This document shows, piece by piece, positions 1 through 64,000 of a stretch of 64,000 bases of DNA. The DNA lies in NCBI RefSeq assembly GCF_006345805.1, contig NC_043000.1:59086001-59150000 (forward strand), given 5' to 3'. The position numbers and the translations under genes are program-made. Source of the DNA: Octopus sinensis (lineage: Eukaryota). Positions within the stretch are counted from its first letter, which is position 1. Each line of letters opens with the position of its first letter. The notes under the pieces are model-generated. The model worked only from the letters and a program-made list of their open reading frames with translations, ran no database searches and was not told where the DNA came from.

Positions 1-169
1 CAGTCTCAATTCAGACACATGCATATTTGTATATTAACATGTCTTGGTTCACCAAATAACAAAGCATTGGTAGGACCGAGGCTATAATAGAAAGCATTTG
101 CTTAATTTACTAAGCAGTGAGATCGAACCTGAAACCATTTAGTTGATGACAGGCTTCTATACAGTTTCT

Positions 170-560
170 TATTTCTTTATTGTCCACAAGGGGACAAACA
201 AGGACAGACAAAGGTATTAAGTTGATTACATCAACCCCAGTGCATAACTGCTTCTTAATTTATTGACCCTGAAAGGATGAAAGGCAAAGTCAACCTCGTG
301 GAATTTGAACTCAGAACGTAACGGAAGACGAAATACCTATTTCTTTACTACCCACAATGGGCTAAACACAGAGGGGACAAACAAGTACAGACAAATTGAT
401 TAAGTCGATTACATCGACCCCAGTGCGTAACTGGTACTTAATTTATCGACCCCAAAAGGATGAAAGGCAAAGTTGACCTCGGCGGAATTTGAACTCAGAA
501 CGTAACGGCAGACGAAATACCGCTAAGCATTTCGCCCGGCGTGCTAACGTTTCTGTCTGC
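170..560 (-). mobile_element. tRNA-derived SINE (duplicated core), Octopus-type family A
   Basis: Two copies of the core gcctttcatcctttcggggtcgataaattaagtaccagttacgcactggggtcgatgtaatc on the minus strand, plus a head with B-box-like gagttcaaattcc. The same family recurs at about 9620, 40510, 60436, 61182 and 63238. Confidence 0.8.
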
Positions 561-763
561 TAAATTTCACTTTTGAATCATTTAGTCAGCACAAGGTTAA
601 TTTAGAAGACATTTGCCCCTGGTGAATACACACTGCGAGAGAACCAGCTACATACCTTTGTCCACGATATATATCATACTGGTGGAAAAATCTAAAATAA
701 ATAATAGGAATCATTTCTTTACTGATATTCTAAAATCACCTTTGTAGTGCTTTCTCATGAAGG

Positions 764-935
764 GAGCTGGTGCCATGTAAAAAGTACCCAATACATTCTG
801 TAAAGTGGTCAGCATTAGAAAGGGCATCCAGCTATAGAAACAAAGCCAAAACAGCTATAAATCCTTGTATTAGCACATGTCAAACCGTCCAACCCATGCC
901 AGCATGGAAAACGGATGTTAAATGATGATGATGAA
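764..935 (+). mobile_element. SINE/RTE-related repeat ending in (ATG)n
   Basis: aagggcatccagctatagaaac...gtccaacccatgccagcatggaaaacggatgttaaatgatgatgatg. Related copies lie at about 3745-3990, 4880-5000, 27720-27925, 32400-32560 and 43180-43460. Confidence 0.65.
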
Positions 936-970
936 CTTTACCTAAAAAGTTGTTTTTTTATCATTTGCAG

Positions 971-1060
971 CAAGAATTCTTTAGTTTTGCATGTGAAGTA
1001 CCCTGGGTAAAATGTGTTATACAAAAGTATAGCAGTAACTTAATTGGACAGCTGCTAAAG
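971..1060 (+). CDS. IPO13: importin-13, internal exon (QEFFSFACEVPWVKCVIQKYSSNLIGQLLK)
   Basis: Acceptor ttttttatcatttgcag|, donor AAG|gtgagt, 90 nt, phase 0/0. Joins in frame to the next exon. Position matches human TELLPRCGEVESVGKVVQEDGRMLLIAVLE (recalled). Confidence 0.75.
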
Positions 1061-1926
1061 GTGAGTGACAAAAAATATAGATCTCCATTTAAAGTAAGAC
1101 AACCATGTATTCCAACTCGTATACGAAAACAGTTTTTAACTTTGATCTTATGACAATTGTATGCTAAAATAACTTTTCAGTTTCATAAATTCTTGGCCAT
1201 CATATTTATATTCAGTGAAGTAATAATTCTAAAATCTCCAGGTAGTTAACAATGGTGGTTAAGCTGTATACTTTACAACAGCATGGTTCCATTTTCAATT
1301 CCATAAGCTACTTCCTTGTATCATAGCCTTTGCTCAATCAAAATCTTGTGAGTGAAGCCTGTCTGTCAGAATCGGTGTAGAATCCCATAAGGAGGTCTAA
1401 TGTTTAGGAGAGCAAACATCCAGTCAAAAGGTTAGTAGTATATGGTTATGGAACTGTAGAACTTTCAAAATGGCTCAGTTCACCTAACTGTAAATTGATA
1501 CCAAATTTAATTACTAATGTGCCAAAAGAGTTCTATATAAACCATTGTCATAATGTACCAGTGAAGCCTTATGAATATGAGTGTTCTTTGGAAACACCAG
1601 AAGTGAGATTTAACCTGATAGTTCCATTCTTAATAAAGTTTAGTTATATCTGATTCATTCTATAAACATAATGTAATCTTTTATAATTAGGAATGAAAAA
1701 TTAGTCAGAAGTTTCAATGCAAATAAAGTTTTGTTTAATTTAAATGCTTATTTTACAAGTTTCAATTTTCCAGCTTAGCAGAGAATGTCAAATTTTTGCT
1801 ACTGCAAATGCATGAACATTACAAGATCTTATTGCTTTTGTTTTACAAATGTGAGTCATCATACTTTATCAGATTATCTAATTACATCATTAAAATGCAC
1901 TGAAAAATTGGTGTGATGTATTTCAG

Positions 1927-2108
1927 GGTATTGAAGGAGAATGTCCCAGGTCAGTTCTTGATCAATATGCTGATGTACTACTTGCCCTAAATAAACTACA
2001 TATCGAAGAATTGACAAAATTTATGAACAACGTCATTTCCAGAGATGATAGGCCTCTAACCAAACAATCTAAAGATCAAAGAAAACATTTTTATACTTGT
2101 GTTTTAAG
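1927..2108 (+). CDS. IPO13: importin-13, penultimate exon (GIEGECPRSVLDQYADVLLALNKLHIEELTKFMNNVISRDDRPLTKQSKDQRKHFYTCVLR)
   Basis: tttcag| acceptor, AAG|gtaata donor, 182 nt. Resembles the IPO13 C-terminus GGQASRSLMDCFADILFALNKH...EQKDTFSQQILR. Confidence 0.9.
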
Positions 2109-2960
2109 GTAATAATTTTTTTTCTTTTTGGGTTGACTTCTTTATTATTACCCATTGTTTAAAAAAAAAAAAATAGGATAAAAAACATTTGTATGAATTT
2201 TAGTTATTATAACTATGAATTTGTTCTTCAAAAACATATTCTTTTGCACCTGAAGGTGCAGGCAAAATTGTGTGGTAAGAAGTTCATGTGAAAGCCACAA
2301 ACCACATGATTTTCAACCCATCTCATGACATGACACTTTGGATAAGTATCTTCTATTATATGATCAAAGCATTGTGAGTTGATTTGGCTCACAGAAACTG
2401 AAACCAGTTGTGTATGTATGCATGTATATATATATATGTTAATGTTTCCTTGTTTTGACATCATGTGCTAGTTATAGACAAATGTCAGAGTCATTCCTCA
2501 GTAATCAATGAAATCATGTCCAGCCATTGTGTTGTTAGTGTTCAAAGAATTTAGGGGTTATGTAATGTTACTTAGAAACAGGTGTAGGTTAATGTGCCTC
2601 AAATTTCACCTGGTGCATACCAGCCAAAAACAAAATGGATTTTTGTATGAGAATCTTTGCAATGGCATCACTGACATCTACCATCCTCCTGATTTTGCCT
2701 TGATTCACTCATTTTATGATCAATGAGGAAACAAGCTAATCAATTTTTATCAAATTTTGTTGTATGGACATTGCCCAGTTTCCAAATGAATTTTCCATAA
2801 ATTATAATTTGAAAGTTTATATTTAGTCATTTCAAAAGACCAAATGAAGAAAATGACATGCAATATAGAGTAATAATGAAAAAAACGCCTTACTTTTAAT
2901 AGTAACATCAACTTTTGAGTTTAGCACCAATTTGAATTCCTATTTTGCTTGTCTTTTAAG

Positions 2961-3075
2961 GGAGAGAGTTAACAGAAGACGAGTGCGTGAACTTGTGAAA
3001 GAATACTCAATGCAGTGCCGAGGTTTATTTGGTACAGAATATGGCAATCAATGGAGTCAAAGTATCATGGATTGA
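2961..3075 (+). CDS. IPO13: importin-13, terminal exon (ERVNRRRVRELVKEYSMQCRGLFGTEYGNQWSQSIMD*)
   Basis: gtcttttaag| acceptor, phase 2 matches the previous exon, TGA at 3073-3075. Matches the conserved IPO13 tail RERVNKRRVKEMVKEFTLLCRGLHGTDY. Confidence 0.92.
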
Positions 3076-3744
3076 ATGATATTCAAAACTGTATGTTTTT
3101 TTTGAAGATAAAAACTTGTAAATATTTCTTGTCATTTTTATTTCTTAACAGGCTTTTAATTGGCCATGTAAAAAACCTATTTTCACTGATCAAGTTGGCT
3201 TTAGAAGATTGTACTTTCCTTATGAAGTCTAGTAAATCAAACCTGTGGTTGTCATATCTTGTGCTACAGTTGCATGAGGTCCCATGGTCAAAGATATTCC
3301 AGTCATATTTACCTCATCCTAGGAGTTAGGTGTCATGAAATTGCAGAATACTGAATTCAGTGAAGTTTATTAGGGAGAATATAGAAATTAAACCAAGATA
3401 ATTTCCAGGGGATGTGCAGAATTCCACATTCCATGGAAATTATTATATATGAACAGGTTGTAGGCTAAAGTTTTGGAACACCTGTCTTTTCTCTTGGCAA
3501 CACCATATTTTACAACTTATGTCCCATATAAATATTAGCACCACTTGCACTTCACCTCAAAATCTTAAATATAATGTGTGTCATCAGTTATGCTGGTAGG
3601 AGAATAAAACAACAGTTTGAGTGAGTGACAGCCAGAGATACAAAATGCAGGCAAACTGTAGTAAAAGGTTTTGCTCTGAAGTTACTGTGCAAAAATTAGA
3701 GTGAAATTGTTTATTTCAACAATTTCACTCTAATACACACAAAT

Positions 3745-5290
3745 CATCATTTAACGTCTGTTTCCCTTGCTGGCATGTGTTGGACAGTTTGACTGGGGAC
3801 TGGCAAGTCAGGAGGCAGCACTAGACTCCAATTTGATCTGGCAAGGTTTCTACAGCTGGATGCCCTTCCTAACACCAACCACTCTTGAGTGTAGTGGGTG
3901 CTTTTTACATGCAACCAGCACTGGCATTGACCCACACATGCATGGTGCTTATTGCATGCCACCAGCACGGGCCAGTCAGGTGACACTGACATCAGCCACA
4001 ACTACAATTTCCATTACGATTTAATATTACTTGACTCAATAGGTCTCAAGCATGGTGTGTTGCCCGACAATTCAGAGGTACATTTTAAATGGGCTGGTTA
4101 TGCAACACCAGTATAGGCAACGGCAGTAATCTCACTTTACTTGCTGGATCTTCTCAATCACAGCATATCTCCAGAGGTTTCGATCTTTTGTCATTGCCTC
4201 TGTGAGGCTCAATGTTTGAAGGTTATGCTTCACCAACTCATCCCATGTCTTCCTCTTCTATGGGTTCCTTCCACTGTTAGGGAGTGGCACTTCTTCACAC
4301 AGTACATGATCATACCAGTGCAGTTATCTCACTTGCACACTATATCTGATGCTTCTTACGTCCAACATTTCTCTCAGGGTGCTTACACTTGTGTACACAC
4401 TGACATTACACATTTAAAAATATATGAAATTAATCTTACACATTTTCAAAAAATCACTCCTATAACATCTATATATATTCCTCTTTTTTTGCTTTAGTCC
4501 GTTTTTCCATATGTGTCTTTCCTGACATTTTTCCCCAAGTAAAGGATGACACGTGCATATGTATATAGAAGTTTGCTGCTCAATCGTGCTAGCTCTGGCT
4601 GACTGTCTTGTGAGTGGAATTGGTAGACTGAAGCTGAAAGAAGCCTGCTGTGTGCCTTGCCCCCACCACTGCTGTTTGTTTACATGTTACTGTAGGGAGA
4701 TATGTATCAGGCCGAAAAAAATGAATACTGGGGGTCAATTCATGTGACTAAAAGCCCTGCCCTATATTACATGGTCAGTCTAATTGAAACAAATAAAAGG
4801 CAATAAAACAGACATGTATAGGAACCTTGAGTGTTTTCAACTATAGCCCAGGAAACTGAAAGAAGCCCACCATATATGCATCTCTATATCATCATTTAAC
4901 ATCCATTTTTCATGCTGGCATGGGAAGGACAGTTTGACAGCTGTCCAGACTCCTATTGTCTGCTGTAGCTGGATGCCCTTCCTAATCCCAAACCCTTTAC
5001 AGTCTGCAGAGTGCTTTTTACATACCAAACTTGTGAAAGACAAGCCTATATGTGGATGACAGTAATTTGACTAAGCTTGACACATCCCAGGTACAGCAAA
5101 TTGCCACAACTCTCATTCTCCTAGTCACTTTGTCAGGGAGGCCCAGCATCTGAATATCCTTTCTAACCACTTCATCCTGTCTTCCTGAGTCTACCCCCTT
5201 CCACAATTTAAGATTGGCACTTTACAAAGCTGTCCTCATCCATAAGTATCATATGACCAAACCAGCAGTCTTCTCTCTTGCACACATGCC
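3745..5290 (-). mobile_element. cluster of RTE-type LINE 3' fragments and associated SINE tails
   Basis: The minus frame at 5018-5206 reads GRQDEVVRKDIQMLGL, a typical RTE C-terminal RPRKTWDEVVRKDL-like motif. Tails catcatttaacgtc/catcatttaacatcc at about 3745 and 4890. Confidence 0.55.
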
Positions 5291-7917
5291 TCTTATATTC
5301 AGTTTTCCTCTTAAATCTAAGTCAGGTAGTGATTCAGCCATAAGGCTATCAGTGTAGAGGTGTTCCCAGTCTCGAATTCCTGCTATGGCCTGGAGGTCTA
5401 TGATAAACAAGAACTACACTGAATTTATTACTACACTTGTTGCCAACCTTCACTAACCACTCTTCTATCCCTAGCTTCTGCATTGACCACCAGATAAGGG
5501 AGTAGAAGTTTATTTTTGGCCAAATACTTCTGCAGTTGCCTTACAAGGAAAGTAGTACGTTCTCTGAGATACAAAACCAAACTACATCTCATCTAGGTTC
5601 TCCCAATTATTTGCACTATAGCCTTTTCTATAACTTTCATTACCCAGTCCAGCAGTTTGATACCTCTGTAATTATTTGTTAGGCATCGCCTGAACCTTTG
5701 TAGCTGTAGATTATGGTACTGCTACACCAGTTGGGTATGACTCCCTTATGGACAACCTGATTAACTATGCAGGTGACTAGGCCAGATATTTTAAGGATCT
5801 TGGTGGTGATTCCTGATGGGCCAGGTTTTCCATTTTCCTATTCTTAACTGCTTTATCTACCAAGCTACTGTCCATTTGGACAGCTGGATCTATATTAGGC
5901 AGACTAAGCAATGTGTTGTTCTAAGAACTTACTAGGCTACAAGTTTTAAGAGCTAACATATATAATATCAATTGTACATATCCGCTCGACAATACCATTA
6001 TTTAGGCTGTACAATCCTCAAGGATCAGAAAATTGAAGTTACAAGATGTTACTAACTCCCAACATGTTAAATATGACTTTACTGTCAGGCCATATGCTCA
6101 TACAACCGAAAATGTCTCAGTATTTTCAAGGACAAAGTATTTAAGGAAGAACCGCTGGTCCTTTGTTCAACCAGAAATAAAAGTACCTATTGGCAGATGG
6201 AGTTCCATTTCTGCTCTCTCCTGGCCCTGTCAACTACGCCATTCAAACCACCATGTCACCTTAGGTTGAGAAGGGACTTTGCATGTCACAAATTTATTCA
6301 GTTGCCCTTAAGTTGTTACATGTGCATATATAAACCATAGTCAGGAACTACGAGACAGTTTACACCAACGATAGACTTGATGGAAGTTTGATTTACCCAT
6401 ACAGAGCATCATTTCCAATCTTACATGTAATCATGTCTGAACATGGTGAAATATTACCTTAACTGGATCAGGTTGGCAACAGGAATTACATCCAACAGTA
6501 CAAAATCTGTCTGATCCATGTGAGCATGTATTAACAGATTGTCTTTATTAGTATATTATTCAATATTGCATATGAATGTGTATATACTTAACATTTACCA
6601 GTGGTTTCTCCCATTTTTTTGATGACAGGTATGCTAGTAAACTGACATTCAACAATGTCCCAGCTTCTACATAGGTGACCTGCTAGAAATGTCAAATCTG
6701 ACCTACTTTACTATCAACCATCCTAACCCTCCACCTGGACTCCTGAGCAAAACAAAAAAAAAGTTGCATATGCAACTCAAGGGTAATGGTTGCAACCAAA
6801 CTGAACAAAATCAGCTATATTTTTTTTCTATGTGTTTGTTATAGCTTTATCAAGAATTCAGAGATGACATCCTATTCCCATTCAAGTGGGAGTACGGAGT
6901 GACAAGGTTAAAAGCACACACAAAGGATGGAATAAACACCATGAAAATATAGATTTAAAGTAAGATCTGGGACAAAGATCAAATTCTAAATCAGTTTTAA
7001 TGCAAGCACTTAATTGGGAATTAGTGCCATTCCACATTGTCAAATTGCAAAAATTGAGGAAAGAAATTTTGTGACATAAGTTGTTCCAAAAATTCCAGTG
7101 GATAACAACCTTTATCATGTCTGTCTGTACTTTATTAGTGCAGTAGTTCCTTACCTCTTCCATGTCATCCAGCATTGACATTTGCTTTAATCACTTCATC
7201 CTTTAGATCCCTTCAAAGTCATCTAAGTACGTCAACAGTACAAGTCCCAATATGGGGCATAAATGTCAAATTTGAGTGAAAGGAAAGGGAACTAAGCAAT
7301 CAGCCTCGAAACTAATTCACTGCTGGATTTTAAACTTGTATGGTTCAGTTATTGGACTAAAAGAGAATGCTGAGAGAACACTGACAAACCAAATTTAGTC
7401 AGCATATGTCATTAACAACAAATGGAGGCAATAGGTGGACTACACCAAAACTAACGTTAGTTATCTGGAAGGAAAGCATTCTACAGTTACTTTACAAATA
7501 GTTCAGTCAGATTTATCCCCCATCCACCCAATATCACAAGGCCTGGCAATGTCATCAGGCTAAAATAATCACATTGTCTCCTAATCTTGGAAGATATCTA
7601 GCAAGTGGAATTTGCATGAAGAAAACTCAAAACAGGAACCAGACATCAAAGATCAGATATTTTTCTTTAAACAGATGGTAATATTAGACAAAACTGGCCA
7701 ATTTAAATACAGCCTGCTACACTGAATAGAAACAAAAGCACCTAAGTCCAGAAATATAGTATTCTAGTATTTTATGCTCCTTACACACAGCTGCTATTAT
7801 TCCAGCAATTAAGCTAGTGACCCTGCTGCTATACTGCCACATTCAACATGTAGCCCAGATCTCACAAGTATTTTATGGTGATTTGAATTTTTGTCGCCTT
7901 AAGTATTTATCAGGACA

Positions 7918-7923
7918 TTTATT
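7918..7923 (-). terminator. candidate RPS12 polyadenylation signal AATAAA
   Basis: tttatt on the plus strand, about 95 nt downstream of the RPS12 stop codon. Confidence 0.55.
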
Positions 7924-8015
7924 AAAATACCAAGCCGAACTGAAACAATACAGTGAAAGTCTGTTTTACAAACACTTTATTAACATAGCATATGCTCACA
8001 GAATGCTATAAGAAG

Positions 8016-8078
8016 TTATTTCTTGGACTTGAAATATTCATTCAAAACATCAAGTGCTTGTGATTCTTTTCCATAGTC
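8016..8078 (-). CDS. RPS12: 40S ribosomal protein S12, last exon ([20 protein letters not shown])
   Basis: ttttatttcag| acceptor, 63 nt, TAA at 8018-8016. Close to human [20 protein letters not shown]. Confidence 0.97.
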   Translation of the reverse strand, partial: [20 protein letters not shown]

Positions 8079-8369
8079 CTGAAATAAAACAAATAGCAAA
8101 AATTTAACTCTGAAGAACAAAATGTTAGGTACTTAAAACACTAGTTGCATCAAAGACCAACATAGTCATACCTGCTGAGCAATAAGATGATATAGCACAC
8201 AAAATTTACACCAAGCTGCAAATTATACTTTGTCCTAAATTTTTTTCAACACATACAAATAATTTCATTTATCCAAGTCAATTGTGATATAACTTTACTT
8301 CTTTCAGTCCTATATTTAAGAGATGGGAAATGTACATTATTTGCATTTGATGGATATTTGCTCTCATCT

Positions 8370-8995
8370 TTGTTGTTAACATGTTTCGGCTTATATACCC
8401 TCCAGCCTTCATCAGGTATCTTGGAGGAAATTTCGAATCTGGGTTCTCATTCCTAAGGTATTTTTCAATGTTATTATTCAGATCACTGCTGGGAATCAAA
8501 CTTGGAATCTTGGGGTTAGTAGCCCGAGTTTACCACAATGCTCATAGGCAATTATGGAGTGAATTTTAAGGCTTATAAATCTAATATTTTCCTATCCTTC
8601 CTTAATACTGGTTCCCATATGCTACTCATATCTGCACTTAGGAGGTTGTTGTGTCCTAGCATATGGGCTGCTTCTGTTTAGTTTTCGTATTTTCCAGTGG
8701 TCTCCATTATTCCATACATGATCAGCTATATCTGATTTATCAATATCTCATGTCACAGCTTTGCCATGTTCATCCACCCTTATTTTGATGGGGTGGCATG
8801 TGTCACCTTTGCGTAACCTACCACAGCTGCATGGGATGGAGTACGCAGTTTTTGGTCATATTCTCTTCTATTGGTGGTTTTACTCGAAGGAGATATTTGC
8901 GAAGTGTTGTATTACTCTTGAATACTTGTATCGTTTGAGAGAGGCCTTTCACATAGGGTAGACAGTGGAGAGTTTATTGGTTCCATGCCCTTTTT
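8370..8995 (-). mobile_element. Penelope-like element remnant (GIY-YIG endonuclease plus typical 3' end)
   Basis: Minus-strand reading across frameshifts gives CLPYVKGLS...RVKPPIEENMTKN-CVYSIPCSCG...IRVDEH...SDIADHVW. 3' motif ctgatgaaggctggagggtatataagccgaaacatg. Confidence 0.75.
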
Positions 8996-9297
8996 TTTTC
9001 ATAATTGGAGTGGATAGTATGTATATGGGGTAGTTGTTGCTTAATAGATTGTTATTAAGCTTGATAATTTCTTTGTGACAGTAAAGTCATATTTAACGTG
9101 AGAACAAGGCAGTTTAATATGTTGGGAGTTGTGAATAACTTCTTGTAACTTCAGTTTTTTTTTAATGTTGCAGTAAGATCTCTTTTGCAAAAGAGAATCT
9201 CTCCATTTTTTCCACTAAGCAAAACAATATTTTTCACCTTGTGACATATTTTAATGCCTCACTTCATGGTTGAAAACTTGGGGGTAACAAAATACGG

Positions 9298-9365
9298 TTG
9301 GGTCAGTTATTGCAATCCTCAATAGATATTTCAGAAGAGGGAGCATTTAGTTTCATCATATCCAA
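9298..9365 (-). ncRNA. SNORD100: box C/D snoRNA, SNORD100-like, copy A (last RPS12 intron)
   Basis: ttggat-ATGATGA-aactaaATGCTCCCTCTt-CTGA-aatatcta-TTGAGGA-ttgcaataa-CTGA-cccaa: boxes C, D', C' and D, terminal stem, and a guide complementary to 18S AGAGGGAGC. Confidence 0.85.
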
Positions 9366-9619
9366 CCATATTACATAGTATAAAACAATGCAACAGAAAA
9401 TAAGCCATAGTATTTTCAAGAATAAAGTAGTTAACCAAGAGTCACTGGTCTGTTGTTCAAATCACAATACAAGAACCTATAAGTCAGAGGGAATTAAAAT
9501 ACTCAACAATTGGATGAGTAATGTTAAGACAGAATTGCAAACGTAACCTGCAAAGAAAAGTCGTATCCCTGTATATTTCAAGTACTTCACTTCTATTAAC
9601 ATTACATAACCAACAAAGT

Positions 9620-9800
9620 GGCGAGCTGGCAGAATTGTTAGCATGCTGGGCAAAATGATTTCATCCATCTCCACTGAGTTGAAATTTCACTAAGATCAAC
9701 TTTGCTCCTCATCTCTTCAGAGTTGGTAAAATAAATACCAGTTGAGTACTGAGGGTCAATGTAATTCACTCACCACCTCCCCCGAAATTGATGGCTTTGT
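9620..9800 (+). mobile_element. tRNA-derived SINE family A
   Basis: gtggcgagctggcagaattgttagcatgctgggcaaaatg...atcaactttgctcctcatctcttcag...aaataccagttgagtactg. Confidence 0.75.
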
Positions 9801-10232
9801 GCCAAATTTAGAAATCAACATTACATATTCCTATCAAGACTATATACAAAACAATAAAAGCAACTTAATATCTAATAACTGAGGAATTCCAGAAAATTCA
9901 TTTACTTTCTAAAATCATCTTTCAATCATTTTTGGGCAAACTATTTCAATCATGACATCAAAGGCATTCTTCACTAAAATTCAATTCTCTAGAGAGAAAC
10001 AAATTTTCCCTCTCTCTGAATTAAAATGAAAATCATGGCTTTGAAGTCAAGGAGTTCACTTCACAACCACAGGACTCTGGGGTTGCAAACAGATCAGTGT
10101 TTCAAATAAAAATACTTTGTTATTTATCCAACACATCCTTGAAACTTCATAACCTATGAAGCCACTGCTTATAAAACAGTATTTAAAAGAAATTTCTAAA
10201 AATAGACTATATCATAGAATAGATTGCATTAC

Positions 10233-10334
10233 CTTTACAACAACACAGCCACATCCATTCACTTTTCTGGCTTTGCCTTCAACATCAATACGACGAAGAC
10301 CAGCCCATTCGCCTAACTTCTTGCTGTCTTCAAC
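10233..10334 (-). CDS. RPS12: RPS12 exon ([34 protein letters not shown])
   Basis: tctttcttttcag| acceptor, AAG|gtaatg donor, 102 nt, phase 0/0. Confidence 0.97.
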
Positions 10335-10671
10335 CTGAAAAGAAAGACAAAACTTCACTGTGATAATATCTATAAAATTAGCAAAGTTAAAAAAAATGAA
10401 TAAACAACTATTTTCACAGAAGTCAATTTAGATTCAATCCTTTAGCATTTAAACCTGTTATTTCCAGCCCAAATATTCTGCTTTATGTTCAAACTGACAA
10501 GATCGTGCTTCTCTCACCTACCCTACAATGTCATTTAAAAAAAACAATCACAATATCATATTCTCAAAATCATGAATAAGCATTACATTTCACTGAAGCT
10601 GAATAACGGGTTAAATAACAGTATTACTGTTTCTACAGGCAATGCCAATTTTGTACACTTCTTAGCCTCAA

Positions 10672-10734
10672 TTGGACTAGTTACTATAACCCTCAAAAAG
10701 TATTTCAGGAAAGGGAGGAGCATCTATCCCAACC
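10672..10734 (-). pseudogene. decayed SNORD100-like copy G
   Basis: ggttgggatagatgctcctccctttcCTGAaatactttttgagggttatagtaactagtccaa aligns along its length to copy A. Box C and box D are broken. Confidence 0.6.
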
Positions 10735-11268
10735 AAACAACTCCATTGTTTAAAATAACATTACAACCAGAACATTACCAAACAAGTGTATTTACTCCTT
10801 AGAAATAAGGAGTAAAATATAAGGACGGCATGCTTTAGCTAGGTTAGACCTAATGATCACTAATATCACAAAATTGGATCATTCAGGTACTTCAGACACA
10901 ACACATGTATGAAAATAAAGCATAACTTACTAAAAACATCAGCTGAATCTCACCCATCTATCTATATATATATATATAAATAAATAAATAAAACAAGCAG
11001 TCCTACATGCACTTGAAATTTAGCCTGCCCCAATATTCAGATACCTAGTGTAACTACCATTGTCTTTATGAAAAATTCACTAAATGGAATAAACTATGTT
11101 CAAGAAGAAAGCAATATTTGAGACAAAAAACTATGTTGCAGTGAGATTATCTCTTTTGCAAAAGAGAATCTCCCCACTTTTTCCACTAAGGAAAATAATA
11201 TTTTTCACCTTGTAATATATTTTAATGCTTCACTTCATGGTTGAAAACTTGGGGGTAACAAAATACGG

Positions 11269-11336
11269 TTGGGTCAGTTATTGCAATCCTCAATAGATAT
11301 TTCAGAAGAGGGAGCATTTAGTTTCATCATATCCAA
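11269..11336 (-). ncRNA. SNORD100: box C/D snoRNA, SNORD100-like, copy B
   Basis: Identical to copy A across the boxes and guide. Sits in a duplicated cassette of about 290 bp. Confidence 0.85.
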
Positions 11337-11501
11337 CCATATTACATAGTATAAAACAATGTAACAGAAAATAAGCCATAGTATTTTCAAGAATAAAGTA
11401 TTTAACCAAGAGTCACTGGTTCAGTACTTCAGACACAACACGTGTACGAAAATAAAGCATAACTTACTAAAAACATCAGCTGAATTTCACTCACCCATCT
11501 A

Positions 11502-11549
<48 letters not shown>

Positions 11550-11680
11550 TAAAACAAGCAGTCCTACATGCACTTGAAATTTAGGCATCATGACTGAAGT
11601 GTCCCATCACAGGACTACTTAAATCAATGTATATTTGAGAGGTTGTTTAGATCGAGGTCATATTTTGTAAATTCTTAATA

Positions 11681-11731
11681 GGTGAATCATTGCAATCTTC
11701 ATTATGTATTAGGAGAGAGAGCATTGTCCAA
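11681..11731 (-). pseudogene. decayed SNORD100-like copy H
   Basis: ttggacaatgctctctctc-ctaa-tacata-atgaaga-ttgcaatga-ttca-cc has the same layout as the intact copies, with mutated D', C' and D boxes and no box C. Confidence 0.5.
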
Positions 11732-12155
11732 TGCAACAGCAAAATTTTTCAGATGTATCACAAGATGTTTTAAGTTATGGATGTAATGGAAAGAGGGCAT
11801 AAGAGAGAGAAAAAAAACCAACCTATGAAATCAGCTATAAACCTTGACTGATTGCCATTGCAATCTGTTCAAAGAGGTTTGACTTAGCATGTGAATTAAG
11901 TAAAAAGTTTCCAGTGATGAAAATGACAAAAGGTTAGTGGCTACTAGTCTGTCCCAATATTCAGATACTTAGTGTAACCACCATTGTCTTTATGAAAAAT
12001 TCACTAAATGGAATAAACTATGTTGCAGTGAAATTATCTCTTTTGCAAAAGAGAATCTCCCCACCTTTTTCACTAAGCAAAATAATATTTTTCCCCTTGT
12101 GATATATTTTAATGCTTCACTTCATGGTTGAAAACTTGGGGGTAACAAAATACGG

Positions 12156-12223
12156 TTGGGTCAGTTATTGCAATCCTCAATAGACATTTCAGAAGAGGGA
12201 GCATTTAGCTTCATCATATCCAA
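12156..12223 (-). ncRNA. SNORD100: box C/D snoRNA, SNORD100-like, copy C
   Basis: ttggat-ATGATGA-agctaaATGCTCCCTCTt-CTGA-aatgtcta-TTGAGGA-ttgcaataa-CTGA-cccaa. Two substitutions versus copies A/B, both outside the boxes and guide. Confidence 0.85.
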
Positions 12224-12690
12224 CCATATTACATAGTATAAAACAATATTGTTACATATCAGAAAAATAAAAGGTGAAAACAGCTATGCATGTTGGGACA
12301 AATATTTTTTGTAACAGATTCAAAGAAAATTTAGATAAACTTTACATAAATGCAATGAAATGGATACCTCAAGATAAGTGATTTTGTCATTCTACATTTA
12401 GCTCAACTGGGCCTTAAACTTCACCAAATTGGAAGATTCTAGTACCTCAGACAACTATCTATACAATACCATGAAACTCAACGGTTGAGGTTCAGTAGTT
12501 GCTTGACCTGCTAAGGATAGCAAAACTTTCTTTAAATCCCATCCTACCACTATAATAAAGAATACATTAGTCACATATATAATAAAGAGACATAAACGAA
12601 AGTAACAGGGGATTTCTGATCATGGATTTACTTAATGAAGAATGACCATAGGTTAAACGGCCCCAGCCACACGGTAAAAATACTTTCTAT

Positions 12691-12753
12691 GCTGGATCAG
12701 ATGTCGCAATCCATATTATACATCATTAAAGAGAGCACTCGGTCATATCCAAC
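12691..12753 (-). pseudogene. decayed SNORD100-like copy F
   Basis: gttggatatgaccgagtgctctctttaatgatgtataatatggattgcgacatCTGAtccagc keeps the terminal stem and box D. Box C and the guide are eroded. Confidence 0.55.
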
Positions 12754-13522
12754 ACATAACTTAGACAAGTGTATAAAAGGTTTTTTAAAATAAGCAAAAC
12801 AACCAAGGTACAAAACCTCCAAAAATGGAAATGCTGAATGTATCAAAGTTGCTGCCAATTAGTTACTCAAAAACTGCTTGAGACAGTGTCATCTTTAACC
12901 CTTTTGCATTTAAACCGGCCATAACTGGCCAAAATATTCTACCTGCTTTTGGCCAGGCCTGGCACCTCATGCCAACCCTACAATATTATTCTAAAAATTA
13001 ATAGTTAATTCATCAAAATCTCAAACTACAAAATATTGCACAAGTAATCCACAATAGCGTAAATAAATAAACATTACTTTTGACAGAATAGTGTGAATTG
13101 GTTATTTTTGCCAAAAATGCTAAGTTACAGGGATGCAAGCAAACACAGGATGGGAAGCTAGTGACAAACCCAACACACATGACATGTCACCTTTCAAAGT
13201 ATCATCCCCAAAATCATCAAGTCTGGGGGCCATTGTAGAAAGTACTTGATAGTGAGAGAGAGACCATGCAAATACCTTTGACTATAAAATTCAATTCTTA
13301 ATTCTAATAATGTTCCAGAGTTACAGTTTAAACATCTTGGGTACCACAGTCTACTTGGCCATTTATACTTTAGCATACAGACTAACCCTAACCCATTTCA
13401 CTGATACTACTGCAGATCACACGCTATAGTAGTACCCATCTTTGATTATAAGTCAATCATGCCTGGCCTGAAGCTAAGCAAACTTCCAAGCATTTTGTAT
13501 TTTGTACCATTCTCAACAACAA

Positions 13523-13589
13523 TTGGGTCAGACACTGCAATCCTCATTCTATAATCAGTAGAGGGAGCATTCATCATCATCACACCCAA
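13523..13589 (-). ncRNA. SNORD100: box C/D snoRNA, SNORD100-like, copy D (older paralog)
   Basis: ttgggt-GTGATGA-tgatgaATGCTCCCTCTa-CTGA-ttataga-ATGAGGA-ttgcagtgt-CTGA-cccaa. GCTCCCTCTACTGA and ATGAGGA match human SNORD100 as recalled. Confidence 0.9.
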
Positions 13590-14162
13590 CACTACAGTAA
13601 TAGTTAAGGAAAGAAAAAAATCCAAGTTATCACTAATAATGGGAATATTCAAAGCAAAAGAAACCAGTATCAATCACTTGAATAAAGCCATAATTTGAGT
13701 AAACCAAACATTACATAAAATTCAATGACTAGTAAAAATAAAAACTGTTCATATATAAAAGACACCCCCACCCCCAATCAGTAGCCTATCGTTATTAAAC
13801 GTCCATCTTACGATGCCTGCATGGGTTAGATTGAATATTTGAAGTATTTTCTAAAACTGAATGCTCTTCCTATTTGCAACTCCACACTGGCTTCCAGGTA
13901 AGGTTACATTCCCCATAGCCAGATGGAAAAACCTTGTCTTGTGTAATATTGCTCATTTATAACCATGACTTCTACTAGACAAGAGCACCTACAGACACAA
14001 CGGGCTTCCAGGCGTATACATCTAGACAGATTATTGCAGAAATATGAACATGTGCAAGCTGAAAGCGAAACAATATCAGAAGCTATATCCAACTAGCTTG
14101 GTCTAATAATCAGTAACAACAGTACTTTTTCATCTTCACGAGGCTAATATAGTAGAAAATGT

Positions 14163-14231
14163 TTGCTCAGTGCAAAGCCATGACAATTTACTTGAGGTTG
14201 AGAAAGAGGGAGCATTTATTATCATACTCAA
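14163..14231 (-). ncRNA. partly degenerate SNORD100-like copy E
   Basis: ttgagt-ATGATAA-taaATGCTCCCTCTt-tctcaa...gca-CTGA-gcaa. The 11-nt guide and box D are intact, box C has one mismatch and D' is lost. Confidence 0.55.
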
Positions 14232-15335
14232 TTCTTTCACCTTGGAAGGAACATTACCTATACAGAGGTATGACCTTTCACAAGATGTGCTGCATTGTAG
14301 AATACTATTCATATTTGCTGAATAAGCATCTATAAAAATTATAAAATCGCATACCAGTTATTAATTGAAGACAGTCGGTTTAAGTAAGGGAGTTAACTTG
14401 ACTACTACATGAGACAAATAGTAAGAAACATATAAGTTATTTGGAATAAATTTACATCCATTTGTTGCAGCTAATGTAGTTACTCCTTGATTAACATGCA
14501 TGACAATATCAATTTTTGATCAAGTATTTCTTCACCGTCGGATTAGAGTAAGATTTATCAATGACAGACGTGTGCTAATTACGAGGGTGATATACTATAA
14601 CATGCCAACATGATAAGCGGAAGTATAATGATGACGATAGTAGACATCTCTTTAAAATACAAAAAACGTGAGTTTTTATACAGGCAATTTAACAATTAGA
14701 AGTTATGACTGGACAAGTAATTGCAGTACTAATATCAGCTAATGTAGGGGTATTAAATGCTACAAGCCAATTGTGTAACACATGGAATCACAAGTTAAAA
14801 GCAAATATCAGCTATATATAACTATACAAAGGGCCTATAATCCTTTAAGGGATGTTTGCATCGTAGCTTTCCGGTTTTTACAAGTGTTCCGTGAAAAGCT
14901 AAATGCGTTAATTTTGCAATGATGGATATGGGTGTTTAAATGATTTATGATTGAGAAAAGGAAAATGGAAAAATTGATATATAGACATCAGGTTATTCAA
15001 AGATAGTTAAATCAATATAATATGAAATTCTTATCCCTACAGCCGTTTCCATAGTCAATTAGAGAAATAGGTAAATTAAATTTTCATATTTAAACTGGTT
15101 AACTGGGAGAATTTTCCAAAAAGGAGTTAAATTGCAACGTGTTGGTTGACCATGAGACTCGGACATATATATATATATAATATATCCATGCATACACACC
15201 AAAGTAAAATATAACCTGATACAAATCCATATGGTTTTACTTTCAAAAGCTGACACGAGTAATTAGAAAAAAAATTCAGCAGAAGCATTTTAAAAATCAA
15301 TTTTAAAACCCAAGTAAATAAATAATTGCTCTTAC

Positions 15336-15438
15336 TTTGAGGAGGTTGATACCGTGTTCAGTGCAGAGAGCTTCAACTAGTTTAGTATAGCTGGGTTCAT
15401 CTACACTGTTTGCCAAGATACACAAATGGGCTTTTCGT
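15336..15438 (-). CDS. RPS12: RPS12 exon ([34 protein letters not shown])
   Basis: ttcctcccatctag| acceptor, AAA|gtaaga donor, 103 nt, phase 2/0. Confidence 0.97.
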
Positions 15439-15559
15439 CTAGATGGGAGGAAACAAAAATAGTTTAGAGACATAGAAACTATAGCGTAACACTTAAATAG
15501 CATACGCGAAGCACTCACACACATCGACCTATCAATAGAAAGTGAAGAAAATAATCTTA

Positions 15560-15827
15560 GCATTCTTTCGATATAACTCGACAAAATCAAAACATTTCAA
15601 TTCGGGCATTTCCGTGGAAGCAAATGACAGTTCGATTGTTTTCTGCTTGAAAATTGCGGAATTTACATACACATGAAACGGGTAAGAACAAATATGCAAG
15701 GCTTTTTTTTTCTTCAAATTTAAAATGAGACATTACTGGCATAATTTCGTTATATCTGTTCTACACAACCCACGGAAATAACCCAAGTGAAATGTTTTGA
15801 TTTTGTCGAGTTATATTGAAGGAATGC
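15560..15827. repeat. 58-bp inverted repeat (MITE-like) in an RPS12 intron
   Basis: Arms at 15560-15617 and 15770-15827 match at 52/58, with a perfect 29-bp core. Confidence 0.85.
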
Positions 15828-15917
15828 CACATATATCATTATTTTCGCAATTAAATACCATGGAATCATAATTTAGTCGTCACAAATATTTAAACTAGGA
15901 AGAAAACCAACACATAC

Positions 15918-16043
15918 TTGTCTAGTGCTTTACAACACTGGCTGAGTCCTCTTTCTAAGCCATCGTGAATGAGAGAGGTCTTTAAAATTTCCTGCAAAGC
16001 AGAGTATAAATCGAGCGAGCCAGCAGGAGCTGGGGCATCTTCC
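15918..16043 (-). CDS. RPS12: RPS12 exon ([42 protein letters not shown])
   Basis: ctctttacag| acceptor, CAA|gtatgt donor, 126 nt, phase 2/2. Confidence 0.97.
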
Positions 16044-16314
16044 CTGTAAAGAGTAATAATTCATAATTATAGGTTATGACAAACATCAATATGTAATAAT
16101 TATTTTTATTACATATTTTAATATGTAATAAAATTACATATTTTATTTTAATCTTTTAGCTATCAATAGTCTTTTAGTCAGCCTTTAAGTGAGTAAATGT
16201 AGTATTAAAAGTATTTTCAAACCAAATAAAAGCATACAAAATTCAAATAAACGAAATATTAACATTTATAGCATGAGGAAGATGGAGGTAAAACAGGAAT
16301 AAACGTGTACCTAC

Positions 16315-16331
16315 CTTTCAGTATCAGACAT
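16315..16331 (-). CDS. RPS12: RPS12 first coding exon (MSDTE-R; exon begins at 16347)
   Basis: aaatttcag| acceptor at 16348, ATG at 16331, AG|gtaggt phase-2 donor. The five exons total 411 nt, giving 136 aa plus stop with no frameshift. Confidence 0.9.
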
Positions 16332-16899
16332 TTTCTCGGGTTACTAGCTGAAATTTATTAGAAAAGAAATTACAAAATAAGTATTAGATTATGTCCTTTA
16401 GATATAAATTATTAAATATTACGACGATGCTCAATAAACAATGAAATACATTAATAGATTGAAAGAATGTAACATACCGTTCAATCCCGATCACAGATTC
16501 AAGAGAAAGAACAACTTCCGTTTTTGTGAAATGAACTATGGGTAAAACGGAAGTTACACATAGAAGCACGTGGATTTACCATGTATTTTATGTTGCATCA
16601 CTGACCATAAAAGCATAATTTTGTAAATACATAGGTTTTTTTTTTCGTTTTCCGTCTAATATATTATTTTCCTGCTACAAATAAAAGATGTATTAAATGT
16701 TACAAACAAACTAGCTCGTACCAGTGTGTTAACATCAGTATTTCTGCGGTAGCCTAGTTTTGCATTCAGCTCTCTAACGCTAACAGTACGAGAACACATG
16801 AAAGCTACAACTAAAAAAGTTATAAGATTTAGTTTCACATAACGTAAGAAAGGCTATAAGTTCAAACTACTTAGCTAACAACAGATCGCTCCATTTAAA

Positions 16900-17200
16900 A
16901 CAAAGGTAAATAAATTTGACTTATCATAGTTTGTTCGGAGGCAAACTGCGGCTCGCGGGACTTTCTCAATGGCACACCTTACGAAAAATAACCTTGAATT
17001 GTTTTAGTAATGCGGCCTGCTTGGTCGTGAATCAAGCTTCGTTGCTTTTTGAAAACTATTGCTCATACCTTTCGAAGACTAGCAGTTACATTTTACTTTC
17101 TTCACTAATTATATCTAAATGCGGCGTAACTTCGGTATAGGTACCGAAAGTACCGGATACATTTCAAGAAAGTGTTTTTTTATATATATATATATATATA
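16900..17200 (-). promoter_or_regulatory. probable RPS12 promoter and non-coding first exon (donor AAG|GTATGA at 17069)
   Basis: Local CpG enrichment, a strong minus-strand donor, and pyrimidine TCT/TOP-like runs (actttctt, gcctttctt). The exact TSS cannot be determined. Confidence 0.45.
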
Positions 17201-17715
17201 TTAGAAGAAATGAGGTAATCAGAAGATCGGATGGTTCATATTTACAGATATTTATCTATATATTACATTTTTTACATATGTATCATATCATTCAGATCAT
17301 ATATATATATATATGGGGGGGGGGAGAAAAGGGTTTTTGGGATCTTTTCCTTTTGAACGGCACTTTGTAACATAATTTCTAGGTAACTAAAAAGTTTTAA
17401 ACTTCGTATATTGGTAGAATTAGTTTATAAAACATCATTTTCTCTTGGCTTTATTGAGAAAATTCTCTAGGTTGTAAGATATTTCGGCAATTTTAACCAA
17501 TCACTGGAGTCCATTTAGGTAAATAACATTCTGTGCATAATGAATATGTCCCTCCTTTAAGAAACAGATTGGGTTTATTTACATTTGTGAAGAAAAAAGA
17601 TACCCTACCCCTAAATCTAAAATAAATTGAAATGCAATAGATCGATACTAGGGTTATAATTATGGGTGACAATTTCATACGACACCGCTACGGAAAATGA
17701 GATTTTTTTCTAGCG

Positions 17716-20700
17716 GTGTCAAATGAAAATGGCAGAATCATTGGTGATGGTGGATGGCCTTGCAACCTTGGTTTTGTTGTTGATGGCCATAACCTATACA
17801 TGGTGCTGGGAGGTAGGAGGCCTCGATGTTACATGTGTGGAAGCGAAGAGCACGTCAAAACTAAGTACCCAACAGCAATGGAACAACAAAAACAGCAAGA
17901 AAAAGATCATCAACCACAACAAGGATAAAGGAACCCTTGCTACCCACACTATCACCAACACAGAAGACAAGCAAAGGGAGTACGACAAAAGAAATATACA
18001 AACCAAATATGCCAACGCCAACAAATGAACATACACCAGCACCTGGAAAAACACCAACAACAACTAAAGAAATAAAAAATAACAAAAGAAAACACAAAAA
18101 CTTATACCCCTTCCCCTATATCACATACAGCACAAACAAACAGCCAACAACCAACATCAATGAAAACAGCAACACAACCACTTACACAAACAATCATAGA
18201 AGCCTACAAAATGCCCCTACCACCATCCGATTCCTCAGAAATTTCGTCGGAAGATGAAACCAGTGAGGAATGGCAAATAGCCAGAAAAGGAGCAAAAAAA
18301 CAACCAAACCAAATGCAAATGCAAACAAAGCAGGGGGATATACATTTCCTCAAGACATTTTGAAATCTACCACAAACAACAGCAACACCAACACCACAAC
18401 AATATATACAGCAAACATGTTCACAGCTATAGACACTAAAAACATAGATTTGATGGAATACATCAAATCAAAAACAAACCTAACAAAAGATAACAAAAAC
18501 AAACAACCACCCATACACAACACCACCGGAGCACATCCAAATACTACACATCTCAAGAAGTCTACACCACACACTAAAAGGCATTTTCCCCAGTGCGGTT
18601 GGTAAATGCCAAAAATACCTCATGAAGAAACTGTATTGGGATCTCCTTGACGACAAACCATGGGAAGAGAAAGCAAAAACTTTTGAGCAGTAACCCTCTA
18701 TTCTTTCGTATGTGTTTTAATTCACTAGGATTATGATCAAGATTTGTTGTGTGGCTTGGAAACAAGGGTACCTCTTAAATGACATACAGACACACTAGTT
18801 AAAAATCATAGCTATAAGTGAGACCAGACTCCATAATCCACGGGCCCTAAAGTCCATGGTACTTTTTCGCAAGAGTCTGGATCTTGAAGTAAAGACAATA
18901 TTCGTAGACCCGGAGGGTAGACTGGTCGTTCTAGATGTCGATGGCAGCAATGGGTGCACTTTTCAAATTGTATCAGTCTATGCACTGCCTTTAACAGGTC
19001 AGCCGGATTTCTTTCGATGTCTAGAAGTATTCCTAGGAACATCTCATCCTTTACTTTTAGTGGGGGATTAGAATGCTACCTTGGCCACACATGTAGACTA
19101 TGTGGGCAGAGATAGGAATAGATGGGGATGCAAATGCCTCGGAGACCTGCCCAGACACTTTCCACTGTCTGACAGGTACCAACTCGATCACCCGAATGCG
19201 CCAACGTGGACATGGAGCAACCACATCGGGTCGTCGAGATCATATCTAGATAGGATACTGCGCAGGACAGTAGATAGAGATAGCATAGGGTATCCACAAT
19301 TCCACATAGTCAGCTACACAGATCACAAACTTGTAACGTGTACACTAGACTTAGGTAAGACACATAGGCAGGGTCCCGGGTACTGGAAACTAAACGCATC
19401 TTTCCCATCGAGGTTGGCTCTAGACCAACACTTCAATGCTAAACATGAAGGGTGTGTTGTCAGAGCTAGGATGTGTTCCCTAAGGAACGAAAGCGTTGGA
19501 CGCACATGAGAGGCCTGGGTGGCGGAGGCGCAACAGGGCAACAAAGCCACCATTCGGTCTCTGGTAGATGAACAGGGGCGTGAATTACTCGAGCCAAGTA
19601 AAATGTGTGAGGCCTTTCAACAGCATTTTGCTCGAATGTTCGGGACAAGTGGCAGGTAAGAACGCAAGGTGGATTTCATTGCCTACCTACACAGCCTGCC
19701 ACAACTCTCGACAAAAGAGGCAAGGTGCTGCGAAGGTGCCATCATGGCGGCAGAATGCTCAAGGGACAAATCACTGAGTTTGGATGGTCTACCCTACGAG
19801 CTTTACAGTTGTATGCCAGGCTTGTTTGGAGACGTCTTGGCAGCAAAACAGGAGCATCCCTGGTTTTGTGAGCCGAAGAGCTGTAACACTGCGGAAGAAA
19901 GATCTAGATGAGTGGGACGTGATAGATAACTTTAGGCTCATCACTCTGCTCAGTGCAAATTTGAAAATTTTGGCCAAGGTGTTAGCCAAGAGGATGGCGC
20001 TTGTCATTGAGAGAAACTGGTTGACAAGGCGCAAACGTGTGCCATGCCAGGCCGGAGCATCCATGACAACCTCTCATCTGATGCGCTACATCATAGACAG
20101 GGTAGTTAAGGAACCTGGCATGGGTGGGGCCCTGATCAATTTGGGTCAATCCAAAGCTTTCGATAGGGTAGACCATTGATACTTGGAGGCTGTCCTCATA
20201 GCGGCTGGTTTCGGTCCCATCTTCTGCAGCTAGATAGCTGCTTTGTACAGAGGCATCCATTCAGTATTTCACATAAATGGACATCTATCGAGACCTTTCG
20301 ACATTGCATGTTCAGTCCATCAGGGATGCCCCCTCTCATCGCTTTTATACATGACTCTCAAGCCACTACTGTGAAAGCTGGCGACTGAGGAGCATCCCGT
20401 AAGAATTGGGATGCAGGATGAGCATGTCTACATACGCAGACAACATCACCGTCATAGTGTCTAGCCAGAAGCACATCGAGCTGGTTGGTGAAAGACTACG
20501 AAGTGGTAACGAGCAAAAATCAACCAGGAAAAGTCAGTGGGCTTGTAGCTTGGCACCTGGAGAAGCAAGCCCATGCCATCCACCAGCACTTCCATCATGG
20601 GACGCTGGACTGACGGTCCTGTCAAATTGTTCGGGGTCTGGTTTGGTCCAGACCTCCAAATGGAGAAGAACTGGGATGAGATAATGAGTAGGGTGGTCAC

Positions 20701-21630
20701 TCTTGCCCGGCAATGGGCTGAGAGGAAGCTGTCCCTAAAAGGTCGGGCAGAGGTGGCGAGCACGTACATTGCATCCGTCATCTACTACCACCTGACCATC
20801 GTGCCATGTCCTGACCATACCATGACCAAACTAGAATGCATTCTCTTCTGCTTCTTGTGGAAGGGTTGCATTCTGATGGTCAGGTGATCTATTTGCTGCT
20901 AACACCCATTAAAAGGAGGGCTGGGCATGTCGTGGTTGATGATGCGCAGACACACGCTGATACTGCAACGTCTCTGGCTCTACGTAGGCGACAGTGAATG
21001 GGTGTGGTCACTGTTTGTGAGGTGCACTTTCCTGCAGCTCGTCTCCATGACTGAACTGCAGTTGTGGATCAAAAAAAGGCGGAGGAAGGGCAAATTGCAC
21101 CGTGAGTGTTGTGTTGCTCTCAAGCAACTCTGCCATTCTGGGTTGACCTTGAGTGACTTCAACACAACCAAAGCATTCTATAGGGGATTAGTGGAGGGGA
21201 AATACGACAACGATCTCAGGTGAAGCTGGTCATTGACGAGGAATACCTGACCCGCTTGTTCAAGATGACTTTCGGGCCAGGACCTATGGTCAACTTCCAG
21301 AGGCCCTCTGGCCTGGTAGTACTATCGAGAAGTGCTACCTGTTCGGGATAAGCTCTACAGGCATGGCTTGAGAAGCATGGGGCCAACCTATCTGAGATGC
21401 AGTCAGAGTGACGAAACAATCCTGCACGCACTCGTACAGTGTCCAACCATTTCCGACCTGTGGGCCTATGTCAAACGATTGCTATCACGTGTGGGATGAG
21501 TCGGTTTATCAACCGAGTCTATTGTGAATATTGTCACGTGTCCTTCCTTGAAACGAGAAGGAAGAGCTGTTTTCATCGTATATACATATATATGTGTATA
21601 TACATATATATATATATATATGTATATACA
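17716..21630 (+). mobile_element. decayed 5'-truncated Tx1/L1-clade non-LTR retrotransposon
   Basis: ORF1 knuckle CYMCGSEEH; APE motifs (DPEGRLVVLDV, SRSYLDRI, TDHKLV, GYWKLN); RT motifs (FRLITLL, SKAFDRVDH, YADNI); C-terminal CxRC...HALVQC; (TA)n tail. Many stops and frameshifts. Confidence 0.92.
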
Positions 21631-23138
21631 CACATTAATAGTAGGCAAAAGTTACAGTGACAATGGCCAAATTCGTGCTCGATAAGTGCCAATACACAAA
21701 ACTCTCAGCTTTTAACTTACTCTCTAACTTCTGCCGATGATATATATACATACACATATGTGTAAAAAAATCTCATCATGCAATCGAACCAATGAAAGAG
21801 CCTCCACTTGATCGCTCATCACGCTAAAAATAACAGCCAAAGTATCCCCCTACCTAGATCACACATCCATTGTACATAATATCCTAGATTATCCCTAAAA
21901 AGACGGTTTGCTGAAGACTGGAATGTCTTTGATGATAGGTTTGCAGTATCAAGGTTGATTTGAAGCTAAATAGTAACAAAATTATTACTGAGACAGACCA
22001 ATGACGGAGACTGTATGTTGGGTTAGGGTTAGGACTAGAAAAAGTAGCCAAACTTTTTTTATATACAGAATAGAAAAACATCCAACAGTATCCGAAGTTT
22101 CAAACTGGTTAGTTAAAAACAATTAATTAAAAAATCTGTATGTCAAATTGAATAGATCCAGTCCCCTTCCAAGGTACAAGTCTGGACAAATTTGTTTATT
22201 TATGACCAGAAGTCTCCCATACATACCAGCTTCCTCTCTTTGTGCCACTGAGGTAATCCAAGAGAAAGGCAAAGGTTGATACAGCATGGCACCAGTAACA
22301 TTGCAACTCTTTTCTACAACTGAGTAAACTGAAGCAATGGGAAATAAAGTGTATTGCTCAAGAACACAACACATAACCCAGTCCAGGAATCAAACTCACT
22401 ATCTCATGATTGTGAGACTGACACTCTAACCACTGAGCCATGTGCCTTCACAAGAAGCATGTAAAAGTGTATGCTGTATTTCCCAAAACTAAAGCTGATT
22501 CTGCAAAACTGATGATCCATTTAGAATTAATACCTTAAATTGGTTCAAATATACTATTTGATTAAGAAGTTCATTTTGCAATCATCTGATTTCAGGTACA
22601 TTCCCACTATGCAGCACCTTGGGCAAGTAAGTGTCTTCTACTAGAACCCTGGGGTAACCAATACTTTTGAGTGAATTTGGTAGATAGAAACTGAGTGAAA
22701 GGTTGTTGTGTAAAGAGAGAGAGAAATCTGTCTCCCCACTTGACAACAGATATCAATTTGTTTATGTTCCTATAATTTAGCAGTTCAGCAAAAGAAACCG
22801 ATAGAATAAGTAGCAAAGTACTGGAGTCAATTTGTTCAGGTAAAAATTTTCAAGGCAGTGCCCTAACTGACTGAAATAAGCAAAAGAATAGATGAATTAT
22901 ACCCATGAATAAGTATTACTTTTAAGGTAACAGAATTTATTTTTCTTTTGCAAATATAATGATTGTTTTCTTCAAGGGTGTAATTTTAATTAATTCAAAA
23001 TTCTTAGCTGACAACACAATTATGCAAGGATCCACTTCCATTTACATATTTTTTAGAGCCAACTAGAGGACTGGTGATGTTATTACCATTATTATATTTT
23101 ATATTCTAATGAATTTTTGCTCTTTGCTCTTCATTTAA

Positions 23139-23479
23139 CAGTGATTCTCAACCAAGGTCCTCATGGCTTCTCAGCGTCCATATAAGATTTTCAGGGGTCC
23201 ACATAATAAATTGGGGATCCACAATAATACTTTAAGGGCCCCTGAAAAAATTTTGCTTTAGATGTATATATTGGTTTGTATTGGAAGAAACAGCTAGATT
23301 TCTCTCTCCAACATTTTATATAGTTCAATCTACATAAGTTAACGTGTGAAAAACTAAGCAGGAATTTTGAAAAAAGTTTCTGTAAATCTAGTTTTTAAAC
23401 ATCAAATGGCTATGGGGGCCCACCAGAATAAAATATTAATCAAAGGAATCCTTGGATAAAAAATGGTTGAGAATACCTG
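23139..23479. mobile_element. hAT/Charlie-type MITE
   Basis: TIRs cagtgattctcaacc / ggttgagaatacctg. Related to the MITEs at 38726 and 62867. Confidence 0.65.
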
Positions 23480-23678
23480 ATTTAAATCATCAAGCTCTTT
23501 AAAAGCAACTAAGTGATTGTACATATAATAGACCTTAATATTCATATCTCAAAAATGGTTATTAAAATTGGAGAGAGTGTTCTCTGCTAATTCAAAGTAG
23601 CTGTTTGCTTTAATGGTTGCCAAAAGAGATTTTGACAACTATGCACAGGGTACAATGTTACCCATTGAAGACATGAAA

Positions 23679-24679
23679 TCTATATATATAAAACTGTAGT
23701 TGTGTGTGTCTGTCCCCTTCAATTTAGATTCCTAACTACTCCCATATTTTGCAGTGCAGTTTAACCAAATTCGGGTATCTTATAGTCGTGATTCATATTG
23801 AGCCTGTCTGGGTATTAGCGCGCATCTACGATGAGTCTACGATTTAAAAAATAATTTAACATCATTTTTTATTCCATTTTAATGCATATTTTTTCGTGTG
23901 TCGATGGCAGCGGAGTTGGCGTCCACGCTCACATCTGCACCTGTGTTGCTTCCCCCCTTCTTCCCTCCCTCGTGAAGCTGTGGGGAAGGGAGTGTAAGGA
24001 AATCAACGTCGTAATGCGTTGTCAAGGAGACCAGCGTTCTTTTAGAACAACGACTTCATGGCTTGAAGTCGCCAAAACAGAAATCGCTAAAAAAGCTGAA
24101 ACAGATCCACAAAAACGGTAATTACCGCCACACAGGGCAGGTTTCCTGTGCAAACAATTTGCACAACCGAATGTTTTAGTTGTTGCACAAATCTTTATAT
24201 ATAAAAGTAAGGTTGTGTGTCTGTCTCCTACGATTTAGATTCCTAACTACTCCCACATTTTGCGGTGCAGTGTAACCAAAACCGGGTATCTTATAGTCGT
24301 GATTCATATCGAGCCCTTCTGGATATTAGCGCACATCTACGATGAGTCCACGATTTAAAAAAAATTACCATCATTTTTTATTTCATTTTAATGCATTTTT
24401 CGCTATTATATAAGGGAAGTAACTTTCTAAAAATGTCTACGATGAGTCAACGATTAAAAGAAAAAATTACCATCATTTTTTATTCCATTTTAATGCATTT
24501 TTCGCTATTATATAAGGGAAGTAACTCTCTAAAAATGTCTACGGTGAGTCAACGATTCAAAAAAAAAATTACCATCATTTTTTATTCCATTTTTAATGCA
24601 TTTTTTGCTATAACTCACTAAAAATGCTTATATAGTTATTTCCCTTACAAACCCGAGCAATGCCGGGCGATACTGCTAG
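23679..24679 (+). mobile_element. composite non-autonomous Helitron (two 5' ends, tandem internal repeats)
   Basis: a|TCtatatatataaaactgtag start, second TC start at 24192, repeated units ctacgatgagtc...tttaatgcattt, 3' hairpin cccgagcaatgccggg plus CTAG|t. Confidence 0.88.
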
Positions 24680-25457
24680 TCTTATATAAACTCTCTTAAT
24701 TAACTGCTTTAAGTTTTTCTATCCTCAGCCCAGGGAACATATTGCAAAAGTACACAAGATAGACCTTTGTTCAATGCCTTTACTCTAAGCTTTTGTAGTG
24801 AAATAAACTGATTTAATAATATGTGGTTGTCTTAATAGCATATGATATATTAATATTGTTATATTATATCAAAATAGATCATTAATTAGAGCTGGAAGTT
24901 CAAAACTAATGCCACCTTTTGAATCAGTTATCCCCATTTATCAGGGATGAAGTATAAGTTCCAAAGTCTACACTTCTGCATCTCCAACTGAAAAAAAAGG
25001 CTTTGTCACCAAACTTCTGAGTAGACATAAATTTCCTAATATTATTATTGGTCAGATTATGCCTTAACCTATTCATTACCTTAAACTTACTTGTAAGATG
25101 AAAAGGTAAAATTATGAGGTGAAAAAGAGAAAACAGCTAGACAAGGTGTGACGACATATTTTTTTTATGGGGCATAAACACTTTATTGTTATTTTGGAGA
25201 ATAAAATAAAATAATATACTTGCATGATGTGTATTATTTTATAATTTCATTTGATTACACGATTTCCATTCTATGAATAAATTTTGTTTTCCACAAACTT
25301 CACTAGAATATATTACATGCCAGAAATTCATTTATAGATTTAATACAGTTTAAAATCTATATTAAATAATAGTTTCTGTTCCATTATATAAAAGTAACTT
25401 GCGAAGTAGTTAGAAAGGTTCAATATAAATTTTCACTGTTTGGCCATTATTTTTGTT

Positions 25458-26363
25458 TTATTTATTAACATTTTTGTTAAAATTATCATCATCATAATTA
25501 TCATCATTGGAGAATAGTTTCTCAAATCTTAACAACTCTTTCTTACTTATATTATTGTTAAAATATTCGAGGTAGGAAGGATTTTCATTGCCAAAGGTAA
25601 AAGTCTCTAATCCGGTAGAATATCTACGTTGGCCAACGTCCAGTTCCTTTTCATCAATTATTTGTAGATTTATAGCCAATGAGGGTTTTATCTCAAAACT
25701 GTTCAACAAAAGGCTATATAATGAACTGACTGTTATATATGGTTCACCTTCACCAAGGGATTCCATCCACTTATAAAAGTTATTTGCTACTAATCGTATC
25801 TCACTATCATTATAAAACTGAGCAGTCAATTTGTTTGAAGGTTTATTGAAGATTGCTTTCTTAATGTCTTTCATTTCTAAGTCTCTTTTCAAATCTGGAA
25901 GAAGGTAAGTATTTTCTCTTTTTTGTGTCTTTACTTTATCTATAACGAATTTTGGCAAAACACTTTTACAGTGACAAATTCTGAAATCTGCTCTAAGTTT
26001 CTTTTTCAAATTAAGTTCATTTTTTTCAATTCTCTCCAGTATAGATGGTTTATTTAAGTATTTTGTTTTAGCATCTCTAGAAAAGTTTAAAGCTTGGGGC
26101 AGAGATTTAAATTCGAGTTTATTAAGATTCTTCTGTTCTACTTTCTCTTCTGTTAGCTTGGTATGTTTACAGTTGCAGTTATTACCCGGATATAGAACAG
26201 GAGTCACTCCACCAACATGATAATTTTTGGAAGTACAAGGTCTCAGTTCTCTAGGGTTAAAATCACCAGTCGTTAATGCCAAGTAATATTTTGAGTCTTT
26301 TAAGTTAGTACCATTTATATATGTCCGTTGCGACTTGAGTAACATTTCTAAATCTTTTTTTCT
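25458..26363 (-). CDS. FAM47-family-like protein, large exon (about 301 codons)
   Basis: About 900 nt of open frame in very AT-rich DNA after the acceptor ttttctgtttacag|. SEIRLVANNFYKWMESLGEGEPYITVSSLYSLLLNSFEIKPSLAINLQII resembles the recalled FAM47 motif EIxxxxxEFCDWVxxLGG...STIxSLFASGYETKPALSVPIHVV. Upstream exons were not located. Confidence 0.65.
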   Translation of the reverse strand, partial: RKKDLEMLLKSQRTYINGTNLKDSKYYLALTTGDFNPRELRPCTSKNYHVGGVTPVLYPGNNCNCKHTKLTEEKVEQKNLNKLEFKSLPQALNFSRDAKTKYLNKPSILERIEKNELNLKKKLRADFRICHCKSVLPKFVIDKVKTQKRENTYLLPDLKRDLEMKDIKKAIFNKPSNKLTAQFYNDSEIRLVANNFYKWMESLGEGEPYITVSSLYSLLLNSFEIKPSLAINLQIIDEKELDVGQRRYSTGLETFTFGNENPSYLEYFNNNISKKELLRFEKLFSNDDNYDDDNFNKNVNK

Positions 26364-26662
26364 CTGTAAACAGAAAATAATGCTATTAATGTATATTATG
26401 TTTATATTTATGTGTATTAAACATGTACACATACATACATAAACTAACATCAAAGGGAAGAAAAGAAGGAGCGAATACCCTGGTACTCAAGGACCTAAAA
26501 AATGTTCAAATTTATGTTAGGTTACAAGACCAGTCTTGATCTCTACCACAGAACCTGAACAAGGTACCTCATAAAATGAGCTAGTTCTGACATATTATGC
26601 AAAAATCTGATGAGGAACTTTGAAAAAAACAAAAACAAAAAAACTTCTCAACACATCTTTAA

Positions 26663-27391
26663 TCTCTCTATATATAAACGGCAGTTTGTCTGTCTGTGTG
26701 TCTGTCAGGTTGTACCCTCACCCTGACCACGGCTTTCAACCGATTCTGATGAAACTTGACACACACATAGCCCAATGTCATAATTCAAAACTAACGCAGC
26801 GAAAATTTTGAAAGGTTCCCCCAGTTCTGAAAAAAATTGATAAATTCGACATGGGGTCGAGAATCTAAGCTTTTTATATGCAACATCAAAATGTATAAAA
26901 ATGTACAAAAACGGCAAAAAAGCGGGCAGCAATTTGAGTGACAACAACAAAAAAGTCAAAAGTGACCAAACTGAACAAACGAATGGAAAAGGTTTTTTGG
27001 TGCACACGACAAAAGTGGTTTATAATAAACCAAGAGTTTGCAAGTAGCGTCCGAGGACCCTTAGGACACGTCAAAAATTTAAGGTAAAACGTTTGGGGTG
27101 GTAGTTATAAAGAAAGTTTAAACAAAAAAAGGATTCGAATAACTTGCGGCTGCAGCAGCTATTAGCATAAGTGGCAGTGTTGGGGGTAAAGTCTCGAATG
27201 TAATTTCTTCCTGGTAGGAATTGGTTGGGTTGAATTATCGATAGCTGCTTGATAGTTATTTGGGAATGAAGAGAAGACATTGCAACCTACACATGCGCCT
27301 TCGTTCCCTAGAGGGAAAGGACTAGATTGGGATTAGTCGTTGCCTACTAGGGGCTCTTACATACCCGGGCAACGCCGGGCTATGCTGCTAG
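26663..27391 (+). mobile_element. non-autonomous Helitron, second family
   Basis: a|TCtctctatatataaacggc start; 3' hairpin cccgggcaacgccggg followed by CTAG|t. Confidence 0.85.
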
Positions 27392-28624
27392 TTTTATATA
27401 AAAAGAAAATGATGCCTGTCAAAAGAAGCGGATATCACTACCAATAGTACTAACCATGTGATTTAATTCCACAAAACTGTTTGATAATACTTGTAAAGAA
27501 AAATGAACACCATAGGCAATATTACCAACCACAAAATTATCCAAAACAGCCACCTACTGATGCCTATGGAAAAGAGCTGAACTACATGACCATTTAAAAG
27601 GAATCCAACAACTGTTTTTGCACAACAAACCAGTTTCGTACAAGACAATCTTTCACAGAACAATCACATGCATAACAAAACACAATAAAGTACATTATAT
27701 ATATAAAACATGTAAAAGGGACCTGTGCTGGTGACATGGAAAAGGCACCCGTGATGATGACACATAAAAGGCAGCTACTACACTCATGGAGTAGTTAGCA
27801 TTAGGAAGGGCATCTGGCTGTAGAAATTGAATCAAAATCAGATGAGCCTAGTACAGCTCTCCGGCTTATCAGTTTCAGTCAAACCATGACAGCATGGAAA
27901 ATAGACACTAAATGATGATGATAATGATATATATTACACATATAATAAATATGTAATGCAAAATATCTTATAGATTGTGATAGTTAAAATAAAATTTGAA
28001 AACTTATTCTTTCTGTGCAGTCTGGTATCGGTCTGCAACTTATGGGTTGAGGGGATTCTTGCTTTAAACAGCTGTTCTATTTTATTTTGTCACACTCACA
28101 AATGAGTACTTTGGGCTAACATAAACTATCACATGCTTCTGTGTTAAGTGTTCAATACAAACAAATGACAGTAATAGTTTAATCACTGATTAGGTTATTG
28201 TTCTAGTAAGCAATGTAACTTTGTTTTAATGTTGCAAATGACCTGAAATACTTTTAACTTTTATGGCCTGCCCAGCGACTTATGGCTAGTCAATTATAAG
28301 ATCTACATTTGTTAATTTTTTAACTGATTTTGCTAAATAAAATTCAAAATTATGTACCAAAATGTTAGTTTCAGTATCTTATTAATTGTATCAATATAAA
28401 AATTTTCAATTAAAATTGATCACAAAATAAGAAAACTTTATTCAATTTTATACAAAACTAGATTGTTGCCTATTGCTACGCTGCCGGTAAAAATATTTGT
28501 TAATCATATACATACCTTCATAAATTGTTCAAAGTGGAAGTCTGTTTTAAAGTTTGTGTTGCATTGTCTATATGTTTAAAAAACACAGAAATACACACAC
28601 AAACAACCAAAACAAATATATATA

Positions 28625-28824
28625 TTCTTTTACTTGTTTCAGTCATTTGACTGTGGCCATGCTGGAGCACCACCTTTAGTCAAACAAATTGACCCCAGGA
28701 CTTATTCAATCAGTCTCTTTTGCCGAACTGCTAAGTTATGGGGACGTAAACACACCAACATCGATTGTCAAGCGATGGTGGGGGGGAGGCAAACACAGAT
28801 ACACAAGCATACACACACACACAT

Positions 28825-28877
<53 letters not shown>

Positions 28878-29026
28878 CGATGGGCTTCTTTCTGGTTCTG
28901 TCAACCAAATCCACTCACAAGGCTTTGGTCAGCCTGAGGCTATAGTAGAAGACACTTGCCCAAGGTACCATGTAGTGGGACTGATCTCTGAACCATGTGG
29001 TTGGTAAGCAACCTACTTACCACACA
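28625..29026 (-). mobile_element. SINE family B with internal (CA)/(TA) microsatellite
   Basis: tcttttacttgtttcagtcatttgactgtggccatgctggagcacc...ccaaatccactcacaaggctttggtc...aaccatgtggttgg. Copies at 22600-22900, 40860-41190 and 59662-60020. Confidence 0.85.
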
Positions 29027-29059
29027 CCCAATCAAAATGAGTTTGTGTGTGTGAAAGAG

Positions 29060-29660
29060 CAATACTAGCTCCAAAAAACAGCACTAAGTAAAATTAATGA
29101 ACAGTTGCTGCAGTACCTTCTTGGAAGTCCTCACATCTATAAGTCAGTTGATACAATCCCAGATCCAGAAGAGGTGGGAAATTATCTAACAGAATTTCTC
29201 AATTCATTGGAGCCTCCAGGACTACCTCCCCACAGACTGGAACTTAAAGTGGGCACTCCAGTGATGTTATTGAGAAATATGAATCCACCAACACTCTGCA
29301 AAGGGCTACGCCTGGTGATAAAGAAGATGATGCTACATGTTATTGAGGCCACCATTCTCTCTGGATGTTGAAAAGGAGAGGATGTTTTCACACCTAGGAT
29401 TCCTCTCATTCCATTGGGAGCTGAAATTATTTCTATTTAGAAGAGTGCAATTTCCTATTCGTATCAGCTTCACAATGTCTATCAATAAATCACAGGGTCA
29501 AGCACTGTCTGTGGTAGGACTTCACTTGGAAGAGTTATGCTTCTCACACAGGCATTTAAATGTTAGCTGCTCTAGAGTAGAAAGCAAAAAGAAAATTCTA
29601 TTTGCATTTGTTTCACAAGGGAAAACAAAAAAAAATATTGTTTACCAAGAGGTTTTGTAG
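29060..29660 (+). pseudogene. Helitron PIF1-type helicase C-terminal fragment
   Basis: EFLNSLEPPGLPPHRLELKVGTPVMLLRNMNPPTLCKGLRL...QFPIRISFTMSINKSQGQALSVVGL...NVSCSRV, with an in-frame stop at 29371 and a frameshift. Confidence 0.92.
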
Positions 29661-32600
29661 GAATTACTACATCCTATGATACACTCCAGTATCCATTGCT
29701 CTTTGTGAATGGTGAAGATGGATACCATTTCGGCATAATACCAACAAACCCAAAGACTGCATCAACAAAGCACTTTCCTGCATGGACTTCAGTAACAAAG
29801 TATATTCTCCAATTACTCTCACCAACCACACAGTAAGCTATTACACCTTATTTTTTTCAAGTAATTCATTACTACATATTCTCATGTGACTGCATAGGCT
29901 CATTTATGTTTCTTATTCTACAGTCACACCAGAAATCCAATGTCAACCTTTCACCTTCTGCAGCATTTCAACAGTTCACTTCTCCATTGCTGTCTCCCAT
30001 TGCAGCCCCTTTCCAGAATGTACCCATTTACACACAATATCTCCATTATACCTACATTCATTTGACGGTCAACCATACTATGGATCATGTTAGATGCAGT
30101 GCTGACTGGCACAAAGGAGAGTATATCCACTGACAGCTTTTTGGTGTGTTCAAAAAATCACACACACCCCACCCCCAATTTTCATGGCAGGTTAGGGCCT
30201 GGAATCCTTCAAACACCTGCATGACATGTTACTTAGTCGAATTATATATACAAACTATGCCATTTTAATCCTGAGCAATGGTGTATGTATGTATGTATGT
30301 TTTTATGTACATACGCATGTACACAAAATGGGACAAGAACAAAAAACATTCAGATAGACAATACAAAGAAAACAAGGATGGGTCATTCGGGGTTTTCTTT
30401 CCTCAGTTGAGTTCCAGATTATCTTTGCAATTTCGGCTGGTTATACTTGAGATTGCTCCAATTTGGCCAGCCCTAAGGAAAAACTAAGCTAAGAGCATTA
30501 GATTCCTTGGAAGAAAGCAGCGAATGTATAAGACAACAAGGATGGCAAAAAATGAAGAAAGTTACACAAATACAAATAACAGGACATAACAACAGGTGTC
30601 TTTCAACTAGGGACAAATTAAATTAAGCTGGCATGTGTGGAAGTAAAGCCTTACAGCAGAGATACAAAATTTCACAAGCACAGGGAAGAATATAGATGTT
30701 GCACAAACAACAGCCAAACCAAGAAAGAAAGGTCAGGCTTGGCTGAACACTGGTCACGTGGGGAGAGAAGAGAGAGAGGTAGAGGCTGAGGGACAGAAGA
30801 AATAAGAAGGGTCGAGAAAAAATGACGGACACAGTAAAGTGAAAAGAGGAGGGAAAGTGAGCATGAAGAGAAGGCAATGAAATGTGAGAGAAGGGGAACG
30901 AAAGAACATATATATGTATATATATATGTACTGTGTTGAAAATTTGGTACCACACTATGTTTTAAATAAAATAAAAGTGTACACGTAAGTGACATTTTTT
31001 TAAATGTATGTAATAGATTGTGAATATTCTGCACATTGCCAATAGCATCTGCTGAAATATCAATTAAAGTTTGTCAAGCACATCTTGAGGATTGCAATGA
31101 AAGAGGGAAGACTGTATTATCTAGCTATCCTTGAGAGTGAAATTAAGGGAGAATTTATGTGTGCATACATGTATTATATAATTATGAGAATACTCAATTT
31201 TGTATTACTGAACTCACTCATTAAAATAATTCTTGACAGTGTGTTTAAATTATCCAACCAACTGGACCAGTGTATACACTTTTCTTTCTACAAATTGATA
31301 TAGCTGATTGTTGAAGATGTTTGTCTATGGAAATTTTTATAAGGGATACACACACACATACACACTTCAGTGGGGGATGCATGTATGTTAGTGTGACTAT
31401 TAAATCATATAGTGATATTTGGTTAGTTTTGACTGTTGGTTTACTGGTATATCAAGTAACAGATCAAGCAGTCATCAATATTTTTTAACTTGCTTTCATA
31501 CCATGCAATTTTAGCTTGAACTCAGCCAATGTATTATGAATGTCGACCAATGTGAAAAATTTCATATATCCTGTACACATACATACATATTTATTCCTGT
31601 TATTGCATGCTTGATGCTGAGCCTAACAAAGGAGATGACAAAGGACCGAGATATTTGGTGCCTTGCTGTATTCAAGAAAACCCACCCATCACAGTAGAAT
31701 TGATATCCTAAAACCACCTAGGTAATGCTTGTCTGTGAGGAGCTCTTCCCCACCTTCATCCTCTCTGCCCCATTAACATTTCCACCATATTTGATCCTCT
31801 AACACCCATCACTTCTCTATCACCTGATGGCAGAACAAGCACATACTACATCCCCTAGCTGTCTCATTTACCCCTCTTCCCGACCCAAAACCACTTCCAT
31901 TATCCCATTATCTTCCCCTGCCTACTGTCTCCACCAATCATCTTTCTGCACCTTCTCCCCTTTGAGCTGTTCTCCATCATTAATACCTCAATGCCCACAC
32001 ATACTTACAGCAACTCTTGCCTCTGCACCTCTCCTATAGTTCTCTCCATCATTTGCTGCAATCACCTCTTCTGTCCATTCACTCAGTCCAAAGCTCTGTA
32101 TCATTTCACCTATTCTTATCACACTCAAAGTCCCTCGCAGGCATGTTCCGACTCATTTTCACCCTCATCTCTTAATATTGCTCTCCTTATCTTACTAATT
32201 CACTCTCCTTTCTTTTCCAACTGGGATATCCATATATCTACAGCAAGACACCCATCTCTATTCCTCTAAACTGTTAATCTCTCAACTGGCGCAAAGCCAC
32301 CACTCCTCAGTTCTACTATCTCCCACTTGAGGATTTTTTGTTCCTTTCTATCTTGCAAAGCACTTGGTGACCCTCTCCATGATGGTACCATGTAAAACGC
32401 ACCTAGTACACTCTGTAAAGTAGTTGGCATTACAAAGGGAATCCAGCTGTAGAAATCATGACAAAACAGACACTGGAGCTTTGTACAGCTCCTGTCAAAG
32501 TGTCCAACCCACACCAGCATTGAAAATGGATGTTAAAGGATGATGATGATGATGATGATGACACATAGCAATATTATATTTTCATTTTTATGTTAAACCA

Positions 32601-34399
32601 GATTTTAAACTTTTTAACACTTCTTGAAAAGACAATTTCTTGTCTGAAGCATCAGTCAATAAAAAATTCCTTCCTTTTAAATATTATTAACAACTAGAAT
32701 TCATTGAGACTTGTGAATAGAATTTTCTGTTCCATTCAGATGTCATCATTATTTGCAATTTCTTTTTCTATACTTGCATGAATTCAACAGTTCAAACATG
32801 TACTGACAAGCCAGAGGGCTGCACCAAACTCCAGTGTCTATTTTGGCATGAATTCTACTGCCTGATGCCCTTCTTGATGTCAACCATTCCATTTGAATGT
32901 ACTGGATCCTTTTTTTTTTTCATTGCACCAGTACTGGTAAGTTCACCAAACAATCACAAGACAAGACCCTTCATATGAGTGGAGTATAGTATGTAATTAT
33001 TTTTATTCATTTTTCTTCTCATACTTCAAACTACTATTTGTATCTGAAGCATTATTAGATTTAAATGATCTTGTTGTTAACAGAAGTTGTGCTTTTAATA
33101 ACAGCTTTTGTGTCATTTGGCATATATATGATATGTTTTGTTTATAATGTGGCATTACACACTAAAAGTAAACAGTGTAGGGTTTATTTAATAGCTGACT
33201 TTCTTCTGTTCTGAGACACTGCATACTTCAACATTTTACTTTGCATATATGTTGAAAGTGTATATACTAGTATATAATTATTAACAGTATGTATATTTTT
33301 ATTTGAGTAAAACATATTTCAGTTACCACAAGCCTGCAGTTCATAATTTGCAATTTTATACATAGCAATATTATATTTTCATTTTAAAGTTAATGCAGGT
33401 CTTAAAAAACTTTTAGCACTATTTGTAATTGTTCAATTTCTTGTCTGAAGCCATCTTTAATCAGAACTGCTTTCTATGACATATTATTAACTCCTGGAGT
33501 CCATTGAGACTCATTTGACTAGCTCATAAAATTTTCTGTTCCAACCAGATGTAAATATTACCATGAATAAATCACATAATCCAACTATATGTTTTAGAAT
33601 TAATACTTGCATTTCTATAATGAAACCAGTAATGGTGGAGTCAGATTACAACAAGTAATAATTGCCTTTCATAACCATCACCATTTATCACCAAAATTCT
33701 TCAAGAAGACTGAGAAGCATTGATGATAGATTTAGAAAGCTTACAGTTCCAAATAAATAGCAAGATCACAAAGAAATGGGAAAATAACTTTATAAAAAAT
33801 AAGTTAAAACTATAACAGTCATGTTTTCAATCCAAAAGTCTAAATGGATTGTTGTTTGCCATATTTACAAATATAAATACTGCACAATAAAACAGCATAA
33901 AAGGAAAATGGTATGATAGAATTCCAGAAAAAATTGATTAAGATGACAGAAACAGTAACCCAGAACATACAAAAATATAGAAGAAATTTTACAGTTAAAG
34001 ATAGAAAGTGGAGTTAGTCTACTCAGAAAGCAATTTATAAAAACAAATGCTTATCTTCAGTTGTTAAAACTATTACAGCTTCCATTTGACATTATACATG
34101 TGTACAAAAACTGAGCAACTACACTCAGCAGAGACTTAGAGATATTCTTGAAAAAGTACGTTTTGTGACCCAAGTCTAAACATTCCAACTTGACTCATGA
34201 TGTGATAAAGTAAATGTTATGGGTGATAGCATTAATCAACGTCCAGTTCCAGATAGGTATTTTGTCGGGTAACTTAAACTAATTATGATTGTCACTCTGG
34301 TTTACTGGTCTACATGTCCTTAAATTTACTATGGCTCTTAGGAAACAGGAATCATGTTCCTGCCAACAATAGTTTAGTTGTCCCACTGTTGTAGAGTTG

Positions 34400-34760
34400 G
34401 CAGAATAAACACAATGTCTTCATATTTTAGCATCATCTGGCATTGTGTGCAAAATCTTTGTTTAGAACATGTTTCAAGATTTTGCTTATTACTACCATCA
34501 TCTTATTTCATCAACCAATGTAATAGTGTACCCTTGCTTCTTTGCAAAATGCACAAAAACTCAATACTGTACCTTGCAGTTCTCCATAATGTGTTTTCTA
34601 AGAAAATGACGAAACCAATCTTTGCCTGCACTTTTGTTCTCCACTTAAAACTGGATGTTCTTCAGGAAAAATTGACCCATATATTCAAATGTCAATCTTT
34701 TGGCCTCATTTTGTGCTATTATATTACACCATACATTTACATGAATTTTCATTGTCTTAC
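34400..34760 (-). mobile_element. pogo-like transposase remnant
   Basis: Minus-strand fragment CAGKDWFRHFLRKH resembles the CENP-B-type HTH motif AGKDWxxxFxxRH. Otherwise degraded. Confidence 0.4.
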
Positions 34761-37386
34761 ATGTATAGAAAAATGAAAAGAAAAAAAAGGCAGATTATTA
34801 ATATTGAAGGATAAGAAACTGGAACTAAAAGTATAGTTAAAAGAAGTGCTAATGATAGTTTTGAAAGAGCTAAACTGAGTAAAAGTGCCAATGTCACTCT
34901 GTCATTGATTACATTGAACTTGAAAAGAATAGCAGCCAATACATAAGTTTTTTGTTCTTATATATTGTCCATCCATCAGTTATAATGTCTGATGTTAACA
35001 AGCATAACCAATTCAGGAAAGACAAAAAAAAAAAAAAAAAAAAAAAAACATGTAACTGTAACATTGCAGTCAGAAATTACAATAATATTGTTTGAAAAAA
35101 TGCGAATATAAACTAATTCATCCACAATTTATGACATTTAAGGCAAGTTAATGCAAGGGAAGGTGTTGATTTGTAGCAAACAATAAAGTGTAATTTAAAT
35201 AATTTAGAGCAAAGCAATATGAAGATAAATTGATTTCAAAAATAATGTTGTGAAAAATGCCAAGCAGGTATACGATGACTCGCTGATGTACTTGGTAATT
35301 CCTGGGAAAGCGGGACTTATCCCTTGGTTCTATTCTCATAATTGTTTCGCTAATCCCAAAACAACAATACAAAGTATGTAGCCCTTGAAACAGTTATTAT
35401 GCATTTACAGAGAATATGGAACTGTCTTACACACGATCTTGTTTTTAGGAATTCCCAAATTATGAAGTCAATTATGTAATAACATGAAATTAGTTACCTG
35501 ATGGTAAGAATTCAAATAAAGTAGTCCCGAAAAGGGCTTTAATGTGTTCCCAGAGTATATAGAACTTAGAAGGAAATACTAATAAGGTATGTATACCAAA
35601 GTTGTAAAACATGTTACATAATAACAGGCTAATCAGATATGAGATAATAATAATTCAAAGTAAATAACTCTGAAAAGGGCTTTGTGCATTTCCAGAAAAT
35701 ATTACCTTTAGCAGCGCTAGTGTTGATATATTTGTGAATAAGTCACTAACTGAAGTAAGTAGATCTATTATTTACGAAAATACTGGATAAATTGTGAAAA
35801 TAACTCAAATAGTTCAAATACTAAGAAATAAACATATTCAATTTGATTTATACCAAATGATTTAGGAAAATGAATGGGTTATTTCCCTTGGCTATTAAAA
35901 TGAAATATATTAGATATATATATATATATAAGGATCCCTTCCAGGGGCCCTACTATCAACTTTTTCAACAATTTGAGTATGTCATGTGGTTTCTAGACAT
36001 GAGTTGTATTCACATGTCAAGTTGCATCAAAATCAATTAAACGATGTAGGAGGAGTTAGCTAACAACTCCACAAACAGAATTCCCACATATGTAGAAGAT
36101 ACTGATATTGTGAAGATTGGTGTATTTATAGTTGAGGTTGAGGTTAGAACTTTTAAAATACAACACAACATTCGTAAACTTAATTTGTCCAGCAAAAAGA
36201 AGTTAGCAGATATTGTGGTACTTGATGAAAAGTATAGTTACATATTTGAGGACTTGGTTAGCAAAAAAAAACAAACCTTTTTATATATTATCAAATATGT
36301 AGTGGTATACCATTATATATTTGATAATCTGGTACTACTCAGGCCCCAAGGGTGACGTTTTATCACAGCTAGACAGTATCTAAATATTAATATGCTAAGA
36401 CTGTCATGTGGTTAGCTGAAAGGAGAGGCCAAGAGCAAAAGAAAAAGACAGAGAAAGAGAAGGAGGTAGAGAAATTTTTATCGATGTGCATTAAGGCAGA
36501 AAGTAATAGTTATCATGCTAAGATGTGAAGTGGTTTGTTTAAAGGAGAGACTGAGAGAGAGAGAGAGTTGGTGCTGAGAGGCAAGAGAAAAGGTATTGCT
36601 ATTATGCTGTGGTTAGTTAGTTGAAGAAAGAAGTAGAAAGTAGAGACATAAACATGTTAAGTGTAGGGACATGTGGTGTAGTTGAAGTGAGAGACAGAGA
36701 AAGAGAGTAAGTGAGTGTTGACGGGAAAGAACTACGGAATAGAGAGCAGCTATATGATTTTAAACGTAGTATAATAGAATACTGTGACAGACTATTAAAA
36801 TAGAAGTTTAGTTACTGTTAAAGGTTTTCAGATCTTCAGTCTGTCGATAGAAAGATGGATGACGATATATATCAACATATAAGTTAAATCAAAGTAAAAT
36901 AATCTTAGCAAATAGCCGTGGTTATTACTTTTACCTTTTTATGTGTAGCAGTCCAAAGACTGAGGCCATGCTGGAGCACCGTAATAATTTTTTTTCAGTT
37001 ATTTGGTTTAAATGTATGTTCATATTGTTAGAGTAGACAGATACGTACATCAACAGAAATGTAAGTAGAATATAAGAGACATGCTGATAGATAGATAGGT
37101 AAGGTAGGTGGGTATGTATGTGTGTATATATGCATGCATGCATATATGTAAGTAGATAGGAAGGTATATAAGTAGATAGATAGATAGTCCCTTCAATACT
37201 ACCAATGTGGATTTTTATATCTTCTCAAGAATCAAATGTTTCACAAAAATGGCAAAGGTAAAGAATACGTACACCCAATGTTTAGTGTTAGGGTCATGCC
37301 AAAAACGGGTTGTGTGCGTATTTTTTTTTTACCTCTGCCACAATTTTCAAAGTGACCGTAAAATTTCTACGAGTACTTGCTAGTTA

Positions 37387-37771
37387 TCTTTATATATAAA
37401 AGTCAAGTTGTGTGGCTGTCTCCTACGATTTAGATTCCTAACTACTCCCACATTTTGCGGTGCAGTTTAACCAAAACCGGGTATCTTATAGTCGTGATTC
37501 ATATCGAGCCCTTCTGGGTATTAACGCGCGTCTACGATGAGTCTACGATTTAAAAAAAAATTTACCATCAATTTTTCCCATTTTTAATGCATTTTTCACT
37601 ATTATATAAGGGAAGTAACTCTCTAAAAATGTCAACGATTAAAAAATAAATTTACCATAATTTTTTTTATTTTTAATGCATTTTTTTGCTATATTTTGGC
37701 TATAACTCTCTAAAAATGCTTATATAGTTATTTCCCTTACAAACCCGAGGAACGCCGGGCGATACTGCTAG
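37387..37771 (+). mobile_element. non-autonomous Helitron (short form)
   Basis: a|TCtttatatataaaagtc ... cccgaggaacgccgggcgatactgCTAG|t. Same family as 24192-24679. Confidence 0.9.
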
Positions 37772-38177
37772 TATATTATAAGTTTAGCTGCACTTGGCTA
37801 CATCTTGCGGTACGCCAAAGTACTTGACGTAGATTGTAGAGGTTCTATCACTATCACACTTAATAGGTCACCCAATTTAAGATTGTTACCATCCGACCCT
37901 CGGATGCTTAAGCGGTGAAAATTTTTTTTAAATCACCGTCCTTCTCTTTGATGTACAACTGGCAAGATGCTGGTGATTAAGATGTACTTCATATCTCACC
38001 AAAACTTTTAATCTCTGTAGCATTTTCGCTTTCAGTTTGTAAGGCGTTCATATAAAATGCTTAGAGAAATCAGCTCTCTCTCTACACACACACGCACATA
38101 TATATTGGCATGCTAACGTTTCTGCCAGCTTGCCCACCTTGGGATTTGACGATACATCATTAAGCTAAACCCTTTAA

Positions 38178-38385
38178 CCCTTTTGGTCCCAACCCACCTG
38201 GCTCTGTCGTACAAATGTCTTGTTTTCATAAGTTCTGAATTGAAATCTTCCACTAAGCCTTAGTCACAACTTATGTTCCTAACATTAGCTTAATGATAAC
38301 TAAGTTATTTTACTAAATTCTTTGTTATATTTAAAATTAATTGAGAGAAACAGAGCATCTCAACAGAAACATAGTAACAAGAGGG
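38178..38385. mobile_element. piggyBac-type MITE
   Basis: TTAA|ccctttt ... agaggg|TTAA termini. Confidence 0.6.
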
Positions 38386-38725
38386 TTAATGAAAGGAAAC
38401 CCAAGGTAATCCCATAAACCGGCCTTCCCCATTTTTAATATCTATATATGTTTAGACCAAAATGACATTTAAATCTGAAACTGTAAGATCGTAGCTATTC
38501 ATCTTTTTCTTTTACGAAAAGCACGTTTTATAGTAAGCTACCTTCTTCAGTATTTCAAATTTATCGCATAATAATTCCGAATGTAAGTTTGTATAGCCTG
38601 GTAAACTCAATCTTTGATCTATGGGGTAAACCGTCTTCTGTTGGAAACAGCCTCGATGCGCTGCACCTATTAAAAACAGAATTCAAACTAAAACAAAAAA
38701 ACAACTCACAAACGTCCGTCTAAAA

Positions 38726-38878
38726 CAGTGGTTCCCAACCTGTGGTCCGCAAAGGTAATACTGAGGGTCTGTGAACTAAATTTATAAAATTTCATTTATA
38801 TGTATATACATACGGATAAGCATATTAAAATGGGTCCATGGGAAAACTCATTGGTTGTGAAAAAGTTGGGAATCACTG
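38726..38878. mobile_element. hAT/Charlie-type MITE
   Basis: TIRs cagtggttcccaac / gttgggaatcactg; 8-bp TSD gtctaaaa/ttctaaaa. Confidence 0.75.
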
Positions 38879-40509
38879 TTCTAAAAGAAAAAAAGGATAA
38901 TGTTTAAATATATAAAAGAACAGAATGGTTACAGTCAGAATGTATTTGACCGTATGTTTGTCTAATCTGTGCTGACTTGGAGCTAACCAACAACGAAAAT
39001 CTCGATCTCACCAAGTTTTGTCAAGAGTTGGGTCGCGTGAGGTTTATAATGAACTTCTAGGTTGTAGCTGTTTGATCTCCAGGTCAGCCCCGATTAAAGG
39101 CGCTCTAACCATGAATATCTTGTCCTTTGAATACCAAAGATTATATTGTTAAATGAATTTTTCTTTTTCTTGGTAGTGTGTGAGTTGACGGATATTTGAC
39201 TGCCATTTCTAATGATCGTCTATAGGATCTTTTGTCAGTTCAGATGTAGCTTTGATCTGATAGTACTTTAAAATTGCAAATTAAAAATATTCTTATAAGA
39301 TTTCTTGTTGCCAATAATGGTATTTGTAAATGTTCCTATCAATATTTCACGCTATTCAGAGCCATCATACTGCTCTTCATATTCCGTTCATAATTTTTTT
39401 GTATATTTTCATTAATGAAAATTAAAGCAGAAATTTTTTTTTTCTAAATCACTGAATCATTCCTGCCGCCCGGTTTTCAGTATGAAATGTATTATATATT
39501 TTGGAAACAAATTGTATATTTCGTCTAGTATGGAGCAGGAATTTTTAAGAAAATCGATCCGAGACGAGAAATTTAAGGACTTAAAAGTTTTTCGTATAGC
39601 TTTTATTCTAAATTAAATATTCACGTTGAAAATTTATCGATAAAGACATTGGGAAATAATAAAAAATAAACACAGGAGTTTAAATATCAATAAATTCCGC
39701 ATTGCTAACTTAATGTTATTTGTGAGAGCAATTTATTTTTAAACTTGTATCCTCCCGCCAATTATTTGTAAGGGAAATGTGAAATTTTTTAAACATCCAG
39801 TTGCTTACCTGTAGAATAAATATTATTACCAATAATATTAGAAAAAATGACATTAATGTTTTATTTCGTCATAAGTAAGACGTTTTTCAAACGTAATTAT
39901 GAATTACGTCACGCACAAACACGTGCAAGTAGAACCCCCACCACCACCACAAAACCCCCCCACATGACATAGATTTCCTTCCTCAGTCTTTTTGGTCAGC
40001 TCTGACCCAACGGAATTATAATCGAAGACATTCCGTCTGGGGGTTATCCCGTTTTTATTTCAGGCAGAGTATATCTAGGGCTACATTATCTATTGTGTCT
40101 CCTTTTCGTTTTTCAAGACGGATGGCTGTAATTTCAGGGAAGATTGGTTATTATTTCCAATAGGTTGCGTGACCACGCAGAACAGAAATTCCCACGCCCT
40201 TCATTCATTATTATATCAAAGCACACAAAGAACGTTATTATTCAGTAGATCTAGATTTAACCCTGAGGAGATAAAAACCACAAAACTGTCATTCCATTTG
40301 CAATGACACTTCTATAAATCTAGATTCAGTTCTCTTTTGTCACCCAAGACAAAATCCAAGAATCACTTGAATCTGCAGGCAGACCCGTGTCTCTCAATCA
40401 GGAAGGAAATTTCACCTTTTGATATAGTTTTGAATGAGAGGCAAGAACAAAAAAAAAAAAAAAACATTGAATTTTAAGCACCTCTACTTCTTTGTTAGTA
40501 CATATAAAT

Positions 40510-41190
40510 TCTTTCTAACTATAGGCACAAGGCCTGGAATTTTGTGGGCAGTGGTTAGTCAACTTCAAATTTATTGACCCTAGTACTCAACTGGTACTTA
40601 TTTTATCAATCCCGAAAGGATGAAAAGCATTATCAACCCCAGTTGAATTTGAACTCAGACGTAAAACTGGAAGAAATGCCACTAAGCATTTTGCATGGCA
40701 CAATAACAATTCTACTAGCTTGTTGGTTATGCTAGAACTACTACTAACAAGAGTAAAAAAAGAGTTGCCAGGAATAATACTTATATAAAGCTCACTGAAT
40801 TGTTTAGAAGTAAATAGAAAGCAGGTGTATCTTATTTGTAAAGATTTGGTTAATAAAAAAGAACTGGTGTGGTAAAAAGCTTGCTTCATAACCACATGGT
40901 TCCAGGTTCAGCCCCACTGCATGGCACCTTGGGCATTTGTCTTCTACTATAGCCTTGTGAGTGGATTTGGTAGATGGAAACTGAAAGAAGGCTGTCGTAT
41001 ATGTGTATATATATGTGTCCCCCACTATTGCTTGACAACCGATGTTGGTGTGTTTACGTCCTTGTAACTTAGCAGTTCAGCAAAAGAAACTGATAGAATA
41101 AGTCCTGGGGTTGATTTGTTTGACTAAAAGCAGTGCTCTAGCATGGCCAGTCAAATGAGTGAAACAAGTGAAGATTAGTATTTTGAGATA
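40510..41190. mobile_element. adjacent SINE A (-) and SINE B (+) copies
   Basis: Same diagnostic cores as the other copies. Confidence 0.75.
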
Positions 41191-43749
41191 AAAATCGGCA
41201 ATAAATGATTTCGATTTGCCTCTCAAAAGCTTAGTAAAATGGCTGTGAATAGCGTAACAGCTACAATAAGCCTTCAAAAAAAGAGTTTGTTGCTTTGAAA
41301 GAGTGATTCATCGGCTAGATACAAATACAATGACGTCTGAGATCCAAGAAAACAGGTATTTCCAAAAATTTCATGGAATGAATTGATATTGATGATCTCT
41401 CTCTCAGATTCTAAGAACTCATTATTTCTTATTTACCAACAAAACATGGTATTAGTATACTTTACCTACACCCACTTTTTAAACTTTTGCTTCAGCTTTA
41501 CATCTGAATACAATAGCTTGCCTCTACAGCATAAATCAGCCTGCTAGAAATCACAACTAAATCTCCAAAATAGTTAGAATTTTGATAATTTTTTGTTTCA
41601 AATTCGTAAGTGTTTAAAAGTTATTTCCATTCATTTAGTTTAACCTTTCATTTGTTTGTTTTATGTCCACTTTTCTATGCTGGCAGAGGTTGGATGGATA
41701 TTATCCAAGGTAGTATTTTTATGGTCAAGATGCTGTTTCTGTCTCCAATTCTTACCTGTTTAAATGTAGGGGAGATTTTAATTCCACTTTTCTAGAGCAC
41801 AGAACTACAGGAGGAAATGTAAATACAACACTTTTTGCTCAGTCTTGTGCAGAAGGTGAAAATAGCAACTTTTACACATGCACACAAATGTATTATATAT
41901 GCATACATACATGAATGAATGATAGGCTTCCATGCAGTTTCTGCCTACCTATTTTGCTCACATGGTATTAGTTGGCTTAAAGGCAATAGTTGAGGACACC
42001 TGTTTTTAAGTGTGATGCTGAGGGACTGAATCAAAATTCCTATGGATGGTCTTTCTTGTAAAACAAAGTAGCGATTAAATGGTAGAGGTAATCTCTACTA
42101 TTCATCTTAAAATATTTTAAGAAATTTTGTATCCTCTTTTCATGTAGATAAAAAGCTGAAATTAGCAAGACTGTAGGATGCAAATATGCACATTCTCTAA
42201 GAATGAAATATGTGATTAAAATTGTAACAAACTGTATTAACTTCCTAACATATAAAGGCACATTGAATAACAGATTTTATAGAAATGTTGAAGGACCTTA
42301 AAGTGGAATATCAGGATATCCTATCATTATGAAAATTCTGCTTACAGAAATACACACTCACATCTACAGTATGTCCACTAATTTCAGGAAGCAGCCTATA
42401 ATCCCATCCTTACAGCAACTCAAATAAATTTTAACAATTTTAAAAACTAAATGCCCCTTCCCCTCTCAAAAGAGTATTTTTTTTTAGTCTTGAAAGTACA
42501 GGCATACAGAATAAAAGAAAAGAATACCTTGGCTTAAGTTGTTCTCAATAATACATCGGTTTCAAAAATAATATATTGAAAAATAAAAATCAAGTTAAGT
42601 TATTTTACTCGACTTTACATCTGTCCGCCACAAATATTGGAATTGTAAAATCACTAGTGCATAAAATCATGTTACTGTACAATAAATAAGAATAAAAGCA
42701 TGTAAAATCATATTAAAATACGTATAGTAAATGTTAAGATACACACCATAAAGAAGTGTAGCTTAGTGAAGGAAATCATGAAATTGTATGTATATATTGG
42801 TAAATTTAAATTAATTTAGGTTTTTTTACTATTGCAAAATAATAATAATTACTGAATTTGTTTTTTAAGCTTAAAAAAGGTTTTTATTTTACAAACTACA
42901 TTCATAAATAAAGCATCTGCAATATATGGTAAACACAGCCAAATTCTATTTGTAAATTTAGATTACTTTTTTTTTTACTGTATTAAAAAATAAAAATTAT
43001 TTGTTTGTATGCTTAAAATAGTTTTTTATTAACCATGTATTATTGAAAATGCATTCATAAATGAACTACAGAACTGGGAATGGCTATTATCAGTTTAGCC
43101 TAGCAACAAGTTAATTCATGTCTCCTGGAACGAGTTGACATCGTAGGGTGAGGTATGCCTGTACTTGGTGATCCTGTCAGTGCAGGTGCCACTTAAAAAG
43201 CACCCAGTTTACACTGTAAAGTGGCTGGCATTTGGAAAGGTATGCAGCTGTAAAAACCTTGCCTAAACAGACCTCAACTGTGCTTGTGCCATGTAAAAAG
43301 CACTCAGTCCACTCTGCTGAGTGGTTGGTGTTAGGAAGGGCACCCAGCTGTAAAAATCATGCCAAAACAGTTACAGAAATCTGGTGCAGGTTTCTGCCTG
43401 GTTGGTTCTTGTTAAACCCATGACAGCATGGAAGACAGACGTTAAACAATGATCATGATAAAAATCCCAATATATGAAAAAAAAAATTACATTTTTTAAA
43501 GAAATTGCATGTGTTTAAGGCGGATGTATCTATTGCTGCCACCACTGTTGGATTTAACTTTTATAAATGTAGTGTTTGTTCATTACTTTTAATCACAGGT
43601 CTGTTCAAATATCAGCCTTGAAAGATGAAAGACAAAGTTGACTGTAAGGATTTGGACTTATAGTTTCATTGATCTACTGCTTCTGCAATTCCCCTGTCTA
43701 TTTTTTTGATATTAATACCAGCAAATTATGACTGAAAACAGTAAAATTT

Positions 43750-44520
43750 AAATGCTTTCAAATTTTAAAATTCGTCAGAACACTTCTCCAACATGCAAAA
43801 TTACTCAATAACTTGTTTCTTCAGTGAATACAGCATGTTCCAATTTTGCATTCCATTTGTTTTTCTCATAGCTGCCAAGTGAATTAAAATAGAGTCAATA
43901 TCTCAACAACATAAACCTTACTAAAACTCTACAACCACCATCTTCAGGAGGACCTTTATACAAAATCAGTACTTTTGCTAATTGTTTAAGACGCCAGTGT
44001 AGTTGTGAGTAGACATAGACATCTTCTCAGCCTCAACCCAGTAGAATATCTATATTGTGACAGCTGGAGGAAAAGTAGGGTAAGGACTCAATGCACTAGC
44101 ATACCTGAAAAATGAAGTTTCAGCACAGCACCCGAAAACACACTAATTCTCCAATTAACTACTAATCTACGATGTTCATTTCAACATTTTTATGTTCACA
44201 AAGACATTAATTATCCTAGTGACAACCAAGCTGCATTACAAAATCACTAACAAAAATTCTCTTCTGTTAAATTCTGATGAAGGCAAAGTTATCATTTTCC
44301 ACCTGAGCAATGGCTTTCACAAGGTCTAACAGCAGATCAATCTACTGGCAAAGCAATCTGCATATTGACTGCATTCAAAACTGAAGCATTGTTTATAATC
44401 CTTTCTAGTGCATCATGCATTGACAAAGCTTTCTTTCAAACTCATCTAACCATATGACACAGTCACTTCCATTGCATTTTCCTTTTTTATTTCAATGTTT
44501 CTGAATTACTAGGTTAAAGA
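43750..44520 (-). mobile_element. probable Tigger/pogo transposase remnant
   Basis: Order of eroded motifs on the minus strand (HTH, then ASRGW-like, GEAAS-like and FNxDETG-like regions). Heavily degraded. Confidence 0.35.
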
Positions 44521-44837
44521 AAGCACACCATATTTTGCCCTAAACTCTCATTAGAGAGAGAGAGAAAGACAAAACATACACACAATCTCCCATTAAATTT
44601 GCAAATCAGACGTTCCTAACTGTTGCCTGTTATATGATCTCAAGAGACATCTCTAGTAATCACACCACAACTCTATTTTTCTTACTAATGAATATTAGAC
44701 TAAAAATAGCACTTTTCTTCGTGAAAGAACAAATAATCTGTAATTATTCTACCTGGGAACCTTATATAGTCAAGAAAGGAAAGTTTTCCCCCCCAAATAA
44801 TTCAGATCATTTAAACACTCTACAAGGTTCAGATATA

Positions 44838-45728
44838 TGTAGTCTGAACAATAAATATCCAGACTGTTGCCATAGAAACGAAGCTAAAGCAAGCAAAGTG
44901 AAGCCGCTTGGCACAGATTGACCTTGTACTTGGCTGTGCATGTGCACTAAGTTTTAACTTTTTAGCTCACTTCCACTGTTTACAGCAGTGCTTGGAAGGA
45001 AAGTGTGTAGCATGTGATTGTTGCATTGACCATGACAGTGAAAGTTGAGCAGAAAATCTGCATCAAATTTTGCCAAAAGCATGGTGATACATGCTCAGAG
45101 GCCTATGCAAAATTTTCAAAATGTTTCCATTGTTCTCAGCACAATCAAGATCTTACGCAACTGAAATGCGAGTGTCTTTTTGGTCAGCTGAAAGCAGTTT
45201 TGGCACAAACTTAGCAGACATGTGTCTCATACCCAAATCTTCAGTGATAATAGACTGAACTGAACTGTAACTAATCTGCACATCCTCTGATAACTCATGG
45301 ATGGTGATTTGATGATTTCTTCTCTCAGCTGCTTGCACATTTGCAATGATTTTCTCAGTTCTCCTGGTTGGGGGTCTCCTAGAACGTTTGTCACTATGGA
45401 CATTTTTTTTGCTTCTTGGAAATGTCTGAACCACTTGTACACTTGTGTGCAGCTCATATACTCCTCTCCTTACACTTTCTGCAACTTTGTGTAGGCCTTT
45501 GAGCAGGTATTGCCATGAGAACTTTCTCTGTCATGGTCAATGCGACGATCACATGCTACACACCTTCCTTCCAAGCACTGCTGTAAACGGTGGAAGTGAG
45601 CTAGAATGTTAAAACTTGGTGCACATGCACAGGAGAATTCAAGGTCAATCTCTGTTGAGCAGCTTCACTCTCCATGCTTTAGCTTTGTTACTATAGCAAC
45701 AGTCCGGATACTTATTTGTCAGACCACA
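44838..45728. mobile_element. mariner-derived foldback element made of two inverted 5' ends
   Basis: TA|tgtagtctgaacaataaatatccagac ... gtccggatacttatttgtcagaccaca|TA. Both arms run into the transposase N-terminus (EQKICIKFCQK on +; ITIHELSEDVQISYSSVQSIITEDLGMRHMSAKFVPKLL on -). Confidence 0.85.
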
Positions 45729-46099
45729 TATGCCTATGTGGTACACTGCTCATATATCCAAGAGAATGCATTCATTACACTTACACATGTACTAGACTCC
45801 TAATTCTCAGTCAAGCTAAAACCTACTTCTCCCATAATCTCTGCTCTTTTGAACTTTCTAATTCATTAATCTTCTTCTCAGCTCATCTGATGCATTTACC
45901 TCACATCATTTTATTATCTATATTGTATCTCATTGTAAACCCTGTATCCAACCTTTTCTCTCCAATTCGGTGCAACAACCATCTTGACATTGTAATTTAA
46001 GATTAGTTAAAAATGTAGTTGCCATTTAAGAAGTAAAAAAAAAATTTTTGAAGAGGAAATATTTAATGGATTTCTAAAGATAGAGAGAAAAATTGTCTT

Positions 46100-47326
46100 T
46101 CAAGAATGTGTTTTTTTATGCAGTTTAAGGTTACAACTTTGTGAAAATTTCTTCCCACATATTTCACAGAGAAAAGGCCTTTCTTTAGTATGTGTTCTTA
46201 TATGCTGTATAAAACGGAAATTATTTGTAAATTTTCTCTCACAAAATTCACAATGAAAAGTCTTTGAACATGAATGTTTCTGGAGATGAAATTTCAAGCC
46301 AGATTTTAAAGTAAATCCTTTATCACAGATTTGACAAGAAAAAGGCTTTTCCCCAGTATGTGTTCTCCTGTGCTGTGTAAGATGAGAATTCTGTGAAAAA
46401 TATTTCCCACAGACCTCACATTTAAAGGGTTTTTCCCCGGTATGAATCCTTATATGTGCACTTAAATGAGAACTACATGAAAATGAATCACCACAAATTT
46501 GACAATGGAAAGGCCTTTCTCCAGTATGCGATCTTTTATGAATTTTTAAGTGTGATCTAGAAGAAAGGTTTTTCCCACATATCTCACAGGGGAAAGGATT
46601 TTCCCCAGTGTGTATTCGTATGTGTTGTATAAGATGAGGGCTTTGGGAGAAATTTTTCCCACAAACCTCACAATGAAATGGTTTTTCTCCCGTATGCGTT
46701 CTCAAATGTATACTTAAATCAGATCCATTAAAAAATTTCCCCCCACATATTTCACAAGAAACTCTTTTCTCTTTAACATGGAATCTTTTATGAGTTTTAA
46801 GCTTTGAAACTGTTGGAAAATCTTTCCCACATACGTCACAACATAAAATGTTTGCTTCTTGACAAGCTTTCATATACTCTGTATTAATAAGAGGTGTTAG
46901 AGAACTTTTTGTGAGTATCTTCTGTTTGGTCCACTTTTCCCTTTCATGCATTTCTATATGTTCATCTAAAACCTCCTTTTCTGAAAACCCTTTACCACAC
47001 ATCTCACATGTAAAAGGAAATTCGAACAAATGGGACTTAATATGGTTTCTAAGGTGAGAACTTTGAACAAACGTTTTTTCACATGCACCACACTGATATG
47101 GCCTCTCCCCTGTATGAATCCTTATATGTTGTGTTAGATGACATTTTTGCGAAAAACTTTTACCACAAGTTTCGCAACTGAAAGGCTTTTCTCCTGTATG
47201 TGTCCTTTGATGAATGTTAAAATGTGTTCTGTTTAAAAACCTTTTGCCACATGTTGAACAAGGAAATAATCTTTTCTCAGCTTGTGTATCTGGTTCTGAA
47301 GATTCAGAGTCTTGTGAAAGAAACAT
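46100..47326 (-). CDS. C2H2 zinc-finger protein, 408 aa, 13 fingers (4 + 9), single coding exon
   Basis: Intact ORF with 13 CX2CX12HX3H units and TGEKP-type linkers. In-frame stop just upstream of the ATG; acceptor ttttgctttgcag| at 47472. No KRAB or BTB domain visible. Confidence 0.96.
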   Translation of the reverse strand: MFLSQDSESSEPDTQAEKRLFPCSTCGKRFLNRTHFNIHQRTHTGEKPFSCETCGKSFSQKCHLTQHIRIHTGERPYQCGACEKTFVQSSHLRNHIKSHLFEFPFTCEMCGKGFSEKEVLDEHIEMHEREKWTKQKILTKSSLTPLINTEYMKACQEANILCCDVCGKDFPTVSKLKTHKRFHVKEKRVSCEICGGKFFNGSDLSIHLRTHTGEKPFHCEVCGKNFSQSPHLIQHIRIHTGENPFPCEICGKNLSSRSHLKIHKRSHTGERPFHCQICGDSFSCSSHLSAHIRIHTGEKPFKCEVCGKYFSQNSHLTQHRRTHTGEKPFSCQICDKGFTLKSGLKFHLQKHSCSKTFHCEFCERKFTNNFRFIQHIRTHTKERPFLCEICGKKFSQSCNLKLHKKTHS

Positions 47327-47977
47327 TTCCTATAAATTACTATAAATAATTCCCATTTGGTCTAATTCTCTCGATGAACTTCAATGAAAATTATTATGAA
47401 ATCATTGAGATTATTGCAATTAAATTGATCTCGAACAGTTCCTGGTAATTTCATTTTCCAAAAAATATAACCTGCAAAGCAAAATTAAAATGAATGATAG
47501 AAGCTGTATATGCACATCAAAGATATATAAAGTGTAATTACATTGTAGCTCAATGCTTTTCCTAATGTTCCACTTAGATTATGATAAAACAAGATTTTTG
47601 TGCTCTTCTATAGTAAACATTAAAATATATTTCAACTATCTACAATTTATCTCACAAAAAGTTTCCAAAAAATTTTACTGGAATAGAAATCATGTTTTGA
47701 GAGGAAAAACAAAAGAAACTAGGAATTGTTTTGTAGCTCTAGTCCCACAATGTCTATCTATTTATTGAAATCTGACAGAATAAATGACTGTCATTACCTT
47801 GGGTCATAAGAACAGCAATAATGATTGGAGCAAATCAAACTTGGAACCCATTCCTTTCCTCGCAGAACTCCGGATTTTAATCGATTGAAACGCTCGTAAC
47901 TTTTCCCCAAAGTTACTTATACTCTACAATACTTATTTATAGCTAGAGATGTACTTTGGGGATTTGAGAGTTAGGTG

Positions 47978-48121
47978 CAGGGCCGTCTGACAAGCATTAT
48001 AGGTCACAGGGCAAATCAATGCACTGGACCCTTTAATGATCGAAAGCCACAAAAATACATGGATCAAAATTGTGTCCCGGGCAACTTTTCTAGTGTGCCA
48101 TGCTTTAAGACGGCGGTACTG
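47978..48121. mobile_element. small hAT-type MITE
   Basis: cagggccgtct ... agacggcggtactg termini; 8-bp TSD gttaggtg/gttatgtg. Confidence 0.65.
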
Positions 48122-49048
48122 GTTATGTGTTTTTTCTAGTGTCAAGATGCGATGAATTACTCAACTTCTTGTCTGGTTGCCCGGTACTTTAAAAATTCGA
48201 CAATCCGCGCGTCCGCGTTATTTTCTTGGGTACATTCTAGAAGTGCAACCTTGTAACCCAGTGAAAACCGCACTAATCTTACTTAGATAATTGGTTCATA
48301 GAGATCTGAAATCACTCAGTTATATTTTTGTCCAGAAAATTTTACTTTACTTGGTTTAACTAGCTATGAAAAGTTACGAGTCCTACCAAGAGGGAGATTA
48401 TCTCAATGTTTTATAAACCGAACTTAGGCACTTGTCTTCGGGGTTTGTAAAATTGTTACTTATATATAGAGGAAATAAACACGATGATATTCTAAAAATT
48501 TGATAATTGGAGACATTACGTGTTTATAAGATAAAGTTAACATCATGTTCTAAAGAATATAAAGAGGTGTATCGAAAAACAAAAATGATTGGTAAAGAAT
48601 AAAATGACAATAAACACAAAAGCAAAATATCATTAGGTAACTGAATATACGGGTCAAAATACTGCTAACAATAAAATATAAGATAAAATACGCTAACATT
48701 CTATAGTTTTGTGGAAATGAAATGTTGGGAAATCGACTGACCAGCGATCGTATAATGGACGATGGTGTTTGATCATGAGTAAACAAATGTTTCGATTCAG
48801 TGAAGGTGCACACACGAAAGGCTTTTCTTAACTTTTAACAGTGTTGTTTCTACTTTTCCTATGAAGTGGAAAACGTGTTGGATAAACAAGTTTTGCAGAA
48901 GTCACAACATTAAGTTGATATTCTTACATCAGTTAGTTGCTTTTGCTTAATGAAGCGATAGGGTGCATAACAGCATAGATCGCTCTTTTTGACAAGAAGC
49001 TGATCATCGTAGTAAAAAAAAGATAAAATCTTCAGGAACATTACTTAC

Positions 49049-49150
49049 CTGAAGAGACAGAAAACCTTACGAGGTGCTTATCAAGTGGTAAAATAACTGT
49101 CACGTGTTAACGATAAGTTTATGAGAACTATGGAAGATCGAAGTTGACAC
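49049..49150 (-). promoter_or_regulatory. probable non-coding first exon of the zinc-finger gene
   Basis: Perfect donor CAG|GTAAGT at 49049/49048, 1.58 kb upstream of the 47472 acceptor. CACGTG at about 49101 and nearby CpG-rich patches. Confidence 0.5.
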
Positions 49151-50282
49151 AAGAGCTATTTTATTTTTTACTAGTTCTACACTATCAGAAATCTAAAGAT
49201 ATGTCTATATTTACCATTGTTATAAAATAAATCTTCTACATGGGATTTTTTTAAAAAGAAATTATATGTTTATTCTAAATTATGTTTAACATAGTAAATT
49301 TAATACGAAAACAGGTTCATAAAATGTCCATTGGTTTACGTTTTATCAGAAAGTCCAAAAGAAAATTTCAGAGATGGTTAAGCTTATGATTTTAAATTTC
49401 ATTAAGACTTATAAAACAAGTATCGTTAACATTCTGGATTATGCTTATTGATTATACCAACTTGAACATATAAGAAATATTTTTTCCCTTATCATTATTT
49501 TTACTAAGCTGATCTTACTTTATTTCCATATGATAAATATTCATGGTTGAAGGAATAGGTCTAAATATATCAAAGTAGTTATTCAAGGCATTATGCTAAT
49601 TTTTAGTAGGAGATACCATAGTCAACAGCTTTAAGCTAAACTGTATTTTTTTCTCCTTACGTGTAACTTATGGATGCTCCTGAATGTTTGTAATTGAAAA
49701 CATCATTAAGAACAGGAAGGAGAGTAATCAGAAAAAAGGAAGTTTGTTTAAGCTTTTTGAAGCTGTGCAAAACAAGGATATGTTACTTCTTATGTTATGG
49801 GTATACTGTTACTGTTAGAAACAAGTGACATCTGACTGAACAATCTTATGATCAAAGATCCTTGAGCTCTGATCATTTCTTTTCTTTTTTTGTTGTTGTT
49901 AATATAAGAATACTCTGGCCAATGTGTCCTTTGTTCAAGATAGTAGGGAGTCATTTGAGTGAATTTGACAGCTATTTCTACCCAGCTAGGCAATACCATA
50001 GAAACTTCCTTGTTGGCTTATTCGTGGGTATATGAAAATATGTGAACAGCATCTCTGGAAGTGGCCAGTGGAGGTGTCAGATGTATTAAATAGGTGGTCA
50101 ACAGGCTTACAGATATCCTGAGTATTGTAGTGGATATTAATGAAATTGCTGTAGTTAGTTAACCTCAGTCAGCCTGACCGTTCTATATTTTCTATATCTA
50201 TGACATTGAGCTCTTATTGTCGTTTCTAAGGGAGATTTGAGAGCTATTTCTTGGTATTTGAATAGTTCGTTTCTTGCCAAGG

Positions 50283-52872
50283 CAGCCACGTAGCCAGCTG
50301 ATTGCCCCTACTTTTGTGTTTAACTAAAAAAGCATAACTATGAAGAAATTGAAAAAAAAAAAAAATTGCTTGAACTGAAATCTCTTACGAGTTTAGTTTA
50401 AAAATACATAAGTTTTAAGAAATTGTTACTCTTACTACGATATTCTACCTTAGAATTAATTATTGCTAATATCAGTGCCCAAAAATAATTTATCACTACC
50501 GAAAAAGAGAACTGAAGCAATCATTGCTGAATTTCCAATCTGAAGTGGACAAAAGCCTTATGCTTATATTTTTCGTTTATTGTTTTGGTTTCCCCCCCCC
50601 CCACACACACATTTCTTGACGCCTAGCCTGGTCAAAACTTCTGATATATTTCATTATTTTCATTTTACTTGTTGCAATCTTTAAACTGAGGCCATACTGG
50701 GGCATCACCTCGAAGAATTTTTAGTCGAATGTACCGACTCCAATATTTTTTTTAATGCTTTTCAACAAGCACATAGTTAAGCCTAAAAGGTATTTCTACA
50801 TGCTAGAGATAATAGCCAAATCTTTAAACATTATTTTTATATAATTTCAAATAAACATCGACCACGAGGCTGACGGTTTCTTCTCAACAATTCAATGATT
50901 TCCTTTTGCATTGTTGCTGAGGTGTAGATCGCAGTTTTTGGAATCGTGCTATAACATTCCATTAGCTTTGAGTCTTTCTCTAATGTGTAAAAAAGACCAC
51001 AAGGCTGCGTGTCATCTTCCGAATAAAGATTCTTCATTTTTGTTTCCTCGAAAAGGCAATTCGTTTGCACAAAGGAAATGAACAATATCAACAATGGAAC
51101 TGATATAATAACGGTTTTTGCTCAACTGATCATTTTGCAAGATTGAAGACAGAGATGTTGTGGATAAATGCTGTTGGCGTTCCTTCCATGTTAGCATAGC
51201 TTGGATAGGGGATGCAGAGTTTGCGTGTTTATTTAAACCTTTGCTTTTTTCTTTTGCGTGATGCCAATTAGAATATCCATCTATATATATAAAACTGTAG
51301 TTGTGTGAGTGTCTGTCCCCTTCGATTTAGATTCCTAACTACTCCCACATTTTGCTGTGCAGTTTAACCAAATTCGGGTATCTTATAGTCGTGATTCATA
51401 TCGAGCCCGTCTGAGTATTAGCGCGCGTCTACGATGAGTCTACGATTTAAAAAATAATTTAACATAATTTTTTATTCCATTTTAATGCATAATTTTTCGT
51501 GTGTCGATGGCTGCGGAGTTGGCGTCCATGGTCACACCTGCACCTGTTTGCTTCTCCACCTTCTTCCCTCCCTCGTGAAGCTGTGGGGAAGGGAGTGTAA
51601 GGAAATCAACGTCGTAAAGCGTTGTCAAGGAGACCAGCGTTCTTTTAGAACAACGACTTCATGGCTTGAAGACACCAAAACAGAAATGGCTAAGAAAGCA
51701 CGAATTGGCATCTATAAGGGAAGTAACTCTCTAAAAATGCTTATATAGTTATTTCCCTTACAAACCCGAGCAACGCCGGGCGATACTGCTAGTTTTTAAT
51801 AAAACAATTATCAGCTTGAGCGGAAGTATTAAAGTGCCGACAAGCAAAACAAACAAGGCTTTCTTTGAAAGAGAATACTCTAACCATAAACGACCAGTAT
51901 ATCAGCTTGACGAAAAGTCACGTCTTTGTTTTCCATAAATTTTTGGATCAAACTTTGCTAGAACTGGTTGCACTGGTTGGCAGTCGACCTGTCCTATGAG
52001 GGTGTCAAAGACGTGGCAAGACCGCCCTTGAGCTGCGAAACTTTTGTTTATATGAATCAGCAATAATTGCTTCAGTTCTCTTTTTCTGTAGGGATTCATT
52101 ATTTTTGGGAACTGAAATTAGCAATAAGGTAGAATATCGTAAGTGTAACAATTTCTTAAAATTTATGTATTTTAAAACTAAACTCGTAAGAGATTTCAGT
52201 TCAAGCAATTTTTTCATAGTTATGCTTTTTTTAGTTAAACACAAAATAATTTCAGTATAAACTTTGTTTAAAGAGTAAGAAAAGTTATTCAGTGAAAGTT
52301 CTCACCTGAAAATCCTTTCTGAACGTATATTTTGGGAAATTTCAAAAATTTTATTTCCTTCTTCGCAAATAATAATCCTCTCTGACTAGTAGAAATAAAA
52401 TGACCTTTTAATGTCTGCCTCTGTTCATATATATACTTGTGTAGTGATGCGTTTACTACCATAAATCTCTAACTACAGCAACAATTCTTCACATACTTTT
52501 CAACAGCAACAAGGACAATCACCACCACCACAACAACAATTGACCTAGCGTCAGCCACTCCTTAATTCAACACAACAGTTGATGACCGGGTCAGCAGCCA
52601 ATTCTGCGACAAAAATTACAGCTACAACAAACACTTTGACCAGCTCTAATTTACCCACGTTTTCATATTATTAACTACTAAATCAAAAGAAATTCAATTT
52701 ATAACAGCTTTAACGACTTCAGATATTGCTTATGAGAAAAAAGAAGGTGGCGACAATATATTATTTCAAAAGTGGATAAAACAGAAACTTATAATGGGGA
52801 GGGGGGGCCTGAGATTCTAACTGGGGGTGCTGAGCACCCCATAGACCCCCCCTCCCAGTGGCCACGTGCCTG
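50283..52872 (-). mobile_element. hAT element (internally deleted) with transposase remnant
   Basis: Exact 8-bp TSD TGCCAAGG on both sides; TIRs cagccacgtagcca / caggcacgtggcca. Minus-strand fragments NRYYISSIVDIVHFLCANELPFRG and YTSATMQKEIIELL are typical of the DUF4371/ZMYM-type hAT region. Confidence 0.88.
51280..51792 (+). mobile_element. non-autonomous Helitron nested in the hAT element
   Basis: a|TCtatatatataaaactgtag ... cccgagcaacgccgggcgatactgCTAG|t. Confidence 0.92.
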
Positions 52873-52899
52873 TGCCAAGGTGATGTTTACAGACACAAT

Positions 52900-53065
52900 C
52901 CTATTTTTTTCCTGTCTTCCCTTCCTTGGATCTTTCCTTTTCCTATGTTTCTGACGAAGAGCTCCGCTCAAAACGTTAAATCCTCCTTCTTTCTTTTCTT
53001 TCCTGAGCGTCCAATAACACTATACTTGTTCCACGTCCTCGCGTTGTTGTGTTTTCATGTTTGAA
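52900..53065 (+). mobile_element. Penelope-like element 3' end
   Basis: ctgacgaagagctccgctcaaaacgttaaatcc, a PLE-type terminal motif (recalled). Confidence 0.55.
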
Positions 53066-53088
53066 TTAACTTATGTATATATATATAT

Positions 53089-54354
53089 CAGGTCATCCCA
53101 TAAGTTCTGTCTGATTTTACCTTTTTTAAAATTGAATGAAATTTAATAGTATTTTAGAATGTCTAACGGAATTAAAAATTATTTTTATGCATTTGTGTAC
53201 ATTTAAACTAATTAAATATTATTTTACAGAATAATAGAATTAAAATTTCTTTGATTTAAACCCTTTCTAACTTGGAAGTATCCAAAGAGCATTTAAGGCA
53301 CATAACGCTTTATGAGTACAAAAAAGGAAACTGCAGCCAAAGTGGCTCGAAACATACACCCAGTTTATGGGAAAGAATGCTTGTATGAAAGGACTTGCAG
53401 AAGATGTTTTACAAAATTCAGAAGAGATTTCAGCCTTGAAGATGAAGATCAACCAGGATGTCCGGTTGAGTTTGATGATAAGCTTCTTGAGGCATTACTT
53501 GAAGAAAATCCTGCATTATCAGTTGAAGAATTGGCAATAAAGCTTAGTTCAAACCATACAACTATTCATTGTCATCTTCAACAACTTGGAAAATGGGTGC
53601 CTCATGAATTGTCCGAAAGCAACGGCAAAGCCCAAGTTGACATCTGCTCTTCTCTCCATTATCGCGAACTCATTTCACCTTTTTTGGATAGACTTGTGAC
53701 TGGTGATGAAAAATGGATCTTCTATTGAAATGTTCAATGTCATAAACAGTGGTTTGGTAAAAGGGAAAAAGCTCAACCCCAACCCCAACCGAGAAGGGAA
53801 CTTCATGGAAAAAAGGTTCTTCTCTCTATCTGGTGGGATTGCAAAAGAGTAATTCACTTTGAATTGTTACCACCTAATGCAACAATCAATGCTCAAGTCT
53901 ACTGTCAACAATTAGAGCATTTGAACCAAGCTTTGAAGAAAAAAAGACCTGCTTTAGTGAATTGAAAAGGAGTGATGTTTCAAGACAATGTGTGACCCCA
54001 CACTGCAAAGATCACATCACAGAAGATCGAAGAGCTTGGTTGGGAATAAATTCCTCATCCACTTAATTCTCCTGACCTTGCTCCTTCAGACTACAATTTG
54101 TTTTGTAGTTTACAGAATCATTTGGGGCACATAACTTTTGCAAGCTCAGAGGAGGTCGAAACTGACATTTCAAAGATCTTTGCTTCAAAACCAAAATAGT
54201 TTTACATTGATGGGATTAAAAAGCTTGTAAATAGATGGAAGGAAGTCATAGATAATCAGGGAAAGTACATTGATGATTAAATTTCAATTAAATATAACAT
54301 TTGATCACTAGTTTTCTTTATTCAAAATTCAGACAGAACTTATGTGATGACCTA
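53089..54354 (+). mobile_element. full-length but inactivated mariner transposon (DD34D)
   Basis: About 30-bp TIRs caggtcatcccataagttctgtctgatttt / aaaattcagacagaacttatgtgatgaccta with TA flanks. Motifs GKWVPHEL, LVTGDEKWIFY and SPDLAPSDY; several stops and frameshifts. Confidence 0.95.
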
Positions 54355-54431
54355 TGTATGAATGTATGTATGTATATATGTACATACGTATGTAGTGCGT
54401 TTGTAATTATGTATGTATGTATTTTTTCTTC

Positions 54432-54581
54432 AGGAAGTTAAATGTTATGGCTGGTCATAAAGTGACCATTAGTTTCACATCTATAAAGTGCTTAACAGTA
54501 TACATGACTTCTCTACTGCTAAGTGCTTTATAGTTGCAAAAGCAATAGTCACTTTATGACCGGCCATAACTTTAACTTCCT
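54432..54581. repeat. near-fully palindromic 150-bp MITE
   Basis: aggaagttaaatgttatggctggtcataaagtgac ... gtcactttatgaccggccataactttaacttcct, plus an inner second stem. Confidence 0.8.
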
Positions 54582-57500
54582 AAAAAATGTATTACAGCTC
54601 TAATGTGTGCTTCTTTTTTGGATATATGAACTACTGACAATATATATAATATTTATATATATAATATAATCTATATATACAGGGCTAGATGTAAGTCCGT
54701 TAATCGTTAATTAATGAAGTTAAAATTTTTGTTAACAATTTAACTTTTAAGTTAACTTCGAAAATCATTATCAGACTAATTAACTTCTATTACATTTAGC
54801 TTCTTTTAACTCAAGTCTGTTAATCCAAAAATTGTATAAAACCCAGTAAACGTTTAAAATTTTCTGTTGTTTTCAGATTGTCTTAGCATATTTAATATTG
54901 TATGCATCATTCTTTCAACCCCGATATAATGCCAATTATTATCATAAATAACTTGTAGGACCTCATTTGGCCCTGCCTGGATTTGAAACCAAAGCCACAT
55001 GCTTGTTACTTGCAAAGACAGCGGGAAATTTCTTTGTCCTGTCAAGAGGGAACAGTGGTGATTGATGTGTTTCCACTTGATCCGTGACCTTGCTGAGCTG
55101 GATGTCAGAGAAAATATTGACTTCCATAAAGTGGAAAAAATAAATGGAAGGAAAAAAGTTGGTAAATATTTCAGTGTGAATGCAAATAGTTGATTCATGG
55201 GAGCAGGACATGCTAGAAATGTAGCCAAATTTTTCCTTTTCTGGAAAAAGGATTTGTTTACATGTGATTTCGATGTCACACTTGTTGAAACCATGCAGAA
55301 TAAAAAAGACCCATGAAACAAAACCCCCTTGGTGGGAAACGTCAAAGTTCCCAGCACCCCTTCCACCTTTCTTTTCCAGAAAAAAGTGGCTTGCAGCAGG
55401 TTTGGAGTTCAGATAAGTTGAATGCACCTGAAAAAACTGTGGAAAAAAAAATTATTCCACACCGAGGTATGAAATATTTACTGAATGAATAAAATCTACC
55501 GAGATTATACCTGTATTTTAATTAATTCAAATTAATGTACCTCATCTTGAAAAGTGGCAAAATGTTTGTTAGTTGGGATAATTTTAGTAACAAATCAAAC
55601 AGATAAGAGATAATTAAGAATTTCAGTTTTAGTATTTATCTATCATGTTATTGCTTTTACATATGTAAAAATTACCTGCCCATAAAAGTAAAATTTACTC
55701 AGCAAATTCAGCTAAAACTACATAACTATAAACCAGTGGTATATAAAGCACCCACTGACAAAATTTCAAATTTGTATGTAAAAAATTTACAAAGTTACAT
55801 GCAAATATTGTGGACACCGTTCTTGAACCTGAACAATTCAAAATAACGTGAACAAATAAGCATTTGACAGATTAATATAAACACTAAAGATGTTTTTTAG
55901 GTGTTTTTTCTTACACACACATAACACGGCCTCACCTGGTTGGGACTACATGTGTTACTTTGACAGCATCATTCCATAAAATTTGTTTATGAGGAGAAAA
56001 ATATTGAAAAATATCAATAGATGTGTGAGTGAGAAAGAAACAAGGAGGGAAGTTTTGGGATGTGCTAGAAACAACAGCCAGATCTCCCTTAAATCACACA
56101 TTTTCCTCTGAAATTATTAGCAATTTTCTTTTAAACAGAAAATGTTTCTCTTACGGGTTTTAAGGGCATAGTGAAAAAAAAAAATGGCCCGAATAGTTTT
56201 GGACTGGGGTGCTGGGAGTAAAAAAAAAAAAAAAATTTCCAAATTCTTTTTTCATGTGAAAAGATACCTCCCATCATTCTGAAGACTTTGGTGAAAAACA
56301 TTGGAAAAAATTCCTGTCAAGACAGAGAAATTCCAACTTATGTGGGCTGTCTGATCAGAAACTCTGTTTTCCAGAAATTTCCCCCCTCCCCTTCTAAAGA
56401 TTTTGCCTACAAATTTCTATGTAATCGTAATTCACACCGTTTGAATTGTATTTGTATAAAATTTCATCAAAAAATACCTATTTTCCAGAAAGTTATGAGG
56501 GCGGAAAGGTCGGGTCCTGTGAATTTTCCAGAACTCCTCACCCCAACCCATCGGAAAATTTTTTCCAACAAATCTTTACATACACTCAATCTACAGGATA
56601 TAAGCGATTATTTGGTGAAAGTTTCCTCTACACAATCAGGCAGTCCTCAAAGAATTTCTCTGAGTGCCAGAAAAACCATTGACTACTCTCAACCATTGCC
56701 CAAGAGGTGGAACACTGCTGTATACAGTTTATAGAGCTACATGCAAGAGCTGGGTGCCAGAAGAAAGCCGGTGGCAGATGAGCTGTCTTGAAAAGGATTT
56801 GACAGTATGAAGGCAGTGGATTGCAAGAATCACTAGAGCTTTGGTAAAAATATTTTTCAAGTCTTTTTCCTTCTCTTTTGCCTTTCAACTCTCTAGCGTT
56901 CATAAAACAAAGTAATAGTTAAGTACTGTGGTCGACATAATTGACTCGCCCCTACTTCGATCAAAATTGCTGGTCTTGTACCTAAATTAGAAACCATTGT
57001 TATTGACGTTATTATTACAGTATGAAGTGAGACATTATTATTACAGCATGAAACAATAGTAAACAAGACTAAAATATCTTACATGATGTGTTGTAATTGC
57101 TGTATATTTGAGTTCAACTCACATATCTTCAAGGTTAATAGAATATATGTCATCCATGTATTCATGTGCATTAAATTAAATGAAATTTTTCTTACATATT
57201 TGTGATATTGTTCATATGTAAGAAGCCATTATCACTTTGATATGATACTGATCAGGAAACAATATTAATGCTTCTATCATTATTCTGGTCCACAGTAGGA
57301 TTGAATGTAGCATTGCAAAGCTAAGAAAAAATTAACTATACAGTTCTAATGCTGCTTATTATGGTAGGATATAGCCACCCATGGTACCATTTTATAGCTA
57401 GGTGACTTACATATTCAAATGTTTAGGCCATGTTTGCCAGCCAAGTTGATGCTGCAGTTTTTGCTTTTCTACTGTATGCAGTGAAAGCATATGGCATGAT

Positions 57501-59661
57501 GGTTAGGGTGTTTGTCACATAATCATAAGGACATGGGTTCAGTTCCTGGATTGAGCGGTGCATTGTGTCCTTGAGCAAGACACTTCTTTTTCACATTGTT
57601 TCAGTCTGCTCAACTGAAATGAGTTCAAGCTGAGTGCTGGCGCATCCCTCTATTTCTCTGCTGTCACATCCTGGATGTTCTGTTGGGTCAAAGATGAAGA
57701 GCAGAGGAGGCATATAAAACAATTTGCAAAACTGTGGTACATGTTAACCAGTCATCATTTGTGAATGAGTTGGTAGCATGTACTATGCTTTCATTCATGA
57801 GTGATGGCTGCCTACACTGTTGTATGCATTAACACTGAATATTTTAGTTAACTTGAGAAAAAATAGTTGGTATCCATAGTTTTATGGACTCTTCTAAACT
57901 GGGGCATTTGTAAATGTAGATAATAGACTTCAGAGGATTGTGTGACACAGGTTCTTGACAGAGTTTAGTGATTTCACTTCACTTTCACCTTGTGATTTTA
58001 ATATCCAACCTTGATAAACATGTTAGAGAAGTATGGGTTCTATTAGGCTGACTTTCCCAAACACATTAGCTGAATACAATCTTGAGTGATGTTTCAATAA
58101 CTTTTAACAGCGCAGACTAACATCTCCTTCAGTTTTACTGTGAAATTTTGCATACCATAATATAATATGTGTTGTGTGTTCATTTGAGGAAATAATACAA
58201 GAAATGAACTTTTCCCTATGCTCATTGATGATTTGTTACACCAATTTATAGAAAAAGGGTAAGCTCCAGAGCACATTCAGATTAGTTGTTTGAGAATGTA
58301 TTATGCACAACGTGATTGGATCTGTAATCCAAATTCCGTGCAATACTCAACCAATTTTCAACACTCACATGATAGTTAACATGACCAACCATTACAGATT
58401 ACTATGCTGAGCCTATAAAAGTTGATCGTCTTCAATATGCCATAATAAAAATTGGCCTTGCTACAAACTCATTAAAACTTGAAAGACATAATCATTCCCT
58501 GTGGTATATCTAGATGAGATTAGAATAGATAATATTCACTTTGAATTGTTAAAGTTTTATATTTGGAAAAACATAAATAAAAGAGTTCTAGAAGGGTAAG
58601 GCTTTAGAGAAGGAAGTTTGTGAAAAGAGTTTTGAATCTGGAATTAATGTGGGGATGAAAGACAGGTGCATCAAGTGAAGGTGACACATAATTATGATGA
58701 GTTTAGAGGAACATAGACTTAATACAAAGATTGCAAAGGTTTTAGCTGTGTCGTATCAGTGAGTAGGTGTGATGTAATATTGTGACTTTTTTCCCCTCAG
58801 AGTTGATGAGGAAAAAACAACGAAAAATAAAAAGAAGTACTAGCTCAGAGTTTATTTTAAAAGAAAAATACAAACAGTTCTTTTCCATATACTGAAGATT
58901 TGGAAGATAATTTTAGCATATGAAGACGTAAATATTCTACTTTAAGGTTGAGATACATTTTTACTTATAAAAAACTTTCATAACTATCTTTATTTTTAAA
59001 TGCTGAGCTTGCATGATAATTGTTACATGAAAATGGTAACACTTACTTAATACATACAAGTTTTAATAAGGCGTGAAAATAATTAATTTCTAAAGACATC
59101 TCCATTACTTGATACAATAGATATGCTAAAGATCTGAATCGACTCAACCTTTAATTGTATTCGCCTTGATTTTGGTGATGGCAAATCCTGGAAAAAACAA
59201 AAAAAACAAAAGTTTATGACGGACGATATTTTAGACAAGTTAAGGTAAAAATATACTCAAAAACACATAAAACCTTTAGCCTAAAGTCTGACCTCTGATC
59301 AATTCTACTATTATGATTCCTAACAGATTCATTTATTGTTTTACATCTCGATTTCGTTGTTGATTACAAATATAGCATCTTGTTTTTTAAATTTAAATGC
59401 CAATTTAAGAAACCATATCGGAACAATAATTAAGATAATCCCGGTTGATAAGTTAGATTTATCTCCCTTGGACCAAAAAATATATTTTGGTTTCCTTGAT
59501 AACAGGTGGTGTTTATGGGTATCTATTTCTTAAAGACATGAGCCAATAACTCCATTACTGAATACAATAGATATAATGAAGATATGAATCGACTCATCCA
59601 GGTGGTGGTGATGGAAACACCAGTTTCCACCTGGCGTGACTTTTTAACTCTGCTATCTTTA

Positions 59662-61350
59662 TCTTTTGCTTGTTTCAGTCATCAGAGTGCGGTCATGCTG
59701 GGGCACCACCTTGAAATTTTAGTCGAAGGAATGGACCCCAGTACTTATTCTTTAAAGCCTGGTATTTACTCTATCGTCCTCTTTGCCGAACCGCTAAGTT
59801 ACTGGGACGTAAACACACCAATACCGGCTGTGAAGCGGTAGTGGGGGATAAAGATAGACACATATGACGGGCTTCTTTCAGTTTCCATTTACCAAGTTCA
59901 CTCACGAGGCTTTGGTCGGCAAGAGGCTATAGTAGAAGACCACTTGCACAAGGCACCACGTAGTTAGACTGAACCCGGAACCATGTGGTTAGGAAGCAAG
60001 CTTTTTACAATACAACCACGTCTGCACTATATGCTGATAATGTATTTACTGACTTTATTATTTCTCTCTTCATTTTTTTTTACTGTAAATCATGTCTTTT
60101 TTCAATGAATTACTGCAAACATTCATATCAAGAAATTCAGGGTCGTGGACCTCCAGCTGTTCGACAGTAAGGATTCAGTTGTTCGATCTGAATTGATGCC
60201 TAAGTGGACGAGCATTCCACAGATACGTACACCCATGACGTAATCCTTCAGGCAGAATCAAGTTGTACAACTCAGAAAGTGTCTGTTAACCTGAAAAATG
60301 GCAATTGCCTAAAGTACCAAGCCAAGGGTTCAAACCAGAGACCTTATGGTTGCAAAGGGATTCTATACACATACACACAGTCACATAGCTATTCCCACTC
60401 CACAAGAAAATATTATCTTAATGAACATCTCAAAACATTCCTTTCTACTACAGGCACAAGGTCTGGAATTTTTGTGGGAGGAGGTAAGTCGATTACATCG
60501 ACCCCAGTGCTCAACTGATGCTTATTTTATCGACCCACAGAGGGTTAAAGGCTAAGTCGGCTGAACTCAGAATGTAAAATCGCTAAGCATTTTGCCCGAT
60601 GTGTGTGCTAACGATTCTGTCAGCTCGCCGATTTGTATGTTTTAGACAAAACGAATATCGGAGTCACAAGAAGAAAAAGGGGTAAAAAAAAAAAGGAAAA
60701 AAGAAAGAAAGAAACCCTCATAGATGGGGTTAATTTTTTGCCTTCCTCTTCCTGTAAATTTTCCGTTTTGATATTTTCAAAATTTTTTGTCGGAATTATG
60801 TTATGCACAATTTTGAAAAATCGTAATCTCAAATGTTTATACGTAAATCTGAAGAAGGAAGAGGAGACAAAGGAGGAGAGTAAGAAGAACAAAGTAATTT
60901 AAATTTGAAAAATTACAGGGTGGAGAGGCAGACAACCTTTCTCATTCTTTTTCTTTTCTTTTTTGATTCATAATATACGAAGCTAAAAACATACAGATTC
61001 CGAAAAACTTGGGAAACCCTTCCAAAGGTTTTGGCGCATTAGGTAGTTTCTTACTATACTATTGTATGGGAGTTCCTCTTATTTTAATAAATACCGTATT
61101 TGATGACATAAAAGACACACTTCAATCTGAGCAGAGCTTATTAAAAAAAGTTTTTAGCGCATTAAAGTTAGATCCAACTTAAGGCTGCGAGCAGGCAGAA
61201 TCGTTAACGAGCCGGATAGAATGCCAAGTAGCATTTCGTCTGTCTTTACGTTCTGAGTACAAATTCCGTGAGGTTGACTTTGCCTTTCATCCTTTCGGGG
61301 TTGAATAAATAAGTAACTGTTGAGTACTGGGATCGATGTAATCAACTTAC
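59662..61350. mobile_element. SINE cluster (B at 59662-60020; A at 60436-60630 on - and 61182-61350 on +)
   Basis: Diagnostic cores shared with the copies elsewhere in the window. Confidence 0.8.
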
Positions 61351-62866
61351 CCACTCACTCGAAATCGCTGCCCTTGTGCCAAAATTTGAAACCAGTGTAG
61401 GTCCAACTTCGCATTTATGGACCTGGGTGACTTTTATGAGACTTTTTTTTTTTTAAATGCATCTATGTGCCATCAAATACGGTAATTATCAAATTTGGAT
61501 AGATTTTGACCGGTATTGATATTTTAAAACTCTCAATGTTATACAAATATCCAATTTAAAAATACTTTTCTGATTATTAAAAGTAGTAACGCTTGCAGAG
61601 AGCAAGTATTCCTGAAGTAATATTGTTGATTATTGTTAACAATAGCCTGTTGTCAACAAACATCAGTTATTCCTCCAGCTTCGACAAACGTGAAAGTTTT
61701 TGCAAAGGAGGAAGCCTTGTTACTAAGTTAGATAACGATGTTTTGTTTTTCCTTACCTAGTTTGAAAGACAATAAGATAAACCAACAAGTTTATTTAAAC
61801 GAACATAATAATATTTATTTCTACACGCAGTTTTGTTTTATTTAATTGTTTTAAATATATTATTTACCTTTTGTGGTGAATATATATAATGCCCACGACG
61901 TCGGCATATGAAATATCTTAAGTGCCGTATATAAGGCAAGAACTGGGACACATCTGGTCATATAGACGCGGATAAATATTTAATATCTTTTAAGGGAAGA
62001 TAGCGAAAAACGTGTTTCCCTATCTATCAATTGTTACATATTCAAAAGCAAAAACTACAATTGAATTAGATTTCTCTGCGATCATTCATCATAATTAGGA
62101 GAATTAACCACTGATGTTAGTCTGGGAGAGAATAGAATAGCTTTGCGACGGTATTAACAGCTTTCACTTTTGTCGTTCAAGTGTCTTATATTAGCGAAGA
62201 ATATATAGATAAAAAACCCCAGCTCAAATCAGTACTAGAATACAATTATAATCATTATGTAAATAATTTAGAATTGTCTTACCAAAGAGTAAACCATTCC
62301 GGTATTATGAGTATAAATAGCATTGATCAATATTTCTTGTACGGAAAACCAGTAGTGAAATATTCGTTTCCGACTTTTAGTCTTTATTTCTAGATCAAAC
62401 CATTTTAGTCAATACGATGAATTTTGTATTTAACTCATCTTGCTTTTCTTGGCAAGAATTATCATTAACAGTAGTGATTTTTGGGCGGACATAATGAAGT
62501 CAAAACCCCATCGACAAAAGTGAATGCTCTCCCACCATAATAATTACGAGTCCTGTTGTTTCTGAGTTTTAGACTTTTCTGACTATTTTATCGCTACACT
62601 ATTTGTTACTCCAATTGCATCACCCATATTGTAAAGTTGTTAACCATACAATACGCACCATAACTTGAGTTTCAAGATGCATTTCTAATAATGCTGTTTA
62701 AGCTGGTAACATTTTCTAATCTTTTGCCAAAATTAAAGCTTAAATTAGAAAACATCGCGTGATTTTGTCAAATTTTACGTTATACTGGTCAAAATGGAAA
62801 TTAATTTCGTTCGTTAATGAGAATTAAGCTCTGTACTCAAGAAGTTACTCCGTGGACTGTTTAGAG

Positions 62867-63092
62867 CAGTAGTTTTCAACTGGGGGTCCATGTAAGATTT
62901 TCTGGTTAAATCTTATGTGCAATACATTGCTCATACTTCTACAATACACGAAATATTTTAATTTTTTATACATTTCCTAATAATATTTCATTATAAAAAT
63001 ACAGTAGGACTTTTTTTTTATATGCAGAATGGCTAGAAATGTAGAGTAGGAATGAAAGGGATCCATAGACAAAAAATAGTTGAGAACCACTG
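62867..63092. mobile_element. hAT/Charlie-type MITE
   Basis: cagtagttttcaac ... gttgagaaccactg termini. Confidence 0.65.
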
Positions 63093-63237
63093 GTTTCTAA
63101 CAGTAGTTTCTAACCATAGATCTAACCAGCATGGTGCTAAAAATGGGACGACTCTTGGGTGTAAGGACAGAAAGATACTGATACGTTCGTAGATATTGTA
63201 GGGTTTAAAGAAACCTTAGAGGAAAATGTGACTGAGT

Positions 63238-63410
63238 ATTCTTTTCTGCTCTAGGCACAAGGCCCGAAATTTTTGGGGAGGGGGCCAGTCGATTAGATCG
63301 ACCCCAGTACGCAACTAGTACTTAATTTATCGACCCCGAAAGGATGAGAGGCAAAGTTGACCTCGGCAGAATTTGAACTCAGAATATAAAGACAGACGAA
63401 ATACCAATTT
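63238..63410 (-). mobile_element. tRNA-derived SINE family A
   Basis: gattagatcgaccccagtacgcaactagtacttaatttatcgaccccgaaaggatg...gaatttgaactcagaa. Confidence 0.85.
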
Positions 63411-63604
63411 CTTTATTGCCCACCGGGGGCCAAACATAGAAATGGACAGAACAACTGATGGGATCAGTAAAGCGATATGATTTTACATATAATGTGACTT
63501 TAAAAATTTGAATACAATATAAAAAATCGAATGGAATTAACAATGCAAGGACAATACAAATGAAGCGATGATCAGGCCACGCTCCGACCTCACAAGCCTC
63601 CATC

Positions 63605-64000
63605 TGTTATATAATCATCACAACAAACATGAACAATCAACGTCGCCCATTGTCTCCCTTGATAAAAGGACTTTCAGTTTGTTTCCCGCCAAAACAATTA
63701 ACTTGTACAACAACGGCAGTCGAATAAAGTATCTTGTATCGTTAACACGTTGTTTCAGTCTCTCTCATATTCTTAATCTTTCATACTAAGTACTCACTAC
63801 TTCCTTTAATACTCAATACATTATATATATATAACAACAACATGGTGTCAGAATACTAAAAGAACCCAAAATACAGAAACCAAAGGAAAAAAGAAGTTGA
63901 AATCATACTTCAAAGACGAAATGGAAAATTTACCGCATCCAAAAGACCTAGACTTTAATCAGGAAAATCTAGCCGCAGCATGGAAAAAGTGGAAAAAAGA
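63605..64000 (+). mobile_element. 5' end of a Gypsy (Mag-like) LTR retrotransposon: LTR, PBS and gag start
   Basis: LTR TGTTATATA...TATATAACAACAACA (63605-63842) with internal AATAAA; PBS TGGTGTCAGAA at 63843 (complementary to a tRNA-Leu 3' end); ATG at 63921 opening MENLPHPKDLDFNQENLAAAWKKWKK to the window edge. Confidence 0.85.

Follow-up and report, generated by a model that had tools for sequence, protein, structure and literature searches.

RPS12 and Its Intronic Elements

The window, i.e., the whole 64-kb stretch of Octopus sinensis DNA that was analysed, encodes RPS12 (eS12) on its minus strand, as identified by tblastn with human RPS12 as the query. The window matches chromosome CM016862.1 of this species at 100% identity. 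The coding region (8016..16331, minus strand), delimited by this search and the spliced CDS, comprises exons at 16315-16331, 15918-16043, 15336-15438, 10233-10334, and 8016-8078. Every intron has GT-AG ends, and the spliced CDS specifies a 136-aa product identical to RPS12 of Octopus vulgaris, O. bimaculoides, and O. sinensis. Position 16478 marks the end of a 5'UTR exon, and the poly(A) signal is located near 7975. Intron 4 (10335..15335, minus strand, 5,001 bp; between codons ...LLK / VED...) harbors seven SNORD100-like elements and intron 5 (8079..10232, minus strand, 2,154 bp) harbors one. All eight are in the sense orientation relative to RPS12, and the gene model thereby bears out the first-pass annotation, which had placed seven of them in a single 5-kb intron. 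Three box-intact copies and four relics reside in intron 4, such that at least two snoRNA genes share one intron. The intact copies are 934-3,188 nt from the 3' splice site, with none at the usual distance of ~70-90 nt; cryptic exons may provide each intron 4 copy with an intron of its own. A search of the other RPS12 introns for SNORD101- or SNORA33-like partners gave no match at E <= 10.

Four copies, all on the minus strand, are intact. The copy designated type I (intron 4, 13522..13590) comprises box C TGATGA, guide ATGCTCCCTCTA, D' CTGA, C' TGAGGA, D CTGA, and a 7-bp terminal stem; the layout is that of the type II copies, with a guide ending in ...GCTCCCTCTA-CTGA. The type II copies are located at 12154..12225 and 11267..11338 (intron 4) and at 9296..9367 (intron 5), and the mature regions of the latter two are identical. 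Their 5' part reads GGTTGGA-TATGATGA-(A/G)ACTAAATGCTCCCTCTT-CTGA, where the guide of 12154-12225 is ATGCTCCCTCTT-CTGA, and box D' is followed by 9 nt-TGAGGA-TTGCAATAA-CTGA-CCCAACC. Nucleotides specific to type II include, for example, the spacer AAAUAUCUAU. Minimum-free-energy folds yielded a 6-7-bp terminal stem in each intact copy, which extends to 11 bp in the three type II copies when flanks are included.

To score the elements, we used a covariance model, R1, which was trained on cephalopod copies with the four relics left out. R1 assigned 82 bits to the type I copy, 94 bits to 12154-12225, and 97.3 bits to both 11267-11338 and 9296-9367. The relics are likewise on the minus strand in intron 4 and were detected with E = 1e-6 to 8e-5. 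A partly degenerate copy (14163..14235) retains the guide, with TGATAA as box C and CTCA as box D' (29.2 bits over 14189-14235), and folding did not reveal a convincing terminal stem in it. The three decayed copies have lost box C and/or box D and carry guide mutations: 12689..12756 lacks box C and has the guide GCTCTCTTT but retains box D and the stem (35.2 bits), 11683..11725 lacks box C and has the guide GCTCTCTCT and TTCA as box D (27.6 bits, E 8e-5, filters off), and 10669..10736 lacks box C and has a deletion in the guide and CTAG as box D (35.5 bits). A scan of the window with R1 returned exactly these eight elements, and the sequence flanking the other loci examined contained no further copy either. 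The four intact, one partly degenerate, and three decayed copies of the first-pass annotation were thus all recovered, both by sequence reading and by R1. Independently of the model, ATGCTCCCTCT with at most one mismatch matched seven times in 64 kb where 0.61 matches are expected (none of 100 shuffles reached seven), and six of the seven matches are on the sense strand of the two RPS12 introns.

Distribution in Other Animals

The same guide is present in multiple copies within RPS12 in the genomes sampled, mostly in the homologous intron. We identified five copies in Argonauta, four and two in cuttlefish, nine in scallop, seven in mussel, 3-4 in abalone, four in tandem in a nemertean (ribbon worm), two in an annelid, and two in Nematostella (sea anemone), where one is found in each of two introns. 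The intron homologous to octopus intron 4 is the host in cuttlefish, Argonauta, scallop, mussel, abalone, the annelid, and Nematostella. Several putative SNORD100 copies in RPS12, usually in the same intron, are therefore common among the sampled non-vertebrate animals; since the arrangement recurs in other molluscs, the nemertean, the annelid, and Nematostella, it is no octopus novelty. A multi-copy state restricted to octopus is contradicted by these counts. According to the first-pass annotation, an array that is common and already annotated across molluscs would remove the novelty; the array is indeed common, except that in these animals, too, it falls below the Rfam gathering threshold. 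The first-pass annotation had proposed an ancient host-snoRNA pairing followed by lineage-specific amplification. Of this, the antiquity of the pairing stands, and the recent duplication events in the array are lineage-specific; however, the pairing was already published (in the passages of PMC3412847 that treat it), and the multi-copy cluster is not specific to octopus.

A broader and more tentative possibility, which we regard as somewhat doubtful, is that multiple SNORD100 copies in one RPS12 intron are the usual, selectively kept state of non-vertebrates (Cnidaria and Lophotrochozoa), with vertebrates as a reduced exception and with copies homogenised or turned over in each lineage. If so, several box C/D snoRNAs would have to be released efficiently from each intron, by endonucleolytic cuts between units or via unannotated micro-exons, and there would be a dosage requirement for the Gm436-equivalent methylation.

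Conservation and Evidence for More Than One Functional Copy

Sequence comparisons showed that the boxes, guide, and terminal stem are conserved. Among 11 cephalopod copies, the terminal stem covaries (83% paired, with both-side changes in four of seven pairs), a result matched by one of 500 shuffles, and all slid registers performed far worse. Across 45 copies drawn from 10 lophotrochozoan genomes, ATGCTCCCTC and box C do not vary, even though the introns cannot be aligned elsewhere, and the core GCTCCCTCT is kept in the Nematostella copies. Types I and II differ at 1-2 of 32 box and guide positions versus 13 of 29 spacer positions (Fisher p = 7e-4). Type I has an orthologue in O. bimaculoides (L002:12472-12545) with unchanged boxes and guide, and alignment of the upstream flank identifies copy 12154-12225 as the orthologue of L002:15345-15419.

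An alternative is that only one snoRNA gene works, most likely type I at 13522-13590. Every other copy, the three near-identical type II ones among them, would then have arisen incidentally through intron expansion and segmental duplication, would not be expressed, and would simply not have decayed so far. Half of the array has already decayed, and selection need not be invoked for the spread of the type II copies, given that the duplicated segment carrying them is larger than the copies themselves. The CTCTA-CTGA form seen in vertebrates and cuttlefish is that of type I, which also has the top Rfam score. Moreover, type I is 92.6% identical between O. sinensis and O. bimaculoides versus 89.2% for the intron background, and 38% of background windows are equally conserved, i.e., there is no significant excess. 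Yet types I and II, which are only 78% identical overall, have kept 30-31 of 32 box and guide positions, and both are intact in O. bimaculoides as well, while three similarly old copies are without boxes. Furthermore, 3-9 box-intact copies have been kept in each of Argonauta, scallop, mussel, abalone, and the nemertean. We consider a single working gene to be unlikely; the four previously unannotated snoRNA genes are probably functional. The three youngest copies arose too recently for selection on each of them to be visible.

Duplication History of the Array

The intron 5 copy is part of a segmental repeat unit (9165..9470, minus strand) that equals 11133-11441 and 12020-12247; the first two of these are 93.5% identical with gaps and 97% identical over 272 ungapped nt. 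The three type II copies are ~97% identical and reside on a ~230-310-bp segmental duplication, where the young copies have 130-230 bp of flank in common. Part of the unit (9165-9388) coincides with the breakpoint of a ~820-1,090-bp inversion relative to O. bimaculoides, and intron 5 of that species, which is free of gaps, lacks this copy. The relics, in turn, are orthologous between the two species and their lesions are independent. The orthologue of 14163-14235 (L002:11830) has lesions at different positions, and relic 12689-12756 is orthologous to relic L002:13322-13384. The CTAG of relic 10669-10736 is also present in relic L002:15967-16038, and its decay thus predates the split of the species.

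Collectively, these observations suggest that the array evolves by local, DNA-level birth and death, in keeping with the birth-and-death process put forward in the first-pass annotation, with the three ~97% identical young copies representing birth and the four relics representing death. Selection has probably held a minimum of two old paralogue types intact, namely type I at 13522-13590 and type II at 12154-12225. The copies at 11267-11338 and 9296-9367 are very young and probably originated within the O. sinensis/O. vulgaris lineage, either by segmental duplication or by rearrangement, and four older copies are in decay.

It is highly improbable that the copies are instead snoRNA retrogenes (snoRT-like, formed via reverse transcription of snoRNA-containing RNA) or passengers of transposable elements. 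A run of 10 A follows the intron 5 unit in sense orientation, and the unit is embedded in a dispersed repeat with a second occurrence at 6029-6204. However, four of the 10 A's are part of the inverted dispersed repeat, and the unit lacks a target-site duplication and lies at the edge of the inversion described above. All eight copies remain within the parental host gene, in sense and with co-duplicated intron flanks. Membership in the snoRT class was rejected given the missing target-site duplication, the partly native A-run, the position of the unit at the inversion breakpoint, and the confinement of all copies in the window to RPS12.

Family Assignment and Predicted 18S Target

Searches against Rfam, in which SNORD100 is RF00609 with a gathering score of 58 bits, identified no family at its gathering score in the window. 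SNORD100 was the closest family for all four intact copies, although the snoU18 bit score was marginally higher for type II. The best SNORD100 score, that of the type I copy, was 29.8 bits (E 0.0056), followed by 27.3 bits for both 11267-11338 and 9296-9367 and 24.4 bits for 12154-12225. The Rfam search suggested in the first-pass annotation therefore returned SNORD100 as the best-scoring family, but with no copy at the gathering score. Homologues at eight other loci were also under the threshold. The low scores are mostly attributable to the C'-D region, which is 9 nt in the octopus copies versus about 25 nt in the Rfam consensus. Since all copies score below the gathering threshold, family membership rests on the guide, box layout, and host gene. 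The SNORD100 box layout (TGATGA, CTGA, TGAGGA, CTGA, and a terminal stem) is present in all four intact copies. The guide, GCUCCCUCU(A/U)-CUGA, aligns column for column and in the same register with the vertebrate SNORD100 consensus GGCUCCCUCUACUGA. As a result, the fifth nucleotide upstream of D', a C, is opposite the first G of GGG in AGAGGGAGC, as originally proposed. The predicted guide-18S duplex is short (9 Watson-Crick pairs and at most one G-U), and the target is predicted in Octopus because this 18S segment is known to be universally conserved; according to the passages of PMC3412847 concerning Gm436, the site is conserved between sponge and human.

That the elements represent another box C/D family (as suggested by matches to snoU18, SNORD36, and SNORD11B) or generic C/D look-alikes is scarcely credible: although snoU18 (27.7 bits) just exceeds SNORD100 (27.3 bits) on type II copies and SNORD36 matches at 24.1 bits (gathering score 30), these alignments cover boxes and spacing only (E 0.7-7 versus 0.006-0.18 for SNORD100), the guide is common to the octopus copies and SNORD100 alone (9/9 nt in register), and, of these families, RPS12 is described as host only to SNORD100 (PMC10287158 and the relevant passages of PMC3412847). 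Judging from sequence, we consider it very probable that the elements are box C/D snoRNA genes, orthologues and paralogues of SNORD100, that are encoded in sense in two Octopus sinensis RPS12 introns, with the history proposed above and the mechanism proposed below.

Proposed Function and Significance

In each intact copy, a 6-11-bp terminal stem would close a k-turn formed by the ends bearing boxes C and D. The copy would bind the core proteins Snu13, Nop56, Nop58, and fibrillarin and would be freed from the excised intron. The guide 5'-GCUCCCUCU-3', which abuts box D' on its upstream side, would base-pair with 18S 5'-AGAGGGAGC-3', and fibrillarin would 2'-O-methylate the G opposite the fifth guide nucleotide, the equivalent of human Gm436. 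The sequences show the anatomy, host gene, homology, taxonomic distribution, and conservation pattern of the copies; their expression, the maturation of several copies from a single intron, and the methylation itself are inferences. The term polycistronic, used for the cluster in the first-pass annotation, would require such maturation of several copies.

These results add four probably functional snoRNA genes and four pseudogenes, overlooked by standard annotation, to a housekeeping locus of octopus. They also indicate that the Rfam SNORD100 model, with its much longer C'-D consensus, misses the family in the window and in every lophotrochozoan locus tested. The repeated one-guide arrays in single introns of RPS12 of molluscs, a nemertean, and an annelid offer a natural test system. 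With it one could ask by what route two or more box C/D snoRNAs mature from a single intron of a protein-coding gene in animals, and whether copy number tunes a single rRNA methylation. Neither the element type nor the mechanism is new; host-guide pairing, intronic clusters, and birth and death of snoRNA paralogues have all been described before.

Comparison with Known Systems

Like vertebrate SNORD100 (HBII-429, RF00609), the octopus copies have the C/D/C'/D' layout and the guide GCUCCCUCU(A) abutting D' in the same register. They are likewise in sense in an RPS12 intron, which is intron 4 in both mouse (Snord100; PMC10287158) and octopus under the same exon numbering. Vertebrates, however, have a single copy, as opposed to the four intact copies and four relics of octopus. 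SNORD100 was described in RPS12 from sponges to vertebrates as the guide for Gm436 in 2012 (Perina et al., PMC3412847, in the passages on this snoRNA). The sponge, cnidarian, and placozoan cases given there share the host-snoRNA pairing and the conserved guide and boxes with octopus and establish that the pairing is pan-metazoan. Lophotrochozoans and multi-copy states are absent from those passages, whereas we found two copies in Nematostella and 2-9 in lophotrochozoans.

The octopus array also resembles mammalian snoRT and SNORD115/116 arrays in that a single C/D snoRNA has expanded in copy number with birth-and-death dynamics. However, snoRTs are dispersed, with poly(A) tails and target-site duplications, and SNORD115/116 copies sit one per intron in a non-coding host, whereas the octopus copies lie together in one intron of a ribosomal gene that codes for protein, and duplication at the DNA level probably gave rise to them. 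Drosophila intronic clusters consist mainly of H/ACA snoRNAs, and rice and Drosophila clusters often mix different snoRNAs; unlike these, the octopus cluster comprises isoforms of one C/D guide, interleaved with their own pseudogenes, over 5 kb. What the octopus cluster shares with the intronic snoRNA gene clusters of rice and Drosophila melanogaster, as cited in passages of PMC2780460, is the presence of several snoRNA genes per host intron, in contrast to the vertebrate rule of one per intron.

A SNORD100 Gene Family Within Octopus RPS12

A human RPS12 query (tblastn) recovered four coding exons on the minus strand of the window, which together with a short ATG exon splice to a 136-aa eS12 protein, with GT-AG boundaries at all introns. 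This protein is identical to RPS12 of Octopus vulgaris, O. bimaculoides, and O. sinensis, and window 6000-18000 aligns with O. sinensis chromosome CM016862.1 at 100% identity and with the O. vulgaris locus at 98-99% identity. A first-pass annotation had placed eight SNORD100-like box C/D snoRNA copies in the introns of this gene, and reading of the sequence, guide-word counts, and covariance searches bore out those elements in every particular. Octopus RPS12 thus carries a SNORD100 gene family of four intact members and four pseudogenes, seven of them in intron 4 (10335-15335, 5,001 bp, minus strand) and one in intron 5 (8079-10232, 2,154 bp, minus strand).

The covariance model used here (R1) was built from 11 cephalopod copies, with the four relics left out of training. 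Its hits across the 64-kb window, with speed filters on or off, were exactly the eight minus-strand elements and no others. E-values for the four relics ranged from 1e-6 to 8e-5. Allowing up to one mismatch, the guide word ATGCTCCCTCT occurred seven times in 64 kb versus 0.61 expected, and six of these matches were on the sense strand inside the copy-bearing RPS12 introns.

Boxes C, D', C', and D are present in all four intact copies. The type II copies (9296-9367, 11267-11338, and 12154-12225) read, on the minus strand, GGTTGGA-TATGATGA-(A/G)ACTAAATGCTCCCTCTT-CTGA-AAT(A/G)TCTAT-TGAGGA-TTGCAATAA-CTGA-CCCAACC, and the type I copy (13522-13590, same strand) reads GTTGGGTG-TGATGA-TGATGAATGCTCCCTCTA-CTGA-TTATAGAA-TGAGGA-TTGCAGTGT-CTGA-CCCAAT. 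Over the mature region, 9296-9367 and 11267-11338 do not differ from one another, and 12154-12225 departs from them at two positions. In minimum-free-energy folds, a terminal stem of 6-7 bp closes each intact copy, extending to 11 bp in type II when flanks are included. Among the relics, 14163-14235 keeps its guide with box C as TGATAA and D' as CTCA; at 10669-10736, 11683-11725, and 12689-12756, box C and/or D is gone and the guide is mutated. A near-perfect 26-nt palindrome of the form AGATTCTCTTTTGCAAAAGAGAATCT follows each type II copy, ~105 nt to its 3' side (~9172-9200, ~11145-11175, and ~12030-12060, minus strand) and folds into a hairpin of ~11 bp; it is conserved among these copies because they were recently duplicated.

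Several features of the surrounding locus were also observed. An importin gene (~950 aa, Xpo1/TNPO3-IPO13 repeat domains) occupies window ~1-3075 on the plus strand, tail-to-tail with RPS12, and this neighborhood is common to Octopus, Argonauta, and cuttlefish (downstream of RPS12 in loci L001-L005). RPS12 intron 3 contains 58-bp inverted arms (15560-15617 and 15770-15827, 90% complementary, ~150 bp between them) on a ~240-270-bp segment that O. bimaculoides lacks in its intron 3 and that looks like a MITE-type insertion or palindromic indel. A dispersed SINE-like repeat of ~200 bp lies in intron 5 (9605-9814), with two further copies in the window (40512-40731, minus; 61253-61394, plus) at 67-73% identity; ARAGORN detected no tRNA-like gene in it.

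Family Assignment and Predicted Target

An Rfam search, which the first-pass annotation had proposed as a check, returned nothing at gathering thresholds in the window or in eight related loci, so annotation-grade membership cannot be claimed, but under permissive thresholds SNORD100 was the top family by E-value for each of the four intact copies (29.8, 27.3, 27.3, and 24.4 bits versus a gathering score of 58). The low scores reflect a C'-D interval of only 9 nt in the octopus RNAs versus ~25 in the Rfam consensus. Since boxes and guide (guide consensus GGCUCCCUCUACUGA) align in register with the family model, assignment to SNORD100 is still sound. Agreement with snoU18, SNORD36, SNORD11B, and archaeal sR families was limited to boxes and spacing. 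Neither SNORD101 nor SNORA33 was detected by Rfam at E <= 10 in 7000-17000, and weak matches to snoU83D (15811-15875) and SNORA69 (7572-7720), at E ~9-10, were taken as chance.

The alignment register likewise agrees with the earlier claim that the C five nt upstream of D' pairs with the first G of an 18S GGG: guide position 5, counted back from D', is a C opposite that G in 5'-AGAGGGAGC-3'. This G is the site given as human Gm436 in PMC3412847, and human Gm436 is equivalent to Arabidopsis Gm391 (PMC3511168). The predicted guide-18S duplex is short, at nine Watson-Crick pairs, to which type II adds a G-U at position 1, and the octopus target is predicted from the established conservation of that stretch of 18S. 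SNORD100 identity, RPS12 host, and predicted target are all well supported at the level of sequence; expression of the RNAs and 18S methylation in octopus are predictions.

Probable Selection and Predicted Processing of the Copies

Over the 11 cephalopod copies the terminal stem covaries: it is 83% paired, and in four of seven pairs both partners have changed. Of 500 shuffles, one matched this, and slid registers were 17-49% paired. Type I in O. sinensis versus O. bimaculoides is 92.6% identical against an intron background of 89.2%, an underpowered comparison in which 38% of background windows equal the type I value, and we therefore compared the paralogues instead. Types I and II share only 78% identity overall, with more than 15 differences; mismatches fall at 1-2 of the 32 positions in boxes and guide versus 13 of the 29 in spacers (Fisher p = 7e-4). 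O. bimaculoides retains both types intact, and three copies that predate the O. sinensis/O. bimaculoides split have lost boxes in both species. This paralogue pattern argues that at least two paralogue lineages are under selection.

SnoRNAs usually lie 70-90 nt from the 3' splice site. The intact copies are 934-3,188 nt from it, and because none is at 70-90 nt, snoRNP assembly would need to depend on the terminal stems. Internal copies would presumably be released via cuts between units or from unannotated exons.

Origin of the Young Copies

The type II copies sit on a larger repeat, in which 9165-9470 corresponds to 11133-11441 (97%, 272 ungapped nt) and to 12020-12247. Flank alignments showed that 12154-12225 shares its upstream flank, and 11267-11338 its downstream flank, with the sole well-assembled O. 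bimaculoides type II copy; upstream of 11267-11338 lie 62 bp native to intron 5 (window 11359-11420, equivalent to L002:17267-17328, where L002 is the O. bimaculoides RPS12 locus). The intron-5 unit (9165-9388) was not found in the gap-free O. bimaculoides intron 5 and is placed exactly where window 9161-8340 turns inverted versus L002:17340-18429. This interspecific inversion covers ~820-1,090 bp of intron 5. A second dispersed repeat (window 6029-6204, 9388-9495, and 9084-9161) persists unbroken both downstream of RPS12 and within the O. bimaculoides intron 5; its counterpart in the O. sinensis intron 5 is broken apart, part of it in reverse orientation, and the snoRNA unit occupies the junction.

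Retroposition might be read from an A-run adjoining the intron-5 unit. However, that run is partly native sequence of the inverted dispersed repeat, the unit lies at the inversion edge, and no target-site duplication was found around it. The shared flanks, inversion junction, and lack of a target-site duplication indicate that DNA-level rearrangement, rather than retroposition, generated the young type II copies in the O. sinensis/O. vulgaris lineage. A tandem-array reading is rejected, as TRF found no tandem repeat in 8000-15400 and the copies are segmental duplicates at irregular spacing.

Distribution of Multi-Copy SNORD100 Across Animals

RPS12 loci from other animals were fetched via a protein database and scanned with R1 and the guide word, with exons mapped by tblastn. 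Argonauta hians intron 4 (~5.1 kb) holds five box-bearing copies. The O. bimaculoides count, at least two intact copies and three relics, is a lower bound and unreliable, since a pair of N gaps (L002:13700-14317 and 14966-15268, assembly GCA_001194135.2) falls within its intron-4 array. Half a type II unit begins directly after the first gap, and the array is probably collapsed or misassembled; the only firm point on copy number is the gap-free intron 5 without a copy. The cuttlefish Acanthosepion pharaonis has two RPS12 loci ~2.2 Mb apart on contig CAHIKZ030000535.1 that differ in SNORD100 count: one intact copy in intron 4 and one relic in intron 5 (L001) versus three in intron 4 and one in intron 5 (L006). 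A neighbor-joining tree of the 70-nt copies was too weak for Octopus-Argonauta orthology of paralogue types; in it, the intron-5 copies of L001 and L006 cluster together, suggesting that this copy probably predates the RPS12 duplication.

Multiple copies were also identified in the mussel Mytilus edulis (six in intron 4 and one in intron 5), two Haliotis species (three and four), the annelid Paralvinella palmiformis (two), and Nematostella vectensis (two near-identical copies, one in each of two introns). The scallop Mizuhopecten yessoensis has nine in the homologous ~5-kb intron (L009:4036-8120), in two alternating subtypes, some with D' CCGA instead of CTGA; a longer stretch upstream of box D, TATGCATAACC(TG/GT)T(A/T)GGTTAC-CTGA, might serve as a second guide. 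Branchiostoma floridae yielded one weak match, and R1 and guide-word scans of the Aplysia californica RPS12 locus detected no SNORD100-like copy.

Alignment of 45 lophotrochozoan copies showed no variation in ATGCTCCCTC or box C, and mean identity is 85% within genomes versus 58% between genomes, which fits either independent turnover or concerted evolution within lineages. The multi-copy condition is common across the sampled non-vertebrate animals and, given its presence in other cephalopods, scallop, mussel, and abalone, is not octopus-specific. The lineage-specific amplification earlier proposed holds for the youngest two or three copies only.

Comparison With Known SNORD100 Loci

The ancient host-snoRNA pairing proposed for this locus stands, but it is not new: PMC3412847 already established RPS12 as the SNORD100 host from sponges to vertebrates. 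Our literature search found no paper describing multi-copy SNORD100 arrays in RPS12. Arrangement differs among the arrays: the nemertean Tubulanus polymorphus has a clean 132-bp tandem array of four copies, 97% identical, in the last intron (L012:3205-3670; 3.5-4 units, the final one stopping 87 nt short of the 3' splice site), whereas octopus has segmental duplicates at uneven intervals. Because the related arrays have no gathering-level Rfam score, Rfam-based pipelines would miss them. What is modestly new is comparative: multi-copy SNORD100 in RPS12 recurs across Lophotrochozoa and in one cnidarian, usually in the homologous intron, and slips past standard annotation.
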